Shown here one piece after another: positions 1-64,000 of a DNA stretch of 64,000 nucleotides. The stretch is from positions 18,228,001 to 18,292,000 of the forward strand of contig NC_135263.1 in the NCBI RefSeq assembly GCF_964204865.1. Reading direction: 5' to 3'. Positions within the stretch are counted from its first letter, which is position 1. Every line of letters starts with the position of its first letter. The DNA comes from Styela clava (taxonomy: Eukaryota). The notes beneath the pieces are model-generated. The model searched no databases, was not told the origin of the DNA, and was given only the letters and a program-made list of their open reading frames with translations. A program made the position numbers and the translations under genes.

Positions 1-67
1 CCCCGAAAATTTTCAATGATAATGTATAGGAAAAAATTTTAGTGGTTCAAAGGTCGGGGAAAGATCC
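1..67 (+). mobile_element. Right end of a MITE of the 5637-6135 family (truncated by the window edge)
   Basis: Ends ...CAAAGGTCGGGGAAAGATCC|AT, matching the terminus at 6110-6137. Confidence 0.75.
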
Positions 68-486
68 ATTCAGTCACTTTGACAGTATTCAACCACGGAA
101 CCAAATGTCTTACATAATCGCCCTCCCTCAGCACTGATTCTTTCGGATTGTCTCCACGCTCTTAGAAGTATGGAATGTTTCATTAATTCATCTCACCATC
201 TGGTTGCGCGAATAATTTATACACTTAATAATTTGAGAAAAGAAGGTAATAATGTCAAATACGTTTGGATGTACCGGGTACCCCGGTCAGGCGAAATGTT
301 ACAGAAATACATTTGTGTTAGTGTGCAGCAATGCTCTTGAATCAAATAGTACAGTCATCTTTATTCTTACCAGAGCATCCTTGCCTTACGTACACGCATA
401 CGGATCCACTTCCACATACCCCTAATGATAGTTGCGAAAATTATGTTTTAGTTTTGCCGCGGGACTCACATTAAATAGCATGTGAC

Positions 487-1035
487 GGTTCCATTATCTT
501 TGAACCCGCGTACATTTGAACCCGTACATCTGAACCCGTAATTTGAACCCAGAACAATTGCACCTGTATACTATTGCACCTATGGACATTTGCACCTACG
601 GACATTTGAACCCATACATTTCCACCCATGGATTTTAGCACCCGCATATAGATTGAACCCGCGTACATTTGAACCCGTGTACGTTTGCACCCGCGTACAT
701 TTGAACCCATGTACATTTGCACCCGCGGACATTTGAACCCGTGTACGTTTGCACCCGCGGACATTTGAACCCATGTACATTTGCACCTGCGGACATTTGA
801 ACCCATGTACATTTGAACCCACGAACATTTGCACCCGCGGACATTTGAACCCATGTACATTTGAACCCACGAACATTTGCACCCGCGGACATTTGAACCC
901 ATGTATATTTCCACCCACAGACATTTGAACCCACGTATATTTGAACCCGCGTACATTTGAACCCACGGACATTTGAACCCGCGTATATTTGAACCAACGT
1001 ATATTATATTTGAACTCGCGTACATTTGAACCCAC
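487..1035 (+). repeat. Left TIR tandem array (~17-18-bp subunits, core TTTG(A/C)ACCC)
   Basis: Directly visible tandem repeats; reverse complement of 4470-4946. Explains the spurious repetitive ORFs at 471-1095. Confidence 0.92.
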
Positions 1036-2244
1036 GCACATTTTCACAAAAAATGTTTGCCCCAACAGCAATTTCCAGTCGCAAATAATTTTCATGTTAC
1101 AGGCGCAAGCTCAATATATATTCTAAATTTCAACACTATTTCATTTGTAGTTAGTTTTGGTGTATATGCATTTACCCGCTTCTACGAAGCAAGCATTTTT
1201 GAGTGTCATTGTAGTCCCTAGTCCGAGGGATAAACGTCTCTTAACGATATAAACAACATTGTTCTGCCAAGGTCTTTTTTCTTTTGCTGTTTTTTTTACA
1301 TTGACATTTGTAAATCCTTATCTCCTTCGTTAGCCGCGATCTCCAAAACAGACGATGACCTAGAAAGCGGTATTTCGTTGAAATACCTGAAACAAGGGCT
1401 AATACGGAACAAATATCTCACAGACCAATGAAGTCTTAAATGCGGGTCTTACTAAAACTAGCTTTACAGTAATATTTTTAGTGGTCAACTCCTATAAATT
1501 TGTTCTGAAATTATTGCACCGAAAACGCCTACTATGATATCCCGCCCAGCATGAGATTTGGGAGCTCTGTGGCCACTTCATGTTTTCTTGCTAGCATGTT
1601 TACAAAATTGTTATATGTATGCATACACGACCACGCTTTACTGTTGAAAATGAGTGTTGTCTCAAATCAGGTTTTGCCATTTTTCCTAAAATCAATCTAT
1701 AAATTGAATACTATTGTCTGTATATAAATAAATAAACGCACAGATTCTTCGTTTCTAAGAAAATATGAAATTAAGATAATGAAACTATGTCATTTTTGTA
1801 ACAACATGTTCATAGCCAAATGCCAGTTTTATTGAAGTATTGTTTCATTAGAATGTCAGAACAAAACTATACATAGAAATCGTAAGTCATGTAAATATGT
1901 TGAATATTCGAAAGTGAAGAAGTTTTAAAATCATTATCGTGGCCAAAAATGGTTTTTGCTGTTTACACTATTTAGAGTAAATCGAACATATTCAGCATAT
2001 AGGGTCTGTTAAATATGATATTGCAATTTACAAACGACGTCATAGGTTACGGATTACATTTATTTTAATATCTCAATAAAGTTATCACTCACAAATTTGT
2101 GTCGAATGGGCGATCAATTTTGAGATAGAGTAGCTATGGACGTTTTACAAAATAGGAATTTATCAATTATGATACAATAGTTAAACAACAAATCAAAATA
2201 ATGACGATAAACGAAATTTTACGATATCACGATCAAAGTTAAAA

Positions 2245-3637
2245 TCAAATAGACTGCATTTGAGCTATTGAGTGGAGATACCTCAGCTTGTCGGTTTCAG
2301 TTCCATATCAAAAAACTTTAACTGACAACCTAACAGCAAGTTGTACATACTTTGATCTATGGTGGGCCGTAACTCCTACATGAGCATTTGCCGCAGTCAG
2401 TTTGTGGACCGCAATGTCTTTTCGTAGGCCATTCAGCAAACGCCATATACTCGGATGTTTGCATCGGAACATTCCTTGTAAGGCGTTGTGAAATCCTTCT
2501 ACAGCGTTTGTTGTTCTTGGGGCCGAAGGCATCATTTCAATCTCTTTGGCATAGTTCCACAACCGAGGGGGAAATCTTGCTTCTCTTGGACGTGAACCCA
2601 TTTGAGGTCCACGAATGTAGGTAGATTCAAATATTGCAAAAGTTGATTGCATTCGAGCGAATCTTCGAAGGTGTCGCAAAGCAAGGTGAAGACTTCGGCA
2701 ACCTCGTTAATGGGAACAAAAGCCAGAGCTGCCAAACTTCTAATTTTCAGATTGAAAGAGGGTAAACATTCAAACTTCTCTTTTAATCCGATAGAACCAA
2801 CTTTTCGAATTATAGCTTGTGACAGGTGAAAATAACATCCTTTAATATCGGCCAGAGGAAATTGTGCATGGAATGCATTGATAGCTGCTATTTCAAAATC
2901 AACAATGATTTTGGTGGGGTTAGCATTTGGGAAAATGATTTTCAACACTTCCCACATCTGAACGTATGTTTCATGTCGCTTGTCTCGTAATAGGAAATAT
3001 ACGCATGGTGGATAGAATGCGCCCACTTTACAGTGAATTGTATACAACAGGAAGAAAATACCGGGCACCACATCAAATGTACCGTCGCCAAGATATGTGT
3101 CACTATCTAGATGTGCAAGTAGTGATCGATCTCCAATGGCCATTATCCGATGACGATCCTCCGGGCCAGTGTCATGCAAAATGATATCTAAATATTCGCT
3201 CGGAATATCAAAGCTTGCACTTGTAGGATTCGTACGTGAAATTCGTAATTTTTCTGTCGCCTTACTCTGCGTATATTGACCTCCAGAGTCGACTTGCCTG
3301 GCAAGCGCATTAGTACATCTGTTGATCTATTATTCAATACTTCACCTAAAATATATCTTGTCGATGTATTTGATGGTGTTGATGCTGCTTCTTTTAATGT
3401 TGCACGGATGATCCCAACTTCAGTCTTAATGCTGTCGCCAGAATGACTGTGATATCCTAGTTCTTTTATTACATTTTCACCGATCGTAACAACAGTCGAT
3501 TTACATCGAAATTTCCTAAACTGACGGCAGCGCCAATGAGTAGCATCTGAAACCCGATCATTTCGCTTACAATATTCGTGGCCTTTGTAAATCAGTAAGT
3601 CGTTTCCTCTTGTGGTCTTGGAAAATGTAGGCGCCAT
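2245..3637 (-). pseudogene. Disrupted MULE transposase (FLYWCH Zn-finger + DDE domain)
   Basis: ORF 3188-3637 has the FLYWCH pattern (LLIYKGHEY..WRC..C..H.H). ORF 2532-3179 has DGTF..LYTIH..VDFE..GCYFHLSQ. ORF 2308-2679 has RTTNAVEGFHN..HPSIW. Two frameshifts plus an in-frame TGA at 2308-2310 before YGTETDKLRYLHSIAQMQSI*. Confidence 0.9.
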
Positions 3638-3711
3638 GTTTCCAACTTATTTTCGCAAAGGGACTTGTCATCTTCGCTGCTGCAACGTCCTGAAGAAACA
3701 GTTTGGAATTG

Positions 3712-3823
3712 TCTGCGAGGGAAAAAGGGCATTGATGCGAGGAAAAACTTTGCGCGGGATCGAACTATCTGCGAGGGAAAAAGGGCATTGATGCGAAGAA
3801 AAACTTTGCGCGGGATCGAACTA
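3712..3823. repeat. 56-bp tandem duplication upstream of the transposase
   Basis: TCTGCGAGGGAAAAAGGGCATTGATGCGA(G/A)GAAAAACTTTGCGCGGGATCGAACTA occurs twice. Confidence 0.85.
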
Positions 3824-4469
3824 ACACATCAATTAAAATCCTTGCTCGCGCTCTTCAAGAGTCGTCGACCGTTCAAAGCACAAAAAAAGCACAGGTGCAA
3901 TTGTCATGGGTTCAAATGTACGTGGGTTCAAATGTAATGGAACCGTAGAAAATAGTTGTAATAAAGCCTTCGAGTATATAGTCGAGAATTCCATGGTAAT
4001 ATTGATTGTTTTCGCAACGTATGCATTTGGAGAAAGAATCCTAAGTGTACCTTCCAATCCTATATACCAGGGCTACTCAACTATTTTCACCAAAGGTCCG
4101 TTTACGAAACTTCAAAATTACTGGGGTCCGGACATTACAGAAAATTTATTTCATCAAATAAACGAAACTTCAAATTCAATATTGAATTAAATACAAGAGC
4201 AATGAATGGCTCGCAAATATGGACACAAATGTCGCACATCGGTACCAGTACGACAAACTGTACAGCTGTGTATTTAAATTGTATCAAAATCATTTAAAAC
4301 TATAAAACGATGCTTATGCTGCTAAAATAAACAAGCAAACGCGGTCCAAATTTTATGGTCAAAAGGTCCGGATTCGGACCGCGGTCCGCCAGTTGAGTAG
4401 CCCTGCTATATACTATAGTATATAGCATGGAAGGATAAGGGTGTATATGTAAAGACGCTGATATCCGTA

Positions 4470-4946
4470 AATGCAAATGCCCATGGGTGTAGATGTTCAT
4501 GGGTGCAAATGTCTGTGGGTACAATTGTACGCGGGTGTAAATGTATGTAGGTTCAAATGTCCGCGGGTGCAAATGTACATGGGTTCAAATGTCCGCGGGT
4601 GCAAATGTTCGTGGGTTCAAATGTACATGGGTTCAAATGTCCGCGGGTGCAAATGTACATGGGTTCAAATGTACGCGGGTGCAAACGTACACGGGTTCAA
4701 ATGTCCGCGGGTGAAAATGTACATGGGTTCAAATGTACGCGGGTGCAAACGTACACGGGTTCAAATGTACGCGGGTTCAATCTGTATGCGGGTGCTAAAA
4801 TCCATGGATGGAAATGTATGGTTTCAAATGTCCGTAGGTGCAAATGTCCATAGGTGCAATAGTATACAGGTGCAATTGTCCGGGGTTCAAATTACGGGTT
4901 CAGATGTACGGGTTCAAATGTACGTAGGTTCAAATGTGCTGTCACC
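4470..4946 (-). repeat. Right TIR tandem array of the MULE
   Basis: GGGT(T/G)CAAATGT subunits; reverse complement of the left array. Confidence 0.92.
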
Positions 4947-5552
4947 GCATGTGACATATCTCGAATTATGTTTTTTGTGTGAAATATGGCGAATGTAAAG
5001 AATTCTTATGCTTTTATGAATACCGGTAGTACGATGTGGACATAAGGTATTTATAACATATTGACATAAAAATGACTGTTATTTCCTAACTTTTTAATAT
5101 CGACTTGTACCTTTGATACTGCACACGGTAATTGGTGAGTCATATTATTGTTCCTAAGCCAACACCTATTTTCACTTTTGAGAGGAAAGGTTCACATAAA
5201 TGAGTTATTCCTATTGTCACCGCAACATACATTGCCATTTGCCCTAGACTTATCTCCAACAACATAATTTTGAAAAAAAAAAATTAGCTTTCCAGAACGA
5301 GTAACTCAAATCCGTTAATGCCTGGGGATCAATGACTTCAAGTTGTATACATTTCACCTCTTCCATCGGAATGTTGAATGAACACATGAAAATTTTATAT
5401 ATATATCATGTGTGGACTGCTTGTATTCAATCAAATTGACAACCCGGGCGTAAATTCCTACTACCGATTAAATTATGCCCCAAACTCGTAACGGAGCGTA
5501 ATACTACGTCAAAATTGCACGACAAACGAGAATGATATTTTTCCAAGCCAAA

Positions 5553-5554
<2 letters not shown>

Positions 5555-5590
<36 letters not shown>
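5555..5590. repeat. (AT)n microsatellite
   Basis: About 18 AT units. Confidence 0.95.
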
Positions 5591-5592
<2 letters not shown>

Positions 5593-5636
5593 TATGCGAG
5601 GCAACGCTTGGAGAAAGGACGGGACTTTGAAGCAAT

Positions 5637-6135
5637 GGACCTTTCCCCGAGCATCGACTTCCTTGTTTACTCCGTGACATTGGCCAATCAGCAAGGTGCA
5701 AAAAGTGACGTAACAATGCTCCCCTCTCGCATCAGCTCAGACACTTTTCTCACTCAGACAGATTTTCAAGCGTGGTCGTAAACATTGCCTCGTTTCCGCC
5801 ATTTTGAACTATATTCATTAGTTTTCAGTTGTGTTTCGGAAACTTAAATATAAATCAGATAATTCAATGATTAATCTGTCTTCCTAGGAGTTTTAATTTA
5901 ATTGCAGTAATAAAAAATTATTGTATAAATAGCTGTGATAGACTAGGCTAAAATTCTTTATCGGTACTTTTAAAAAACAGATTGTTGTATGCGATGAATC
6001 ATAATGATGGTTTGAAACACATACCCCATTTTACAAGCGCCAACTCGCAAAAGCACTCTTAAAATAGCCCCGAAAATTTGGCAATGGTAAAGTATAGGAA
6101 GAATTGTTCGGGGGTCAAAGGTCGGGGAAAGTTCC
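5637..6135 (+). mobile_element. ~500-bp MITE with AT target duplication (ISL2EU/Harbinger-like)
   Basis: AT|GGACCTTTCCCCGA ... TCGGGGAAAGTTCC|AT. Full inverted copy at 42711-43199 and a partial copy at 1-67. Confidence 0.8.
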
Positions 6136-7003
6136 ATTGTTCTCGGTCTTTCATCACAGCGCGATATAATATGTGTCATTTGAACAAACACTTAAAAAAA
6201 GTTACGGGTTTTATTATAAATAGCTTGTTAGAGATCAGCGGGAAATATTTCCCGTGGGCCGCAAAAAAATCGTCCGGCGGCTCACATTATGCCATTTAAA
6301 GTTTGACATATGGAGAAATAATAACTGCTTATATATATATATATTGTTACAATTTTCATCTTGAAAAGCATAGTGTCTGATTAGATATTTTTATAAAGGT
6401 AACAAGCTTCTTGTATCTAATTGAGCATATATGCTATAGTATTCTGACACCAAATTGTCTTCGCGCACAGTAGGCCTACTACAAAGTGTGAACTTCCTCA
6501 TTTTTTCAAATTTTTCAAACGCTTCATGTGATCCAGCACCATGTTAACGGGTATGAGGTCGAAAAGAAATATTATTATGCGATTGGGGGGGGGGGGAAAT
6601 CAATTATATGGACTTCTATTTAAAAGCCGCAAAGGTGGAGATATTACGCGTCTTAAGGTGGTATAATCGCTATACCCCCTTTCTCCAATATATTATTCCT
6701 ACGCTTCCAACTCGTCCTTCAAAAATTTGCATCCTCGTTACCGCATCTAAATAAATCTTCCATCCAGGCTTGATTGAAGCAAGAAACGATTGCATATAGG
6801 TATAGTAGATTCGTTGATTTTAAAAAAACTTTTAAATATATGAATTTGCAAATTTTGGATATAAATTGGGCATCAATCCCACAGGTTTTTTTTCAAATGC
6901 AGTGTTTCCAGTTTAGAAAATATTCCATATTCAAAAATATCATTTCAGAGCGTATTCTAAATAGTTAATTTTATATTCATCCGATCTCCATATTTTTGTA
7001 GTA

Positions 7004-8033
7004 CCGTGTTTCCCCGAAAATAAGACTGGGTCTTATTATAATTTTTTTCTAAAAATTAACACTAGGGCTCATTTTCGGGGAATGTCTTATTGGACACGTT
7101 TAGTGGCCATAACGATAGTTTCAAAATTTTGTTGTTATTGTTATTTTCTTTCGTCATTATCATCAAAAAATCGCTTTTCTCTTCGAATACTGGACCAATT
7201 GCTTTGAAATTTTCAGTGGTTAAAGATAAAATTTTTCTCCAGAAGGCTATTACTTTTTTTTTCTCGCTATGACGTCATCAAAATTATTGCCATTGGGTGG
7301 CGCTATGTGTCCATATTTTTGAGCATAGCTCTCTTGTATTTTCATTTGTCAAAAACAAAATTACAAAGTAGAATAGCACGAGATTTTCAAATTTACAAAA
7401 TATGAATCCATACTTATACATAACACGTTTTTATTCTAAACAAGAGAGCTACGCACAAATATATGGACACGTCAGACCAGAGCGAATCAGTCCTTACCGG
7501 TACCTTTGACGCTACCGGTACCCTCAAAAAAGTTCCAGTAGCAAGAATTTTGCAGAATCAAAACGTACAGCCAGTCATGACACTGACTAAAATCCGTGTT
7601 CCCATGGATAAAAAATAATACAGCAAAATTTTAGACGAAATATCAAATTTCATAGAATTCACGCAAAATTTTGAAATAAATAAAAGTAATAGCCTTCTAG
7701 CGAAAAAATTAATCTTTAACCACTGAAAATTTCAAAGCAATTGGTCCAGTATTCGAAGAGAAAAGCGACTTTTTAAAAACGTGTCAAAGAACAAGAACAA
7801 GAACAACAACATAATATTGAAACGATCGTTATGTCCACTACGTGTCCAATAACGGCAAAAGATTGTTATCAATCATTTAAAACGTGTAGAAGAGATTTCT
7901 TGCTATTGACCAGGTAAAAAAATTGCGTCGTTCATTAGGTCTTATTTTCAAGAGAGGGTTTTTATTAAAATCATTCTTAAAATTCAGCCTAGGTCTTATT
8001 CTCAGGGCAGGTCTTATTTTCGGGGAAACACGG
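7004..8033. mobile_element. Tc1/pogo (Tigger-like) MITE carrying nested elements
   Basis: TA|CCGTGTTTCCCCGAAAATAAGAC ... GTCTTATTTTCGGGGAAACACGG|TA. Confidence 0.85.
7088..7852. mobile_element. Two head-to-head copies of a Helentron/HINE-like short element
   Basis: 7088-7337 (-) and 7439-7852 (+) share ACAAGAGAGCTA..ATATGGACAC starts and ..CGAT(C)GTTATG..GTGTCCAATAA ends. Family assignment is inferred. Confidence 0.6.
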
Positions 8034-8731
8034 TAGCAATGAGTGGCGATGCTACTTTTTATTCTAATTTTTGAAGTGGAAGTATTTATTTTTGAGAAAA
8101 AGTTTTTTGTTTTTCCTGTGGTTTTTACCTGGGTGCATCCTATTTTGCGGGAAGAGAACCCAAAGGTTGGTACCGCGACAAGGTTTCAGTCTCTGAGCTG
8201 CTATTTCTTATCGCATATCTGTAAGCTGCTGCTTTCACGGCATGAAGACTCTTCCTTGCACGAACCTTAATTACAAGCTGCATTAAATCTATTTCCCCTG
8301 AATCTGTATTGTTTTGAAAAATAATAACTAGTGTATTTATATACAACTACGTTATACACTTGCCAAAAAGTCTCAAACACAACATCGAACACAGTGTTTA
8401 TCAAATTGCTGGACTAGAGCAATGAGCATGTATATATGCTCATTGACTAGAGTGATTACTACCGGAAAATATGACCTTTTGACTCGAAATGCGTTGGCGC
8501 ACCGCGGTGTGAACAAGTTCAACACACTGCGTTTGCGTCTGCGTAGAAATCCTACGAAACGCATTGCGTTGGTGTGAATGGGCCTACGACGGGCAGCGTC
8601 GAACGGGAAATAGCCTATTGCGTACCGGTAGGGGTGATCAGTCGTTCTTCAGTTTTGGTGTTGATATTTTCAAAGGTATATTCAGGTAGTAGAGTTTAAG
8701 TGTCGGATTCCGTTGTTACCTGAAAGTTTCC

Positions 8732-11700
8732 ATGGATGCCAGACAGTTGATTGGCCCTGGCAAGGGTCGTGGAAAGGGAAGAGGTCGATCCAATAGTGGT
8801 CAAATGGGAGGTTATGATGGAAGACGTGAGTACTGATAGACCTCTACCGGTATATATAAATATTATATACCCATATTTCTGGGGTCTCCTGAAGTACGCG
8901 CCGCAGGTACTTCAGTACTTATAGTTGGCCTGTCTCGACAATTTTTGCATATCTAATATTTAACCCCCACATGACTACGGCATCCGGAAATTACATCACT
9001 GCATCACCATCGCGTCATAGAGCTTTCTAAAGTCAGAAAGTATAGTTACGATCGTCCGAAATGGCATCTGTGTAGCGATCTCTCTTTTATCGCTGTATCG
9101 ATATCGTTTCGATGAGAAATACGGTAGTCTAGCTTGCTCAACTTCGGATGATTGTCTGTGCAACCATCCGTATACTTTTGAGGGCCGTATTACGTCATTG
9201 CGACTTCGCAGTGATGTAATTTTTAGATGACGTAGTCATGTCTGCATGTGGGGGTTAGAAATTACACATGTAAATATTGTTGAGCCAGGCCAACTAGAAG
9301 TACCTGCGGCGCATACTTCAGGAGACCCTATTTCTGTATTTTGACTACCCCAAACTGCCAAAGTACTAGACCAGAAGAAGAATAGGTATGACATGAGCTA
9401 TTGGTGTTGAATTTTTAAATGGATAAAAAAAATCAAAGAAGTTACCACATTCAGACATTCCAGCATTTTGATACGCACAGACGCTTGACTTTCTGACTGT
9501 GTTCTGATGTTATAGACAAAAGATTGATATAAAATTGTAATGTATATTAAGAGAATTTCATATTGCTGTATTGCTCTACATGCTGACATGCAAACATGTC
9601 ACACAAGCGCAGAGACTCTGAAACATGTTGGCCTCACATAGTATGATAGTAGTTGATGAATTCAGGAATTTTTCTATTGATAATGAGTTAATGTATAACA
9701 GTATAAATTAACATACAAAATATTTTAACTTGGAAACTTATTTTTACAGATACTTCTTCTTCAATGTCCACTAATGCTAAAGCATCGGCGATCTTCGAAA
9801 ACACAAGAATCCTACATGCACAGGTAGCCCATACAACATAAATGAATAAGTGATAATGATTAGAGAAATAGAGTTTGAATGTAAATAAATCCAGGGCTTG
9901 TTTACGTATTTTGCATATTGACTTTGATAAACTTTTATGAAGTTAAAATTATGTTAATTAATGCTTATGTTGATATTTCAGTTCTATATCCAGTGTTCAA
10001 AAAAATAGTCATATTTCTACTGCAATGTGGAGACATGTTAAAGTATCGCTTGTCTAGATCATCTTGAAACTTTTTGGATTTTTTTTATGTTTGTTTACTG
10101 AAATAATTCTCAATATGTTTATACTTCATGAATCATTTTGAGTGTTCTTTTTACTTTTTCAATTGCATTTGTTACTCCTAAAATTAATTTTGCTTCCAGG
10201 CATCTCAGCAGGCAATGAAAAATCAAGATATGTATGAATCTTCATCGGAAGAAGATGATTTAGACGAAGATCAGATTTTGTCACAATTGATGAAAAATTA
10301 TAAAGGCATCAAATTAAATTACTTTAATATTATACTTAGAGCTGTAGCCAGTATTATGGTATTTAGTGAATGGTTTACCCCTTTTTACTGATCATTAATT
10401 TACATATAAGAATGAGCTGTTGTATGTCTATCATTTTTAATTTATGTTAATAAGAGTAAGAATATAACATAATTGTTTATCTTAATAAGGCTTTTCCTCA
10501 AATCATCAAAATCGCTAACTTTAATATTTATGTAAGAATAATTCTTTAAAAAAACTTAATTTTTATCTGTTACATGACTTGTGGCAAACTGTAAAAACTT
10601 GACAACCATTGATTTATCTGCTTTTGTTTTAGGTACATTGAATGGATCTGATGCAGATGATAATAATTCCATAAGTACCAGACAATACTTGTACGAAAGT
10701 TGTCAGTCTGGAGCAATAACATGTCTTGTTTGTATTTCAAGTGTAAAACGACAAGAAGCAGTAAGTAGCAGGGAACTTGAAGATTGTGATGATCTAATAT
10801 TTTCAGATAAAATTAAAATTTGTATTGACTTAGTCAAGCATAGGTGGATGGGGATCTGATCAAAAAACTTTTTCTTTCATTTAGATTTGGAATTGCTATG
10901 GCTGTTTTGCAACATTTCACCTGAGTTGTATACAGAGGTGGATAAGAGAAGGTATAGCTAGGAAGAGTGTTTTATCTGATGAACATTTTCCTAATAAGGA
11001 GCATCCTTGGTATTGCCCCAAATGCAGGTAATGCTAATTACAATCGGTATATTTTTTAATGAAACATTTCCATATTTACTTCTAGTGAGGTTTTTACTGT
11101 TTGTGAGTCAACAAGGAATTTTTTGGGTTCAGCATTGCCGTTTCAAGTCATCACATTGTGGGTTTCAATGAGGTTTGAGCCCGATATATGGAACTTGCAG
11201 TACTCCCATAGTGTGTGTACCTGGTTAGGGTCAGGCAATAATTTTATTCCGATTTTCCTTATTCAAGTTCGGGGACTGTCTATGTTAGACAAGTGAATAT
11301 ACCCCCTGCCCATAGGTTTCAGTCCCCTCAAACAACTTGGTACAAAATAGACGAGCAAAATTAGTTACCTCCATAAAATTTGGTATTATTTGAAGTCTTA
11401 CGAAAGGGACTGCCTGGCTGGATTATGCCTGACTCTGAGCAAGATTCAAAACAATTGATTGTTCAAATGCATTATTAATTCAGTTGTCACTTGTCAAGCA
11501 CAAAACTGACTGCTATTTTATAGTTTTCCTATCTTGAATTTCCGTTTATCTAACATAATATTCTTATATCAAATGTAGGTTCGAGTACAAACAACATGAA
11601 TGTCCGACTCGTTATATTTGTTATTGTGGAAAAGTTGAAGATCCACAATTCGATCCATGGTTGGTACCTCATTCATGTGGTGCAACATGTGAAAGGCTAT

Positions 11701-14700
11701 TAAGGCCGACTTGTGGTCACAAATGTCTATTGCTTTGCCATCCAGGTAACTACTCAAAAGCTTGTGATGATCTGTTTTGAAAATAAAATTGTGATAATAT
11801 GCTCCTTGCTCATACTATAGTGGGTGGCCGACCTACTTTCGACCACGGTCGATTAAAATCTTCAAAATAGCTCACGATCTACTGATCGGTAATACGTTCA
11901 TAAAGAAAAAACAAATGGGTACTGAATATGTGAATCACTGCACAGTGCACACACACATATAAAAATTCCACCGTTTCCAATAAGCTCTGTGTGTGCATTC
12001 TTAATGGAATCGACACAAAATTAGTATTTTATATACTGTATGTTTATATTGTATTTTGCGCATGTACACAACGGCTTCAAGGCAATTTTTTTGGGTTATG
12101 TTATTAAATCCACTCAATAGACGCGATCGACATCATAATTTTTTTTATACTACTGATAATCACAAATCCAAGTTCCAACTTATTTCATTGTGATTCATTA
12201 TGTGCATATATGTGATGAGCATGCATCAAAAGTATATAGACCACTGAGAATAATTATAAAAGGTGTTTTTCAGAATAAAATAAAATTCAAATTATTTGAG
12301 ACTAAAATTTCAGTTCATTTCTATAATGTATTTACTTTTAATTGATTTATTATGTAAATACATGGCTTAGTGCAAAAATAATAGTGTTATTTAAACATTC
12401 GTGTAATCTATCCAAGGTCCGTGTCCTCCTTGCCCCAAAATGGTCAAGACAAGTTGCTATTGTGGGAAGAAACCTCAAACTGTAAGAAGGTGCGGAGCTG
12501 CTTCATGGTCTTGTGGGCAACAATGTACCAAACTGCTGAGCTGTGGAAAACATAATTGCAAGGTGTGTTTTGGAAGAAATATTCCTAAATGCTGCAAGTA
12601 GACCTTGATGTAAATCTGAAATCTCTGCTCGTTTGGAGCCTTGTTCATAGTAATTATGAGAAATTTCTTCTTCGTTTTAATAAAAAAAGTTGTATAGTTT
12701 GTTATATACAGAAGAAAATTTATTCAATGCAGATTCATGTACCCTTACTCTAAAGATAGATCTGATCTTTAAGGAGACGACTGAAGTGCCTGAAATTAAT
12801 GAAACTATAAGAAATTATACCGTTAGATAGCGCACTAGTAAATAGGCTACCGTTTGATGCGTTAAGTTGAAGAAGTTCAGGTTCAGGTCACCATTTGCAA
12901 ACCAATGTGTGGTATAGTTATAAATAAGTGTACAGTTGAATCTTAAATCCGAGCATTTTTCTTGATAAGGATAATTGCCATGAAGGCATTTGCGCAACTT
13001 GTCCACACACAAGTCTTCAATCTTGTACTTGCGGGAAACACAAAGAGGAAAGACCTTGCTCTGATCCTAGGTGGAAATGCTCTGATGAATGCAATAAACT
13101 ACTTTCATGTGGAATTCACAAATGTGATAAGGTTTGTATGCGAGTTTATTATTTCAGGCTTTTTAATTCATTAACTGTATATGAATTGCATCCAGATGAT
13201 TACATCGTATTTCGGTATTTTTTTTTCAATGTTCAGTGAATTCGAACTGGTAATCGATCTAGATTCAAACAGTTATTCTATTAAAATTTTTCTTCATTTT
13301 GATTAATCCATTGATTGACTTTACAAATTACAATCATGTTAATTCTTTGTAGTTATTTCTGTTGTTACTTCTTGTAGCATTCCTGTTTCTATATTGTCGG
13401 TAAAACATCATTATTTTTTTTCTAGGTCTGCCATACTGGAAATTGTGGGAATTGCCCTAGGTCAGGCTGGAGGACATGTCCCTGTGGTAAAAGCAATACC
13501 AACGATCTTCCATGTTCAGAGGATGTTCCTACATGCAATGATACATGTGGCAAAAGTCGTGGATGCTACGGAGGACACAAATGTACACGAAGATGCCATT
13601 ATGGCAGTTGCGGACCTGTAATTATTTTTCTCAACTAATTGAATCATTGTGTTCGCTTTGTAAACAGTCTCTCAAATCTCTTTAGTGTTCGGTTGTCATT
13701 GAAAAGCAATGCAGATGTGGGAAGAGAAAAAAAGAAATGCCTTGTCATAAAGAATTCACATGTGACATGAAATGTCAAAAAATGAGAGATTGTGGAAATC
13801 ATCAATGCAAAAGAAAGGTACAAATTTCTAGAACGTGTTTGCAAATGTAGTTTAATGAAAATAACAATCCTATTAGACCCAGATGTTCTAGAATTTGTTT
13901 TCATTGAATATCATTCATGATTGGACAATGTTCAATTGATGACCTTCATTTCTCTCAGATATACTCTTAATACACCCCAAGTTTAAACTTCTCTATTATA
14001 TTATAAAATGATTTAATAACCTTTTTTCTCTCTCAACCTCAAATTTAAACTGAATTTCAATTATATGGGACTTCTACTAGAAATCAGCATAGAAGCAGTT
14101 ATCCATAATGGTATGTTAAAGTATATCACTTCAATAATTTTATATATACCATTTATACCAAACTGGGCACATCACTCGTGACGCCATGCTGTATGTTTTC
14201 AATTGGAATAAACTTCAAACATAAGAACAATATCCCGGAAATATTTTTCAGTGTTGTGAGGGTGATTGTCCAAGATGTGAACAAGTTTGTGGACGTATGT
14301 TACAATGCAAACGACACAAGTGTCAGTCAAATTGTCACCGAGGTCCTTGCTATCCATGCATTTTAACATCTCGTGTCACGTGCAATTGTGGCAGTACAGG
14401 GATTACTGTTGTATGTGGCAAGGAAAAAACAACAAAACCGCCAAGGTACTACTACTACTCATATAAAATAATATGCAGTAATATGCAAACTTAACATAAA
14501 TAATGTGCCAGAATAGACCTGGGCTTCATAAGCAGCGTCTGCCTCCTTATCATACAATAGCCTATAAGGTTACCAATATAAACAATGAATAATTGTGAAT
14601 TCGTCCTACTGGCACTGATATTTACATGCCTCTTTATCATACAATATAACGGTTACCAATATAATTAATGAATAATTGTGAATTCGTCATACTGGCACTG

Positions 14701-17700
14701 ATAAATTTTTAGTGTTTTCATTGTGTTTCCCGGTAACGTATTATTCTTTATGTGTTGTATAGTTATGTTTCATACTTTTTAAAGCCTTTTATAAAATATC
14801 ACAAAAATAATTATTGTATATTGTGGAAAATTCTGTGATATAAAGCCTTCGGGGTGGGGAGGGAACCTTGTTAAATTTATAAGATCATCATAGGCCATTT
14901 TACGCAGATATATCGTCTGACAATTCTATTTTTCATTGCACTAATCAATTCTCTTACTTATTTTTAGGTGTAAGAAACCGTGTAAGATTCCATCATCTTG
15001 CCATCACCCCACAAGACGACCACATAACTGTCATTTTGGTCCGTGCAAAAGATGTACGCAGGTAATTGCATTTGCATGTTTGATCTAAATAAAGCAGTGG
15101 ACATGCAGAATTAAAGGTATATTTTTGCATTAGTTTGAAAAATATTTGCATATACCGGTATATATATTTATATTGCACATAATTCAATTGCAATATTTTG
15201 AGACTTTAGTTATAATTGCATTATACATTTTCCTGACAATGATTAGATCACATATATATATTTATTATTTTCATTCTGTCTCTTTTTTCCATCTACTCCT
15301 CCATACATTCGATTATTTTGATCTTTTTTCGAAATACTGGTAATTGTTGGAATTGTTCTTGGAATGATTTGAAATATCTTACCAGTTGATCTTCACTATC
15401 AACATGTGAAAAAATCTACTTGCATTTCTAGGTTTGCAGTATTGTGATGAAATGTGGACATTCCTGCCCTGCTGATTGCCACGATGAAGTTTTAGTGAAA
15501 AATGAGGTAATTTCGGCATTTCAAAGGTCATTTTAGAGAGTGAATTGTTGATAGTAATATAATTTCATGGTCTGTTTTTTTAAGCAGGTCAAAGCAGCCG
15601 GACCGTGGGAATTGCCTTATCAATCTGAAACAACTATTAAGTGCATACCTTGTCCTCCTTGTAAGTCTCCTGTTCCCAAAGTTTGTCTCGGAGATCATGA
15701 AAGGTCTAATTTGCCATGTTTCGAAGCAAGGAGGTATTGCTGTGGCCGGAAATGTGGTCGTCTCTTAAAATGTGGAAATCATACATGTTCTCTCTTATGT
15801 CACACAGTGGAGGGTTCCTTAGATCAGAAAATGGTAAGATGTTATTCTCAAAATCAATTATAATAACTATCAGCAACAATCATACTTACATTGTCATTCA
15901 GACGTTATACATATCCAATTTTTTTTATCATTTTTCAATTTTCCAGTTGGAACTTTTATAAAAACATTTTTACATTTTTTGCAGGCTGGTAAGAATTGTG
16001 CTGCATGTGAAGAGCCATGTACAAAACCTCGGCCAGAAGGCTGCATTCACTCGTGTTCACAGCCTTGTCATTCTAACCCCTGTGAACCTTGTAAAAAACG
16101 TATCAGAAAAAGATGTCACTGTGGCCTTGTTATATTACATCACCTTTGCAGGTTTATTTTTGTTAATAAGTTAACATGATAAAATTCTGTCATTCACTTA
16201 CTTTTATGGAGTGTGGAAAGTGTTTGGCAAACATTGTTTTTTGGGTACTCCTGTAGTATGTGTACCAGGTGAGGGTTAAGCTATAATTCTATTATGATTT
16301 TTCCTAATTTAGTTCTACTAGGAGTCTGGGACAGTCTGTGTTAGCCAAGTGAATATACCCCCTGCCCATAGGCTTCGGTCCCTTTCACAACCTCATATAA
16401 TGTAGGCGAACTAAATTACTTACCCCATATAGGTATACATACTTCTGGAGCACCGTTTTTTGTTTGAATCATGATCACAACTAAAGATTTCCACTCAGTG
16501 GCCTGGTTTTCAACTTTGTAGCAAAGAAATATGATTGCACTCAAAATGTTGAACAAAACTTCAGCGTAACTGAAAGGGGATTCTATCCAGAAATATAGGA
16601 ATCACCTGTCAAAGCTTTCAATACAATAAACAAGTTATTCTAACGAAGCAAAAACGATTATTTTAAAATCAGTGGTGAACAATTTAATTCGTCTATTTTA
16701 TATCACTATTTTATCATATGGTATAGGAAACAACTTTCATTTTTCAAGGAGTACCTATTTGCCCGAGTTAGCTGAACTAAAATATGTTATTGTAATTTTC
16801 TCATTGCATTTTTAATATATCTTTTTTCTTTGCAGTGAATGGACAGCTGCCGATGACCTTACGAAACTTGAGATTGAGTCTTGTGGCAATAACTGTCCCA
16901 AACCATTATCATGCGATCATTATTGCACAAAGCTCTGCCACCCAGGACCTTGCCCTGGTCCAGAAACATGTACCAAGAAAATGATTATCAAATGTCCGTG
17001 CAAACGAAGAAAAAAGGTTTATTTTTAGATTCACATTACGATAAATCAAAATTTTTGTGAAGAAAGATTTTTTAACCTGAAGCCATCTTAAAACTGACAA
17101 TCTTTCTTTTTTGTTCCTTTTCTTTTTCATTTGTAAATAATTCACAGCAACGCAGTGCACAACTTTCTTCCACTTCTAACAAAAGTGCTGCATTGACAAA
17201 TGTTTTGTGTTATGGTCGTATGGTTGGGAAGCGATTGTTCATTCTGGCTATAAAAGATGATGATGTGACAGCATCGTAAACATTTATATCGCTTATTGTA
17301 CTTCAATGGAGCTTGACAATATTAACAATTTAATTCCTTATGATTTGGTTTCTGCGAGACTAACTACTTATGCTTCTTCTATGTTTTTGTGCCGGTGGAT
17401 CCGTATGCATATAATACAAAGATGCTGTAGCAAGAGTAAGGATAACTATCCTAATAACAATAATATGTTGTGTTTTGGTGTTATAGTTGCAAAATTTTGC
17501 TGAGTTTCATATTTTTAAAAATGTGGAAGAAATAACAACTCGTAAAAAAATGTGACTATCATTGATGAAATAATTGCAATGATCTTTACAAAAAAAGTTG
17601 CTGTATAATAACCATATAGTTTTCATACTGAATTAAGCTCAATTGTTGAGGTATATGTTATAATACCACTCAGAACATGATCGACTTTTTCATTTGATTA

Positions 17701-18572
17701 TAAAATCTATTGACTGGTCTTCTTGATATTTTGGTGACAGATGTTTTCTTTTTCAGGATTTTGTTTGTCCAGAAGTTCGAAATGGAGCAAAAGTGGAATG
17801 TGATTCAGTGTGTGAAGAAATAAAAGCAAAGTCAAATGCGGTATTTTTAACTAAAGATTTTGTTTAAGCATTTATTTGTAAATAAATGAGGAATCTGGAT
17901 CGAAACAACTGAGGTCGAGGTGCAGAGCTTCTGTTTTAATCAAACCTGGGGTTGTGTGTCTAGCATTATATTTGAGTTGTGGTAGTATATACCCCCATTT
18001 ATTCATTGTTGTTTGTTGATCTAGGTCGGTGTTGCTAGTATCTTCTATCTCAATTTTATCATTTTCAATTACATAGGTACCCGCTATGTTTTTGAAAACT
18101 CCAGCTGAATTTGTCACTTGCATGCGTCACTAGAAACGACGTCGTTTTAGGTCAATATTTTAAATCTTCGTTTTCGGGTCAGCGTATAGTCTACCCAATT
18201 ATGAAAAGTATGATATAATCAATCTCCCATATCTTATTTGTCTGCTTACATTTCTGTGGTGTTTGGGACATTTTTTATTTATAATACTTGCGCGTTAAGT
18301 ACAATTTTGAATAATTTTTGTAGGAAAAGGAGGAGAAATTGAGACAAAAAAAAGATGAAGAGGCCAGAATTCGGCAAATAGAATTAGAGAAATTCGATCG
18401 AAGAATGCAAAAAACCTCAAAATCTCGCAGACGAAGAAAGTTGTCTGATCAAGTCGATGATGATAGCAACTCATCTATCATTAGAAACAAATATTTTCAA
18501 ATACCGATGTTCCTCATTGTGATATCTGTTTTAGTTGCTTTTGCATATAATCTAGTTTTGCAATCCAAATGA
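8732..18572 (+). CDS. NFXL1: NF-X1-type zinc finger protein NFXL1 (~18 exons)
   Basis: Starts [27 protein letters not shown] exons ([42 protein letters not shown]), [10 protein letters not shown], many NF-X1 Cys/His repeats, then a coiled coil and C-terminal TM helix (18323-18572). Approximate exons: 8732-8825, 9750-9822, 10200-10305, 10633-10760, 10885-11027, 11579-11745, 12418-12562, 12969-13131, 13426-13617, 13686-13817, 14252-14445, 14968-15061, 15432-15506, 15588-15833, 15984-16151, 16836-17016, 17757-17840, 18323-18572. Confidence 0.93.
8882..9328. mobile_element. MITE with long TIRs and 8-bp TSD (Merlin- or Mutator-like) in NFXL1 intron 1
   Basis: GGGTCTCCTGAAGTA.GCGCCGCAGGTACTTC inverted ends (~100 bp); TSD TATTTCTG at 8874-8881 and 9329-9336. 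Confidence 0.88.
11200..11378 (+). mobile_element. Partial copy of the 16244-16454 MITE family
   Basis: Shares CAAGTGAATATACCCCCTGCCCATAGG core. Confidence 0.75.
14540..14702. repeat. ~87-bp diverged tandem duplication in an NFXL1 intron
   Basis: TTATCATACAATA..GGTTACCAATATAA..ATGAATAATTGTGAATTCGTC.TACTGGCACTGATA occurs twice. Confidence 0.85.
16244..16454 (+). mobile_element. 211-bp MITE with 8-bp TSD (Merlin-like GG termini)
   Basis: GGTACTCCTGTAGTATGT ... ACATACTTCTGGAGCACC, TSD GTTTTTTG. Relatives at 11200, 19250 and 59568. Confidence 0.85.
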
Positions 18573-19249
18573 TTTTCATTGTGTATTACTCAAATCGCTA
18601 ACTTGCATAGCGCAAACTTCTAAATTCTTTCAATCAATCAAACCTAACATAGGGTCAATCTACATAAAGTACATCAGCAGATGATGTCTGGTGACAAAGT
18701 AACAAGAAATATGTTTTATTTAGTGTTGTATTTTCTTTTCTCTGAAGTCAATTTATGTGTTATTTGAAGTTTAGTTCGTTGTATTGTTAATATATGGTGT
18801 TCACTATTTATCATAAAAGTGTAGTGTATTTCACGTGTGAATGGGGTGGCAATATAAATGCCCAAGGCTTAGCTGCCTCTGTATTTCATCTGGGAGAACT
18901 GAAACTGGCCAATTTTATACGCATTTGTATTTCTTGAATACCATCTAACTACCCTATAGAAGACGCATTTGCTTGAGCAGTTAGGAAGGCTATAACCTGT
19001 CCTTCGCATCATATCAACAAACATTTCAGTTTTCTTTCTGGAATGGTATGGAAATATGAGATAGATTTTGTATCCATCCCAGGTATGATTAAACTTATTC
19101 GTTACAGAAGCAGACCAACGGTCTATTTGGACCACCCTAGAAGATACCAGGGAGTCGAGGAATCCTCTGGTAGACGAGGTTCCCCCATAGCACGATGCTT
19201 TATGTAGAGCAAAATTTGGTTATTCTCATAGACAGTATTATTTATCACT

Positions 19250-19464
19250 TTGTATGTGTACCAAGTTAGGCCATAATGTTATTCCCGTTTTTTTTTATTT
19301 TAGTTCTATTACGAGTTCGGGAACTGTCTGTTTTAGCCAAGTGAATATACCCCTGCCCATAGGTTTCATTCCTATTACGCAACTTGATGTAAAGTAGGCG
19401 AACCATTGGAACAAAATTAGTTACCTCAGAATGGCACATTGGTACCCATACTTCTGGAGCGCCC
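19250..19464 (+). mobile_element. Copy of the 16244-16454 MITE family
   Basis: Same core, with right terminus CATACTTCTGGAGCGCC. Confidence 0.8.
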
Positions 19465-21633
19465 ATTTTTTCATGAAGACCTGAGCGGCCATTTTTTCAT
19501 GAAGACCTAAGGATTGCAGTAGTGTTGCCATTCTGACGCCAATACCATAAAATTACTGTGATCTCTCAAAAAGAACCTATGACAGACCGCATGTTAAAAA
19601 AATTGTAGGTTTCACGGCAACTAGAAAAACAATTGCTGTCGATCAGGTGCAAACTAGGTATGTTTAAACTTATTGTTTTCTCTGTGTACAGATCGAATAA
19701 CCTTTTCGGCTGCCTCATATTTGTATACACGCCCACAAACTCTCCCAATTACGACTGACCAAATATAAAATCTATGTAGGACCTACAAACCGGTTTTTCA
19801 GATTCAAAAAGCTTCCCCTACAATAAAAAGTGAATCAATCAGAACCAATTATCTCATTTTATCAACGAATAAAAACAACCAGAAAGTAACTGCTTGAATG
19901 ACGAATGGGGTATAATAGTCCATTAGCCAATTATGAATGCAGTACACTCCCTGATATTGAAAACAAAAAATGAAAATATTGTTACAATATGTACATAAAA
20001 ATATTATAATGGTCAGATGACGATATTAAAATATTGTTTAGAGAAAACAAAAGAAACTTTAGTAATAAAAACAAGGAACATGAGCTTTTGTTATTCTTAC
20101 ATTGACAACTGAATGTTTTCATTTATTTTTCACCAAAGAAATATGGAGGGGGGGAGGGTCATTTTTAAACAAAATGGCAGTAGTAATTAATTGCAATAAA
20201 ATATACCCAACTGATGGTGTATATGGTACTTAACGATTCAAATTGATTGCGAAACTTCAGTTAGCAAACAAATAGGTTTGATAAGATGTCATCACTTCCG
20301 GAAATTAACTGCAGTAAAATGACTGGGACTGGTCGGTTTTTCTTCATCAGGAACAAACAGAACCAACAACAATTCAAAATACAGAGTGTTCATCAATTTA
20401 GCTACAATTTCAAATTTTTTATAAAGCCAATTCTCAATATATGTTAACCAGGGTTGTTTTAAATTTAATCATTGCTCATTTATGTATTTTTAACTGCATT
20501 TAATGCTCCGGTAATGCCTGGCGGTGTCGATAAATTTCCTTCGCAATTTAAAGGTTTCATGAACACTCTGTATATTGGTATTGCTAAACACAAGAATGGA
20601 TATTATACCTAGAATCTTTCACTTGTCAGAAAATTTTCTGTACAGTATATTTTGCAGAGAAAGTAGTTTTGTTTTTCACATTTTTCATTCACGAAATGGA
20701 TAGAGGGATAGCAATTATATGTATTAAGAGATGCGCTATACCCTAATTTGAAAAATATGTTTACATATATATGTATATAAATAAAAAAAAACATGGTATA
20801 TCGGGGTAAAAAATTAATGAAATGGAAATACACTGTACATACTTTTATGTACATCAAAAATGATACACAGTACATTTAACAAAAAAAGAAATTAACATTT
20901 CAACCATGTAATGAAATTGTGTTTTAAAAATAAATGACAAAAAAATTTCTAACACATTGTATTCCAGGGAAAATGTGTAAATTTACATGTATTCCAAAGA
21001 TTTAGACCAAGTATGACCTGTTGATACTTCTTGAAATTTGAGAGTCCATCATAACAAACAAGAAAAACTAAATGTTGCATTTAAATTTATGATAGGATGA
21101 TGGAATCATTTTCATATTATGGTTCAAAACAACTTGAATAATAAATTCTTGTAAATATTTCGCCTTGAATTTTTTGCAAATTGAAATCAATGGATAAGTA
21201 ATCATATTTTTTTAAAGATTGGTAAGGTGTAAATTGTTGAAATAAGTTATCCTTATTTCAAATATGCCAACAGAATTGAAGGAATAACACAAATAAAATA
21301 CATGTCACATTATATCCATTTGGTTTCGGTTGAAAAAACCCTAGGCAATCATCATCAAAAATTGGTCAATGACCACAAACAAATGTTTAATAATAACAGT
21401 GTCATGAATGTCACAGTGAGAAATTCATCATCTGATCATCCCTGGTCAATAAAGTGGCAAAAAAGAGCCTCGAAACCAATGCTCTGCCAAGCATGATCAG
21501 ATGGCGAAGTCCTGGCTGATATATTTGACATTCTGAAACTTTTATCGATTGATTGCATTCACCATTTTTCTTCTGCTCATGGTTTACAATCATAAACCGA
21601 TGTGTAAAAGTAACCTGCATTGAAATGCCGATT

Positions 21634-24600
21634 TCAAACAGGTGCAGAAACCACAGGTGCAGGTGACATGGATGGTGTACTATTTGTAACATCAACCTCC
21701 ATCCCACTACTGCAGTCAGAGTTCTGCCTTTCGATTTGTGAGGGCATATCTTCACAAAGGTTCAACTCGAAATTTGCAAGTTTCGCTGCAGCACATTTTT
21801 CACAGACATAATCCAACTCTCTTGCTTCTTCAGGAGATACTGAAACACAGACACAGTGGAACCATCCCTCACATCCTCCATCACATTGTAACCAATCGAC
21901 TTCTTCCCCGGTTGGTTGTTGGCAAAACACTGAGCCACCAGTAGCTTCTTTAACGGCACAAAATGCATATTCATCGTCATCAAAAGCAACAAAAGTATCA
22001 AGAACGCTTTGCTTTCCTTCACTTTTTCTCTTCTTCTTCTTTTCATGTTTTTTATTGTCTTTTCCGGAGAATGGAGTCCCATCGGTGGAATTACGCTGTT
22101 TCTTTTTCCTTTTCTCAGCAAAGTTAGTTATGGCTACTTCCTCTTTCTTTTTCCGTTTTCTGTCGGCTTCTTTGTCAAGACCGTTAGATTTGAGTATTGT
22201 TTGGCTAGCTTCTGATTCACACAATTCTAAAAATTTTTCATCATTAATAGGTTGACTTGCCTGCAATATTTTCCATATCTGCTGAGTTTCATCCAAAGAA
22301 ACTTCCAGCAAATCTCCTTCCATCATCAACTCTTCCAGTATCGTTTTCATCTCATCTGGGAGATCAATAAGAGGACCTTTTAAAATTTCCTCAGTTTCCT
22401 TTCTGAGTTCTTTTACTTCTAAAGAAGGTTCATCAACTACTTCAGCTGAAGCAACATCCTCTTTGGTGGAAGTAATATCTTCAGAATGAACTGGATGAGG
22501 TGGTGTTTGTTCAGACTTTTCTTCTTTTGAAGTTTGTTCGTAATCAGAAACTGCAATTGGTTGTTCAATAGCATTATCTTTTTTGTGATTATCATCAACC
22601 TTATCCATGTCTTTTATGGATGGCTCATCAGTAGTGCTGGTAATAACCGCTTTCACTTCAGTATCCGGTTGATGCGACGGATTGTTTTCTATTTTTGAAG
22701 CTGGATTAGTGCTCTCTACTTCAGCATTGACTTGAGATTGGTGATGATTTGAAGCACATGCTATCATTGCCAAAACTTCTGCTGCCTCCATTACATCTTC
22801 TTGTTCAGTATCTGTCTTTGATGCAGCAGATAGAAGAGCATCAACACCTGAGGAATCTACAGTCCTTGTCTCTTCCTGTGGACATGATTTTCGAAGAACA
22901 CTATCAATTGTATCATTAATTGATTCAATTGAAGACATTCTTCTAGCAGTGGCAGATAAAGCTATTTCCGAGTTGTGTCCGTTTGTGAGGGAAATTTTAG
23001 GGACATCGGTTGAAATCTTTTTTTCTTGTTCCTGCCATAATTTTTCATTTTCTTTCATCTTCTTGTTTAGTTTTTTTATTATTGCTGCATACTCAGGGGC
23101 TTTTAAAATATCCCTTGCACGATCCTGCCAACTCATTGCACGTTCTGTCAAACACTGTAAAGCCTCACCTTCACGAATCCGAACAGGCAATTTCTGGAGT
23201 TGAAGCAAAAGAGATAAAATAACCTCTAACCGTGGTCTCCTTGAGCGATGACATAAAGGACATAAAAATTTTAGCTCATAGACCTGTTGTACTTTGCTTT
23301 TTTCTTTATTGAATTTAATCGGTGGCACACAAGAAGTATGAAACCAGTCATGACAGAGTTCACATTGAAGCATGAACCCGGATGATGGACGTTTGCAAAC
23401 ACAGTACGAGTCGTTTTCAGATTTGACTTCAATATTTGTAGGTGTTATTGTGCTCTTTCTATTGTTCCGCGATCTCATATCTTTCATGACTTCTAGTTCT
23501 TTTTCTTCCATGTCCTTGAACTTTGCTACTACCTCAGCTGGGTCAATAGGATTTTTTATATCAAAATTATCCGTTTTGGCCCATTTTTCAATCATTTGTT
23601 GCTGCTCTGTCTGTGCATCTTTGATTTTTCTTCGCATTGCTTTCAAGTTAGTCTGACCCCTATTTTCTGCAGAACGAGGACTCAATACTTCAAACAAAGA
23701 GAATATTGTGTTTTTCTTTAGGAAAGCTCGACAAGTTCTCTCTTTCCATTCTTGTGCTGCTTCAACTTGTGTGTTTAAAATTGGTAACTGAGACAGTTTG
23801 ACTTCCATAGAATTTGCTTGTAGAAGGAGAGCTTCCAAAACCTCAAGATATGGATAGTAATCCTGATTATGAATGGTATGCAACTTTTTCTCCCAAATGT
23901 TTGCTTTTTCAACCACTTCCTGTAGCTCAGCACAATGTATAAGTTGCACTGGAACATTTTGGGACTCGGATGTGATAACTTCTGCTGTTTTTAGACTGCC
24001 TTTTTCCTTCATTTCGAGAAAGCTTTTAGCCTTATCCTCCCATGCTTCTGAAAGATTGAGAAGTTCCTGCAACTCAGCCATTGCACGTTCAACAGCAGGC
24101 CTAGGTGACACAGACACTCCAGAATCTATCAACTTCCTTAATTGCTCCAATGTTATCAATGATGGTGGAGGATCACAATCATTTATTTCATCGTCCAAAA
24201 GGAGACAAGATCTGACTTCTTCTAACCACTTTGCTTGTTGTAGTGCGTGGTGTAGTAACGTCACCTGTGGAAGTTCCAGATCAAAATCTAGTGAATCCTC
24301 TATCAAAACAGCAATGTTATGACTGCAAGGTTCTTCCTCTTGCAGAATAATTTCAGTTTGAGTAACAAATTTTTCAATTCGCTTTATATAATCAGAAACC
24401 TGATCCAAGTTTGGAATTGTGCATGGTAAACCTAATAGTTGTAGATAAAAAGCCCTTATTTCTTCCAGCGTCAATAAACAAGTATTTGGATGAGTTATAA
24501 TACCAGCTGTGGAATGAATTTCTTTTTGCCTAGTCCTGTGCTTTCTAACCACAACAAGCTGTTGGGCAACTCGTGAACACTTTTCGGCTTCCCGTACAGC

Positions 24601-27084
24601 TGACTGCAATTGATGCAGCAAATCATTTTCTGGAAATTTCCCTTGCACAGCTTCTTCAAGCAATTCTTTCAATTCGTGTAATGTATACTTGTTTTCAAAT
24701 CTTGAAAACGCATCGCCTAATTTTGTAGTCCATGTATCAAAAGACTCCGCTCGCAATTTCATCTTATGAAGCAATGGAGGTAATTCATCCAATGTGTATC
24801 TATATCGAAGTATAAATTTACTTGGATCACAAGTGCTGCAGAGCCTGTTGACATGGAACGTACAGACAAGGTGATCTGGTCTACATGGGCATGTAATTGC
24901 GGACAAAAAGCATGCTGTTTTGCAGATGAAACACTGACGTTCATCATCGGGTACAACCTCAAAAGCTTCCCTTTCAGCTTGACATACACCAAGCTCATGA
25001 AGTTTCTTTCTTGCTTCTCTTTCCTCTTGCAGCATAGCAAGCATATCTCTGTAAACAGCAGCTGCAAGTTGAACATCTAAAACGTCAGGATTATTGGCGA
25101 CTTTACATAAAATTTCTTCGTGTGAAAACACACATGCTCTTTTTACTGCGCGATAGTGAGCAACAGATTGTCTGCCAATAGGTATCCAATCAGCTGGACA
25201 AAAGTTCACGGCTTCTGCAAAGTTATATCCCTGATTAAAACCTGCATGATATGCCCTGGGGAAGGTAACAATGAATTCACCCGCACATTGGTTAGTTCGG
25301 ACAACTCGCACACCATTGTTCATCAGAGTTGAAGGATTGATAGTGGTTACAAGATGATGCATAACATCAGGGTGGTTCTTGAATAGGTCAGGTGCGGTAT
25401 TTTGCATTACTTCTTCCAGTTTGATTGCATCTTCTCTTGGAACACCATACCAAGTCTTTGGTTCTCCCCAGTGAAGATAATTGATAGAATATGTCCAATG
25501 ATCTTCAATGTGCCAACAAAAAGCAGAGAAGCACATACCGACATAAACCCATGGTATTTTCATTCCTGACATGTCACCAGTCATATAACTTAGTAATGAT
25601 TGTTTCGCAACTGGTAGATTGTTTAAATTCCATCCACTTTTTGCATAATCCTCTTCTTCAGCAGAAAGTGGATGTTTCTCTTTGTCGCACATTCTAGGAA
25701 ATCCACTTCCGTGATTAAGAACATGAATATCGGCGCCATACTCCACTGCAACATCCTCTTCTATTGATCCAATTAATCTCCAGAATTCTCTTTCAACCAA
25801 CTCAGTGGGGATCATGTGAACAGGTTTTGTAAAATATTCTGACTTAAAAGCATCAGCCATTTCTCCAAAACTTTGTAGTGTGTATTGCTTTCTTGCTTGT
25901 TCAAAACCATAAGCGTCTATGACTTTGTTGCATTCTTTAGACAAGCATTTTGGACATCGCCAATCCCCTTTGGGAACTTGGTTCAATGGTGGAATCAGAC
26001 AGTAGGTATGGTAACTGTCATCACATCCATCACAGAGTAAAAGTTGAGTGTCATTGTGATCCTTCAGACAAACTTTACAATTACCCATTGTATCAAGAAT
26101 GGAGTATGGGAGCTGTTCTGAACCCTTCTTTCGTGTGTTTATTGAGGTTGTGTCAACTGTTGCGGTAGGAATTGCAGTTTCTGGCTTTATCTTAGTTTCT
26201 ATTTCCCCGTTGTAATCCATCAAATCAAATATATTTTTGCAATCCTCATTCTTCGGTTCTATTTTGATAGTAGCGGGTGCAGGTTCACTTTTAATTTCTT
26301 TTTTATTTGCCTCTTCTGATTTTATTCGATTTCTTCTCTTAGCAATTAATCCCAGGCCTACCATTTTTGGGCCTGCACCAAAAAGCTGCAATTTGGCAAG
26401 TTCTTTGTTATTTGATACGTCTACAACAAGAGATGGATCATCTATAGTTCTTCTTTTATTTTTCTGGCGGGCAGCTTCACTTTCATCTTCTTGCTCTCTC
26501 TGTGGTTTTACCTTGCTATTCCCTCCATATCTTCCTGAAAAACTTGGAAGTGGTTTCCCAGAGCCATCAAGGCTCTCAAGAAGAACGCCAGAAACCATTA
26601 TGTCATATGGATACAGCAATCTTTCATAATGTTGTTTTATTGTTGCAGAAAAATTTTTTGCAACTCCTAACTTTACACATGCGGCATTCCATTGGCGGTT
26701 CTTGCAGACTTCTTCAAATCCCCCCAATTTCCTTACGGTCTCATGGAGACCATACAAATCTAAAGGAGAGCCGGCAATGTGTGGCAGTCTGAATGTAGTA
26801 CCCTGTAATTCCCAAAACTTAGCTACTTTCTGAATGAATTGAAGTCGAATCCGAGTTTGAATACCTAATTCATTAAGTCTCTGTATTCTCGGTGTAAATT
26901 TGAAATTTTCTACGTCAATAGCAAATGGGGGTTGCCAATAAGGTGGAGGCCGTATTTTACAAATGCCTGCTTTTTCTGCTATAGGTCTGATCTTAGCAAT
27001 GTATCCAAGTGGATGAGCAAATTCTTCTTCGTTTGGCTCAAAAACTGGAGCCTCTGGAGGAGGAAAGAATTCATCATCAAACAT
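21634..27084 (-). CDS. KDM5: Lysine-specific demethylase 5 (JARID1/Lid), 1816 aa, single coding exon
   Basis: JmjN (PPPEAPVFEP..GICKIRPP), ARID, PHD1, JmjC with intact HIED..H (FCWHIEDH, RAYHAGFN), C5HC2 finger, PLU-1, PHD2 and PHD3. Confidence 0.98.
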   Translation of the reverse strand: MFDDEFFPPPEAPVFEPNEEEFAHPLGYIAKIRPIAEKAGICKIRPPPYWQPPFAIDVENFKFTPRIQRLNELGIQTRIRLQFIQKVAKFWELQGTTFRLPHIAGSPLDLYGLHETVRKLGGFEEVCKNRQWNAACVKLGVAKNFSATIKQHYERLLYPYDIMVSGVLLESLDGSGKPLPSFSGRYGGNSKVKPQREQEDESEAARQKNKRRTIDDPSLVVDVSNNKELAKLQLFGAGPKMVGLGLIAKRRNRIKSEEANKKEIKSEPAPATIKIEPKNEDCKNIFDLMDYNGEIETKIKPETAIPTATVDTTSINTRKKGSEQLPYSILDTMGNCKVCLKDHNDTQLLLCDGCDDSYHTYCLIPPLNQVPKGDWRCPKCLSKECNKVIDAYGFEQARKQYTLQSFGEMADAFKSEYFTKPVHMIPTELVEREFWRLIGSIEEDVAVEYGADIHVLNHGSGFPRMCDKEKHPLSAEEEDYAKSGWNLNNLPVAKQSLLSYMTGDMSGMKIPWVYVGMCFSAFCWHIEDHWTYSINYLHWGEPKTWYGVPREDAIKLEEVMQNTAPDLFKNHPDVMHHLVTTINPSTLMNNGVRVVRTNQCAGEFIVTFPRAYHAGFNQGYNFAEAVNFCPADWIPIGRQSVAHYRAVKRACVFSHEEILCKVANNPDVLDVQLAAAVYRDMLAMLQEEREARKKLHELGVCQAEREAFEVVPDDERQCFICKTACFLSAITCPCRPDHLVCTFHVNRLCSTCDPSKFILRYRYTLDELPPLLHKMKLRAESFDTWTTKLGDAFSRFENKYTLHELKELLEEAVQGKFPENDLLHQLQSAVREAEKCSRVAQQLVVVRKHRTRQKEIHSTAGIITHPNTCLLTLEEIRAFYLQLLGLPCTIPNLDQVSDYIKRIEKFVTQTEIILQEEEPCSHNIAVLIEDSLDFDLELPQVTLLHHALQQAKWLEEVRSCLLLDDEINDCDPPPSLITLEQLRKLIDSGVSVSPRPAVERAMAELQELLNLSEAWEDKAKSFLEMKEKGSLKTAEVITSESQNVPVQLIHCAELQEVVEKANIWEKKLHTIHNQDYYPYLEVLEALLLQANSMEVKLSQLPILNTQVEAAQEWKERTCRAFLKKNTIFSLFEVLSPRSAENRGQTNLKAMRRKIKDAQTEQQQMIEKWAKTDNFDIKNPIDPAEVVAKFKDMEEKELEVMKDMRSRNNRKSTITPTNIEVKSENDSYCVCKRPSSGFMLQCELCHDWFHTSCVPPIKFNKEKSKVQQVYELKFLCPLCHRSRRPRLEVILSLLLQLQKLPVRIREGEALQCLTERAMSWQDRARDILKAPEYAAIIKKLNKKMKENEKLWQEQEKKISTDVPKISLTNGHNSEIALSATARRMSSIESINDTIDSVLRKSCPQEETRTVDSSGVDALLSAASKTDTEQEDVMEAAEVLAMIACASNHHQSQVNAEVESTNPASKIENNPSHQPDTEVKAVITSTTDEPSIKDMDKVDDNHKKDNAIEQPIAVSDYEQTSKEEKSEQTPPHPVHSEDITSTKEDVASAEVVDEPSLEVKELRKETEEILKGPLIDLPDEMKTILEELMMEGDLLEVSLDETQQIWKILQASQPINDEKFLELCESEASQTILKSNGLDKEADRKRKKKEEVAITNFAEKRKKKQRNSTDGTPFSGKDNKKHEKKKKRKSEGKQSVLDTFVAFDDDEYAFCAVKEATGGSVFCQQPTGEEVDWLQCDGGCEGWFHCVCVSVSPEEARELDYVCEKCAAAKLANFELNLCEDMPSQIERQNSDCSSGMEVDVTNSTPSMSPAPVVSAPV

Positions 27085-27169
27085 ATTGAATTTTTACATA
27101 CAGCAGCTTATTAAGATCTTTAAATATGAAAACAAAATTCAGAAAAATTAATATGGATCTAATTAGATA

Positions 27170-27486
27170 GAATATACATATTCATCCCGGGGGAGAGGAA
27201 AGTACAGCCTAATCATATGGCGAAGCATGGCCTCTCATTAAGTTACCAGTCCATGTCGGGATGGGATTAGTTAGCCAGTTATTAGTTTTCGGAAGCAAGG
27301 ACTTGATGGTGGAGGAGGCAGTAACCGACCAGCGGTTATATGAACACCCTATGGCGGCGAGGAGTCCGGAAACCGTTTGCACATAACTAACCCTGCATGA
27401 GATCGGAACCCACGAACAGTAATCAGAGGTGCGGTGACAAGCATATTCCTAACACTTAGCATGATGCGCCACACCGCCGAGCCGGG
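27170..27486 (-). mobile_element. tRNA-derived SINE, near full length
   Basis: On the - strand: A-box-like GGTGTGGCGCATCATGCTAAG, body CCGCTGGTCGGTTAC..CCTCCACCATCAAGTCC, tail TTTCCTCTCCCCCGGGAT. Multiple copies in the window. Confidence 0.8.
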
Positions 27487-28499
27487 AAGAGATATTTCAA
27501 TTTCCTTAGCATGTCAATTGAAAAACAAAATCATTTGGTTGAGTTGTAATTCTGTTGTGTATTTGCACAATCTTGTACATAAATTAAGAATTTGATCACA
27601 TTGAGAAGATATCAAAATGCTTTACTAAAAATTTAAATTGTCAATACATCATTTGCATTGAATATCATGTACCGGTAGGCTTACCGGTAAATAGTTTTAT
27701 GTTTTTGTATATTTCCATGAGACAACTTCGCTTTGAATAAAGCCGGAAAAATATTCAACCATCACTGTCATCAAATATTCTTACAACTTCAATTTATTGG
27801 AACAAAGATTATTCAATTTAGTGATATTTAAAAATGATCATTCATCCTGATATGTTGATTTGGCTAACTAGCAGAAGCCTAAATAAGGAGCTTACAAAGT
27901 GGGACAAGGTATCTGATCCAATCACAGAAATACTTTTTTCATCTGTAGTTTATTAATTTTTATGTGTTGACATGATTCGGGTTGTAAACATTCCATTTTA
28001 CACCAAATTTTAGTAAATTTGACAAGAATTACCAAGATGGAATTGGTACACCAGTCATGAGGAAAGCAAATTTTTATTAAAATCAACGAACTCCTGAATT
28101 TGTTTGATTAAGATTATAATTGACTAATATTACGAATGATTATGCCTAAACTCAACCCAATTCTAAACTCAAAATTTCAAAGTACTGAAGTATAAGGGTG
28201 GTCTGTGTTTATCATCCTTCATGCTGGTTAATATTATAAAAATGTTTTACTTTTGCACTGCTGAGGCAGGTATTTAAGAGCAAATTTCATACTAGATAAT
28301 AAGGAAGCAACAATTTCAGTATATACAGCTAAACGAAGGCGATAAATTCAGAAATCTCAGTACCCCGTATAGCATTTTTACGCTTCCTTAACGACTGACT
28401 GAACGGCGTCGGAAAATCGTAGATGAATTTAAATACACATCACACAGTCACAACATCGCCGTATATAAAGGATCTCACGAGAGAACGCGCACAATCAGA

Positions 28500-29034
28500 T
28501 TGCATACCTTTTAAACTTAAACATTCCAAAAACTTTATTTAATTCAACACAAAATTGTTGCGCGAAATGCAAAAAATCCAAACAGTTTTTAGATTCTCGC
28601 ACACACAGACATATCGCCAAAATTGGATCTACTACATTATTATTTCTACGCTGATTTTCATACCAGGAAAAATCTGCCGAACGGTTATTTAATCCATGGC
28701 AAAAATATAACTTAAAATTATTCTAACTAAAATAAATTACCACACAGAAAGGAAAAATATTAGACGCACAAGACCCTGAGCACAATCCGTCGCCATTTTC
28801 GCTACGTGACCACTTGGTGTCCGTAAACACAAAGAAGAAAAAGGGCAATGACGCATTAAGATGAGAAAAAAGTTATTTCAGCAGAAAATAGAAAAAATGC
28901 AACCCGGCAAATTGTAATTATGTACGAATTTTGCATTTGCTCTGTTCTTTCCAGGGGCGTATATTGAGGGGTTCGATTGTGTGCTTTTTTATTATTCTGG
29001 GTTTAGCGCTGACAAATCGAAGACAAACAATACA
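28500..29034. promoter_or_regulatory. Bidirectional promoter region KDM5 / POLR2C
   Basis: Head-to-head genes; locally CpG-richer; YY1-like CGCCATTTT at ~28791; - strand GT donor at 28506-28507 for a KDM5 5'UTR exon. Confidence 0.6.
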
Positions 29035-31578
29035 ATGCCTTACGCCAATCAGCCTACAATCGCAATCACGGAACTTACGAAAGACAATGTGAAATTTGTT
29101 ATTGAAGATACAGATCTCAGTGTTGCAAATTCACTCCGCCGGGTATTTATTGCAGAGGTGAGAATTTCTGATACCGGTAACCGAGAGGAACAGGATGGAG
29201 AACCCGGAGAGTTGGCTAAACCAAAGTTGGGTTCGCAGGTTCGAATCCCATGCAGGGATGGTTATGTGCGAGAGGATTGCTGGACTCCTCGCCGTCGTTG
29301 GGTGGTTCACGTAACCGCTGGTCGGTTACGACTTCCTCCACCACCAAGTCCATGCTTCCGAAAACAAACAATATAACTAATCCCATACCCGACTTGGAAT
29401 GGTAACCGGACGAGAGGCCGTGGTTCGCCATATGGATAAGCCGTCTTTTCGGTTTTCCTCTCCCCCGGGATAAATATGTAAATCCTATCCTATCCTAAAC
29501 TTGATATGAGTTTTGAACATGCCACATAAATGCACTAACGTGATGTAGGCAATTCAATATGAAAAAGCTGTCTTATCGACTATCCTCTCCCCCTGGATAA
29601 ATTTTGAAGTCCTATCTTGTTGTAACATAGAACGACTTAGAGATACCGTACTCCGACACAGTCTTTAAGGGTATACCGGTACCCTAGCTGCTGAATTACC
29701 TTATTTTTTTATTGCCCATATCGGAAGCCGTGGAGCCACCCTTTTCTGGCGAGGAGTCTAGAAATCCTCTTGCACATAATTATCTCCCACAGGATAATCA
29801 GAGGTGCGGTGGCGAGCGAATTTCTAATACTTAGCACAATAAATCACATTGTCTAGTCATACCCGACACTCGCTTTCTATTTGCTTCCATGGCCATTACA
29901 GTCGTCAACTCCTAAGCTATCCCAGAGTCATCCTCAACTTTTAACCTTTGCACATTTTAATAACTCATTCATTAATAACTTCATTCTTCTACCTGTACGC
30001 ATGCATGAAATACAAATGTCTATAAGCATGGCATAGACTCAACAATAAAGATTACTAGAGTTCATGTTTCAATCTTATGAACTGGACTATCGGTGAATTA
30101 AAAAGTAGTGAAGTGTTATCCATTCTAATATTCTATATGAGACATGTTTCTTTGAAAAATTGTTTGTTTGTTGTGACTGCCCGCCTCACATTACTCTATT
30201 TAAATATATTTTAAGGTTCCCACACTTGCGATTGACTGGATTCAAATTGAGGAAAATTCTTCAGTATTGAATGATGAGTTTTTATCACATAGGATTGGAT
30301 TGATTCCATTAACATCCGATGAGATAGTGGACAAAATTCAGGTAAATAGCAATAAGTAAAATTCAACCAAGCATATTTGAACGGGACCTATAGCCAGCCC
30401 ATGCGATTAGGTCATTTTGTCTGTTCTCTATCTCTCATTGTTCCTCATTCTATGTATCATACCTGGTTAGTTGATGTACTACGGTAATTAATACATAAGA
30501 TTATTCAAACCAAAGTGATCATTTTTTATTTTACTGAAGAACGTATTTATCCTGATTTCAGTACTCAAGAGATTGTATGTGCGATGAATTCTGCCCAGAA
30601 TGTTCAGTGGAATTTTATCTCGATGTCAAATGTACAAGTGAAAGCACGCGACAAGTTACTACTCGTGATTTAATATCCATGAATCCAAAGGTAAAATGGT
30701 ATTCTTGAAATCAAAATTATCCATTAGATGCTATTTTTTTATTTTATTTATTCTGCAGTTTCATGAGAAATACACATTTATTTATTATGGAATGAACAAA
30801 CACTATCTGACTTTTCTACCCAATGTCTCGGTCATAATCATATCCAAATATTTTTTTCCAGTTTAAAACATTCCCATTATTTTGCTGGCTAATAGTGATT
30901 GCATAAAACATAAACATTTTGTGTAACAAATGAATTGAATGCCGTTTGCATGTTAAACTAAGGTTGTTCCAGTTACATCGAGAAGTAGAGGAGACGAGGT
31001 TGAAAATTATGGAGAACAAGATGACATACTGATTGTTAAATTAAGAAAAGGACAATGCCTAAAATTCAAAGCTTATGCTAAAAAGGGATTTGGTAAGCGG
31101 GTTTCTTAATGTCTGTCTACTGTATAATGCTTTCGATGAGAAACATTCGTTGGATAAATGAAACTTCAATATAAATATAGGAAAGGAACATGCTAAATGG
31201 CAAACAGTTTGTGCATGTGCTTTCGAATATGACCCAGATAACGCACTTCGTCACACAACTTATCCAAAACCCGAAGAATGGCCTAGGAGCGAACACAGTG
31301 ATCTCACAGATGATGATGATAGACATCAAGCAGAGTAAGTTGTCGTGGCTTGGTTTTATTAAAACCACAATGAGCTACAGTAGCCATTAAATTTATTTTT
31401 GTTCAGATTTGATCCGAATGGCAAAGCAAACAAATTTTTCGTCAATGTGGAATCTACAGGAGCCATAAAACCAGAGAACATCATTCTGTCAGGGCTCTCT
31501 GTTCTTAAGAAAAAGCTCAGTGACCTCCAAACACAGCTAAGCCATGAACTGCAGCAAGATGGACTAACTATCGCATGA
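29035..31578 (+). CDS. POLR2C: RNA polymerase II subunit RPB3 (6 exons)
   Basis: [41 protein letters not shown]|[16 protein letters not shown]|[18 protein letters not shown]|..[14 protein letters not shown]|[18 protein letters not shown]|..[35 protein letters not shown] introns. Confidence 0.97.
29200..29497 (+). mobile_element. tRNA-derived SINE in POLR2C intron 1
   Basis: B-box GGTTCGAATCCC at ~29238; same body as the 27170 copy; (CCTAT)n tail. Further fragments at 29720-29840, 41455-41580 and 50640-50740. Confidence 0.82.
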
Positions 31579-31602
31579 TGATGCTGAGAAACGATCTTTT
31601 GG

Positions 31603-32704
31603 TCATAAAGTACCACCACCTTCTGCATCACTAGTTTGTCTGGCTTCAGGTGGATCTACATAGTTGAACATTTTAGGACCAATTTTTTCCAGATGATTTC
31701 TGCCACGTTGTCGCCAGAGTTTTTGACACATTTGTAATTTGATACATCGTCTGGCTGAACAGTTGTTGCACATCCTGTACCCATCTACAACTTTCCACTG
31801 CTCTTGTTTTAATTCTGGTGCAAGGACATTTTCGTTCTCGGGATTTTCCAATCGTTTGAAGATGATGAGTTCACCATTACTTTTTAAATGTGTCCCACCT
31901 ATGTCCTCTTTAGTTGGGAGGCCATTTGGAAATTGAATTGGATGAATTCTGAAAATTTGATGGTACTTAGCAAGTTAGCATACGACAATAGTCTGTATTA
32001 TTTGGCCTTCCTAATTGAATTTACCACCACGAGAACTGAGCAAAATCATAATACCTGATTAAATGTTTGACCTGCCAAAGTTTCTCATTATTATTTGCTG
32101 TGTTCATCTGCACTGAAATGTCATTTACCTGTGAAGAAAGAATAATAAAATATTAGGAATACTATTTATCTTATTGTAGTTGTTCAGGATTTTATGGATT
32201 TAAATACCAAATAAATTCAGACCAAAGTTAATTTGTAGCAATTGCAATACACCACTTATTGATGTCGGTTAAGGACTTTATTTTAATACCTTGTACAAAC
32301 CCATATCCTTCATTGCTTCTTTCTCCCAGTATGGGCGAAACTTCAGCTTGTGTATCTGTGTAACCATCCACAACTTTGGTGGTTCATCGAGTGGGTAGTC
32401 TGGATACATGTCAGTCCCTTTTTCAAACCTATGTATGGGTGGATATGTGAATCATCCATAGTTTTTTTTTAACTTAATCATGATCAGTATTTCTACAGAA
32501 TAAAAAGCTTCCTCTAAACACCTTGTTACACGCTATCATAGTTTGCATATGCTAGTTCACTCACCCCAATCTTTGCGCAGTTTCATCAATAGATGGTAGC
32601 CGTTCAGGATAATGATTCCTTCCCATCCTTGGCACTTTATTTAGACAACTTGACTTCTGGATCAAGCGCCTGCATGTCACCAATAACGAGTGGGCACTTA
32701 GCAT
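31603..32704 (-). CDS. MRPL30: Mitochondrial ribosomal protein L30 (uL30m), 4 exons, ~232 aa
   Basis: Exons 32704-32565, 32428-32290, 32128-32055 and 31948-31603 join in frame via GT-AG. Translation PPKLWMVTQIHKLKFRPYWEKEAMKDMGLYK..KLWQVKHLIRIHPIQFPNGLP..HLKSNGEL matches the MRPL30 motifs RPYWEK, VKHLIRIKP and LKSTGEL. Confidence 0.92.
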
Positions 32705-33501
32705 AATGTAAAAGAATACTGACTATGACAACTTGATGAAAATGATATATGAAGCAAAATAGGTAAGTTTGGCAGTGTAACATATAATGCAGAAAATGAA
32801 AAAAATACGGAACACATTATGTGATAATATGCATTTATTCACAATTATAATTTAAGCGTTATCGAGACCTTGAATGGATGAAAACAGGTTTTCCCTAACT
32901 AACACTATCAGGATGAATTTTCTGGAAACATGGAAGTAGCATCTGTATTAAATAAAGTGAATGCGATATAGAATTTGTAGTTGTGTGCAAAATTAGAACA
33001 ATTGACAACGAATAAGGTAGAAAAAAGTTGTTTTACAGCAGCAGGGTATTATTCTACATCGTCCAACACTTTGCTGATACAAAAGCGAGTGAACAATGAT
33101 TTTTAGAAAAGATAAGCAGTGGTTTAAAACATTTGATAAAGAAAAATCGCCTGTATAAAATACTGTTGCGAATTGTACATACAACAATGAAAGTAACAAA
33201 TGGCACAATGAATAATAATGCTGAAGGTAAGTTCCCAATATACAGAACAGAAAAATTACAAGATCTGTGCAAGAATATAAAATATCTCATGTTAGCAAAT
33301 ACATGCAGCACCAACAGCTGTTATCAAAAAAAAGTTATTTTCAGTAATAATATCTCACATGGGAGATATTTTTACGCCTGAGCAGTCTAATTTTATTAGT
33401 TTGGAATGATAATTTGTCAGATTTATTTTCAATATCTTCTTTAATAAGACCATGTTTCAGGGATGCATTGTAAAGTAATACTATCAAATTTCAGCACAGG
33501 G

Positions 33502-33661
33502 TAAGAAGATTGAAAATAAAGTTTAGGACTCCAGAAATGTGTCTCTAAGAACATCCATGCCAATAATATTCACATTAGGTCTAAGAAGATTGAAAATAAA
33601 GTTTAGGACTCCAGAAATGTGTCTCTAAGAACATCCATGCCAATAATATTCACATTAGGTC
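33502..33661. repeat. Perfect 80-bp tandem duplication abutting the Wntless stop codon
   Basis: 33502-33581 is identical to 33582-33661. Confidence 0.95.
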
Positions 33662-35299
33662 TCAGTCCTCAGCACTTTTTTGATGTGTTAATTCCAGTAT
33701 ACGAATCTGATCTGTGATTTGACTTTGGGCCCCATCTCCTCCCGGAGTCTGGTGCAATTCTATCAGTTCTTGACGACTGTCCATTTCGTCAGTATCATCT
33801 ACATCAAACTGCTTGTGTGATGGAGCATACACTGAGAGTACCAGGAAAACATAAATATTCCATAACCCATAAACTCCTGTGAAAAAGGCAGAGTTAACCT
33901 CAACACGATGATCTCCAAAATCCAACATTCCATCATATTTTTGTGAAAGTATGTAAAACACAATTGTAAGGGCAGCAGTAGATATTGAAAGTATCATAAG
34001 GAGTCTAAACCTGAAGACGACTGTCTTGAAATTGTTCGCTTGTATAGAAGTAATGAATCTCTGCTTGTATGACATTATGCGAAAAACTTTAACAACCATG
34101 TAGCACAGCAGTAGAAAATAAATGCAACCAGCTACACTGGCAACCACAATGAGAATCATTGCAAAGTTGTGGTGCGTCCAAACTGTGGAACAAGGATTCA
34201 CCAACTGCATCCCACGTTCAGCAATATCAAAAGCTAACAGAGCAAACAGAGAAATAAAAATAGCACTCAAATGAAAACGATATGTTGAAAGCTTGTTGCG
34301 TTGTGAAGGATTCACCATATGTTCTCCCGTAAATATAATCCAAAAACCAAGCAGGATACCATAAAAGAAGCCCTGGCGAATATCTGTGAAGAATAGCATC
34401 CAGGGAGCTTCTATAAATATCGAAATCAATTCAATAGGTATATTCAAGAATAGGATTGAAATTCCCAAAGAGAATATGGCTTTTTCAATCAGTAGAGGTT
34501 TTCTTTCAAGAAGTTTGATTCTTCTCCAGAACCAGATTACTGGGAATATCATTAAGACCGTCATAACTGACTTGAGACTTGTCCACACCTGAGTAAAGCC
34601 ACCATTTTGATGTATTGCAATCACAGACATTTCTTTTGCATTGCCGAACTGATTGTACATACCACCATCTTCAGTAACGTCAACCGGCAAACGAAGGTTG
34701 ATCAGATAACGTTTATGTGGAATTGAGCCCAACTGAAACAGGTGCAGCAACTCACAATCATACTCATAATCTTCATGTTCTTCATCAAAATCATGATTGA
34801 AATTACATTCAAGTATGCGATCTTCTTCACATCTTGCCAAGGTTTTCCACGCCAATTTATCTCTTCTAACCGCAGAACTGTCCTCATTACTGTACAATAT
34901 ATGAATATCCAAACGCATCGGTGCATGTGAAACATAAGGATTATTAGTTTTATATGTTATTTTCACTTGAAGTAGGGCAAGTAGGTATTGAAACCATGGT
35001 GTCATTGTCATAATTCCAAGATTCCTCGGAATATGTGCTATAAGAACAAGATCGCTAGGATCTAATCCTGTAACTTTGACGCCTTGAAGATCTGTAACTG
35101 GGTCACAATTCTGCCTAGTGACAACACCAGACTTGTTTCCTTCGGGTATACAATTTGTCATAATGTGTTCTTGAGCACGAGCTGGAGGAGGAGCAATTAA
35201 ACCACCAATCAGAAAAAATATGATTTGCACAACCAGAAGGAACATAAATAACATCACAAGCTTTCGGGTTGAAAGAATTTCAATAACTTTTCCCGCCAT
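33662..35299 (-). CDS. WLS: Protein wntless (Evi/GPR177/MIG-14), single coding exon
   Basis: MAGKVIEILSTRKL..FFLIGGLIAP, IHQNGGFTQVW, DIRQGFFY..FWIIFTGEH, ERGMQLVNP, NSAFFTGVYGLWNIYV..YAPSHK. Confidence 0.98.
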   Translation of the reverse strand: MAGKVIEILSTRKLVMLFMFLLVVQIIFFLIGGLIAPPPARAQEHIMTNCIPEGNKSGVVTRQNCDPVTDLQGVKVTGLDPSDLVLIAHIPRNLGIMTMTPWFQYLLALLQVKITYKTNNPYVSHAPMRLDIHILYSNEDSSAVRRDKLAWKTLARCEEDRILECNFNHDFDEEHEDYEYDCELLHLFQLGSIPHKRYLINLRLPVDVTEDGGMYNQFGNAKEMSVIAIHQNGGFTQVWTSLKSVMTVLMIFPVIWFWRRIKLLERKPLLIEKAIFSLGISILFLNIPIELISIFIEAPWMLFFTDIRQGFFYGILLGFWIIFTGEHMVNPSQRNKLSTYRFHLSAIFISLFALLAFDIAERGMQLVNPCSTVWTHHNFAMILIVVASVAGCIYFLLLCYMVVKVFRIMSYKQRFITSIQANNFKTVVFRFRLLMILSISTAALTIVFYILSQKYDGMLDFGDHRVEVNSAFFTGVYGLWNIYVFLVLSVYAPSHKQFDVDDTDEMDSRQELIELHQTPGGDGAQSQITDQIRILELTHQKSAED

Positions 35300-35469
35300 A
35301 TTCAGTGTGTCTTTTGGAAACTGGTTTCAAAACTGGTTTTAAAAATCTTAACTAATTATTTGCTGTGTAATTGAAATTGTTCAAAAACGCAAGGTCAAAC
35401 AATAAACCTGCAATCTATTTAAGGTTAAAAATCACTATTGCCAGTACAATGCCAGATTGCTGTATTGTA

Positions 35470-35945
35470 CATAAGTATAAGTTTATTTCGATTCCATAAT
35501 CAGCATAACAATAAAATGATTGGTAAAAATGTAAAATAAAAACTGATTACAAAATCAGGAGAGCAAACAAAACCTTAGATAAGGTTCAAAACGTACACAA
35601 TGTATATAAGATGGAGGGTTTTGCCAAGAAGAAGCGGTACGTGTTCACTCACCTAAAATAATTGAAATATTTCACGCACGCTCCCACACACACAACCATA
35701 CAGAAGTTATAAAGTAAGAAGACAAGATAAATTACATACTGCAGTACTGGTAGTCAAAAAAATAATAATATATAAAAATTACCTGCCACACCATATTAAT
35801 AAATTCATAATGTTGGCCACTGCCGAATTGATAGATTTTATAAATGGGAGTGAACAGTAAAGATAAACTTTTCTGAAAAATATATTGCCAAGCTGATCAG
35901 AGTCAATTGCCAAAAATTCCCAACCAAAGTTGTCAGAATTGCAAG
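35470..35945. repeat. Interspersed repeat (probable retroelement 3' end); second copy at 39945-40425
   Basis: Colinear shared blocks: AAAACCTTA, GGTTTTGCCAA, CACACACAC, TGCCACACCAT, GCCAAGCTGAT, GTCAATTGCCAAA. Confidence 0.6.
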
Positions 35946-36126
35946 TGCAGTTTTAAGTATTCTGTGGCGTCTGCAGCTGCCGCAAAACCATAGCGGTATT
36001 TCCATACCGTGGCTGCCATGGGGGGAGCTGACTTGGATGACCGTATGGTCGTATCGCTCCCTCCAGTCTTTACCATAAACAGTGTTTATTTATTTGTATT
36101 TATGCTTTCATATTTATATTTGTTTT

Positions 36127-36313
36127 GGTTCCATTACATTTGAACCCATGACAATTGCACCTGTATGCTATTGCACCTATGGAATTTTTTTTGTTTCACG
36201 GATAGTTAAACCCATACTAACCCTAACCCATGGGTTTTAGCACCCGCATATAGATTGAACCCGTGGATATACGCATGGGTTCAAATGTACATGGGTTCAA
36301 ATGTACGGTCACC
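36127..36313 (+). mobile_element. 187-bp non-autonomous derivative of the MULE at 487-4946
   Basis: Left end GGTTCCATTACATTTGAACCC, right end GGGTTCAAATGTACGGTCACC; 9-bp TSD ATTTGTTTT at 36118-36126 and 36314-36322. Confidence 0.92.
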
Positions 36314-38207
36314 ATTTGTTTTAGTTGACGAATCAATAAATCTCTCAATCTCTCTCTGCTACGGCCAAACCTATGGCGACCAATGATGGCAACCATTGAG
36401 GTTATATACACCTCAATGATGGCGACTGACTTTTTAGCTGCCACGAACCAATGACGAGCTGCCATTACCGCGGCAGCAAATTAAAACCAATGGCAGGTAA
36501 ACTTTTGCTGCCGTAACCACGACAGGCGGACCGTGAAGCCAGGGCTGTCCCATATCCCAGATAGCACAACTACGTTGGGCCAACGTTATAATCCGCCGGC
36601 AACCGTTGTACGCGGTTTTACAACCATTTACCATGGTAAGGCCATGATTGGCATTCAACGAAACACGCTATTACGCGATGAAATGGGCGCGCGATTCGAA
36701 TATAGCACATGAGGTCGCCATTCATTTTGGCGGTACTGTATTTCGTAATCGATATCCTGTTGCGAGGTTTTTGCCGTGGATGGGACAGTGAAATTGAACT
36801 TTTAATGCTGTCATAGTATGAATGGCGAAAGTAGAGATAGTTGTAACGTGTAAGTTAATCTCATGGTACCGGTACAGTACCCTAAGTGCGTTGTCAGATC
36901 ACGGTTCATAAGGGTGATACGGTACCGGTACCATACCGGTAAAAGTTACATAGTTATCCCTGGACACCGTAGGTACCGGTAACGACAGAACGAGATGAGG
37001 TACCGGTACGGTAGGTACCGTACTTGGTCTTTTGGCATTTTTTGTTAAACTTTCTGAGGTTGCCATCTCTTATTTACCAGTATTCGTTATCGAGTACCGG
37101 TAGTCTACCGGTAGGCTATTGGTCCTTCATCCCTAGATATGATTTTTTATATTTACTTTATTTGTCTAAGTGCAAACATTTCCGCAGCCCAATTTAATCC
37201 AGTAATCTGAATAGTTGCACATTTGTGAACCTTCTGTCTGATGATTTCAACAAATCTAAATACAGATCTCAATTGGCTGAAATTTAAAATATGTTTTAAC
37301 AATTGCCACAATCAAACTGAAACTAAAATTTGATGTTTTTTGGGTGAAGAATAGCTCAAGGATTATTGTTTTCCCTTTTTGTTTTTATAACACTTTAAAT
37401 AAAATTTTTTTTTTAAAGTATAACTTTTTACGCCACACATGCGAGATGCGACATGGCCCGCCAGTCTAGGTGCGCAAAATTTTTGCGCGCGGTCCGAGAA
37501 CTTTGCCCAACCCTGCTCTAGTTCATATTTTCAGCTTTGTTGAGAAATAAATTACTGATTTCTGAATAATATCTATTTTGTTTTAAAATTCAATAGAATT
37601 ATATTGGGTATATATTAATATGATTTATTTCCAGTATATAGGCCTATGCTATGTAAGCTTACCCAACCAACCTTAATTAAGTGTTATTATATTTTAAAGT
37701 GAATTGGAAAGTAGACCGCTAGCAAAAAAGATTCGGGCGACTGGGCGAAGCCCATCTCTGTACAATGACTGCCAAGTGTGCATGCAACTGTGCAATGCCC
37801 AGCGACTCTAAAAGCATGAAGTATTGTACGACACATCCTTTACAAATATTTGGACATATTTTGTGTAATATCCATTTTTTTCCGTTCATTCTAAATAATT
37901 ATTACCGATTAGATATTCTGTCAAGTGTCAATATTACCATTGTAAGTTTAATGATATATACCAATTTTATAATAGGCCCTATGACAATGGACTGGAAAAT
38001 TCACCTGCTTCAATTCCCTCTTTCACGCAATCATACACTGTGTCATTTCAAGCATCTCAATGTTTCAATGCGGACAATGCCCAAAACAGGTGTTTTTGTT
38101 TTATAGTTTGATAGTAGCTCCTTGCATATCTGTGCCATAAAATATTGCACAATACTGCTAGATATATCGGTTGAATAATTACCTAGTACAACATCATGTG
38201 GTTAATA

Positions 38208-38668
38208 CAGTATTTTCCGGCGAATAAGTCGCCTTTCTAGACCCAAATTTTTGGCCTGATTTTGGGGGGGGGTCGTCTTATTAGGCGAGTATGATCATTT
38301 TCATTTTTTTTGTCGCCTTATTATTGAATCCGGGAAATAAAATATCTTCGGCGATAGCATCCCCCACGTCCTCATCTGGTTAGTTTAAATAAATCGACAT
38401 TCTCGTGCTGCGAATCTGGAATTTCAATGCTGTGATTATCATATATGCATTATCATATATGGATTGAATATTACGCTACAAGAAAAAGTCATTGAAGGCT
38501 ATTTTAACCAATGCGCAAACGCGGCGACCGCTCGAAAGGCATTGCATGGTAATTTAAGATTCCCGACGCTGATGCGATTTTACTACCCCGACTTATTAAC
38601 CGGTTATATGCAAAAACCCATTTTTCAGGCTTAAAAACAGGCCTCGTCTTATTCGCCGGAAAATACGG
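38208..38668. mobile_element. Tc1/pogo MITE nested in the CACTA element
   Basis: TA|CAGTATTTTCCGGCGAATAAG ... CTTATTCGCCGGAAAATACGG|TA. Confidence 0.85.
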
Positions 38669-39721
38669 TAATTAATATTAATGAAAAATTTATATTCTGG
38701 TAATTAGTATAGGCCATTCGTTCACGTTTATCATCTGAAAGACAATCACGTACTATACATTGGGTAACACTAACTTGATTTTCAGAGATCAAGCCATGCT
38801 CCAATCCAGTCCATGGCAAAATTGTTGGGACAGGCGGTAGAAACTCTTATGCTACAAGCTACGGCATCTGCAACTTTCCACTGATTATAGTGTGGACTCG
38901 GACATTTGTCTGATTACATTTTGATCCAGAATACATTCAAGGATGAAAAAATGGCTCGTAAGTTAAATATTTTTATAGGCTGATTACGGACACTTTATGG
39001 CGGTGGTTCCCAAACTTTTTTTTCCGCGACCCCAATTTTTGTAAAATCACAGACTACAGATACTTGCGACCCTACAACGAGAAAACATTAAAAATCAATT
39101 TATTCTATTCTGAATATTCTATTTAATCATTCTGATGAAAATCGACTGTAAGTTTGCGGGGCGTTGGTGTAACATGGTTGTACTTAACTGTTTAGTTCAG
39201 TGGTTCCCAACCTTTTTACCCCAGCGGCCAGCGGGCAAGCAAAATTAATTTAAAAGAGTTCGCTGACCGGTAACACATGCCATCGTATGAAGACCACGAT
39301 GTAAAAATCTCTGAGATTCAGAATATTTGTTTAGTTTTAGTACAATGTTAAAATATTGCAGATTACTCCATAATTAATTCGAAAGCTAAACAGAACATGA
39401 AAGTAAAATAGGTGAAAATACCTTTGGTGGGTCTCATCTTATTGAGTGCCTTTTATTTTTTGTCGTTTTGTTTTTCGCTTCGAAATTATGTATGAAATAC
39501 AATATGCCCCATATTTTCGCTTTGAAGATTATTTAAATGTCTAAATACGATCCGATTGCAATATTAAAATTGTTCACTTTTATACGAATGCAATGTGGAC
39601 AAAACACATATGTGTATATTTTAGAGTAGATACTCGCGATAATTAACATAGAGCTTTTGCAACGGATGGAAACCTTTTCATTAAATGTATTCTCATAATT
39701 GTGCTTATTTACTCATTCCAG

Positions 39722-39880
39722 ATAGGATATTTGTCAAGTCTCGGAGGTTGCTCCAAGAAAGACTGGATTGGAGAATCATGAGCTCAGTTATAACAAATTT
39801 ACTCGCCCGCTCTTTCAACTGTGCAGGACGCGGTGGATAAGAAGGAGTGAGTGGGACGCCCTTAGTTTCTGCTATTAAAG
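39722..39880 (+). pseudogene. Decayed exon of a CACTA accessory (DUF4806/BEN-like) protein
   Basis: Bounded by AG..GT. Translates IGYLSSLGGCSKKD/WRIMSSVITNLLARSFNCAGRGG*..LVSAIK with one frameshift and one stop. Resembles the L..IGG....VRRIM..L.TN.LA..FNW.GR.GK pattern (recognised from memory). Confidence 0.65.
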
Positions 39881-41639
39881 GTATGTAATATGTTTATCAT
39901 ATTGTACCACCATCTTTCTCTGCTCTGCTACCCTCTTCTATTTTATAAGTACAAGATTATTTTGACTCCAAATCAGCTTAAGATAATTCATAAGGGAAAT
40001 GAACAAAAATTGATTAAATAGAATCTGACAATCTGGAGTGAAAACAAAACCTTAATTGAGATTAAAGCGTAAAGAATATAAGGTTTTGCCAAAAAGATGC
40101 CTATCGTGTTCATGAATTAAATTAAGTTACACACACACAACAACAACAACAGAGATATAATAAAATAAAAACAGGCGAGAAAATTTAGATAAGTTGGGTA
40201 GTAAACAAAATGTACTTGCCAGTTGCCACACCATTCATTTTTATCATTATGATTGTCAAATTGAATAATGATTTTGTAAACAACTGTGAACAGTAAAGAA
40301 ATTGAATGTAGATTTTGTATACAAAAGTGAACAGTATAGAAAAATATTTATTAAGGAGATATCGCCAAGCTGATTATGGTTAGTCAATTGCCAAATTGCC
40401 AATCCAATGTTGCCAGAGTTTGGTGCATAATGGGGAACAGTGGTTTTCGAACTTATTTGTATCATCGCTCCCTTACGGTACTTTTTACATTATCATCCCC
40501 CCCCCCCCCCCCTAGCACAACAGCAAATGATGAAGTTACAATTAAATTTATTGTAAATCAATTAAACAAATAGACTAATCATGGTGCATGATGTTTCTAA
40601 TAAGATAGATGAATTTCAACAAGGAATATTCCAAGACATTTTAGTCAGATAAAATCTCAAATCATCATTATTCCCTCCAACAAATATTCCCCTCAAAACA
40701 TTGTCTACGCCCCCCTTGCGGAATCAAGAATTTCTGTATTTCTTAATTATTATCGTCTTGTCAATGTAAGCTTCACTCACACATTTGCGACTGCAGAATC
40801 TTGGCTTAAGATTCCTACTCTGAAAATTTGTTGGGATGCAGTCATTCAGACTAGGCTTTGAACTCTGGTGCTGTAATTTGCTAATACTGCAATTTAACAC
40901 AGAATTTTTATATTTTTCAGCTCTGGATGATCTGGCAACGAATTCTGATTAATTTTATTACATGTATACATATTTGTAAAATAAAGACATTTTGTTATCT
41001 TTTGTATTTTATTATATAAATAATGTTAGATTAGTGGGAAATTTCTATGTAGTATAGATCCATACCCTGTCTGTACAACACATCGCCTAACTTGGCCCGA
41101 CCATATACTACGATTGTATTACAACGTGTCGCCTACGTAGGCCCGGCCATATGTCACAATTGTGTTACAACGTATCGCCCACATTGGACCGGCCATATTT
41201 CATGATTGTGTTACAACGTATCGCCTACGTTGGCCCGACCGTTTGCCACGGTTGCATTACAGCGAAAGGACCGACGTTGGCCCAGCGGCCAAATCTTCGC
41301 TGGAACATGGTTGTTCGCCATTATTGGGCCGGTGGTTCGAACAACGTTCGGCCATGGTTGTTCCGACGTAGTTGTGCTATCTGGGATGGTGATAAATATT
41401 GGGTAAGTTGGAACGTTTTTCTCATGGATAAAGCTTTGATACAAACAAATAACTAACTAATCCCATACCCGACATGGAATGGTAATGTAACCGGACGAGG
41501 GGCCATGGTTCGCCATATGATTAAGCTGTCTTATCGACTTTCCTCTCCCTCGTGATCAATATGTAAATTCTTATCCTCTTATCCCTTTTTTTAAGACAGA
41601 GAAAATCCACGCTTTCATATTGGGTTTTTCCCATTCGCC

Positions 41640-42695
41640 ATCTATGTTTCATAGTCGATACATCATCCTCTTATGAAAATGATGTACAAATAACATACTT
41701 TCAATAATTTTCAGAGTATGGTATTGCATATAAACTTACATCATGATTGACCCATATAAAAGATCATCCATGTGCTCATATAACAATAATTCATTTCTTT
41801 CGGTTGCTTTTAGTAAATTTAAAATCCCTAACAGGCTACACTTGAAAATTGAACGCATACTCCTTTAATTTTATCTATCATCATATTCCAAATTGTTGAT
41901 TTTACGCATATTATTGTGATTAATTTTGATTTGCATCCCGAATCGTTTGCTATAATGGTATTTTGATTAATATCTATGCAACACCATTGCCAAAAATCAA
42001 TAGACCAGTCACATTCTAAAAATAATGACACACAGTTTCTTCAACATTATTTTCGCATAAGACACACATTCCTGGTTCATCAATGAACCAGTGTTTTATT
42101 TTGTCTCCAGTGGGCAACCCATTATGAATTAACTTCCAACATAACTCTTTATATTTGTTTCCAATATTTGTTTTCCATATTTTATTCCAATTAATCGCCT
42201 TAGTTTTAGATGAAATTTATTAAAGATGTATTCCTTATGGTTTTTCAAAAATGTATCATTTTTCTTACTTTGTAAAATCCTGTAAATTTGATTAGTGGTT
42301 AAGTCTTTCGACCCATTGTACCTATCAATTAATATTCTTGTTTGACCAAATTCCCTATTCCTTGATAAAATCTCTCTCCATTCTGTTGGAAGTGCTTCCC
42401 ATATTTGCCGTAATTCATTTTCGCACTTATTTATCAAGCAGTTTTTTCTTGAAGTACTTATTGCAGAGATTTCTAGTTGGGGGTACACTCTTTTGGAAAT
42501 ATCATATATTGTTTTGCCAAAGATATCACTAACAGTAATTATTTTTGCCTGAATCCAATTTGATTTAGCAGTTATTTCAATGTTATTTCTATCTAATATT
42601 AGAGGATATTGTGCCAAATTACTTCCTGTGATATTTCTGCTATATTTTGTGTTCCTCCTATTCTTATGTTCAAAACTAATTCTTATACAAGCAGT
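41640..42695 (-). mobile_element. Decayed L1/Tx1-type LINE 3' fragment
   Basis: HNGLPTGDKIKHW....CVLCENNVEETV..LFLEC..FW (zf-RVT-like), with frameshifts. ORF 42129-42617 is part of it. Confidence 0.7.
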
Positions 42696-42710
42696 GTGGT
42701 CGCGGTGTAT

Positions 42711-43199
42711 GGATCTTTCTCCGACCTTTGACCCCCTTTACCATTGCAAATTTTCGGGGCTCATTTTAAAAAGAGGTTTCGCGAGTTGGTGCCTGTAAAA
42801 TGGAATATTTCGTATTTGTTTCAAACCATCATTATGATTCATTGCATACAACAATCTGTTTTTTAAAAGTACGGTAAAGAATTTTTGCCTAGTCTATCAC
42901 AGCTATTTCTGCACTAATTTTTTATTACTGCAATTACATGAAAACTCCTAAGAAGACAGATTGATCATTGAATTACCTGATTTATATTTAAATTTCCGAA
43001 ACACAACTGAAAACTAACGAATAGAGTTCAAAAACGCGAAAACGAGGTAATGTTTACGACCACGCCTGAAAATCTGTCTGAGTGGGAAAAGTGTCTGAGC
43101 GGATGCGAAAAAGGAACATTGTTACGCCGCATTTTGCATCTTGCTGATTGGTCAATGTCACGAAGTAAACAAGGAAGTCGATGCTTGGGGGAAAGGTCC
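42711..43199 (-). mobile_element. Inverted copy of the 5637-6135 MITE
   Basis: High end-to-end reverse-complement similarity; flanked by AT on both sides. Confidence 0.85.
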
Positions 43200-44233
43200 A
43201 TTACAACTGAAAGATATCTATCTTTCTGAAATTGCCAAATTTAGGTATCGCTTCGAAAATCATATGCTTCTCCCATCTCTTTTACTGAAGTTTCAACCAT
43301 CCATAGCCATGCCACAAGGAGTGTTACAGTAAAGACTTATTTCATCCCTCGATGCTCATTTTTATTAACAATAAATCAGAGGACATTCTAATTTGGGAAA
43401 AATTCCGTCTAATATTAAAGAAAACTCATTTGCAACATTCAGTGAGAGAATAAAAATTCATCTACTTGATGGCTATGGATAAATGAGAAAAAGACTAGGT
43501 TTATTTCCTTACGTATTCAAGTTATATTATAATTGTATTGCTGCTATGCCCATTTATAACATATGCTATATACTCTATAATAATAATTTCCCATTATTTT
43601 GTCACTAGTGCCCAATCAAAAATGTATTTGTTTTTGGTGTTCATCTTATTGAACACGTCAGTGTACATAATGATCGTTTCAATATTATGTTGTTGTTCTT
43701 GTTAGTATTCTTCTCTTTCGTCATGATGAAATCGCATTTCTTTTTGAATACTGTACCAATCGCTTTGAAATTTTCAGAAAATATTAAAAAAGGTACTTTG
43801 GGTGTCGTTGCTCGATAACCAGCTTTGGTTCCCCACGACTTCCCTTCTCCAGTAAAACTGTGTAGGCATACATTATCACTTTTACGTAATTTGTGCTTGT
43901 GATATATTTTTTTGAGTTTTTACGGGTTGGAAAAAATAAACTTGGCTTGCGTGTAATTTGTCAGTTTTCAGTTGTGTTTCTAAAAATTAGTTGTAAATGA
44001 AATTTGGCTAAAAATAGCTATAAGTAAGTGTGAACGGACGCGGTTGCATATTTTATTAAAAAAAATGGTTTTGAGCATGTAATTCGGCTTGTAAGTGTTA
44101 ACTCTGTCATCACGTGACTTTGTTACTGGACGGCAATAAATCAAAAACGTCCATTTGGCTCCAGTCAGTTGCAAGTCGGATTATACGTTTCCATTTTGTT
44201 TGGCTGTTGAAAATGGTTATTTCGTATTGTTCC

Positions 44234-45345
44234 GTTGGCTGTACGTATAGTATAGACAACGAAATGGATCTTCAGTTATATTCCACTGATTTCAAAAGAT
44301 CCGGAACATCGCGCAGTGTGGATATCATCTATCGCCTATCGGCAGAACTACTTGGTGTCAAGTCCAGAAGCCATCTTACTTGTGTTTCACTGTTTGCGGA
44401 CAGCACTTCGTTGATGGTGAGTGATAATGTGGTGATAGTGTGCCGTTATCAATTTCTTTAAATATTCACAAGCTCCCTCATTTCAATGGAAAGCAGATGA
44501 CAAACTACTGTTTTTAGTAGGCCTTGGCGTGCGCCTACTTGCAGTTGCAGACTTGACTTGTGTAAGACAGTAAGGAATTAATAATCAATTGCTATAAGGT
44601 ATTGTTTCCCTAATTAGCAGGTAATCTATTAGTAAGTGTGAAAGGTTGAATGGATAACTAAAGTTTAACACCAGTGGTCATGCAAAAAATAACCAAATTC
44701 AATTGAATTCGCCATCTAGGAATACGCTCGCCACCGCATCTCTGATCGCCCTGGTAGTTTCACAGGTTTCAATCTCTACTTCCAACGAGGGTTGGCTGTA
44801 CATATAGTATAGACAACGAAATGGATCTTCAGTTATATTCCACTGATTTCAAAAGATCCGGAACATCGCGCAATGTGGATATCATCTATCGCCTATCGGC
44901 AGAACTACTTGGTGTCAAGTCCAGAAGCCATCTTACTAGTGTTTCACTGTTTGCGGACAGCACTTCGTTGATGGTGAGTGATAATGTGGTGATAGTGTGC
45001 CGTTATCAATTTCTTTAAATATTCACAAGCTCCCTCATTTCAATGGAAAGCAGATGACAAACTACTGTTATTAGTAGGCATTGGCGTGGGCCTACTTGCG
45101 GTTGCAGACTTGACTTGTGTAAGACAGTAAGGAATTAATAATCAATTGCTATAAGGTATTGTTTCCCTAATTAGCAGGTAATCTATTAGTAAGTGTGAAA
45201 GGTTGAATAGATAACTAAAGTTTAACGCCAGTGCTCATGCAAAAAATAACCAGAATTCAATTGCATTCGCCATCTAGGAATACGCTTGCCACCGCATCCC
45301 TGATCACCCTGGTCGTTTCACAGGTTTCAATCTCTACTCCCAATG
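44234..45345 (+). repeat. ~556-bp tandem duplication within the left arm
   Basis: 44234-44789 is repeated nearly identically at 44790-45345. Confidence 0.92.
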
Positions 45346-45604
45346 AGGGTGTTTCACATGACCGCTGATCGGTTATGACCATTCCCCACCATCCAAGTCC
45401 ATGCTTCTGAAAACAAATAACTGCCACCCCCCCCAAAATGCTTTTTATTGTGATTGGTAAAAAAGATATGCTACCCGGAATCAAATTTCACACTCCTTGA
45501 TCGTTAGATTTTAAGAAAACTCTTATCTGTATCCATTATCTTACAGATATGGGTGCGACCATGGAATAGATGGATGGCAAAGTATAAGTTGCAAAAAGAC
45601 CACA

Positions 45605-45895
45605 GTGGCACAAGACCTCAGCTTGCGTGACTTCATAATACATCCTCAGTATCCATTTATTGATGCTTATCGTAATGACAAAGTAACTTGTGATTACTGT
45701 GGATTGGTGGAGATAATGTGTCCATTGTGCTTTAACGAAAGCAACATCAAGACGATCCTATCAAGAAAAAAAAAATTGTTTCGGTGGGTCTGGTAGTGAA
45801 GGTTTCAGTCTAACGTTGGATACCGATACTACAGCCAGATACAGTTGCCAATGGAACTTAGCGAGGCGTAATATTGCGACTTTGTGATCTGAAAG
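45605..45895 (+). pseudogene. YqaJ-like (lambda-type) exonuclease remnant
   Basis: FIIHPQYPFIDAYRNDKVTCDYCGLVEIMCP (cf. GASPDG..EIKCP) and YYSQIQLPMELSEA*YCDFVI (cf. YYYQVQ.Q....YCDFVVW). Confidence 0.78.
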
Positions 45896-46189
45896 GAAAT
45901 TTTGATGTGTAGCCGGCTGGCCGTAACATTTTGTTTAAAGAATATTATGAGATATGACTTAAGAGTCTAAACTTTCATTCGAGAGGGGTGTAACCCAAGC
46001 TATTTTGCAAATGGTATTCATGGTACCAAATGTATCACACACTTTACAGTAATTATAAATTATATTTGAAAAATAAAGCACATTAGAAATGTATTTTTAA
46101 AAAACAATTGGTTTTATCTGCAGATACTAGGTTGATATTGAGCTAACTTTTCTTTAGTCAAAAGGCACACTTGATTCGCAAAGATTTGT

Positions 46190-46545
46190 GAATGCGCACA
46201 GTACACCAATTTGTCTAATGTTTTGATTCAATAGGCAGGAGGTTGTGAATCGGTGCTGCTCAGGACGGGATATTTTTGCCACTAAATGCATATTACGTGT
46301 TTCACATGAATCCATCGTGCTCAAATTCGACTGTTTTCAAGGTCTGAAGGCTCCAACAGCCTTGTTTTATGGGTACACAAGAGAATTTTCAGTGTGGCAT
46401 GCATGGGTCAGTTGGAGTCACTAACCTCAAGATATCTATAAGCAAGGATAAGATAACCTGGAAGTATCATTTCATAATTTAGAGCAAAAAATGTATCTGC
46501 CTCCACAGCCCTTTCAAATGGAAGATATGATGCCTCGGGGGTAAT
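46190..46545 (-). pseudogene. DDE_Tnp_4 (Harbinger/ISL2EU) transposase remnant
   Basis: PRGIISSI*KGCGGR, ILPGYLILAYRY and ENSRI*ARWIHVKHVICI*WQKYPVL match P.G.ISFIS..WGGR.SD, LLPGD.VLADRGF and RIHVERVIG..KQKY.IL. Confidence 0.78.
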
Positions 46546-46914
46546 TTTTATCAAATATTTTACAGTATTATGGTTCTAGTGAAAAGGGGTGTAGGCGGCT
46601 TTTTTAAAGTGTGGTAGGTCTAGTCGAAAGACACATTAAATGTTTATGCTAACAACTGCAAACTAATATTGCAACGCATACAAGTTAACAGAATTTGTTG
46701 AAATGGTCCTGCCTTTTGCCTTTCTTTAAAATCCCCCTTTTTCTAACTATTCTCTTCCTCTCTGGGGATAGCGAAAATTCAAATATCGATGGGACATATG
46801 GGCAGCTGATAATGGGTTATCTTCCCTTTTTCCTGAAAATAAATTAAACACTAATCATCATTTGACAGTGCCAAGTTTGTGTATCAGATCAGTAATAAAT
46901 TACCTGCTAACTAA

Positions 46915-47313
46915 CAAAACGAGAATATCGGTTGGAAACCGAAGACTTATCGATCGATAGTTAGGGGATCCCCCAAAACAGAAACTGCAGTTTCGATTCA
47001 TCCGCTCTTGTAACTTGCGCACTGCGCATCGCACACACACACTCGGCGGGTTTCAAAATTCTCTCGCTTTACAAAAATCTAGATCACTATATCAATAATT
47101 GATTGATAACTCGCTAATTATACGACATAATTCGCCCAAAATCAATAGGCCTCTGGTCCGAGATAAGATGAATGCACATGCAAAATCTGGAGCAGATTCA
47201 ATCTCGCTTTCGTGAGATATCGCGTGCATCTAACAGACACACACACAGACACACAGACAGACATACAGACAAATACCTATCAATATACTTACCGATCTTA
47301 AGATCGATAAGTA
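46915..47313 (+). mobile_element. Helentron-associated non-autonomous element (HINE/DINE-like)
   Basis: 5' ACTTATCGATC sub-terminal repeat, (ACAG/ACAC)n microsatellite at 47232-47270, 3' hairpin ACTTACCGATCTTAAGATCGATAAGT. Confidence 0.72.
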
Positions 47314-48237
47314 ACAATCAGACAACACCTTCTGACCATTAATGAAGATTTCTTTTAATTTAAAGCGCAACTATGCATACCAATGTGGGTAGTTATTAGG
47401 ATGGAATTTATCTGTGGTTGGGGACAGATTGCAAGGTGCAACATCGTACGATTACCATTCTATGTCGGGATTAGTTAACCAGTTATTTGTTTTAGAAGCA
47501 TGGACTTGATGGTGGGGGATGTCGTAATCGACCAGCGGTCGTGTGAACCACCCTCAGTGGAAGGAGAGCTGCAATCCCCTTCCACATAACTATCCCCGCA
47601 TGGGATTTGAAACTCCCAGAGGGATCAGAGATGCGGTGGCGAGCGTATTCTTAGATGGAGAATTCATTTGAATTCTGGTTATTTTTTGCATAACCACAGG
47701 CGTTAAACTTTAGTTATCTATTCAACTTTTCACACTTACTAATAGATTACCTGCTAACTAGGGAAAAATACCTTTTGGCAATTATTGATTAATACCTTAC
47801 ACGAGTCAAATCTGCACGTAGGCCTACTAATAACAGTAGTTTGTCGTCTGCTTTCCATTGAAATGAGGAAGCTTATGAATATTTAAAAAAATTAATACCG
47901 GCACATTATGACTCACCATCAACGAAGTGCTGTCCGCAAACAGTGAAACACAAGTGAGATGGCTTCTGGACTTGACACCAAGCAGTCCTGCCAATAGATG
48001 ATATCCACATTGCGCGACGTTCCGGATCTTTTGAAAACAGTGGAATATACCTGAAAATCCATTTCGTTGTCTATACTATACGTACAGCCAGCGGAACAAT
48101 ACGAAATAGGCATTTTCAACAGCCAAACAAAACGGAAACGTATAATCCGACTTTCAACTGACAGGAGCCAAATGGACGTTTTCATTTAATTGCCGTCTAG
48201 TAAACAAGGTCACGTGACCCGTGCAAGTCCTCTATAG

Positions 48238-49334
48238 CAGGGGTGTCAAACTCGTGAGTTTTCAAGGGCCGCATTGCATTTTGGGAATTGTGCAAAGGGC
48301 CGCAAACAGCTTTTGATATATTATGATAATGTATACTTAACTTAATAGCATATTTTTAGATATGTGTAGTTTGTGACATATATTGTGATGCAATTAAATA
48401 ACCGAATAAAGTTTTGGTATTTTCTAAAATTTCAAATGGCATTTACATATTAATTTCTTGGTATTTTACTATTATTGCAAATTTCTTTATTATAAAAATC
48501 CAAGTTTTTTTTAAATCCAACTACCCGAAACATTTTTGAACAAAGATTTGATAAAAAAAAATAATACATAATAAAAATGACTCAACCTAAATATATACCC
48601 CTAAAATACTAACGAATAAACTCAATGTTTTTCATTACATATGTCCTGACGTTTGGCATCTCTTTTGTACCACCAGCTTACTAATATCGGGCTGAAATGA
48701 TTTTACAATACCAACTCTAATTAACGGGGTCACATGATTATCGGTTATACTGTTAACAAAAGTAATGACTGACTTTTCGGACCATACATTTCCCACCACA
48801 TTGCCTACCATTGGCACCACGTGGCATATGACCGCTTGGGTTATGATTTATATATATTGACTTTTAGTAACTAGGTAGTTGTTTAATTATAATAATATAT
48901 ATATAAACACATAAAAATATTCTATTCCAAGTTGATCTTCAAATTTGTCATATTGACTGCTGAGCTTATTCTGATATTGTCTACTTATATTGTATTCTTT
49001 CATTGTGCTGATAGAAATGCGCCAAATTGAACAATGTGCTTTAGAATTTTAAAAAATACAGAAATTTTGCAACCCCCTTTTTTGAAAATGCTACTTTATT
49101 CGTGTTCTTTTTTGCTAGCTTGAAGTGTATCCATAATTGGGTCAAATTGAAAACAAACAAAAAAATTAATTTTTCAAAACTACTTTCTGTAAATTGTCCT
49201 TTTTTTGTGTGAATAATAAATTAGATGAAAAAAAAACTTACAAAATATTACAATTATTGTTAAGCGTTCGAGGGCCGCATTGGAAATTCTCTGGGGCCGC
49301 ATGCGGCCCGCGGGCCGCATGTTTGACACCCCTG
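48238..49334. mobile_element. hAT (Charlie-like) non-autonomous element
   Basis: TIR CAGGGGTGTCAAAC..GTTTGACACCCCTG; perfect 8-bp TSD CTCTATAG at 48230-48237 and 49335-49342; GCGGCCCGCGGGCCGC subterminal palindrome. Confidence 0.93.
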
Positions 49335-49349
49335 CTCTATAGCCATTGA

Positions 49350-49580
49350 GGTGTATATAACTAGAGTGCGCATTGGCGGCTCTAGACGTTTGCGATTTTG
49401 TATAGCTCTGATTACATATTTACGCTCTGATACATCTGCAAAATTTAGTTTTAGGTTCATAGGTCAGAATTTTTTGTTTTGTTTACAACTGATGGTGCAA
49501 TCATTCTTCTACACGGGCCGCTCAGTTACGAGCTTATTGATTTTTTGAGGCTTCCAGTAAAAGGAACCGTAAGTCTGTAA
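49350..49580 (+). promoter_or_regulatory. Probable GHITM promoter / non-coding first exon
   Basis: CpG-richer; CCAAT (ATTGG) at ~49372; GTAAGT donors at ~49569 and ~49577; AG acceptor at 51141-51142 just before the ATG. Confidence 0.5.
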
Positions 49581-49847
49581 GTAGTCAACATGACCTGTGC
49601 CGTACCGGTAATTGCTGAATTGCCGTGTTCTAAATACAGAAATAGGCTATACGGTACCGGTACCGGTCTGGAATAGACTGATAGACGAATAGGTACCGGT
49701 ACCAGTCCATCTTTTCAGATGCATGGAAATTACCGTATCGTTTGGTCATAGAATAAACACTTGCCACTCGCTCCAGCGCTCTTGGATGTACCGTACCTAC
49801 TACGGTACCGGTATATCTTAGAAAATTCGCTCAGAAACAGAGTGGAA

Positions 49848-50308
49848 GTGGTGACTCCTCTACGGCCCATGGGCCGGGGCCACGGCCCATCGAAATGGGC
49901 CTCGGCCCATCAAGTTGTGTGAAGGGATAAAATAATGAATACTAATAAATTTGTAAATCCTACCCACTCCCCGAACTCATAATAGAACTATAACTGTATA
50001 ATGTGAAATATATGAACAAAATTTTGTCCTAACCCTAACCTGGTACACATACTTTCAGACTTTAGGTGTATCCTTTTCTGTAGCTTGGTATTTTGCTTTA
50101 TTTTTATGTATAGGCTTATTGTAAGAAAAAGGTTTGGTGGCATCACACGATTTTTTTTTGGTTCGAATATTGACAATTTTGTAAAAATTGAAAATTTTGG
50201 TAAGATAGATGAATTTTTCTGATGGGCCGCGACCCATAGCTTGATGGGCCACGGCCCATGTGGCCCAATTAGATGGGCCGTGGCCTTGGCCCATAGAGGA
50301 GTCACCAC
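49848..50308. mobile_element. MITE with GGCCCAT-rich TIRs
   Basis: GTGGTGACTCCTCTA ... TAGAGGAGTCACCAC; subterminal GGCCCAT/ATGGGCC repeats. Confidence 0.82.
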
Positions 50309-51182
50309 CCCTGTAGCAGAAACAGTCGGTGCGACACAGTTCTGCAACTTAATTTTTGCAATATTCAGATATTATTCTGTTATTTGTTGTAAACCGACTA
50401 AACATAAAATGAAAAGATATAAAAAATCAGAGAACTCAATCTCCTGATCTCTGCTTAATGTTTTTTAGCTTTTTTTATTTCAAGTTCAAATTAGTATACT
50501 GTGTCATCGGAAAGCCAGATCTGTCTATTGGCATTGCTGTAATGAGAATAAACACTTACAATACCAGAATAGACTACTGCAATATCCTGATATCTGAATA
50601 TACAGATATAGGCTACAGTACCTGTAGACTATACAATATCGGTAACCGGATTAGAGGTCATTGAATGCCATATGACAGTACAGCAGTATGATTAGGCCGT
50701 CTTAACGACTTTCCTCTTCCCCAGGCTAAATATGAAAATCGTCAATGCGCACATCTTATGTAATTCATCATTGAATTTCCAAAGAAACTTAATATATGAC
50801 ATTCGCCTCAGATTCCATACATATCCCATTCATATTGATCTGTGTATAATAATTGAATATTTGAGGTGTTATTTGATTTTTACGAGCTTGCTTTCAAATC
50901 CATGCCAAGACTGAAAAATACCGCTGCTTGTTTTGAGTGATTGAGCTAATAATAGTTATAAAGCTATAGCTTGTGCTTTTGAGGTGAACACTAGTACGGT
51001 ATCCACCACCATGGTTTGCCCACTTTCTAATCTAACAATGAAAATGGTGATAAATAAGCTGTTTTCACTGATATATCTTTGTGTATGTATAATTCTGCCG
51101 GATAAAGTTTTTATATAATCTAATGATAAGTACAGTTTACAGGACTACATTTGTGTAAGCAGCAGGTAGACTATATGAAACA

Positions 51183-52220
51183 ATGATTGTTCGGGTTCTT
51201 CCATTAGTATCTAATATCAGTGCCAGACACTTTTGTGGTGTGAAAAATGTTGTATCATCAAAATCAAGCCTATCTGCTATGCGATGTGTTCTTCAAGATA
51301 CAGGTTCATCTACAAAGTTTGTCACAAGAACATTTACCACAGCACAGAAGTTGGGAGCGAGGGGCGGAAGAGCTTCTTTTGTATCTCAGAAGGTTTCTGT
51401 TGGGGGAACTACTGCCATTACTGTGGGGCAGCTTGGACTAGCTGGAGCATCTGCATTAGGAATCGGAGCTCTATGTTACTATGGCCTGGGTTTAGGAAAT
51501 GAAGCAGGCATTATTGATAAGGCAGCAATGTGGCCAAAATATGTTCGGGATAGAGTTAAAGATACATATTTATACTTTGGGGCGTCACTTGGAGCTACTG
51601 CTGCAACAGCTTTAGCCATAGCTAAAAATCCTACAGCTATGAGAATTGTTTCAAGTAATGGAATCATGGCAATGGTACTATCCATTGGTGCAATGATCGG
51701 TACATCAGTAATATGTCGAAGCATTGCATATGAGCCAGGGTTTGGTTCAAAACAGCTTGCATGGCTATTGCACACTGCGGTAGTAGGTGCTGTCATTGCA
51801 CCAATCACTATTCTTGGTGGCCCACTCCTGATGAGGGCTGCTTGGTACACTGCTGGAGTTGTTGGTGGTTTGTCCACAGTGGCAATGTGTGCACCTAGTG
51901 AAAAATTTCTTACAATGGGTGGTCCTTTAGCTGCAGGACTTGGTGTCGTATTTGTTGCTAGCTTGGGATCTGCATTTTTTCCACCCACAGGAGCACTGGG
52001 AATGAGTTTGTACTCCATATCTGTTTATGGTGGCTTGGTATTGTTTGGAGCATTCTTACTGTATGACACACAAAAAATTGTCAAAGCAGCAGAATCCCAT
52101 CCAAATTATGCAGCCAGACCTTTTGATCCTGTGAACGCATCAATGAGTATATATATGGATGCCATAAACATTTTTATTCGAATTGCAATGATGTTAGCAG
52201 GTGGTAACAGAAAGAAATAA
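51183..52220 (+). CDS. GHITM: Growth hormone-inducible transmembrane protein (TMBIM5/MICS1), single coding exon
   Basis: GALCYYGLG..WPKYVRDRV..TYLYFGAS, RAAWYTAGVVGGLSTVAMCAPSEKFLTMGGPL, FLLYDTQK, DPVNASMSIYMDAINIFIRIA..GGNRKK; AATAAA at ~52316. Confidence 0.97.
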   Translation: MIVRVLPLVSNISARHFCGVKNVVSSKSSLSAMRCVLQDTGSSTKFVTRTFTTAQKLGARGGRASFVSQKVSVGGTTAITVGQLGLAGASALGIGALCYYGLGLGNEAGIIDKAAMWPKYVRDRVKDTYLYFGASLGATAATALAIAKNPTAMRIVSSNGIMAMVLSIGAMIGTSVICRSIAYEPGFGSKQLAWLLHTAVVGAVIAPITILGGPLLMRAAWYTAGVVGGLSTVAMCAPSEKFLTMGGPLAAGLGVVFVASLGSAFFPPTGALGMSLYSISVYGGLVLFGAFLLYDTQKIVKAAESHPNYAARPFDPVNASMSIYMDAINIFIRIAMMLAGGNRKK

Positions 52221-52390
52221 ACAGATGTAATATTTTGTACATTATTATATACTACATCAAACTTTGCGCATTTTGACGTTTATATCTAGAGTTAAGCTGA
52301 GTGTTTCTGGACATCAATAAAAAATGATAATGATCTTAATTTAAAACATTAGTTGTCTGTGTTCAACAAATATAATATATCAACGAAAAT

Positions 52391-52850
52391 TTACTAGAAT
52401 TTAATTCTTTAACCCAGATATGATATGGTTACATTTGGTGTGCTTTTCAACATTGATACTAAGGTTATCACCAGCTTATCTGTATCGGACAGAGCCTTGG
52501 CTGTTTTATATTGAAAATGATAATTTATTCCAAACTCTCCTTAAGTCGTGGTTCCTAACTAGGGGACCACATTATACTAGGGCACAAATCAAGTTTAATG
52601 CATTTTTGTCTGCATAGGCTTTACTAGAATTTAATTCTTTAACCCAGATATGATATGGTTACATTTGGTGTGCTTTTCAACATTGATACTAAGGGCATTA
52701 CCAGCTTATCTGTATCGGACAGAGCCTTGGCTGTTTTATATTGAAAATGATAATTTATTCCAAACTCTCCTTAAGTCGTGGTTCCTAACTAGGGGACCAC
52801 ATAATACTAGGGCACAAATCAAGTTTAATGCATTTTTGTCTGCATAGGCT
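52391..52850. repeat. 230-bp near-perfect tandem duplication 3' of GHITM
   Basis: 52391-52620 and 52621-52850 differ at only a few bases. Confidence 0.95.
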
Positions 52851-54068
52851 ACTTTTCACTTAAAACGAAATTCCCTGTTCTCCGTAGTTTCATTACCTTG
52901 AAATATTATTTCAAGTCACAGTGTGTTTGGATCTTATGCATGGATTGCATGATCGACGGATTCAGAATAACAATATAAATACCTCTGTGCTCTGTGAATT
53001 CTAAACTTTGTAAATGTTTGTGTATTAAATGTGAACATTTTGACCTTCGGTTTGTTTTTATTATATACAATGAACAGTGGTAAAAAGTACATTTGAGTTT
53101 TTTGGAATGCTGAACACGCGTCAGGATGGGGTCCAATAAGCGGGAACCACTGCCCTCTGGAATAAAAGTGACAAGGCAGGACGCAAATACTAGAAACATG
53201 CCAATACTTCATTCGAATCAGGTTCAAAACACGAGACTTAAGAATACTCTATATTGCATGACATGACATTCCCTCTGAACGAATTTCGGTCTTAGGGCTG
53301 TGGAGATATAATAGCGAATACTGCGACCATAGAATATCGTGTTTAGTTTTTATAAGAATAATATCACATTTTTTTCACAGGCTCTAAATGAGATATTCAT
53401 TTTATAATGAATATCGTATTTTTATTCTTAATTTAAGATGGCCCCGCGCAGCGGCGACGATAAACTTCGGAAGAAATGTAGCACATTGCGATCGTACTTA
53501 ATTTTTTATTGTATTTTCGTTAGTAACCGAGAATAGCGCGGCATTTTTCTTTTCTTGCAATTTACATTGTCCAAAAGTGTGTTTTGGAATGAACTTCCAG
53601 CTACGCATTTGGAACCAAATTTATGTTTGTAAATAATTGTGCGCATCGTCAGGAACTTCGATTTTGCCTTAAATTTCAATCATATCACACATGCCGTCCA
53701 TAACTGATGTAATATAGCAGGGGCGGTCAACACGTCGATCGCCACATCTCGAGTGGTCGATCGCGTCTGATGTTGAGTGCATTTAATAAAATACCCCAAA
53801 AAATAGCCGTGGACCAGTTTCATGCAGCACCTGTTGTATTTTTTAAAACAGGTCGAGCAGAGGAATGTGCATGCGCAAAATACGACATACACAACACATA
53901 CGGTATTTGAGTCTGCATGGGCAAGCCCGATAGAGCATATTATTACGTAACTAATGCAAGTTTCGCCGCTGCCAAGGTTTAGAAATGAACGTGCCGAATA
54001 ACGTGTGTCTTGACTGAGAAACGATCCTACAATAACTTCTGCAATATGCGAAAGTAATTGTCTCCAAG

Positions 54069-54480
54069 CAGTGGCGAAGCAAGACTCTCGTGGGCCCCCC
54101 CCCCCGCAAAATATTTCGTGGAAATGACCTTAAAAATTCTCGGACATAAGCTAAAACAACGCTTTTTTTATTTCGTCAAAAAGCATAACATGTCGCTCTT
54201 AAAAGGCAATGGTAACCTAAAATTTGCCGTTTATTTTGGTTACTTTAATTTTTTTCATACGTGCTTCTCTTCTGCCCTTTTTCTGCGTTTCTGTGCGCCA
54301 CTGAGAGGTTTTGCTTTCGACATCATTCTGACAGCCTTCGTAATTTTGCCGGTGCTATCAAACCAGAGAATGGCTCTGATCAAACCACTAGACGCCGATA
54401 ATCGATGACTCCCTGGCATTGCTACGTAACAAAACGATTTGAGCAGAACTAACATCAACTTTAACCCTTTCCGTGTGTCT
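54069..54480 (-). mobile_element. hAT-like fragment
   Basis: CAGTGGCG terminus at 54069; MSKAKPLSGAQKRRKR resembles hAT transposase N-termini. Confidence 0.45.
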
Positions 54481-55008
54481 GGTTGAGCTTTTGTTCTGGA
54501 CCTTGATTGGAAAAATTGAGTGAAACTCTTTATAAAAAGGAGTTCAAAATATATTCATATTTTAGCTCTATAGAATGTGTTATTATCAGATCCTACTTCT
54601 CGAATATTTATCCGACACGAACGGCACGGGGATAAACTATATGAAATGAGTCATTGAATACGTTGATACTGGATGTTCCCTTGTTCAAGACCTTGATTGG
54701 AGAAATTGGGTGAAACGCTTCATGTAAGGGGTTCAAAATATATTCATAATTTCTCTGGACTTTCAATGGTCGACAATCCGGGTATGTTGAACGGGAAGAA
54801 ATTTACATAAATAAATAATTGTATAAATCACTATTCTGTTAATTACTTGAAAATATTTGTATTCGATTGTTATTCAAATCGAATAAATTTACTTCACAGT
54901 TTTGCGTGTGTATAATTTTAACCTGGTGTTACAGAAGTATTGTCTATTGTCGACGACCATAAAGTAAGTGGTGAAGTACATGGACAAGGATTAAGCTTGA
55001 ATACTTAC

Positions 55009-56991
55009 TTGGAAGACATCCAAATACCGGTTTATTACAATCTTCTCTCTCACAGCAACATTTGCAGATGGTTCCCGGAATTTTAGGATTGCATTGGTAT
55101 GTATGCTTTCCTTTAGCATTCTGATATAAATGAATTTCTTAGTACTACTCCTTTCTGCAGGAGAAAAATCCTAATTTGATTGTATGATGGATATTCAAAA
55201 GAACATATAAATTCAAATAAATATACTGAACAGAAAACCCTGATGCTAAAGAAAAAAATTGAGACAAAACACTCTGGTAGCCCGTTTTCTTAAACATATT
55301 GAAAAGAGTAAGAGCAAGAAATATATCACAAAAGGCGACCATAGGAGACGAGAGTGAAGTGAAAAATAGTTATGTGCGTCAATGAAAAGATTGGACCTCT
55401 AGTCGTAAAATATTCATTAAATGCATAATGTAAAGAATTTATAAAAATTAAGACTAATTATGAACTAGGTATTCTGTGAAATGCGCTGAGAGAAGCAATG
55501 TATATTTTATTTATTACCTAGAACATTTTGCTGAAGGAAATTTGATTCAATGCCATAGAAAACATCTTACCTGAAATTCCTTATTGTCGTAATCAAGGTC
55601 TTGTTTGCATCTTTTTGTGATTCTGATTGGTGGAATTAAAGTCACCTTGATTTCGGAGTAGCACCCGCCCTTATAAAAAAACACAGATTGTATAAAGTGA
55701 GTACTCTAAACTAACAGGCTTATAATTATCGAAACGAATAATCTATATATGGAAGCAACGACTAAAATTAGAATTAAAATTCGTGTTGAAGCGTCCATAA
55801 AACATACTAGCATATAATCGTAATCATTCGTGACGTGCCTTTGTATCAAAGCATATATTAAAGTTGTGGTAGTGACTGAAACTCATCGATATTCAGATCA
55901 AATTTCATCACAAAAAGATAATTCAAACAGTTTTGTTGCATTGTACAACTAACTAACTCAAAGCAATTATTTTGGCAACTCTGGCACAAGATTGCATTAA
56001 AAGGGATATTTTATGAAGAATAAAATAAACATCTTGAAGTGGTAAGTCACAAATTAATTTGTCAAAATGATGTGAACTGAATATTCCTGTTTACCTGTTT
56101 ACTGACGTTAAACGCAAATTTATCGCTAAGGCTTTTGGGATTAATTCAGCATTTGGGCGTTTTAATTATATTGCACAAGGTCCATCGTGAAACTAGTAAA
56201 ATTTGTCTGATAGATTCGAATGAAACTGAATGATATACCTCTTTGCAACACTCGTGCGTTTAGGCCGAAACGCTGATGTCATATCCAATATATTTATTCA
56301 GAACTCCATATGTTATTATGTAGATATTTTGAATAAAACTGCGTCATATACGAATCAATGTAGAGAAGGGTCCGTCAACTGTGGACCGTTTGTCATATGC
56401 GACCCGTAAACAATTTTTTTTCGAACGTTCCTTTCGAAAGTGTTCATAACGGGAATTTTATTTAAGCATTGTTTAAAATCTATTGAAGTGATATATTCAA
56501 CAAACTTGTTGGCTGAATTTAAAGCTTTGGCCATCAAGCCCACAATGAATCAACACCATCCTTCACATAGATGAAAAGTAAATCAGAACATATTTTTTCT
56601 GTTGATTCTCAGCATAAACATACTTAATTGAAAAGAAAGTTTGTATTATAAAAGAAACCTGATATCAACGACGTATCTGTTATGTTATATAGGTTACCTT
56701 ATTTCTTAATATGATTTACGCCAACAACAACCAAATAATTTGCGTCAAAAACTGTGATAAATTGTTTTTTATCATATCTATTCAAAATAGACAATCACGG
56801 CTCGTCACGGTCCTGTTTATCTGAATGGGCAGCAAAAAAATATATTGTGAGACCAATAGAATTATTCAAAAAATTTGAAATATATACTTTGACAAAATTA
56901 CTTACATTCTCGCCATCGCATTCCACACTTTGTCCTCTATCAATGCAATCGTCATTCGACAAAGCTTTGTCACATTTCCAACATCTAACAG
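55009..56991 (-). pseudogene. Ly6/uPAR (three-finger)-like gene copy A; exons 2-4 intact, exon 1 and TATA missing
   Basis: Exons 56991-56906 (VRCWKCDKALSNDDCIDRGQSVECDGEN), 55669-55571 (GGCYSEIKVTLIPPIRITKRCKQDLDYDNKEFQ) and 55120-55009 (NAKGKHTYQCNPKIPGTICKCCCEREDCNKPVFGCLP); all GT-AG and in phase, with the CCxxxxCN signature. 3' end uncertain. Confidence 0.75.
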
Positions 56992-57705
56992 CTGTAAGAC
57001 GGAAATAGAAAGTAAACCTATTATAATTTACCCTTTACTGTGGCCTTATCTATCTACTTACCCTTATCTATCTGAACATTTCAACTCTTTCACAGTTTTT
57101 TGCAAGTTTCATCTGATAAATAAATAAAATCATTGTTTAAAATAATTCAACACAAATCAGTATGCATAAAATAAACATTATAATAAAGTACGATTTGGTT
57201 CAAATTTGTCGTTTAAATCCTATTCATCGAGCAAGCCAAAGGCAACAATTGCAATCCAATAAATATAATCGAATCGGTTCCAAAGACAAATCTATAGTAA
57301 AGTGATAAACCAATCTTTGAGCTTGCGATAAGTTGTCCTAGGAGAATGACTGTTTAATAATAATCTAAGCTCAAGATTGAATTGATTTTGGATTTGCTTC
57401 CATAAAACCATCATTAGTTATACAGAACGTAACTTCTGTAATAATTTGCATCAGTGACTTCTTACAGATAAATGGATTTGGTATTGTGTATCAGCGGATA
57501 ACCCAATTATTATTAAGTCTGTTTTACAAGTTGAGAAAAAAGAGTATTTTCTTTATCGAAAATATGTGTTTTTACCCGATCTTTTTTCCCATTTATAAAT
57601 TGAGAAGCAGAATAACTAATTGTGCGATGATTGTAATGACATGTCAGACTTCGTCGTATTATATCACCGCAAGACATAAACAATATATATTTTACTTTCA
57701 TGCCA

Positions 57706-58138
57706 TTAAGCTCTACACTTCAAATTATTCTTCCCATCTGTTAATAATCATATTTCCTGCAAATTATCTAGAAGATATGAAATAATACTGTTCAGTCTAC
57801 AAACAGGCCACTGTCGTTTGAACTATTATTATCTTCATAAGATCGGATTCCACGATAATGGACTTTGTGACACTTGCTTGGAAAACGGAACCGTCGAACA
57901 TTCAAAATCACATTGTCCCCGCCATGACTTCCCAAGATCATTTTCAATTAATCATTGTAAAGAACTGAATAAATGCCTCGTTAATCTTATTAACTTACTA
58001 ACAAATCTCAGAATTCAATCTTTTGTTATAGAATACGTCCTCATAACGGGTCGAAGCATTTGAACACCTAACGCGTAATATCATAGTTCTGGTGCACTAA
58101 ACTAAGCCAGTTAGAAGCACCAATAAAATAATAATAAT
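57706..58138 (+). mobile_element. LINE 3' end (I/Nimb-type CCHC tail) inserted in the left arm only
   Basis: LFSLQTGHCRLNYYYLHKIGFHDNGLCDTCLENGTVEH..HCP followed by an AATAAAATAATAATAAT tail; absent from the right arm (~61280). Confidence 0.8.
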
Positions 58139-61100
58139 CTAATCAAATTGTCAATAATTCTGTATCCTTGAGTTTGTATGCTGTTCCTATGCGACAAATT
58201 ATGGATGAATTTGGTTCATGGAATAGAGATTGAATTTTATGTTAAAACTTCAATAATCGACTCAAAGCCAGTGCTGGATATGGTACAGTACAATTGTCAG
58301 AGCGGCATGTAATCTTTAACCTTGATGAACAGACCATATCATGCTGCATGGTCGCACATTAGATAAATTAATGCTCTCAACATGTAGTAGAACAGCAATA
58401 CCTCAACAACATAATAATAATTCATAGCGAAATTTTATGTACCTAAGTATACCCAAAGATGAATCAAATTCCCCTGAGTGTATCAACTCCAGGGACCGCA
58501 CAGTATAATATTTTGAAACCTAGTTATTGACTAACATAATAGTTTTTAATCAACTTGGCAACTATTTATAAATCATTGACAAAGGAGTAAAGTACATCAC
58601 ATTCGTGTATGGGAAAAATAAAATAGCTTGACAGACTTTGTGTATGTATATTATTGCTTTAGCGCAAGGTATTTATGCAATTTCGCTGACATGATTTGTA
58701 AAACTGAATGTGACGAAACTGACGATCAAGTTGGAACCACTCTTACGCCAATGGACTATTTTTGTATAAAAAGTGTGGCAAGTTCACTTGTTTTTTTAAC
58801 AGAACCGAGTCCATACAGTTTCCGATTCCAAAATTTGCCCGCATGTTAACAGTAATTTGAATTTTTTGGTATGTCATCTTTGACGTAGCATAATAAAGTG
58901 TTAAATGAACTCAAATCTAGTTTAACAAGGTTCTTGATCCAGGACGAAATGGTGCAAAATAAGGAGTTGACGATCCCATCAATAGACGAATACGAAGAAC
59001 AATAATGTTTCGTTTTCAGACAGATGATCATGATCAATTATAGATGATGACATAATTTAGAATACGAACTCCTTCTTTTACTCAACAAAATTGAATAATT
59101 GCAGCATGCTGATATTATAAGCATTTGACGCCAAACTAGCCAGATTGCTTTTAGGATAATTGCGGCAAGGACGAGTTCCATTGTTCCCAGTAAAATAAAC
59201 CGTGAAACCCGTTGAGTTTAATGTCTTTCTGTTTCGTATTTAAATAAACCACAATCGTTAAATTCTTGCCAAGCCTGGAATAATCCTATTTCAGCAAATT
59301 GTACTTGATGAATAATAGATGTTTAATTGTTCCCAGGAAAGGAAACCTTAAAACCGTTACATCGAGCCTGGAATATTTGCGATATTACTTTTTTATGCGT
59401 ACGAGTGCAATGTCTTTTTGTTTCGTATTCAACTGAACGATACTCGTTAAATTCCTGCCAAGCCTGAAATAATCCGATTGCAGCCATTGGTAATTGTTGA
59501 TTAATAGATGTTAAATGTAAACAATGTACTTGAATTGTCATCAACTTAAAATGCCATAACTTGAAATGGTACTCCCGTTGTATGTGCAACAAGATGGCGG
59601 ACACCGGAACGTAGTATGTGTTTAAGGTTAGGCCATAATTTCAGGTACAAATACTACGGGAGTCACTTGGCTAGTCTCCGAACTTGTAATAGAAATAGAG
59701 TGAAAAAAATTAGCCGTAGGTGGAGAGGATTAACTTAAATTGGATATGATTTAATGGCTTTTTCAATGAATGTAATATTTTGTGTCCGTTTCAGTCAGAA
59801 AGTTATAATATAGAATGAACACGCCATCAGCATTCGGCTTATTTTACCCATCAAATCTTGACACACAAAAAGAGTTTGTGTTGGGACGAATGCTATACTA
59901 TACTTACTTTACGAAGAATTGATTTTTAGTCATTTAAATTGATCTGATGCGGTTTTATTCTACTTTCACCGGAGGCAATAAAACGTTTATTCCGTGACGT
60001 AATCGCGATGGTGGGCGTGAATGACTGGGAATTTCTCAATTTGTACCAAGTGGACTGTTATTTTCTCACTTGGTACGAAGAAATTAAAGGACTCAATCTT
60101 ATAGCATAGAATGAACGGCAAAACACGATTATTTGTAACGATATCTAATATGTAATTATGAATCTCTAAATAACGAATTACAGAGTCGCAATTTATAGCT
60201 CTTCAACCCACATACAGGAACATAGGAGATATATTATGATAAAGTGTCAGTAATATAGAAGGTATAGAAAAAAAATTGGTATTTCTTTAAGACCATTATT
60301 CTTGATACACTTTAGATGAATTCTTAAATTTCATCATTGCAATTTAGTCAGTCTTCATAAATATTGCTGAAGTTCTGCCCGATGTTCACTCTAGTAAAGT
60401 CAGCTGACATAAAGAAAAATCAAAATACTATTAACATGCGGGTCAATTTCGTAATCGGAAACTGTATGGCTCGATTCTGATCCGAAAACAAATGAATTAG
60501 CCCCAATTTTTATACAAAAAAAAAAAAAAAAATACTTTGGCGTAAGAATGGTTCCAACTTAAATCGTCCCATTCAGTTTTACAAATCATGTCAGTAAATT
60601 TTCAAATTAAAATCAATTGCGCTAAAGCGAAAATATACATATACAAAGGCTATCAAGTTATTTTATATGTCCCATGCACGAATGTGAGGTACTTTACTTT
60701 TTTGTCTTTTATTTATAAATAGTTGCTAGGTCGATGAAAAATATTATGTTGGTCAAATACTACTTTTCAAAATATGCATTATACTGTGCGGTCCCTGGAG
60801 GTGATACACCCGAGAAAAATTTGATTCATCTCTGGGTGTACTTGATCTATTGTTGTTCTACTACATGTTGAGATCATTAATTGTCTTATTTTATCTAATG
60901 TACTACCATGCAACCTGTGACTTGATTATCAAGATTAAAGATTACATTCTGACAACTGTGCTGCTGTACTGTCGTTCTGACAATTGTACTGCACGGGGGC
61001 ACGATAGATGATATGAGATGATAGAGCCAAAATAGTTGTCAGAAAAGTTAATAAAATCATTAAATGATCACTATGAATCGTGATTGAAAAATGTTATTCG

Positions 61101-61942
61101 GCACTGGCTCTTGAATCGGTTATAACAGTTTTAGGATAAAATGGAATCTCTATTTTATGGACAAAATCACCCATAATTTGCCGCATAAAAACAGAATATC
61201 AAATGTTAAGATTTATATAAAAATTAATACCAAATAGAGCAAGATTTCAAATTCATACAGGATTATTGTCAATTTGACTAGATGGCATAAAAGGAAAATA
61301 TTATTTGTGTCTTACGGTGATATGATACGACGAAGTCTGACATCGCATTGAAGTCATCACGCAACTAGTTATTGTGCTTCTCACTTTATAAAAAATCGGT
61401 TAAAAGACTCGTTCTACATGATTCTCAAATTTTACCAATAAAACCATCAACGTTGATCGGTAAATGGTCTCAAAACGACTCAAATTAAAATGAGGTATAT
61501 TTTAACCACAGTCTTTCAATGAAGAAGATATTCTTTTTCACAAATTGCAAAACAGTTCCAATGTTAACTTTGGGGTGAAATTACCTAATATTCAAATCAA
61601 TAGAAACATGTCAATATGTCAAGCAAGATACACTAATAAAATAGGAATGCATTTACTTTTCATGCATAATTTTGGAGTAATATTTTAATCTACATCATGT
61701 TTAGGAGAAAGATTGATTTGAAAAAGAAGTTATTTGATAAAAATGACACAAGGTGGCTGATTTTGTTTTTCTGATCTTCTTTTAGGCGGCGATTACCTCA
61801 TCTTGTTTTTCTACTTCCCTACCCAGAAAACGAAAGTTTCTTTTTCTACTTCTCTCCCCACAAAACGACAGTTTCTTTTTTCTTATCAATTGATTGAATT
61901 GTTATTTTATTTTTTATATGATAGAATTATCTCCTTCCTCGT

Positions 61943-61949
61943 ATAAAAT
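61943..61949 (+). promoter_or_regulatory. TATA box of Ly6-like copy B
   Basis: TATAAAA about 105 bp upstream of the ATG at 62049. Confidence 0.55.
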
Positions 61950-62048
61950 AGTGGTGCACATACTGCACTGCACATATTGACTTTTCGGAAAGTTGAAACT
62001 ATCTTCTGTTTACTTCACAGTATCTACTCAACAGTGTAAACTGATAAA

Positions 62049-64000
62049 ATGTTGAAATCCACATTGACGTTACTTGTGCTTGTTTTTTGTAGTGTCGACA
62101 TTTCAAAAGGTGAGATATTATTACTTTAATACTTCTTTCCAACATGCCGTGTCGTGTCTATACGCCTTTATTTTCCGCCTGTTTTTTGGACGAGAACCGA
62201 ATACTGACCCACATGTATAAAAATTCTGCTATCCGCTGATACACAATACCAAATTCATCTATATGTAAGAAGTCACTGATGTAAATTATTACGAAAGTTA
62301 CATTATGTATAACTAAAGATGTCGTATGAAAGCAAATCCAAAATTAATTCTAGATATTTGTGCAATAGGTCATATTGTTAATAATATGACACGTAAGCGG
62401 ATTGCTCACCATCTTGAGCTTAGATTAATACTGGACAGTGATTAGTTTGTAATTCTCCTTGGACATAAATATCTCAAGCTTAAAGATTGGTTTATCAACT
62501 TACTATAGATTTGTCTTTGGAACCGATTTGATTATATTTATTGGATTGTAATTGTGATTTTTATCAGGTGGAACTTGCAAAAAACCGTTAAAGAATTAAA
62601 ATGTTCAGATAGATCACAGTAAATCATAATAAGTTTCCTTTCTATTTCCGTCTTACAGCCTTTCGATGTTGGAAATGTGACAACGCTTTGACGTTTGAAG
62701 ATTGCACCAACAGAGGACAAAGTGTAGAATGCGATGGCGAGAATGTGAGTGTTTTTATCAAAGTATATATTTTAAAATTTTTAAATATTTCCATTGTTCT
62801 CACAATCTATTTTTTTGCTGTCCATTCGGATAACCGGGGCCGTGATTGTTCATTTTGATTATATATGCTAAAATATTATCACAGTATTTGACGCAAATTA
62901 TTTAGTTGTTGTTGGCGCAAATAATATTAGAAATTAAGGCAACAGATATATCAAGATAAAGTCGTTGAGATTTATTTCATAATACAAACTTTTTTGTATC
63001 AGTTAAGTATATTGATCTTGAGAACTAACAGAAAAAATATTTCCAATCTCTGTTTCTCTTCTATTATAAGGTCGTTGATGTTTATTTTATGATACAAACT
63101 TTTTTGTATCAATTAAGTACGTTAATCTTGAAAATTAACAGGAAAAATATTTCCAACCTCTGTTTCACTTTTATTTCAACATCAGTGGTCGGCAAACTGT
63201 TTGTACTGTTGTACTAAGTATACTCGTTTTCAGTAGTGCACGGGCCGCATTAATTCCCGCCTATAAATAAACAATCACCACATTCTTCAACCACAAACTT
63301 CCCGTCTCACCAGAAACTCCTATTCTCCTATTGTGTTCAACGCCGGTCTCAATGAGACGTGTATTTAGCCGTTTCTCATTTAATATCATAAATATATATT
63401 ATTTTTATTTACTTTTCATCAATGTGAAGGATTATGTTAATTCATTGTTATGGGCTTGATGACCAAAGCTTTAGAATTAACTGACAAGTTGGTTGGTTAT
63501 ATCACTCAAATAGATTTTCAATAATGCTCACAAAAATATTTTCGAGAAAATTTGTTTGCGGGTCGCATAAGACTGACGGTCCACAGTTTGACGGACCCTA
63601 CTTTCCATTGATTTGTATATGACGCGGTTTTATTCACAATATCTACATAATAACATTTCAAATAAACATTTGCGATATGACATATCGGCCTAAACGCACG
63701 AGTTTTGCAAAGATGTATACCATTCAGTTTCATTAGAATATATCAGACAAATTTTACTCGTTTCACGATGGACCACGATGTTTTGTGGACAATCAAAACT
63801 TATTTTAACTTTAGTCGTTGCCTCCATATATAGATTATTCGTTTAGATAATTATAAGGCCTGTTGCCTTGGAGTACTCGTAAAATTTGTGTTCTTTAAAA
63901 GGGCGGGTGCTTCACCGAAATCAGATTTAACGTGGGTTTCATTCCACCAATCAGACTCACAACAAGATGCAAACAAGGCAATGAATGCAGCAAAAACGAA
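62049..64000 (+). CDS. Secreted Ly6/uPAR (three-finger)-like protein copy B, runs off the window
   Basis: Exons 62049-62109 (signal peptide MLKSTLTLLVLVFCSVDISKA), 62659-62744 (FRCWKCDNALTFEDCTNRGQSVECDGEN) and 63902->64000 (GGCFTEIRFNVGFIPPIRLTTRCKQGNECSKNE); splice phases 1 and 0 are compatible. Confidence 0.85.

What the first reader, a model, noticed from the sequence alone, without database searches (positions are those of the whole stretch)
31335..32215. Interlocked convergent genes: POLR2C and MRPL30 stop codons are 24 bp apart, and each first AATAAA sits in the partner's intron
Seen: the POLR2C stop ends at 31578 and the MRPL30 stop occupies 31603-31605, with no polyA signal between them. 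The first + strand AATAAA after POLR2C is at 32144 (another at 32210), inside MRPL30 intron 2; an ATTAAA variant is at ~32058. The first - strand AATAAAs after MRPL30 are at 31392-31397 and 31355-31360, inside the 72-bp last intron of POLR2C, the second within a TGGTTTT-ATT-AAAACCA hairpin. Inference: each 3'UTR is antisense to the partner's coding exons. This would be an obligatory cis-antisense pair with several hundred nt of complementarity between two essential housekeeping mRNAs (nuclear Pol II and mitoribosome).
Basis: partly seen in the sequence, partly recalled or inferred. Interest (0 to 1): 0.78.

Follow-up and report, generated by a model that had tools for sequence, protein, structure and literature searches.

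The report
Tail-to-tail overlapping housekeeping gene pair
Two everyday genes of a sea squirt, one for an RNA polymerase II subunit and one for a mitochondrial ribosome protein, face each other with stop codons 24 bases apart, so their messenger RNA tails almost certainly run into each other, which is a common arrangement in compact sea-squirt genomes.

Summary
The RPB3/POLR2C stop ends at 31578 and the uL30m/MRPL30 stop is at 31603-31605, leaving a 24-bp spacer. The first AATAAA on each strand lies in an intron of the partner gene. Contigs of three RNA-like runs from three studies confirm all eight introns in the laid stretch.

- The contigs carry no strand. Unspliced cover of the introns nearest the partner could be the partner's 3'UTR or the gene's own retained introns.
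- The + strand AATAAA at 32144 has no RNA over it in 2 of 3 runs. POLR2C more likely ends after ATTAAA 32058 or CATAAA 31604.
- Nothing points to RNA editing. Of the 5 A>G or T>C differences, 4 are synonymous third positions.
- The hairpin is no more stable than shuffles, and AATAAA-free distances of this length are what chance gives.

Convergent pairs with overlapping 3' ends are documented as common in the sea squirt Ciona (PMC1524920, PMC4528069). This is an ordinary new member of a known kind. Conservation in other ascidians could not be tested. None of the scan notes shown to me describes this pair.

The parts
29035..31578 (+). RPB3/POLR2C gene, coding part. Exons 29035-29157, 30216-30341, 30562-30690, 30963-31092, 31181-31334, 31407-31578 (stop TGA 31576-31578).
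   Evidence: Introns 2-5 are joints in X1, X2 and X6. Intron 1 comes from the loose end at 30214, whose 30 letters match 29126-29155. Pfam, exon by exon, gives RNA_pol_L and RNA_pol_A_bac. The last exon aligns to residues 220-274 of the 275-aa mammalian RPB3, E 2e-19.
31335..31406 (+). Last POLR2C intron (72 bases, GT..AG). It carries the two - strand AATAAA and the small hairpin.
   Evidence: Joint 31334->31407 in 3 of 3 RNA-like runs and absent from X11. The intron is also covered unspliced at depth 84.6/160.6/67.8.
31579..31602 (.). 24-bp spacer between the two stop codons.
   Evidence: It is crossed by the single contigs 31407-31952 (X1, X6) and 31407-31659 (X2).
31603..32704 (-). uL30m/MRPL30 gene, coding part. 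Exons 32704-32565, 32428-32290, 32128-32055, 31948-31603 (stop at 31605-31603). Exon lengths sum to 699 bases, 232 codons plus stop.
   Evidence: Three CT..AC joints in 3 of 3 RNA-like runs. Exon 2 aligns to uL30m residues 61-93, E 2e-5. The first 40 residues of exon 4 align to residues 119-157 of the 161-aa uL30m, E 3e-6. Exon 3 gives a weak Ribosomal_L30 match, E 0.03.
31604..31609 (+). CATAAA, candidate proximal poly(A) signal of POLR2C. It overlaps the MRPL30 stop codon.
   Evidence: Its use is not shown.
32058..32063 (+). ATTAAA, candidate distal poly(A) signal of POLR2C, antisense inside MRPL30 exon 3. T/GT-rich sequence follows.
   Evidence: Contig 31923-32084 runs unspliced through MRPL30 intron 3 in X1 and X2, and there is no RNA beyond exon 3 in those runs.
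32144..32215 (+). The two + strand AATAAA (32144-32149, 32210-32215) in MRPL30 intron 2.
   Evidence: Depth in bin 32132-32215 is 0/0/10.2 in X1/X2/X6, so this is not the main site.
31355..31397 (-). The two - strand AATAAA (31392-31397, 31355-31360), candidate poly(A) signals of MRPL30.
   Evidence: None of the 11 hexamers scanned lies on the - strand between 31398 and 31602. X11 has ATTT put in behind 31390.
31407..31952 (.). Stretch held as one 546-base RNA contig: the POLR2C last exon, the spacer and the MRPL30 last exon.
   Evidence: Records 4 (X1) and 17 (X6).

Best explanation
This is an ordinary convergent (tail-to-tail) sense-antisense gene pair produced by tight gene packing. RPB3/POLR2C on the + strand and mitochondrial ribosomal protein uL30m/MRPL30 on the - strand are both expressed and spliced as modelled, and their stop codons are 24 bp apart. 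No recognisable cleavage signal fits in the spacer. So at least one mRNA, and probably both, is cleaved and polyadenylated inside the partner gene, and each 3'UTR is then complementary to the partner's last coding exon. The extent probably varies through alternative poly(A) sites. POLR2C may end soon after CATAAA 31604 or after ATTAAA 32058, but not mainly at AATAAA 32144. MRPL30 may end at the AATAAA pair in the last POLR2C intron or further on. Shown: the gene models, expression, and RNA continuity across the spacer. Inferred: which strand the unspliced RNA comes from, the poly(A) sites, and the absence of any regulatory role.
For: Coordinates. Gene identity, exon by exon. Eight of 8 introns in the laid stretch appear as joints in 3 of 3 RNA-like runs from 3 studies, and in 0 of 1 DNA-like run. 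One contig covers 31407-31952 in X1 and X6, and 31407-31659 in X2, where the break coincides with variant positions 31660 and 31699. With assembly words of about 31 letters (the tool's bridging rule), transcripts cut on both sides within the 24-bp spacer would not join into one contig. The introns next to the partner are covered by unspliced contigs. POLR2C introns 5 and 4 are covered in 3 of 3 runs and intron 3 in 2 of 3. MRPL30 intron 3 is covered in 2 of 3. The far introns are not covered: POLR2C intron 2 in 0 of 3, MRPL30 intron 1 in 0 of 3, and MRPL30 intron 2 in 0 of 2, with a low-depth partial contig in X6. No listed hexamer lies on the - strand between the MRPL30 stop and 31397. The locus is single copy in its genome. 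No Rfam family lies in 28800-33400 to explain the intron cover. Literature: the convergent class is prevalent in sea squirt (PMC1524920, passages). In Ciona, back-to-back genes overlap in their 3'UTRs because of gene density, and 476 EST clusters were split for this reason (PMC4528069, passages).
Against: All runs are contigs without strand, ends or local depth, and no poly(A) loose end was reported (tables 6 and 7). The unspliced cover can equally be the genes' own last introns left in. In X2 the MRPL30 intron 3 joint (222.1) plus the unspliced contig (160.4) sums to 382, close to the 403.5 of the upstream MRPL30 exons, which fits intron retention well. X6 shows no contig over MRPL30 intron 3, though POLR2C is expressed there. 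Cover of POLR2C intron 4, and in 2 runs intron 3, lies beyond both - strand AATAAA, which a simple 'MRPL30 ends at the first AATAAA' model does not predict. Continuity across the spacer could rest on a minority of read-through molecules. The tool itself warns that contig depth cannot rank parts of a gene and that a hole proves nothing.
Confidence: 0.7

Rival explanations
1. Minimal overlap. POLR2C is cleaved some 15-30 bases after CATAAA 31604, and MRPL30 is cleaved not far beyond its stop through a signal not on my list. The mRNAs then share only tens of bases. The unspliced contigs are incompletely spliced last introns of each gene's own transcripts.
For: CATAAA lies 26 bases after the POLR2C stop. 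In X2, joint plus unspliced depth at MRPL30 intron 3 (382) matches the upstream exons (403.5). X6 has no cover of MRPL30 intron 3. Cover of POLR2C introns 4 and 3 lies beyond the - strand AATAAA pair and rises toward the 3' end, as late-spliced introns would.
Against: None of the 11 hexamers scanned lies on the - strand between 31398 and 31602. In X1 the unspliced contig over MRPL30 intron 3 (171.4) exceeds the spliced joint (118.1), while MRPL30 introns 1 and 2 have depth 0, which would be an odd pattern for retention. Depths are contig means, so this argument is weak in both directions.
Confidence: 0.2
2. A functional antisense couple. The complementary 3' parts form double-stranded RNA, or the converging polymerases interfere with each other. 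The output of a nuclear transcription subunit and of a mitoribosome protein would then be tied together, through small RNAs, editing, duplex-dependent stability or transcriptional interference.
For: Both genes are expressed in the same bulk samples in 3 of 3 RNA-like runs, and RNA is continuous over the shared stretch. [quoted passage not shown]
Against: No sign of editing. The 5 differences between the RNA-like runs and the window within 31407-31952 are all A>G or T>C. However, 4 of the 5 are synonymous third positions of MRPL30 codons, and 2 are fixed in all three studies, as polymorphisms would be. No small-RNA data were available. Conservation of the arrangement could not be tested. Overlap of this kind is frequent in ascidians without any known function (PMC4528069).
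Confidence: 0.07
3. Mis-modelled genes: one of the two stops is not the real end of the coding sequence, for example through a missed splice. The genes would then not be this close.
For: The MRPL30 reading frame runs about 74 residues beyond the end of the 161-aa mammalian uL30m, which could suggest a false extension.
Against: The only joints in the stretch are the eight expected introns, and none lies inside 31407-31948. The extension is shared with the 230-aa Clavelina lepadiformis uL30m (58% identity over residues 1-103 of the exon) and with a 165-aa unnamed protein. The POLR2C exon ends where mammalian RPB3 ends.
Confidence: 0.02

Closest known systems
Convergent (tail-tail) sense-antisense gene pairs of the sea squirt Ciona (Zhang et al. 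2006, PMC1524920; Gilchrist et al. 2015, PMC4528069)
   Same: Two protein-coding genes on opposite strands overlap by their last exons or 3'UTRs in a gene-dense ascidian genome. Unstranded assemblies merge them into one cluster, as the contig 31407-31952 does here.
   Different: This particular pair is not named in those passages. Here the coding sequences themselves are only 24 bp apart, so the overlap reaches coding exons and introns, not only UTRs. The exact sea-squirt percentages are in a supplementary table that I could not open.
Yeast convergent genes with overlapping 3'UTRs (PMC3900390; bioRxiv 10.1101/551689, also held as PMC6993858)
   Same: Short intergenic distance between convergent genes gives complementary mRNA 3' ends.
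   Different: In yeast, interference and mRNA duplexes were tested by experiment. Here nothing beyond co-expression in bulk RNA is shown, and the genes have introns.
TR-alpha / Rev-erb-alpha antisense overlap in mammals (PMC4569393, abstract in listing)
   Same: [quoted passage not shown]
   Different: There the overlap regulates alternative splicing of one partner. No alternative splice form was seen here, apart from a second joint at POLR2C intron 4 that differs by one letter.
Arabidopsis convergent pairs sharing a polyadenylation region (PMC3032780, abstract in listing)
   Same: Convergent coding genes with 3' overlap and poly(A) sites inside the partner.
   Different: This is a plant system with mapped poly(A) sites. 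Here no poly(A) site has been mapped.

Membership tests
Convergent (tail-to-tail) cis-natural antisense pair | Two genes on opposite strands of one locus, 3' ends facing | tested here: met
   Stops at 31576-31578 (+) and 31605-31603 (-). Splice ends are GT..AG for one gene and CT..AC for the other.
Convergent (tail-to-tail) cis-natural antisense pair | Both genes transcribed | tested here: met
   Spliced joints of both genes in 3 of 3 RNA-like runs from 3 studies and none in the DNA-like run. The runs are labelled 'RNA?' by the tool. The joints and the empty introns are what show they are RNA.
Convergent (tail-to-tail) cis-natural antisense pair | Mature transcripts share complementary sequence | tested here: inconclusive
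   Contigs cross the spacer unbroken and the introns nearest the partner are covered. There is no strand, no poly(A) end and no local depth.
Convergent (tail-to-tail) cis-natural antisense pair | A consequence of the overlap (editing, small RNAs, mutual regulation); needed only for a 'functional' NAT | tested here: not met
   Editing only: 4 of the 5 A>G or T>C differences are synonymous third positions, as polymorphisms would be. Small RNAs and regulation were not testable with these tools.
RNA polymerase II subunit RPB3 (POLR2C) | Rpb3/Rpb11 dimerisation domain split by the Rpb3/RpoA insert domain, with an RPB3-type C-terminus | tested here: met
   Exon by exon: RNA_pol_L in exons 1 and 6, RNA_pol_A_bac in exons 3 and 4 (single exons mostly score below Pfam's whole-protein cut-off). 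The last exon matches RPB3 residues 220-274, E 2e-19, and matches RPAC1 of Pol I/III only at E 0.02 or worse. The joined protein was not searched.
Mitochondrial ribosomal protein uL30m (MRPL30) | L30 fold region and the uL30m-specific segment after it | tested here: met
   Exon 2 matches uL30m residues 61-93. Exon 3 matches Ribosomal_L30 positions 29-51, E 0.03. Exon 4 matches uL30m residues 119-157. The nearest named relative is labelled uL30m in Clavelina lepadiformis. The joined protein was not searched.

The most novel reading that the evidence does not exclude
The 24-bp spacing forces every POLR2C and MRPL30 mRNA to carry the other's coding sequence in antisense. The cell could use this (duplex formation, small RNAs or polymerase collision) to couple the supply of a core nuclear transcription subunit to that of a mitoribosome protein. 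If so, the arrangement should be kept across ascidians.
Probability: 0.06. Interest if true: 0.55.

Novelty: new member of a known kind. Interest (0 to 1): 0.2.

Why it matters
That would make a convenient natural case for asking whether such overlaps have any cost or use in a chordate with a compact genome. As it stands, the main value is for annotation. Unstranded assemblies will fuse these two genes. Their 3'UTRs should be modelled inside the partner gene. AATAAA alone is a poor guide to their 3' ends.

Tried and rejected
- **Editing.** The five differences between the RNA-like runs and the window inside 31407-31952 are all A>G or T>C, which looked at first like A-to-I editing of both strands. 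One search showed that 4 of the 5 are synonymous third positions of MRPL30 codons. Two are fixed in all three studies while the DNA-like run carries the window's letters. I read them as polymorphisms.
- **Hairpin.** It is not supported.
- **Stable intronic RNA as the cause of intron cover.** There were 0 Rfam matches at E up to 1 in 28800-33400 and 0 tRNA genes.
- **Depth arithmetic to separate antisense UTR from intron retention.** It gave conflicting answers. X1 favours antisense and X2 fits retention. I dropped it because each depth is a contig mean.
- **Conservation in other ascidians.**
  - The word search with MRPL30 exon 4 found no candidate (it sees only proteins of 63-199 aa).
  - The exhaustive search gave 6 proteins.
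  - Two metagenome scans found no relative.
- **Protein Atlas for the MRPL30 tail.** It does not hold the sequence.
- **Literature.**
  - No paper holds MRPL30, POLR2C and antisense together.
  - The Styela clava search listed 10 of 45 papers, none on this topic.
  - The search for ascidian poly(A) signal usage returned only non-ascidian papers.
  - Supplements are closed, so Supplementary Table 1E of PMC1524920, with the sea-squirt class percentages, was not seen.
Full report
**What is in the sequence.**
- On the + strand a reading frame ends ...GLTIA-TGA, with the stop at 31576-31578.
- On the - strand a reading frame ends ...GGGTL-TGA, with the stop at 31605-31603.
- The spacer 31579-31602 is 24 bases.
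- + strand AATAAA lies at 32144 and 32210, and ATTAAA at 32058. - strand AATAAA lies at 31392-31397 and 31355-31360.
- None of the 15 hexamers I scanned (a recalled list) lies in the spacer on either strand. On the - strand, none of the 11 scanned lies between 31398 and 31602.
- The window has 36% G+C and 196 AATAAA on both strands. From a random position the next AATAAA is at least 565 bases away in 48% of cases (+ strand) and at least 190 bases away in 75% (- strand). So the hexamer distances are what chance gives. The close stops are the real feature.

- + gene: exon 1 and the last exon hit the Rpb3/Rpb11 dimerisation domain, and exons 3 and 4 hit the Rpb3/RpoA insert domain. The last exon aligns to residues 220-274 of the 275-residue mammalian RPB3 at E 2e-19.
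- - gene: exon 2 aligns to residues 61-93 of mammalian uL30m. Exon 3 matches the end of the L30 model weakly (E 0.03). The first 40 residues of the last exon align to residues 119-157 of the 161-residue uL30m.
- The - strand frame then continues for about 74 more residues. This tail is real. The exhaustive protein search found 6 proteins at E up to 0.001. The best is a 230-residue protein of Clavelina lepadiformis that one source labels uL30m. It shares the tail, including four cysteines that are invariant in the 3-sequence alignment A2.
- The locus is single copy in its 377-Mb assembly.
- Other agents' notes call this genome Styela clava. I did not test that.

**RNA evidence: runs and gene models.**
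- One search for runs listed 16 runs, of which 14 hold the stretch. I laid four on 30200-32700: X1, X2 and X6, guessed to be RNA and from three studies, and X11, kind unknown and DNA-like.
- All are Logan contigs, so there is no strand, no read ends and only one depth figure per contig.
- X1, X2 and X6 are clearly RNA. All eight introns in the stretch appear as joints in 3 of 3 of them and in 0 of 1 for X11, which holds the whole stretch as one unspliced piece. Several introns also have depth 0 in them.
- The joints fix these models:
  - POLR2C exons: 30216-30341, 30562-30690, 30963-31092, 31181-31334, 31407-31578.
  - MRPL30 exons: 32704-32565, 32428-32290, 32128-32055, 31948-31603.
- POLR2C exon 1 (29035-29157) is tied in by the loose end at 30214, whose 30 letters match 29126-29155.
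- ATTAAA 32058 lies inside MRPL30 exon 3, not in an intron.

**Do the transcripts overlap?**
- A single 546-base contig covers 31407-31952 in X1 and X6. That is the POLR2C last exon, the spacer and the MRPL30 last exon. In X2 a contig covers 31407-31659, and the break coincides with variant positions 31660 and 31699.
- These assemblies need shared words of about 31 letters. If both mRNAs ended inside the 24-base spacer, they could not be joined. So at least some molecules of at least one gene run well into the partner. A minority of read-through molecules could still provide the bridge.
- Unspliced contigs cover exactly the introns nearest the partner (depths as X1/X2/X6):

| Intron | Depth X1/X2/X6 | Runs covered |
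|---|---|---|
| POLR2C intron 5 | 84.6/160.6/67.8 | 3 of 3 |
| POLR2C intron 4 | 99.3/136.4/76.4 | 3 of 3 |
| POLR2C intron 3 | 43.1/31.1/0 | 2 of 3 |
| POLR2C intron 2 | 0/0/0 | 0 of 3 |
| MRPL30 intron 3 | 171.4/160.4/0 | 2 of 3 |
| MRPL30 intron 2 | 0/0/10.2 | only a low-depth partial contig in X6 |
| MRPL30 intron 1 | 0/0/0 | 0 of 3 |

- This is the pattern expected if each gene's 3'UTR or read-through fades into the partner. It is also the pattern expected if each gene's last introns are the slowest to be removed. Without strand the two cannot be separated.
- Depth sums do not help. In X1 the unspliced contig over MRPL30 intron 3 (171.4) exceeds the spliced joint (118.1), which looks like POLR2C RNA. 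In X2 the joint plus the unspliced contig (382) equals the upstream MRPL30 exons (403.5), which looks like retention. The tool warns against using contig depth in this way.
- No Rfam family and no tRNA gene explains the intron cover.

**Which signals are used.**
- The bin holding the first + strand AATAAA (32132-32215) has depth 0 in X1 and X2 and 10.2 in X6, against about 92-510 for the joints. So POLR2C does not mainly end there.
- If it runs through MRPL30 intron 3, the best candidate is ATTAAA 32058, which is followed by T/GT-rich sequence. The cleavage site would be hidden inside MRPL30 exon 3. The short alternative is CATAAA 31604.
- For MRPL30, the AATAAA pair in the last POLR2C intron gives the first candidates. 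Unspliced cover continues beyond them into intron 4 in 3 of 3 runs. So either they are leaky or that cover is POLR2C's own.
- No poly(A) loose ends were reported (tables 6 and 7), so no 3' end is mapped.

**Consequences of overlap.**
- Within 31407-31952 the RNA-like runs differ from the window at five places, all A>G or T>C. That would fit editing of both strands.
- However, 4 of the 5 are synonymous third positions of MRPL30 codons. Two are fixed in all three studies.
- The DNA-like run carries the window's letters at all five places. It may come from the sequenced individual itself.
- I read these differences as polymorphisms under purifying selection.
- The small hairpin is present, but the intron folds no better than shuffles (z = -1.39). 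The minimum-energy fold uses other pairs. Its closing base is polymorphic.

**Comparison with what is known.**
- Zhang et al. [quoted passage not shown] The exact percentages are in a supplement I could not open.
- Gilchrist et al. 2015 (PMC4528069; passages read) state that, because of gene density, Ciona back-to-back genes may overlap in their 3'UTRs. EST clusters therefore merged, and 476 clusters were split.
- Yeast, Arabidopsis and the TR-alpha/Rev-erb-alpha overlap are further examples (abstracts in listings).
- No paper holds MRPL30, POLR2C and antisense together.
- The pair is thus a new member of a well-known kind. It is at the tight end, since coding sequence, not just UTR, is involved.

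**What could not be done.**
- Strand-resolved reads and mapped poly(A) sites.

**Verdict.** The explanation is ordinary, and the interest is low.

Noticed in passing
window 31603-31825 (- strand): The MRPL30 reading frame runs about 74 residues beyond the end of mammalian uL30m. The tail carries four cysteines (C-x2-C-x4-C-x5-C) and a following stretch that are invariant in the alignment with the Clavelina lepadiformis uL30m and a 165-aa unnamed marine protein. A 220-aa unnamed protein has the tail without the cysteines. It could be a metal-binding addition to the tunicate mitoribosome. No Pfam family fits.
   Followed up: partly
window 32287-32700 and upstream (- strand): In X1 (record 6, 2991 bases) and X6 (record 19, 2780 bases), MRPL30 exons 1-2 sit at the end of contigs that carry about 2.5-2.6 kb more upstream sequence. 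The X6 loose end at 32697 reads on like the genomic sequence, with a few differences. The 545-aa ORF at 33662-35299 is the upstream gene. I could not lay reads there.
   Followed up: partly
window 31091-31183: Two joints, both skipping 88 bases, are seen at POLR2C intron 4 in all three RNA-like runs: 31092/31181 with GT..AG, and 31094/31183 with AA..GA. The resulting sequences differ by one letter, so this is probably an allele or an alignment variant rather than alternative splicing.
   Followed up: no
window 31390: The DNA-like run X11 has ATTT put in behind 31390, directly beside the - strand AATAAA at 31392-31397. The candidate poly(A) signal region of MRPL30 is therefore length-polymorphic.
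   Followed up: no
window 29160-29900: POLR2C intron 1 (29158-30215) holds G+C-richer segments that give similar peptide strings in several ORFs, for example around 29195-29431 and 29709-29837. They look like copies of a short interspersed repeat. ARAGORN finds no tRNA gene and Rfam finds nothing.
   Followed up: partly
window 29170-29180: The motif TACCGGTA lies a few bases after the first POLR2C splice donor, as described in another first-reader note on this window (s1-813377).
   Followed up: no

What the first reader, a model, noticed from the sequence alone, without database searches (positions are those of the whole stretch)
36865..37115. Clusters of the palindrome (G)TACCGGTA(C) mark DNA just downstream of promoters and first splice donors
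Seen: about 7 copies plus partial forms in 250 bp here, and a second cluster at 49600-49812 after the putative GHITM first donor. Single or double copies occur at 8622 and 8845 (NFXL1 5' end), 27668-27690 (KDM5 5' intron), 29171 and 29674 (POLR2C intron 1), and 7495-7520. I saw none in the long CDSs. Spacing is irregular and copies overlap (GGTACCGGTACCGGT), so this is not an ordinary microsatellite. Inference: either a recurrent micro-insertion signature in open, unmethylated germline chromatin (for example transposon footprints or repair-templated palindromes) or a lineage-specific promoter-proximal element. It could serve as a TSS predictor.
Basis: partly seen in the sequence, partly recalled or inferred. 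Interest (0 to 1): 0.7.

Follow-up and report, generated by a model that had tools for sequence, protein, structure and literature searches.

The report
Transposon exit scars crowding gene starts
The palindrome TACCGGTA is far too common in this animal genome because six letters keep appearing at plain TA sites, most likely as the scar left when a resident pogo-type jumping gene cuts itself out, and the scars pile up just ahead of genes and differ between individuals.

Summary
Real: 21 copies in the window (0.5 expected), 30,656 genome-wide (control word 4,861). It is not a conserved promoter element. The 36865 cluster lies inside one copy of a 4.8-kb non-autonomous DNA transposon. Across 24 copies of that element, and between individuals in the unique GHITM 5' region, the word comes and goes as TA versus TA-CCGG-TA, with sister fillers CCG/CGG, GGC/GCC, CAG and GTC stacked in chains. 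This is the form of IS630/Tc1/mariner excision footprints. Scars are about 3 times the genome mean in the 3 kb before 40 housekeeping-type genes. Weak points: no site was seen in all three states (empty, filled, scarred), scar flanks match neither family fully, and no RNA data confirmed the transcription starts. The scan reached this reading earlier in four other genomes. Known mechanism; unusual scale and promoter bias.

The parts
36867..36879 (.). Scar chain TA-CCGG-TA-CAG-TA
   Evidence: Sequence; this TA shows six filled states and 2 empty copies among 24 host copies (column 378)
36918..36941 (.). Scar chain TA-CGG-TA-CCGG-TA-CCA-TA-CCGG-TA
   Evidence: Sequence; variable among host copies
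36974..36981 (.). TA-CCGG-TA, present in all 24 host copies and extended in 5 of them
   Evidence: column 512
37001..37022 (.). Scar chain TA-CCGG-TA-CGG-TA-GG-TA-CCG-TA
   Evidence: Sequence; variable among host copies
37095..37118 (.). Scar chain TA-CCGG-TA-GTC-TA-CCGG-TA-GGC-TA
   Evidence: Other copies have only the first unit, or first plus GGC (L002)
36556..41385 (.). Host: non-autonomous DNA transposon, 20-bp terminal inverted repeats CCC..GGG, 2-bp target duplication; EnSpm/CMC-like by recalled features, family not tested
   Evidence: 2-bp duplication in 11 of 12 other copies where both ends were found
36720..36855 (+). Promoter-like stretch in the host's left end (two YY1-like words, an ATG at 36822, a GTAAGT donor-like word at 36850); inferred reason for the hot spot, untested
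   Evidence: Sequence only; motif names recalled
38206..38670 (.). Nested Passer-type MITE, TA|CCGTATTTTCCGGCG ends (left end mutated to CAG in this copy)
7002..8035 (.). Passer-type MITE, TA|CCGTGTTTCCCCG ends; holds the copies at 7495 and 7513
49603..49813 (.). Scar cluster in unique DNA just after a putative first donor of GHITM; four segregating unit indels (49652, 49691, 49731, 49808)
   Evidence: Unique in genome; alleles in runs X1, X2, X6; GHITM frame 51159-52220 matches Bax1-I
27670..27689 (.). Two scars (TA-CCGG-TA-GGC, TA-CCGG-TA) in the inferred 5' intron of KDM5
29172..29179 (.). Scar about 14 bp after the inferred first donor of POLR2C
   Evidence: weak RNA_pol_L match
29674..29681 (.). 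Scar in unique DNA of inferred POLR2C intron 1
8623..8630 (.). Scar upstream of the inferred NFXL1 start
   Evidence: zf-NF-X1 matches below cut-off
8845..8852 (.). Scar about 16 bp after the inferred first donor of NFXL1
5021..5028 (.).
15153..15160 (.).

Best explanation
TACCGGTA is a plain TA that has gained CCGG plus a second TA, most likely as the excision footprint of TA-targeting pogo transposons whose ends read CCG..CGG. Shown: the word is a presence/absence indel at TA in repeat copies and alleles; matching elements with TA duplications exist; scars are chained and enriched before genes. Inferred: an element inserts at TA and duplicates it; staggered cuts leave 2-3 terminal bases on each flank; end joining gives CC+GG (or two CCG overhangs paired by their CG), or the trimmed CCG/CGG. 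Inferred: open germline chromatin near gene starts and in the host element's left end attracts insertions, whole elements are lost or removed by selection, and the small scars stay. Inferred: each scar makes new TA-C and G-TA half-sites that suit the Fot-like family's G-TA-C preference, so chains grow; slippage adds some tandem units. Other fillers (GGC/GCC, CAG, GTC) would be scars of other families at the same hot spots.
For: De novo TA to TA-CCGG-TA changes in unrelated flanks that slippage cannot give, e.g. TCGT|TA|TCGA, CCAG|TA|TTCG, TATG|TA|TGCT, TAAT|TA|AGTG. Outside the host family 23 of 79 non-tandem 4-8-nt indels duplicate a TA against a 2.6% null; 8 have CCGG, CCG/CGG, GCC/GGC or GTC fillers. 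In 507 bp of unique DNA 4 of 4 segregating indels are unit-sized at these words, beside 2 clear substitutions. Only 9 of 115 sites could come from duplicating a flank. Of 16 XY-CCGG-X'Y' palindromes in 390 kb, TA is 7.7 times expected and the commonest. Sources: Passer-type elements with CCGTA ends, TA on both sides, 440-aa BrkDBD/HTH_Tc5/DDE_1 DD35D frames, 2,061 ends against 49 control; a Fot-like family at 11 sites, 99.9-100% identical among the 4 compared, G before TA in 16 of 22 flanks, with empty paralogous sites showing a single TA. Passer inserts at TA in AAGTACTT, favours 5' ends and active promoters, and leaves 0-4-bp footprints (PMC9976928). Scars: G before TA 34% versus 19% local background; 28 of 218 flanks carry another unit versus 1.0% background.
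Against: No site was seen as empty, filled and scarred. The nested MITE at 38206-38670 was never found excised. No whole CCG element sits at a hot-spot TA in 24 host copies. Scar flanks lack the Passer residents' A at -3 (36% versus 71%, p 1e-6) and have less G at -1 than Fot-like sites (34% versus 73%, p 0.0008), with no excess of A at -2. Scars outnumber resident elements about 25 to 1. Scars are not enriched within 1.5 kb of Fot-like insertions (4 versus 2.7). No source element was found for GGC/GCC or GTC/GAC. Allelic indels have no outgroup, and three of the four could also be slippage. The footprint letters of Passer are in a figure that I could not see.
Confidence: 0.84

Rival explanations
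1. Replication slippage or microhomology duplication of GGTACC/CGGTAC hexamers builds the palindromes without transposons.
For: GGTACC duplicated gives the word; slippage-compatible sites are 9 of 115 versus 0.8% of background TAs; 10 of 21 CCGG indels are exact tandem duplications; 5 of 99 gaps are exactly 6 bp.
Against: 106 of 115 sites and 11 of 21 CCGG indels cannot arise so; mixed fillers (GCC, CAG, GTC) in one chain are not copies of a neighbour.
Confidence: 0.05
2. A transposase-linked process that adds element-end bases at TA without a full insert-and-excise cycle (aborted or instantly reversed integration, or an excision-biased transposase) writes the scars directly in open chromatin.
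For: About 25 scars per resident element; 43 filled states in about 505 bp across 24 copies only 2.4% from consensus, with no whole element caught there; scar flanks differ from both resident target profiles.
Against: Ordinary hopping plus selection against long inserts predicts the same; whole elements do insert with TA duplication; extinct families could explain the flank mismatch.
Confidence: 0.08
3. The word is a selected transcription-factor site or promoter element.
For: Enriched 2.9-fold in the 3 kb before 40 genes and 3.7-fold in the last kb.
Against: Position and number change between alleles and repeat copies; 24 of 40 genes have none within 3 kb; unrelated fillers share the same 5' peak.
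Confidence: 0.03

Closest known systems
Sleeping Beauty / Tc1-mariner excision footprints (TACAGTA, TACTGTA and trimmed forms; bioRxiv 10.1101/659086, passages; PMC4378557, passages)
   Same: TA duplicated around 0-4 bases taken from the element ends; a spectrum of trimmed forms; the CAG filler seen here is the canonical one.
   Different: The main filler is the 4-base palindrome CCGG; the scars are natural, number in tens of thousands and stack in chains, whereas SB footprints in tumours were 100-200 per sample.
Passer (PS) family of pogo (PMC9976928: passages, section 21, supplement hits; PMC7386202: passages)
   Same: CCGTA ends, short inverted repeats, TA duplication, BrkDBD + HTH_Tc5 + DDE_1, DD35D, 440 aa, 2.2-2.3 kb; published bias to promoters and 5' ends; 0-4-bp footprints.
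   Different: Resident copies here sit in T-A-n-A|TA contexts rather than the published AAGTACTT, and scar flanks do not match them.
Fot-like family of pogo (Spfr-Fot-like row of PMC7386202 supplement file 3)
   Same: Ends CCGTAAAACGGGGTGA, TA/TA, HTH_psq + DDE_1, DD35D, about 3 kb.
   Different: Here 11 sites of near-identical copies with a G-TA-C target; its footprint was not observed.
Genome-wide excision scars of DNA transposons in rice (PMC4423477, passages)
   Same: Natural excision polymorphisms concentrated near genes and outside coding sequence.
   Different: Rice excisions are mostly deletions with filler DNA (8 of 94 perfect); here the product is a fixed short word repeated thousands of times.

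Membership tests
ITm (Tc1/mariner/pogo) excision footprint | TA duplicated around a short filler, absent in the empty allele | tested here: met
ITm (Tc1/mariner/pogo) excision footprint | Filler independent of flanks and equal to the terminal bases of a resident TA-flanked element | tested here: met
   CCGG/CCG/CGG in unrelated flanks; CCG..CGG ends; one CAG-ended element at 58814-60466. Not met for GGC/GCC and GTC/GAC, whose sources were not found
ITm (Tc1/mariner/pogo) excision footprint | Same site seen empty, filled and scarred | tested here: inconclusive
   Empty and filled seen for two Fot-like sites and one Passer site; no scar at those sites
ITm (Tc1/mariner/pogo) excision footprint | Scar flanks carry the element's target preference | tested here: inconclusive
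   G at -1 enriched as in the Fot-like family but weaker; Passer residents' A at -3 absent
ITm (Tc1/mariner/pogo) excision footprint | Produced by the transposase in an excision assay | not testable with these tools
   Needs a bench assay
Passer (source element) | DD35D triad | tested here: met
   D173, D281, D317; spacing 35 in L088
Passer (source element) | BrkDBD and HTH_Tnp_Tc5 before DDE_1; 400-500 aa | tested here: met
   440 aa
Passer (source element) | Short inverted repeats ending CCGTA with TA duplication | tested here: met
   compared
Passer (source element) | Placement in the Passer clade on a transposase tree | not tested
   No tree built
Fot-like (source element) | HTH_psq + DDE_1, DD35D, ends CCGTAAAACGGGG, TA duplication | tested here: met
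   the two frames are probably joined by an intron, which was not tested
Fot-like (source element) | Placement in the Fot-like clade on a tree | not tested
   No tree built
EnSpm/CMC (host element) | Terminal inverted repeats with 2-bp target duplication | tested here: met
   11 of 12 copies and the window; PMC12730594 gives 2-5 bp for the group
EnSpm/CMC (host element) | CA..TG termini | tested here: not met
   Ends are CCC..GGG; PMC12730594 says CA..TG in most cases; CCC ends in animal EnSpm are recalled only
EnSpm/CMC (host element) | CMC transposase in an autonomous partner | not tested
   No long frame in this copy; no partner sought
Microsatellite / slippage repeat | Each gained unit copies an adjacent unit | tested here: not met
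   106 of 115 sites and most variable host sites fail
Conserved cis-regulatory motif | Kept between alleles and paralogues | tested here: not met

The most novel reading that the evidence does not exclude
In this animal, insert-and-excise cycling of low-copy pogo elements is a leading source of new mutations in promoter-proximal DNA, on a par with or above point mutation there; the scars feed their own growth by creating preferred targets, and their density is a heritable, sequence-only record of open germline chromatin in which each filler names the transposon family.
Probability: 0.4. Interest if true: 0.7.

Novelty: new variant of a known kind. Interest (0 to 1): 0.45.

Why it matters
It turns an apparent promoter motif into a mutation signature, a warning for motif discovery and open-chromatin motif calls in such genomes. 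If the scale holds, past transposon traffic is far larger than resident copy numbers suggest (about 25 scars per element), 5-6-bp scars are a main kind of standing variation in first introns (4 unit indels beside 2 substitutions in one 507-bp test), and scar density could map germline-accessible DNA in species without chromatin data. The near-identical Fot-like family is a candidate active transposon with a G-TA-C target.

Tried and rejected
CpG level: TACCGGTA counts in four CpG quartiles of 780 random 500-bp bins were 6, 6, 4, 8, no trend. A YY1-word proxy for start sites gave only 17 sites and no pattern. No RNA holder listed; runs X5 and X6 are guessed RNA contigs and did not fix any first exon. 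The first read-laying was swamped by repeats. The second species run X9 did not cover the GHITM cluster, so no outgroup. Search for the excised state of the nested MITE: 0 matches. Search for three-state sites with 36 Passer-type and 11 Fot-like empty-site probes, and 120 kb more of one tandem array: only empty paralogues. Sources for GGC/GTC fillers: L075 reads better as TAG..CTA with a 3-bp duplication, L129 as an 8-bp-duplication element; 25 HTH_Tnp_4 loci gave no ends. Confinement to one TE family rejected: 20 of 25 random and 46 of 63 gene-side copies are outside repeats detectable in my fetched set (this mask undercounts repeats). Literature searches listed no paper on TACCGGTA as a natural genome-wide footprint; one search showed only 30 of 509 papers, and most subscription journals are not searched.

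Full report
Observation. The seven copies at 36867-37113 and the four at 49603-49813 are there, and the window holds 21 exact TACCGGTA against 0.52 expected. It is the only strongly C/G-containing word among the top 8-base palindromes. Genome G000 (377 Mb) has 30,656 copies against 4,861 of the reversed control, 81 per Mb, so this gene-dense window is four times the mean. The word is clustered: 16 of the first 99 gaps on C1 are under 200 bp against 1.5 expected. Earlier scan notes call this genome a sea squirt; I did not test that.

Where the focal cluster lies. A search with 36700-37200 gave 69 matches from 40 scored candidates, mostly 85-96% identical. The repeat starts sharply at 36556 and ends at 41385, with 20-bp inverted ends CCC..GGG and an AT duplication. 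Of 16 other copies checked, 12 gave both ends and 11 have a 2-bp duplication. So the cluster is 310-560 bp inside a non-autonomous DNA transposon, 1.2 kb upstream of the Wntless frame.

The word is an insertion at TA. I aligned 24 of 28 fetched copies over the first 530 bp and 25 over the next 1,150 bp; the others lacked an anchor. Copies are 2.0-2.4% from their majority sequence, but differ by many 5-6-base indels that duplicate a TA around CCGG, CCG, CGG, GGC, GCC, GGCC, CAG or GTC. After collapsing chains, the first segment has 18 variable columns (several are alignment neighbours of one site) with 43 filled states in about 505 bp; the second has 6 columns with 9 states in about 1,143 bp, one column being the end of a nested MITE. 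The hot spot is thus a fixed part of the element, shared by copies on many contigs. Several events cannot be slippage: TCGT|TA|TCGA, CCAG|TA|TTCG, TATG|TA|TGCT and TAAT|TA|AGTG each gained CCGG+TA. Raw Illumina reads of other copies show the same indels, so they are not assembly errors. With the host masked, 23 of 79 non-tandem 4-8-nt indels in other repeats duplicate a TA (null 2.6%); 8 have the short fillers above, and many of the rest belong to a 7-8-nt class.

Alleles. The GHITM cluster is unique DNA. Contigs of three other samples show four indels in 507 bp, all unit-sized at these words: 6 bases missing at 49652 (X2, X6), GGTACC added at 49691 (X6), 5 missing at 49731 (X1, X2), CGGTA added at 49808 (X1); two clear substitutions lie in the same stretch, and a third is in a repeated part. 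The 49731 event is TA versus TA-CCG-TA with no neighbouring unit; the other three could also be slippage. Direction is inferred, since no outgroup covered the site.

Sources. A DDE_1 search gave 126 matches. One group has TA|CCGTATTTTCCGGCG ends, 2.2-2.3 kb, and a 440-aa BrkDBD/HTH_Tc5/DDE_1 frame with DD35D: Passer by the features in PMC9976928 and PMC7386202 (passages and supplement rows). With its MITEs it has 2,061 exact ends against 49 control, about 1,000 elements; two MITEs are in the window. A second family, TA|CCGTAAAACGGGGTGAC, 2.9 kb, HTH_psq + DDE_1, DD35D, matches a Fot-like row of PMC7386202; it has 22 ends at 11 sites (23 matches, one unrelated) and the four copies compared are 99.9-100% identical. 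One copy sits in a host element at the place of window 39631, where 8 other copies including the window have a single TA.

Mechanism. Tc1/mariner-type cuts are staggered and leave 2-3 terminal bases on each flank; repair gives TA-filler-TA with trimmed variants (bioRxiv 10.1101/659086, passages). For CCG ends this predicts CCGG (CC+GG, or CCG overhangs paired through CG), CCG and CGG, the forms seen; the data cannot separate the 2-base from the 3-base model. Passer favours promoters, 5' ends and expressed genes and leaves 0-4-bp footprints (PMC9976928, section 21 and passages); the footprint letters are in a figure I could not see. Chains are common: 28 of 218 flanks carry another unit against 1.0% of TAs. 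I infer that open chromatin and scar-made G-TA / TA-C half-sites both draw repeat visits.

Promoter bias. For 40 Ras and ubiquitin-conjugating genes chosen by domain start, the 3 kb before the domain hold 28 copies in 120 kb (9.8 expected from the genome mean; random sample 25 in 390 kb, p 4e-6), the last kb 12 (3.3 expected) and the 3 kb after it 7 (9.8 expected). 16 of 40 genes have a copy, against 19 of 117 random tiles. CCG/CGG, GGC/GCC and GAC/GTC also peak in the last kb. Copies are also frequent 5-7 kb upstream, probably at neighbouring genes, and true start sites are unknown, so the claim 'just downstream of the first donor' is supported only by the window's own inferred exons.

Against. 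No site was caught in all three states. Scar flanks (212 sides) have G at -1 in 34% (background 19%) but A at -3 in only 36%, against 71% for 68 Passer-type ends, and are weaker in G than Fot-like sites; a mixture of families, hidden decayed chains and chance words explains part but not clearly all of this. Scars outnumber resident elements about 25 to 1. Scars are 2.5 times expected beside Passer-type residents (10 versus 3.9) but not beside Fot-like ones (4 versus 2.7). Sources of the GGC and GTC fillers were not found.

Verdict. A real feature, best read as natural pogo excision footprints, with slippage as a minor helper. The mechanism is established; the scale, stacking and promoter bias were not found in print in ten searches. 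I had reached this reading before seeing that earlier scan notes give it for four other genomes and report a three-state site for a Fot-like element in this genome, which I could not locate.

Noticed in passing
Host copies L003-L028 and other repeats: A second indel class: 7-8-nt insertions that duplicate 5-6 flanking bases around a 2-3-nt filler (often CAG/CTG or GGC/GCC), about 17-20 distinct cases per scan; likely scars of another cut-and-paste superfamily.
   Followed up: partly
G000:C6:21823670-21841296 (L241, L242): The Fot-like element forms a six-unit tandem array with a 2,937-bp period between one pair of TA-flanked outer ends.
   Followed up: no
window 21634-27093, 33662-35326, 51159-52220: KDM5 (1,819-aa frame), Wntless and GHITM have coding regions without introns, with inferred introns only in the 5' leader; several Ras and UBC genes are also single-frame.
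   Followed up: no
window 471-4998: MULE element with about 490-bp inverted ends built from 16-bp repeats, with MULE and FLYWCH frames; a related MITE lies near 36000-36500.
   Followed up: partly
window 58814-60466: TA|CAG..CTG|TA element of 1.65 kb, a candidate source of CAG/CTG fillers.
   Followed up: no
L218-L233: Further near-identical pogo-type families with TA|GTAGG and TA|GGGG/GGGT ends and long open frames (97-99.6% identical copies).
   Followed up: no
L011-L028: Many host copies carry a tandem duplication of about 170-190 bp whose joint lies in the scar chains (window 36920-37110).
   Followed up: no
L169-L172: An HTH_Tnp_4 element family carries internal TACCGGTA words, with unit indels between its near-identical copies.
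   Followed up: partly

Follow-up and report, generated by a model that had tools for sequence, protein, structure and literature searches.

Human LYPD6, LYPD6B and LYPD1 are GPI-anchored. The Ly6/uPAR-type (LU, or three-finger) domain that such proteins carry is described in PMC6337849 as a framework of an N-terminal CxxC, 8–10 scaffold cysteines and a C-terminal CCxxxxCN. SLURP-1 and SLURP-2 are described as comprising a signal peptide and a single LU domain with no anchor. In tunicates, the LU domain studied here is the N-terminal head of large LU-Sushi(n)-VWA proteins, to which automated annotation gives "selectin-like" names (P-selectin-like, E-selectin-like, SVEP1-like). A HMMER search returned 97 matches to the domain, most of them long proteins matching at residues ~46–125, and among the 54 longer matches Sushi was present in 38 and VWA in 37. 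The named matches are Styela, Clavelina, Ciona, Phallusia and Oikopleura proteins together with one from a holothurian, and public data also hold a few short stand-alone relatives (P0066, 135 aa; P0055, 117 aa). We found no paper on the LU-Sushi-VWA family, or on a Styela Ly6-type gene, in the open-access full-text literature.

The window examined here, a 64,000-nt stretch of the Styela clava genome, probably contains partial copies of a tunicate LU-Sushi-VWA gene that retain only its head; of these, copy B appears live and copy A dead. The original prediction had read the end of the window as a hidden, divergent pair of genes for small secreted LU proteins, created by inverted duplication. 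The inverted duplication itself is well founded, with 20 inverted pairs and 9 blastn blocks at 72.8–86.7% identity, and the duplication extends to introns and upstream DNA, just as had been claimed. The micro-exons have the predicted sizes and canonical AG/GT flanks, and the quoted peptide strings (DKALSNDDCID versus DNALTFEDCTN; IKVTLIPP versus IRFNVGFIPP) are right. In order along the window, the features are:

54476–58879, minus strand: arm 1 of the inverted repeat, with copy A (inverted pairs and blastn, 73–87% identity)
54750–54786, minus strand: what is left in copy A of exon 5, the first Sushi exon of the parent (its first ~40 nt)
55009–55120, minus strand: copy A exon 4, 112 nt, with a CKCCCEREDCN motif and a trailing Cys, ending in phase 1
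55571–55669, minus strand: copy A exon 3, 99 nt, with a two-codon deletion and Tyr in place of the seventh scaffold Cys
56906–56991, minus strand: copy A exon 2, 86 nt, first finger, four Cys, AG/GT flanks, peptide VRCWKCDKALSNDDCIDRGQSVECDGEN
57513–57592, minus strand: copy A deletion scar, 79 nt against 826 nt in copy B (61392–62217)
57706–58173, no strand: insertion specific to arm 1, where B has 79 nt (blastn); by eye, a putative transposon
58880–60401, no strand: spacer between the arms, unpaired in blastn
60402–64000, plus strand: arm 2, with copy B, extending past the window end to coordinate ~65399
61534–62048, plus strand: copy B upstream region from the parent-like gene, a putative promoter; homology to copy D starts at 61534
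62049–62109, plus strand: copy B exon 1, coding part, 61 nt, signal peptide MLKSTLTLLVLVFCSVDISK
62659–62744, plus strand: copy B exon 2, 86 nt
63902–64000, plus strand: copy B exon 3, first 99 of 105 nt, the remainder lying beyond the window
64790–64880, outside the window: copy B exon 4, with a TGA stop after CNKPEL

At 73–87% identity, 54476–55379 pairs with 65399–64562 and 58286–58879 with 60963–60402. The spacer harbors a high-copy, ~145-nt interspersed repeat at 59567–59694 (1409 first-look candidates genome-wide), and short contigs from the RNA runs pile up there. An Rfam search of 54000–64000 matched no family. One further copy, C, lies 11.5 kb beyond the window, in keeping with the suggestion that a larger cluster might extend past its end.

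At the level of sequence comparison, these exons are likely to encode a Ly6/uPAR-type (LU, three-finger) cysteine domain, as had been proposed. Exons 2–4 of copy B read C-x2-C-x8-C-x8-C / C-x19-C-x5-C / C..C-x-CCC-x4-CN, the LU cysteine framework, and the pattern of copy A is the same except that Cys7 has become Tyr. The 14-Cys LU-like head with CRCCC..CN..C is recognizable in A, B and C, each of which holds 13 of the 14 family cysteines. The claim that both paralogs keep the scaffold does not hold in full: the residue replaced by Tyr in A is Cys in B, C and D, and the TGA of B and a frameshift in C both fall just before the last Cys of the family. Family profile A2 aligned to LYPD1 over the whole domain (E=6.6e-8), and family member P0055 matched LYPD6B at 3.2e-5. 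The holothurian relative P0003 exceeded the Pfam cut-offs for CD59 (48.1 bits against 33.9) and Toxin_TOLIP (39.3 against 21.2); P0055 stayed under the cut-offs, its best sub-threshold model being UPAR_LY6_2, and 11 of 48 family members matched Toxin_TOLIP at E<=1. The peptides of copy B exons 3 and 4 aligned to the family profile with 88% and 95% probability, respectively; hhalign gave no alignment of exon 2 with family profile A3, which is poor in N-terminal columns. Pfam assigned no family to the single-exon peptides (0 of 8), which are pieces only, nor to a fused-exon paralog, for which phmmer against the PDB gave 0 matches, and a word search recovered one 90-aa fragment only.

In exon-by-exon alignment, copies A, B and C match copy D and ~20 other loci, for a family of about 24 loci in Styela clava, and the exon structure with its AG/GT flanks is common to A, B, C and D. 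Copy D is a complete parent-like gene on contig C6 (G000:C6, ~10116600–10131260), in which numerous Sushi exons and a VWA domain lie downstream. In a tblastn search with four family proteins, matches were numerous in D, and VWA exons turned up only there (L033 7738–9263); neither the window nor the 30 kb downstream of copy B (L009–L011) gave a Sushi or VWA match at E<=1e-3. The proposed family of small secreted LU proteins is not supported: the domain heads LU-Sushi-VWA proteins of up to 1955 residues.

Copy B retains an intact open reading frame, with its predicted signal peptide and four undamaged splice junctions, and a TATAAAA, read by eye, stands upstream at 61942–61948. An RNA joint at 62107->62657 (GT..AG, cut +2), present in runs X10 and X7, connects exons 1 and 2. 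The X10 contig (639 nt, depth 101, with ~505 nt outside the stretch compared) shows no other letters and so carries the letters of B at the three exon-1 sites that differ from C; its loose end after 62745 is the start of exon 3. Although the RNA status of the runs is presumed, the intron-less joint argues for it, and both its position at the predicted GT..AG and the read-on into exon 3 bear out the splicing expected of this copy. The proposed signal-peptide exon is likewise present in B, where MLKSTLTLLVLVFCSVDISK(A) starts, by eye, with basic residues, continues into a hydrophobic core of 13 residues and has S-K-A ahead of FRCWKC; the exon is missing from A, the exon-1 peptide of B having no other match in the window. 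The predicted precursor has 110 residues, a 20–21-residue signal peptide followed by an LU domain of ~89 residues, and no anchor signal follows the CCxxxxCN motif, the frame closing five residues past it. On this exon-by-exon reading, with one signal peptide, one LU domain and no anchor, copy B would encode a secreted single-LU protein of the SLURP type. A GPI-anchored Ly6 protein was rejected on the early end of this frame and because exon 4 of the parent is spliced onward to a Sushi exon (P0071, transcript-derived: ...GCLPSYPDC...). The mature part has 13 Cys, an odd number that results from the position of the TGA before the last family Cys, and in copy C a 2-nt deletion removes the same residue; this shared loss can equally be read as decay.

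Copy A looks dead, a relic whose start has been lost. Homology between D and B spans D 4060–7920 (D 4060–5107 pairing with B 61534–62554), whereas that between D and A begins only at D 4769 and runs to 7928, from which it follows that A lost its promoter and exon 1. The 826 nt of B opposite the scar cover the core promoter and exon 1 and reach into intron 1, and B 61555–62217 has no counterpart in A; since D possesses the segment, the polarity is that of a ~660-bp deletion in A. Added to this loss of promoter and first exon, itself of the kind that marks a pseudogene, are the Cys7-to-Tyr change and an exon-5 acceptor reading CAA in place of CAG. Homology to D stops at the exon-5 remnant (D L012 7385–7928 pairs with A 55325–54750), and exon 4 ends in phase 1, which left the gene model of the original prediction open at its 3' end. 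On the copy A branch, 14 changes are non-synonymous and 7 are synonymous (omega ~0.46, not distinguishable from the neutral value of 1 at p=0.10), at rates of 0.084 in exons versus 0.054 in non-coding sites, and exons 2–4 are still open, so that A may have died only recently. That A and B might instead be equivalent functional, divergent genes for small secreted Ly6-like proteins of a tunicate family seems to us very improbable, even though exons 2–4 are open in both, with canonical splice sites and a CCxxxxCN motif in each, the splicing of B follows the prediction and a few short stand-alone relatives exist. Such a pair, already weakened by the deletion relative to D, is hard to reconcile with the lost scaffold Cys, with a family dominated by LU-Sushi-VWA proteins, or with copies that end within the Sushi exon of the parent. 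Moreover, exon 2 of A had depth 0 in four RNA runs where B reached 101, although these are contig sets only, in which absence is no proof of silence.

A more serious alternative, though still an unlikely one, holds that A, B and C are all non-functional relics, that the RNA of B merely reflects its inherited promoter and splice sites, and that the sequence changes reflect relaxed constraint. Each copy is differently defective against the 14-Cys pattern (A in Cys7 and exon 1, B by its stop, C by its frameshift), and pairwise dN/dS is 1.27 for A–B and 0.99 for B–D, as relics would have it. Copies A and B were searched exon by exon, and substitution counts were summed across exons. Against decay, B and C differ at 6 of 330 exon sites but at 239 of 3882 non-coding sites (p=5e-4), and at only 3 of 269 sites when exons 2–4 are taken alone (p=1.2e-4), making the exons ~4x better conserved than introns and flanks; gene conversion was ruled out as a source of this identity, there being no long identical tract around the exons. 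On the B/C stem, 23 non-synonymous changes stand against 1 synonymous, or 17 against 0 once an indel-adjacent stretch is removed (one-sided p=0.03–0.04 at a neutral synonymous share of 0.19), which exceeds the neutral prediction, the counts being small and derived by parsimony with a single outgroup. Exons also outpaced non-coding DNA on the stem (0.076 versus 0.035, p=0.006). Judged from these substitutions, the comparison shows a B/C protein that appears to have changed quickly before the split and to have been conserved since, which agrees with the fast diversification originally proposed. We therefore take B/C, by inference, to be a young gene that is functional; the intact frame, signal peptide and splice junctions of B and its contig depth likewise speak against decay.

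The favored origin, as head-only duplicates of an LU-Sushi-VWA gene, would begin with a DNA-level segmental copy of the first ~3.9 kb of a D-like gene to contig C18; a retrocopy was ruled out, the introns having been copied too. This segment would have brought ~540 nt of upstream DNA, exons 1–4 encoding the signal peptide and the 14-Cys LU domain, and the opening ~40 nt of exon 5, with no Sushi or VWA exons coming along. An inverted duplication would then have generated A and B, and a later tandem duplication of an ~11-kb unit B and C. Copy B kept its inherited, putative promoter and its splice sites, and it is transcribed and spliced; the ~660-bp deletion took the promoter and signal-peptide exon from A, leaving a relic. 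More tentatively, and on balance short of probable, B/C may represent a newly born gene whose head was freed from its stalk, with positive selection reshaping the three fingers of what is now kept as an expressed, secreted modulator or decoy for the partner of the parental head; finger 3 of B/C is shortened by seven residues. The free head of B might bind the partner of the parental head and act as a soluble competitor, or else its altered fingers might engage a different partner.

While the finding opens no long-standing question, it corrects an annotation: the tempting "hidden Ly6 genes" become pieces of a far larger type of gene, cut down to its head. It also offers a dated three-step gene birth, from partial copy through inverted duplication to tandem duplication, with parent, relic and expressed derivative together in one genome. 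The family itself, an LU domain heading a Sushi-VWA chain in ascidians and Oikopleura, is apparently unstudied; it joins CD59-like, complement-control and factor-B-like modules and bears on the shuffling of complement-type modules near the origin of vertebrates.

Among known systems, the activin type II receptor ectodomain shares a three-finger-type cysteine pattern with CCC....CN, at noise-level matches (E=2.5–9); kinase and transmembrane parts are absent here. To SLURP-1 and SLURP-2, whose architecture is that predicted for copy B, no specific sequence relation was found; B derives from truncation of a multidomain gene rather than from a Ly6 gene cluster. Among solved structures, the family is matched best by the LU domains of human LYPD6, LYPD6B and LYPD1 (PDB 6ib6, 6zso, 6zss), which align over the whole domain with the cysteine register kept. 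In contrast to these, the tunicate domain counts 14 Cys, three of them forming a CCC triplet and one trailing, and in its parent genes it is fused to Sushi and VWA. P0003, Holothuria leucospilota KAJ8019844.1, contains four tandem homologous domains (E=1.6e-15 to the query) but comes from an echinoderm, has Thr-rich linkers between its domains and lacks Sushi and VWA. Closest of all are the LU-Sushi-VWA proteins, for example Styela clava XP_039254472.2 (P0009) and XP_039262624.2 (P0105), which share with the window copies the head xxCWxC...KRCKQxxAC...QCNP..SVCRCCCxxDxCN...C and its three-exon layout. Unlike them, A, B and C lack both Sushi repeats and VWA and end ~40 nt into the first Sushi exon; the closest complete gene is copy D, with 86% nucleotide identity across exons 2–4.

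Comparison of the window with itself and with DNA past its end (coordinates above 64000) resolves the inverted duplication originally predicted at 55009-64000, with two arms that each carry a partial gene copy, A or B, and a 1.5 kb spacer between them. A repeat search of the window returned 20 inverted pairs, one of them 227 nt long at 86%, and blastn aligned the arms in nine collinear blocks of 72.8-86.7% identity. Searched exon by exon, the window copies contain the proposed micro-exons, exactly at the sizes first stated and with canonical AG/GT flanks, and the peptide strings quoted from them are correct.

Features of the window and adjoining DNA
54476-58879, arm 1, with copy A
60402 to ~65399, arm 2, with copy B
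56906-56991, minus, exon A2 (canonical AG/GT flanks, as for all exons here)
55571-55669, minus, exon A3
55009-55120, minus, exon A4
62049-62109, plus, exon B1
62659-62744, plus, exon B2
from 63902, plus, exon B3
21634-27084, minus, KDM5-type demethylase (JmjN, ARID, PHD, JmjC, PLU-1), long intron-less open frame
33662-35299, minus, Wntless, long intron-less open frame
51183-52220, plus, Bax-inhibitor-1 family protein, long intron-less open frame

Several repeats accompany the palindrome. Its center holds a ~145-nt interspersed repeat (59567-59694) with 1409 first-look candidates genome-wide, among which an adjacent inverted partial copy is frequent; this element collects short contigs from each of the four RNA-type runs, and Rfam gave no match for it. 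An insertion at 57706-58173 is exclusive to arm 1, the corresponding stretch of B measuring 79 nt; visual inspection of the insertion's plus strand suggests a resemblance to the Cys/His-rich tail of a non-LTR retrotransposon ORF.

The genes were originally taken for small LU-protein genes (LU, the Ly6/uPAR three-finger domain), a view that did not hold: they derive from a large LU-Sushi-VWA gene, of which they keep the head only. A complete, parent-like member of this kind, copy D, lies on another contig, C6. In tblastn searches with four family proteins, the head of D is followed by numerous Sushi exons in succession and by a VWA domain (L012 9111 to L033 9263 of the D locus), and neither was found in the window or within 30 kb downstream of B. 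Homology between D (4060-7920) and B (61534-65117) starts ~540 nt before the ATG and stops ~40 nt inside the first Sushi exon; past that point the two sequences are unrelated. That parental exon 4 splices into this first Sushi exon is confirmed by P0071, a transcript-derived relative 70-91% identical to D, which reads ...GCLPSYPDC... across the junction. Since homology to D ends inside a Sushi exon, with no Sushi or VWA sequence after it, A, B, and the further copy C are partial duplicates, made at the DNA level, of the 5' part of a D-like gene. Just past the end of parent-gene homology in arm 1 lie two direct copies of a 62-nt element (54479-54540 and 54669-54730, 77% identity), whose sequence likewise comes after the breakpoint in copies B and C and is a possible marker of the partial-duplication junction.

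A larger cluster past the window had been considered possible, and copy C, 93% identical to B, lies on that copy's strand 11.5 kb further downstream. It was generated by an ~11-kb tandem duplication (58411-68860 and 69365-82026, 84-94% identity), whose unit extends over the tip of arm 1 as well as the spacer and thereby gives C a partial palindrome of its own. Downstream of C is a satellite-like array (~82129-84640) in which numerous staggered stretches match one another at 72-88% identity. In non-coding sequence, D is ~75% identical to the others, A ~78% to B, and B ~94% to C; this gradient, together with the content of the tandem unit, gives the order of events, which was partial copying, then inverted duplication, then tandem duplication.

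The two members of the predicted pair differ. Copy A looks like a relic: the 826-nt segment of B at 61392-62217 corresponds to 79 nt in A and, being present in D, identifies a ~660 bp deletion in A that took exon 1 along with the core promoter and the beginning of intron 1. No exon-1-like sequence was found elsewhere in the window. A also has Tyr at the seventh Cys, a two-codon deletion in exon 3, and CAA as its exon-5 acceptor; exons 2-4 remain open, and exon 2 has zero depth in all four RNA-type runs. The A branch, with 14 non-synonymous and 7 synonymous changes, is indistinguishable from neutrality.

Copy B, in contrast, is the member with a spliced transcript, the absence of which had been set beforehand as refuting. 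A 639-nt contig from run X10 (depth 101) runs straight from 62107 into 62657, leaving out a GT..AG intron, and past 62745 it reads the 30 letters that open exon 3; its alignment to B shows no mismatching letter, also at the three exon-1 sites that separate B from C. The same joint recurs at low depth in run X7. Read exon by exon, B encodes a putative signal peptide, then FRCWKC...CRCCCVGEDCNKPEL and TGA, 110 codons in all. Its stop immediately precedes the family's last Cys, which C has lost via a 2-nt deletion, and thus both have 13 Cys.

Substitution patterns bear on the fate of this pair. B and C differ at 6/330 exon sites versus 239/3882 non-coding sites (p=5e-4), and at 3/269 sites in exons 2-4 (p=1.2e-4). 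On their stem, with D as outgroup, the counts, which are small and come from parsimony, are 23 non-synonymous versus 1 synonymous, or 17 versus 0 without the stretch adjoining the seven-codon deletion of B/C (one-sided p=0.03-0.04 for a neutral synonymous share of 0.19). The stem rate is higher in exons, 0.076, than in non-coding sequence, 0.035 (p=0.006); the D branch is constrained (0.042 versus 0.218; 5 non-synonymous versus 6 synonymous). Pairwise dN/dS values of 1.27 (A-B), 0.99 (B-D), and 0.31 (A-D) agree with the branch counts. Fast protein change followed by constraint fits B and C better than steady decay, and B, with its twin C, is expressed and probably functional. Its product may act as a soluble competitor for the partner of the parental head or, alternatively, as a binder with a new specificity.

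Relatives extend well beyond the cluster. A more distant copy, E, lies on C1, and an exon-wise whole-genome search returned 25 matches resembling exon 4 (E<=1; 11 of them at E<=1e-3), 18 resembling exon 3, and 9 resembling exon 2. Examination of 20 loci identified ~20 additional genes that share this three-exon layout and carry CRCCCxxDxCN...C as a motif. In one paralogue, on C17 (7472716-7472943, minus; L028 4716-4943), the intron separating exon 3 from exon 4 has been lost, which leaves one open frame of 124 aa.

Pfam gave no match to single-exon peptides, and a naturally contiguous 76-residue stretch of the C17 paralogue, with exons 3 and 4 fused, was used as the family query. A word search found one unnamed fragment; HMMER returned 97 matches at E<=1e-3, mostly long proteins of up to 1955 aa, in most of which the match falls at residues ~46-125. 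Sushi repeats occur in 7/10 and a VWA domain in 5/10 of the first ten matches; the figures are 38/54 and 37/54 for matches outside alignment A2, and 14/48 and 12/48 for its rows, which are mainly shorter matches or fragments plus five cluster members. Named matches come from Styela clava, Clavelina lepadiformis, Ciona, Phallusia, Oikopleura, and one holothurian, under names that are all automated ("P-/E-selectin-like," "SVEP1-like," "unnamed"). From these long proteins and their tunicate sources it follows that the domain forms the N-terminal head of an LU-Sushi(n)-VWA architecture found across tunicates, on which no paper was found in the literature searched.

The domain class had been named correctly: at the level of sequence, and with the definition taken from PMC6337849, the head reads as an LU domain. 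The peptides of B exons 3 and 4 align to the family profile with 88% and 95% probability, and that of exon 2 gave no alignment to profile A3. This profile, the poorer one, ranks three-finger proteins exclusively at the top (LYPD1, LYPD6B, activin receptor). Family member P0055, alone, matches LYPD6B (3.2e-5) and LYPD6 (0.04) with the cysteine register kept, and has sub-threshold Pfam matches to UPAR_LY6_2, Toxin_TOLIP, and UPAR_LY6. The holothurian relative P0003 exceeds the Pfam cut-offs for CD59 and Toxin_TOLIP, and the profile of alignment A2 matches human LYPD1 along the full length of the domain (E=6.6e-8).
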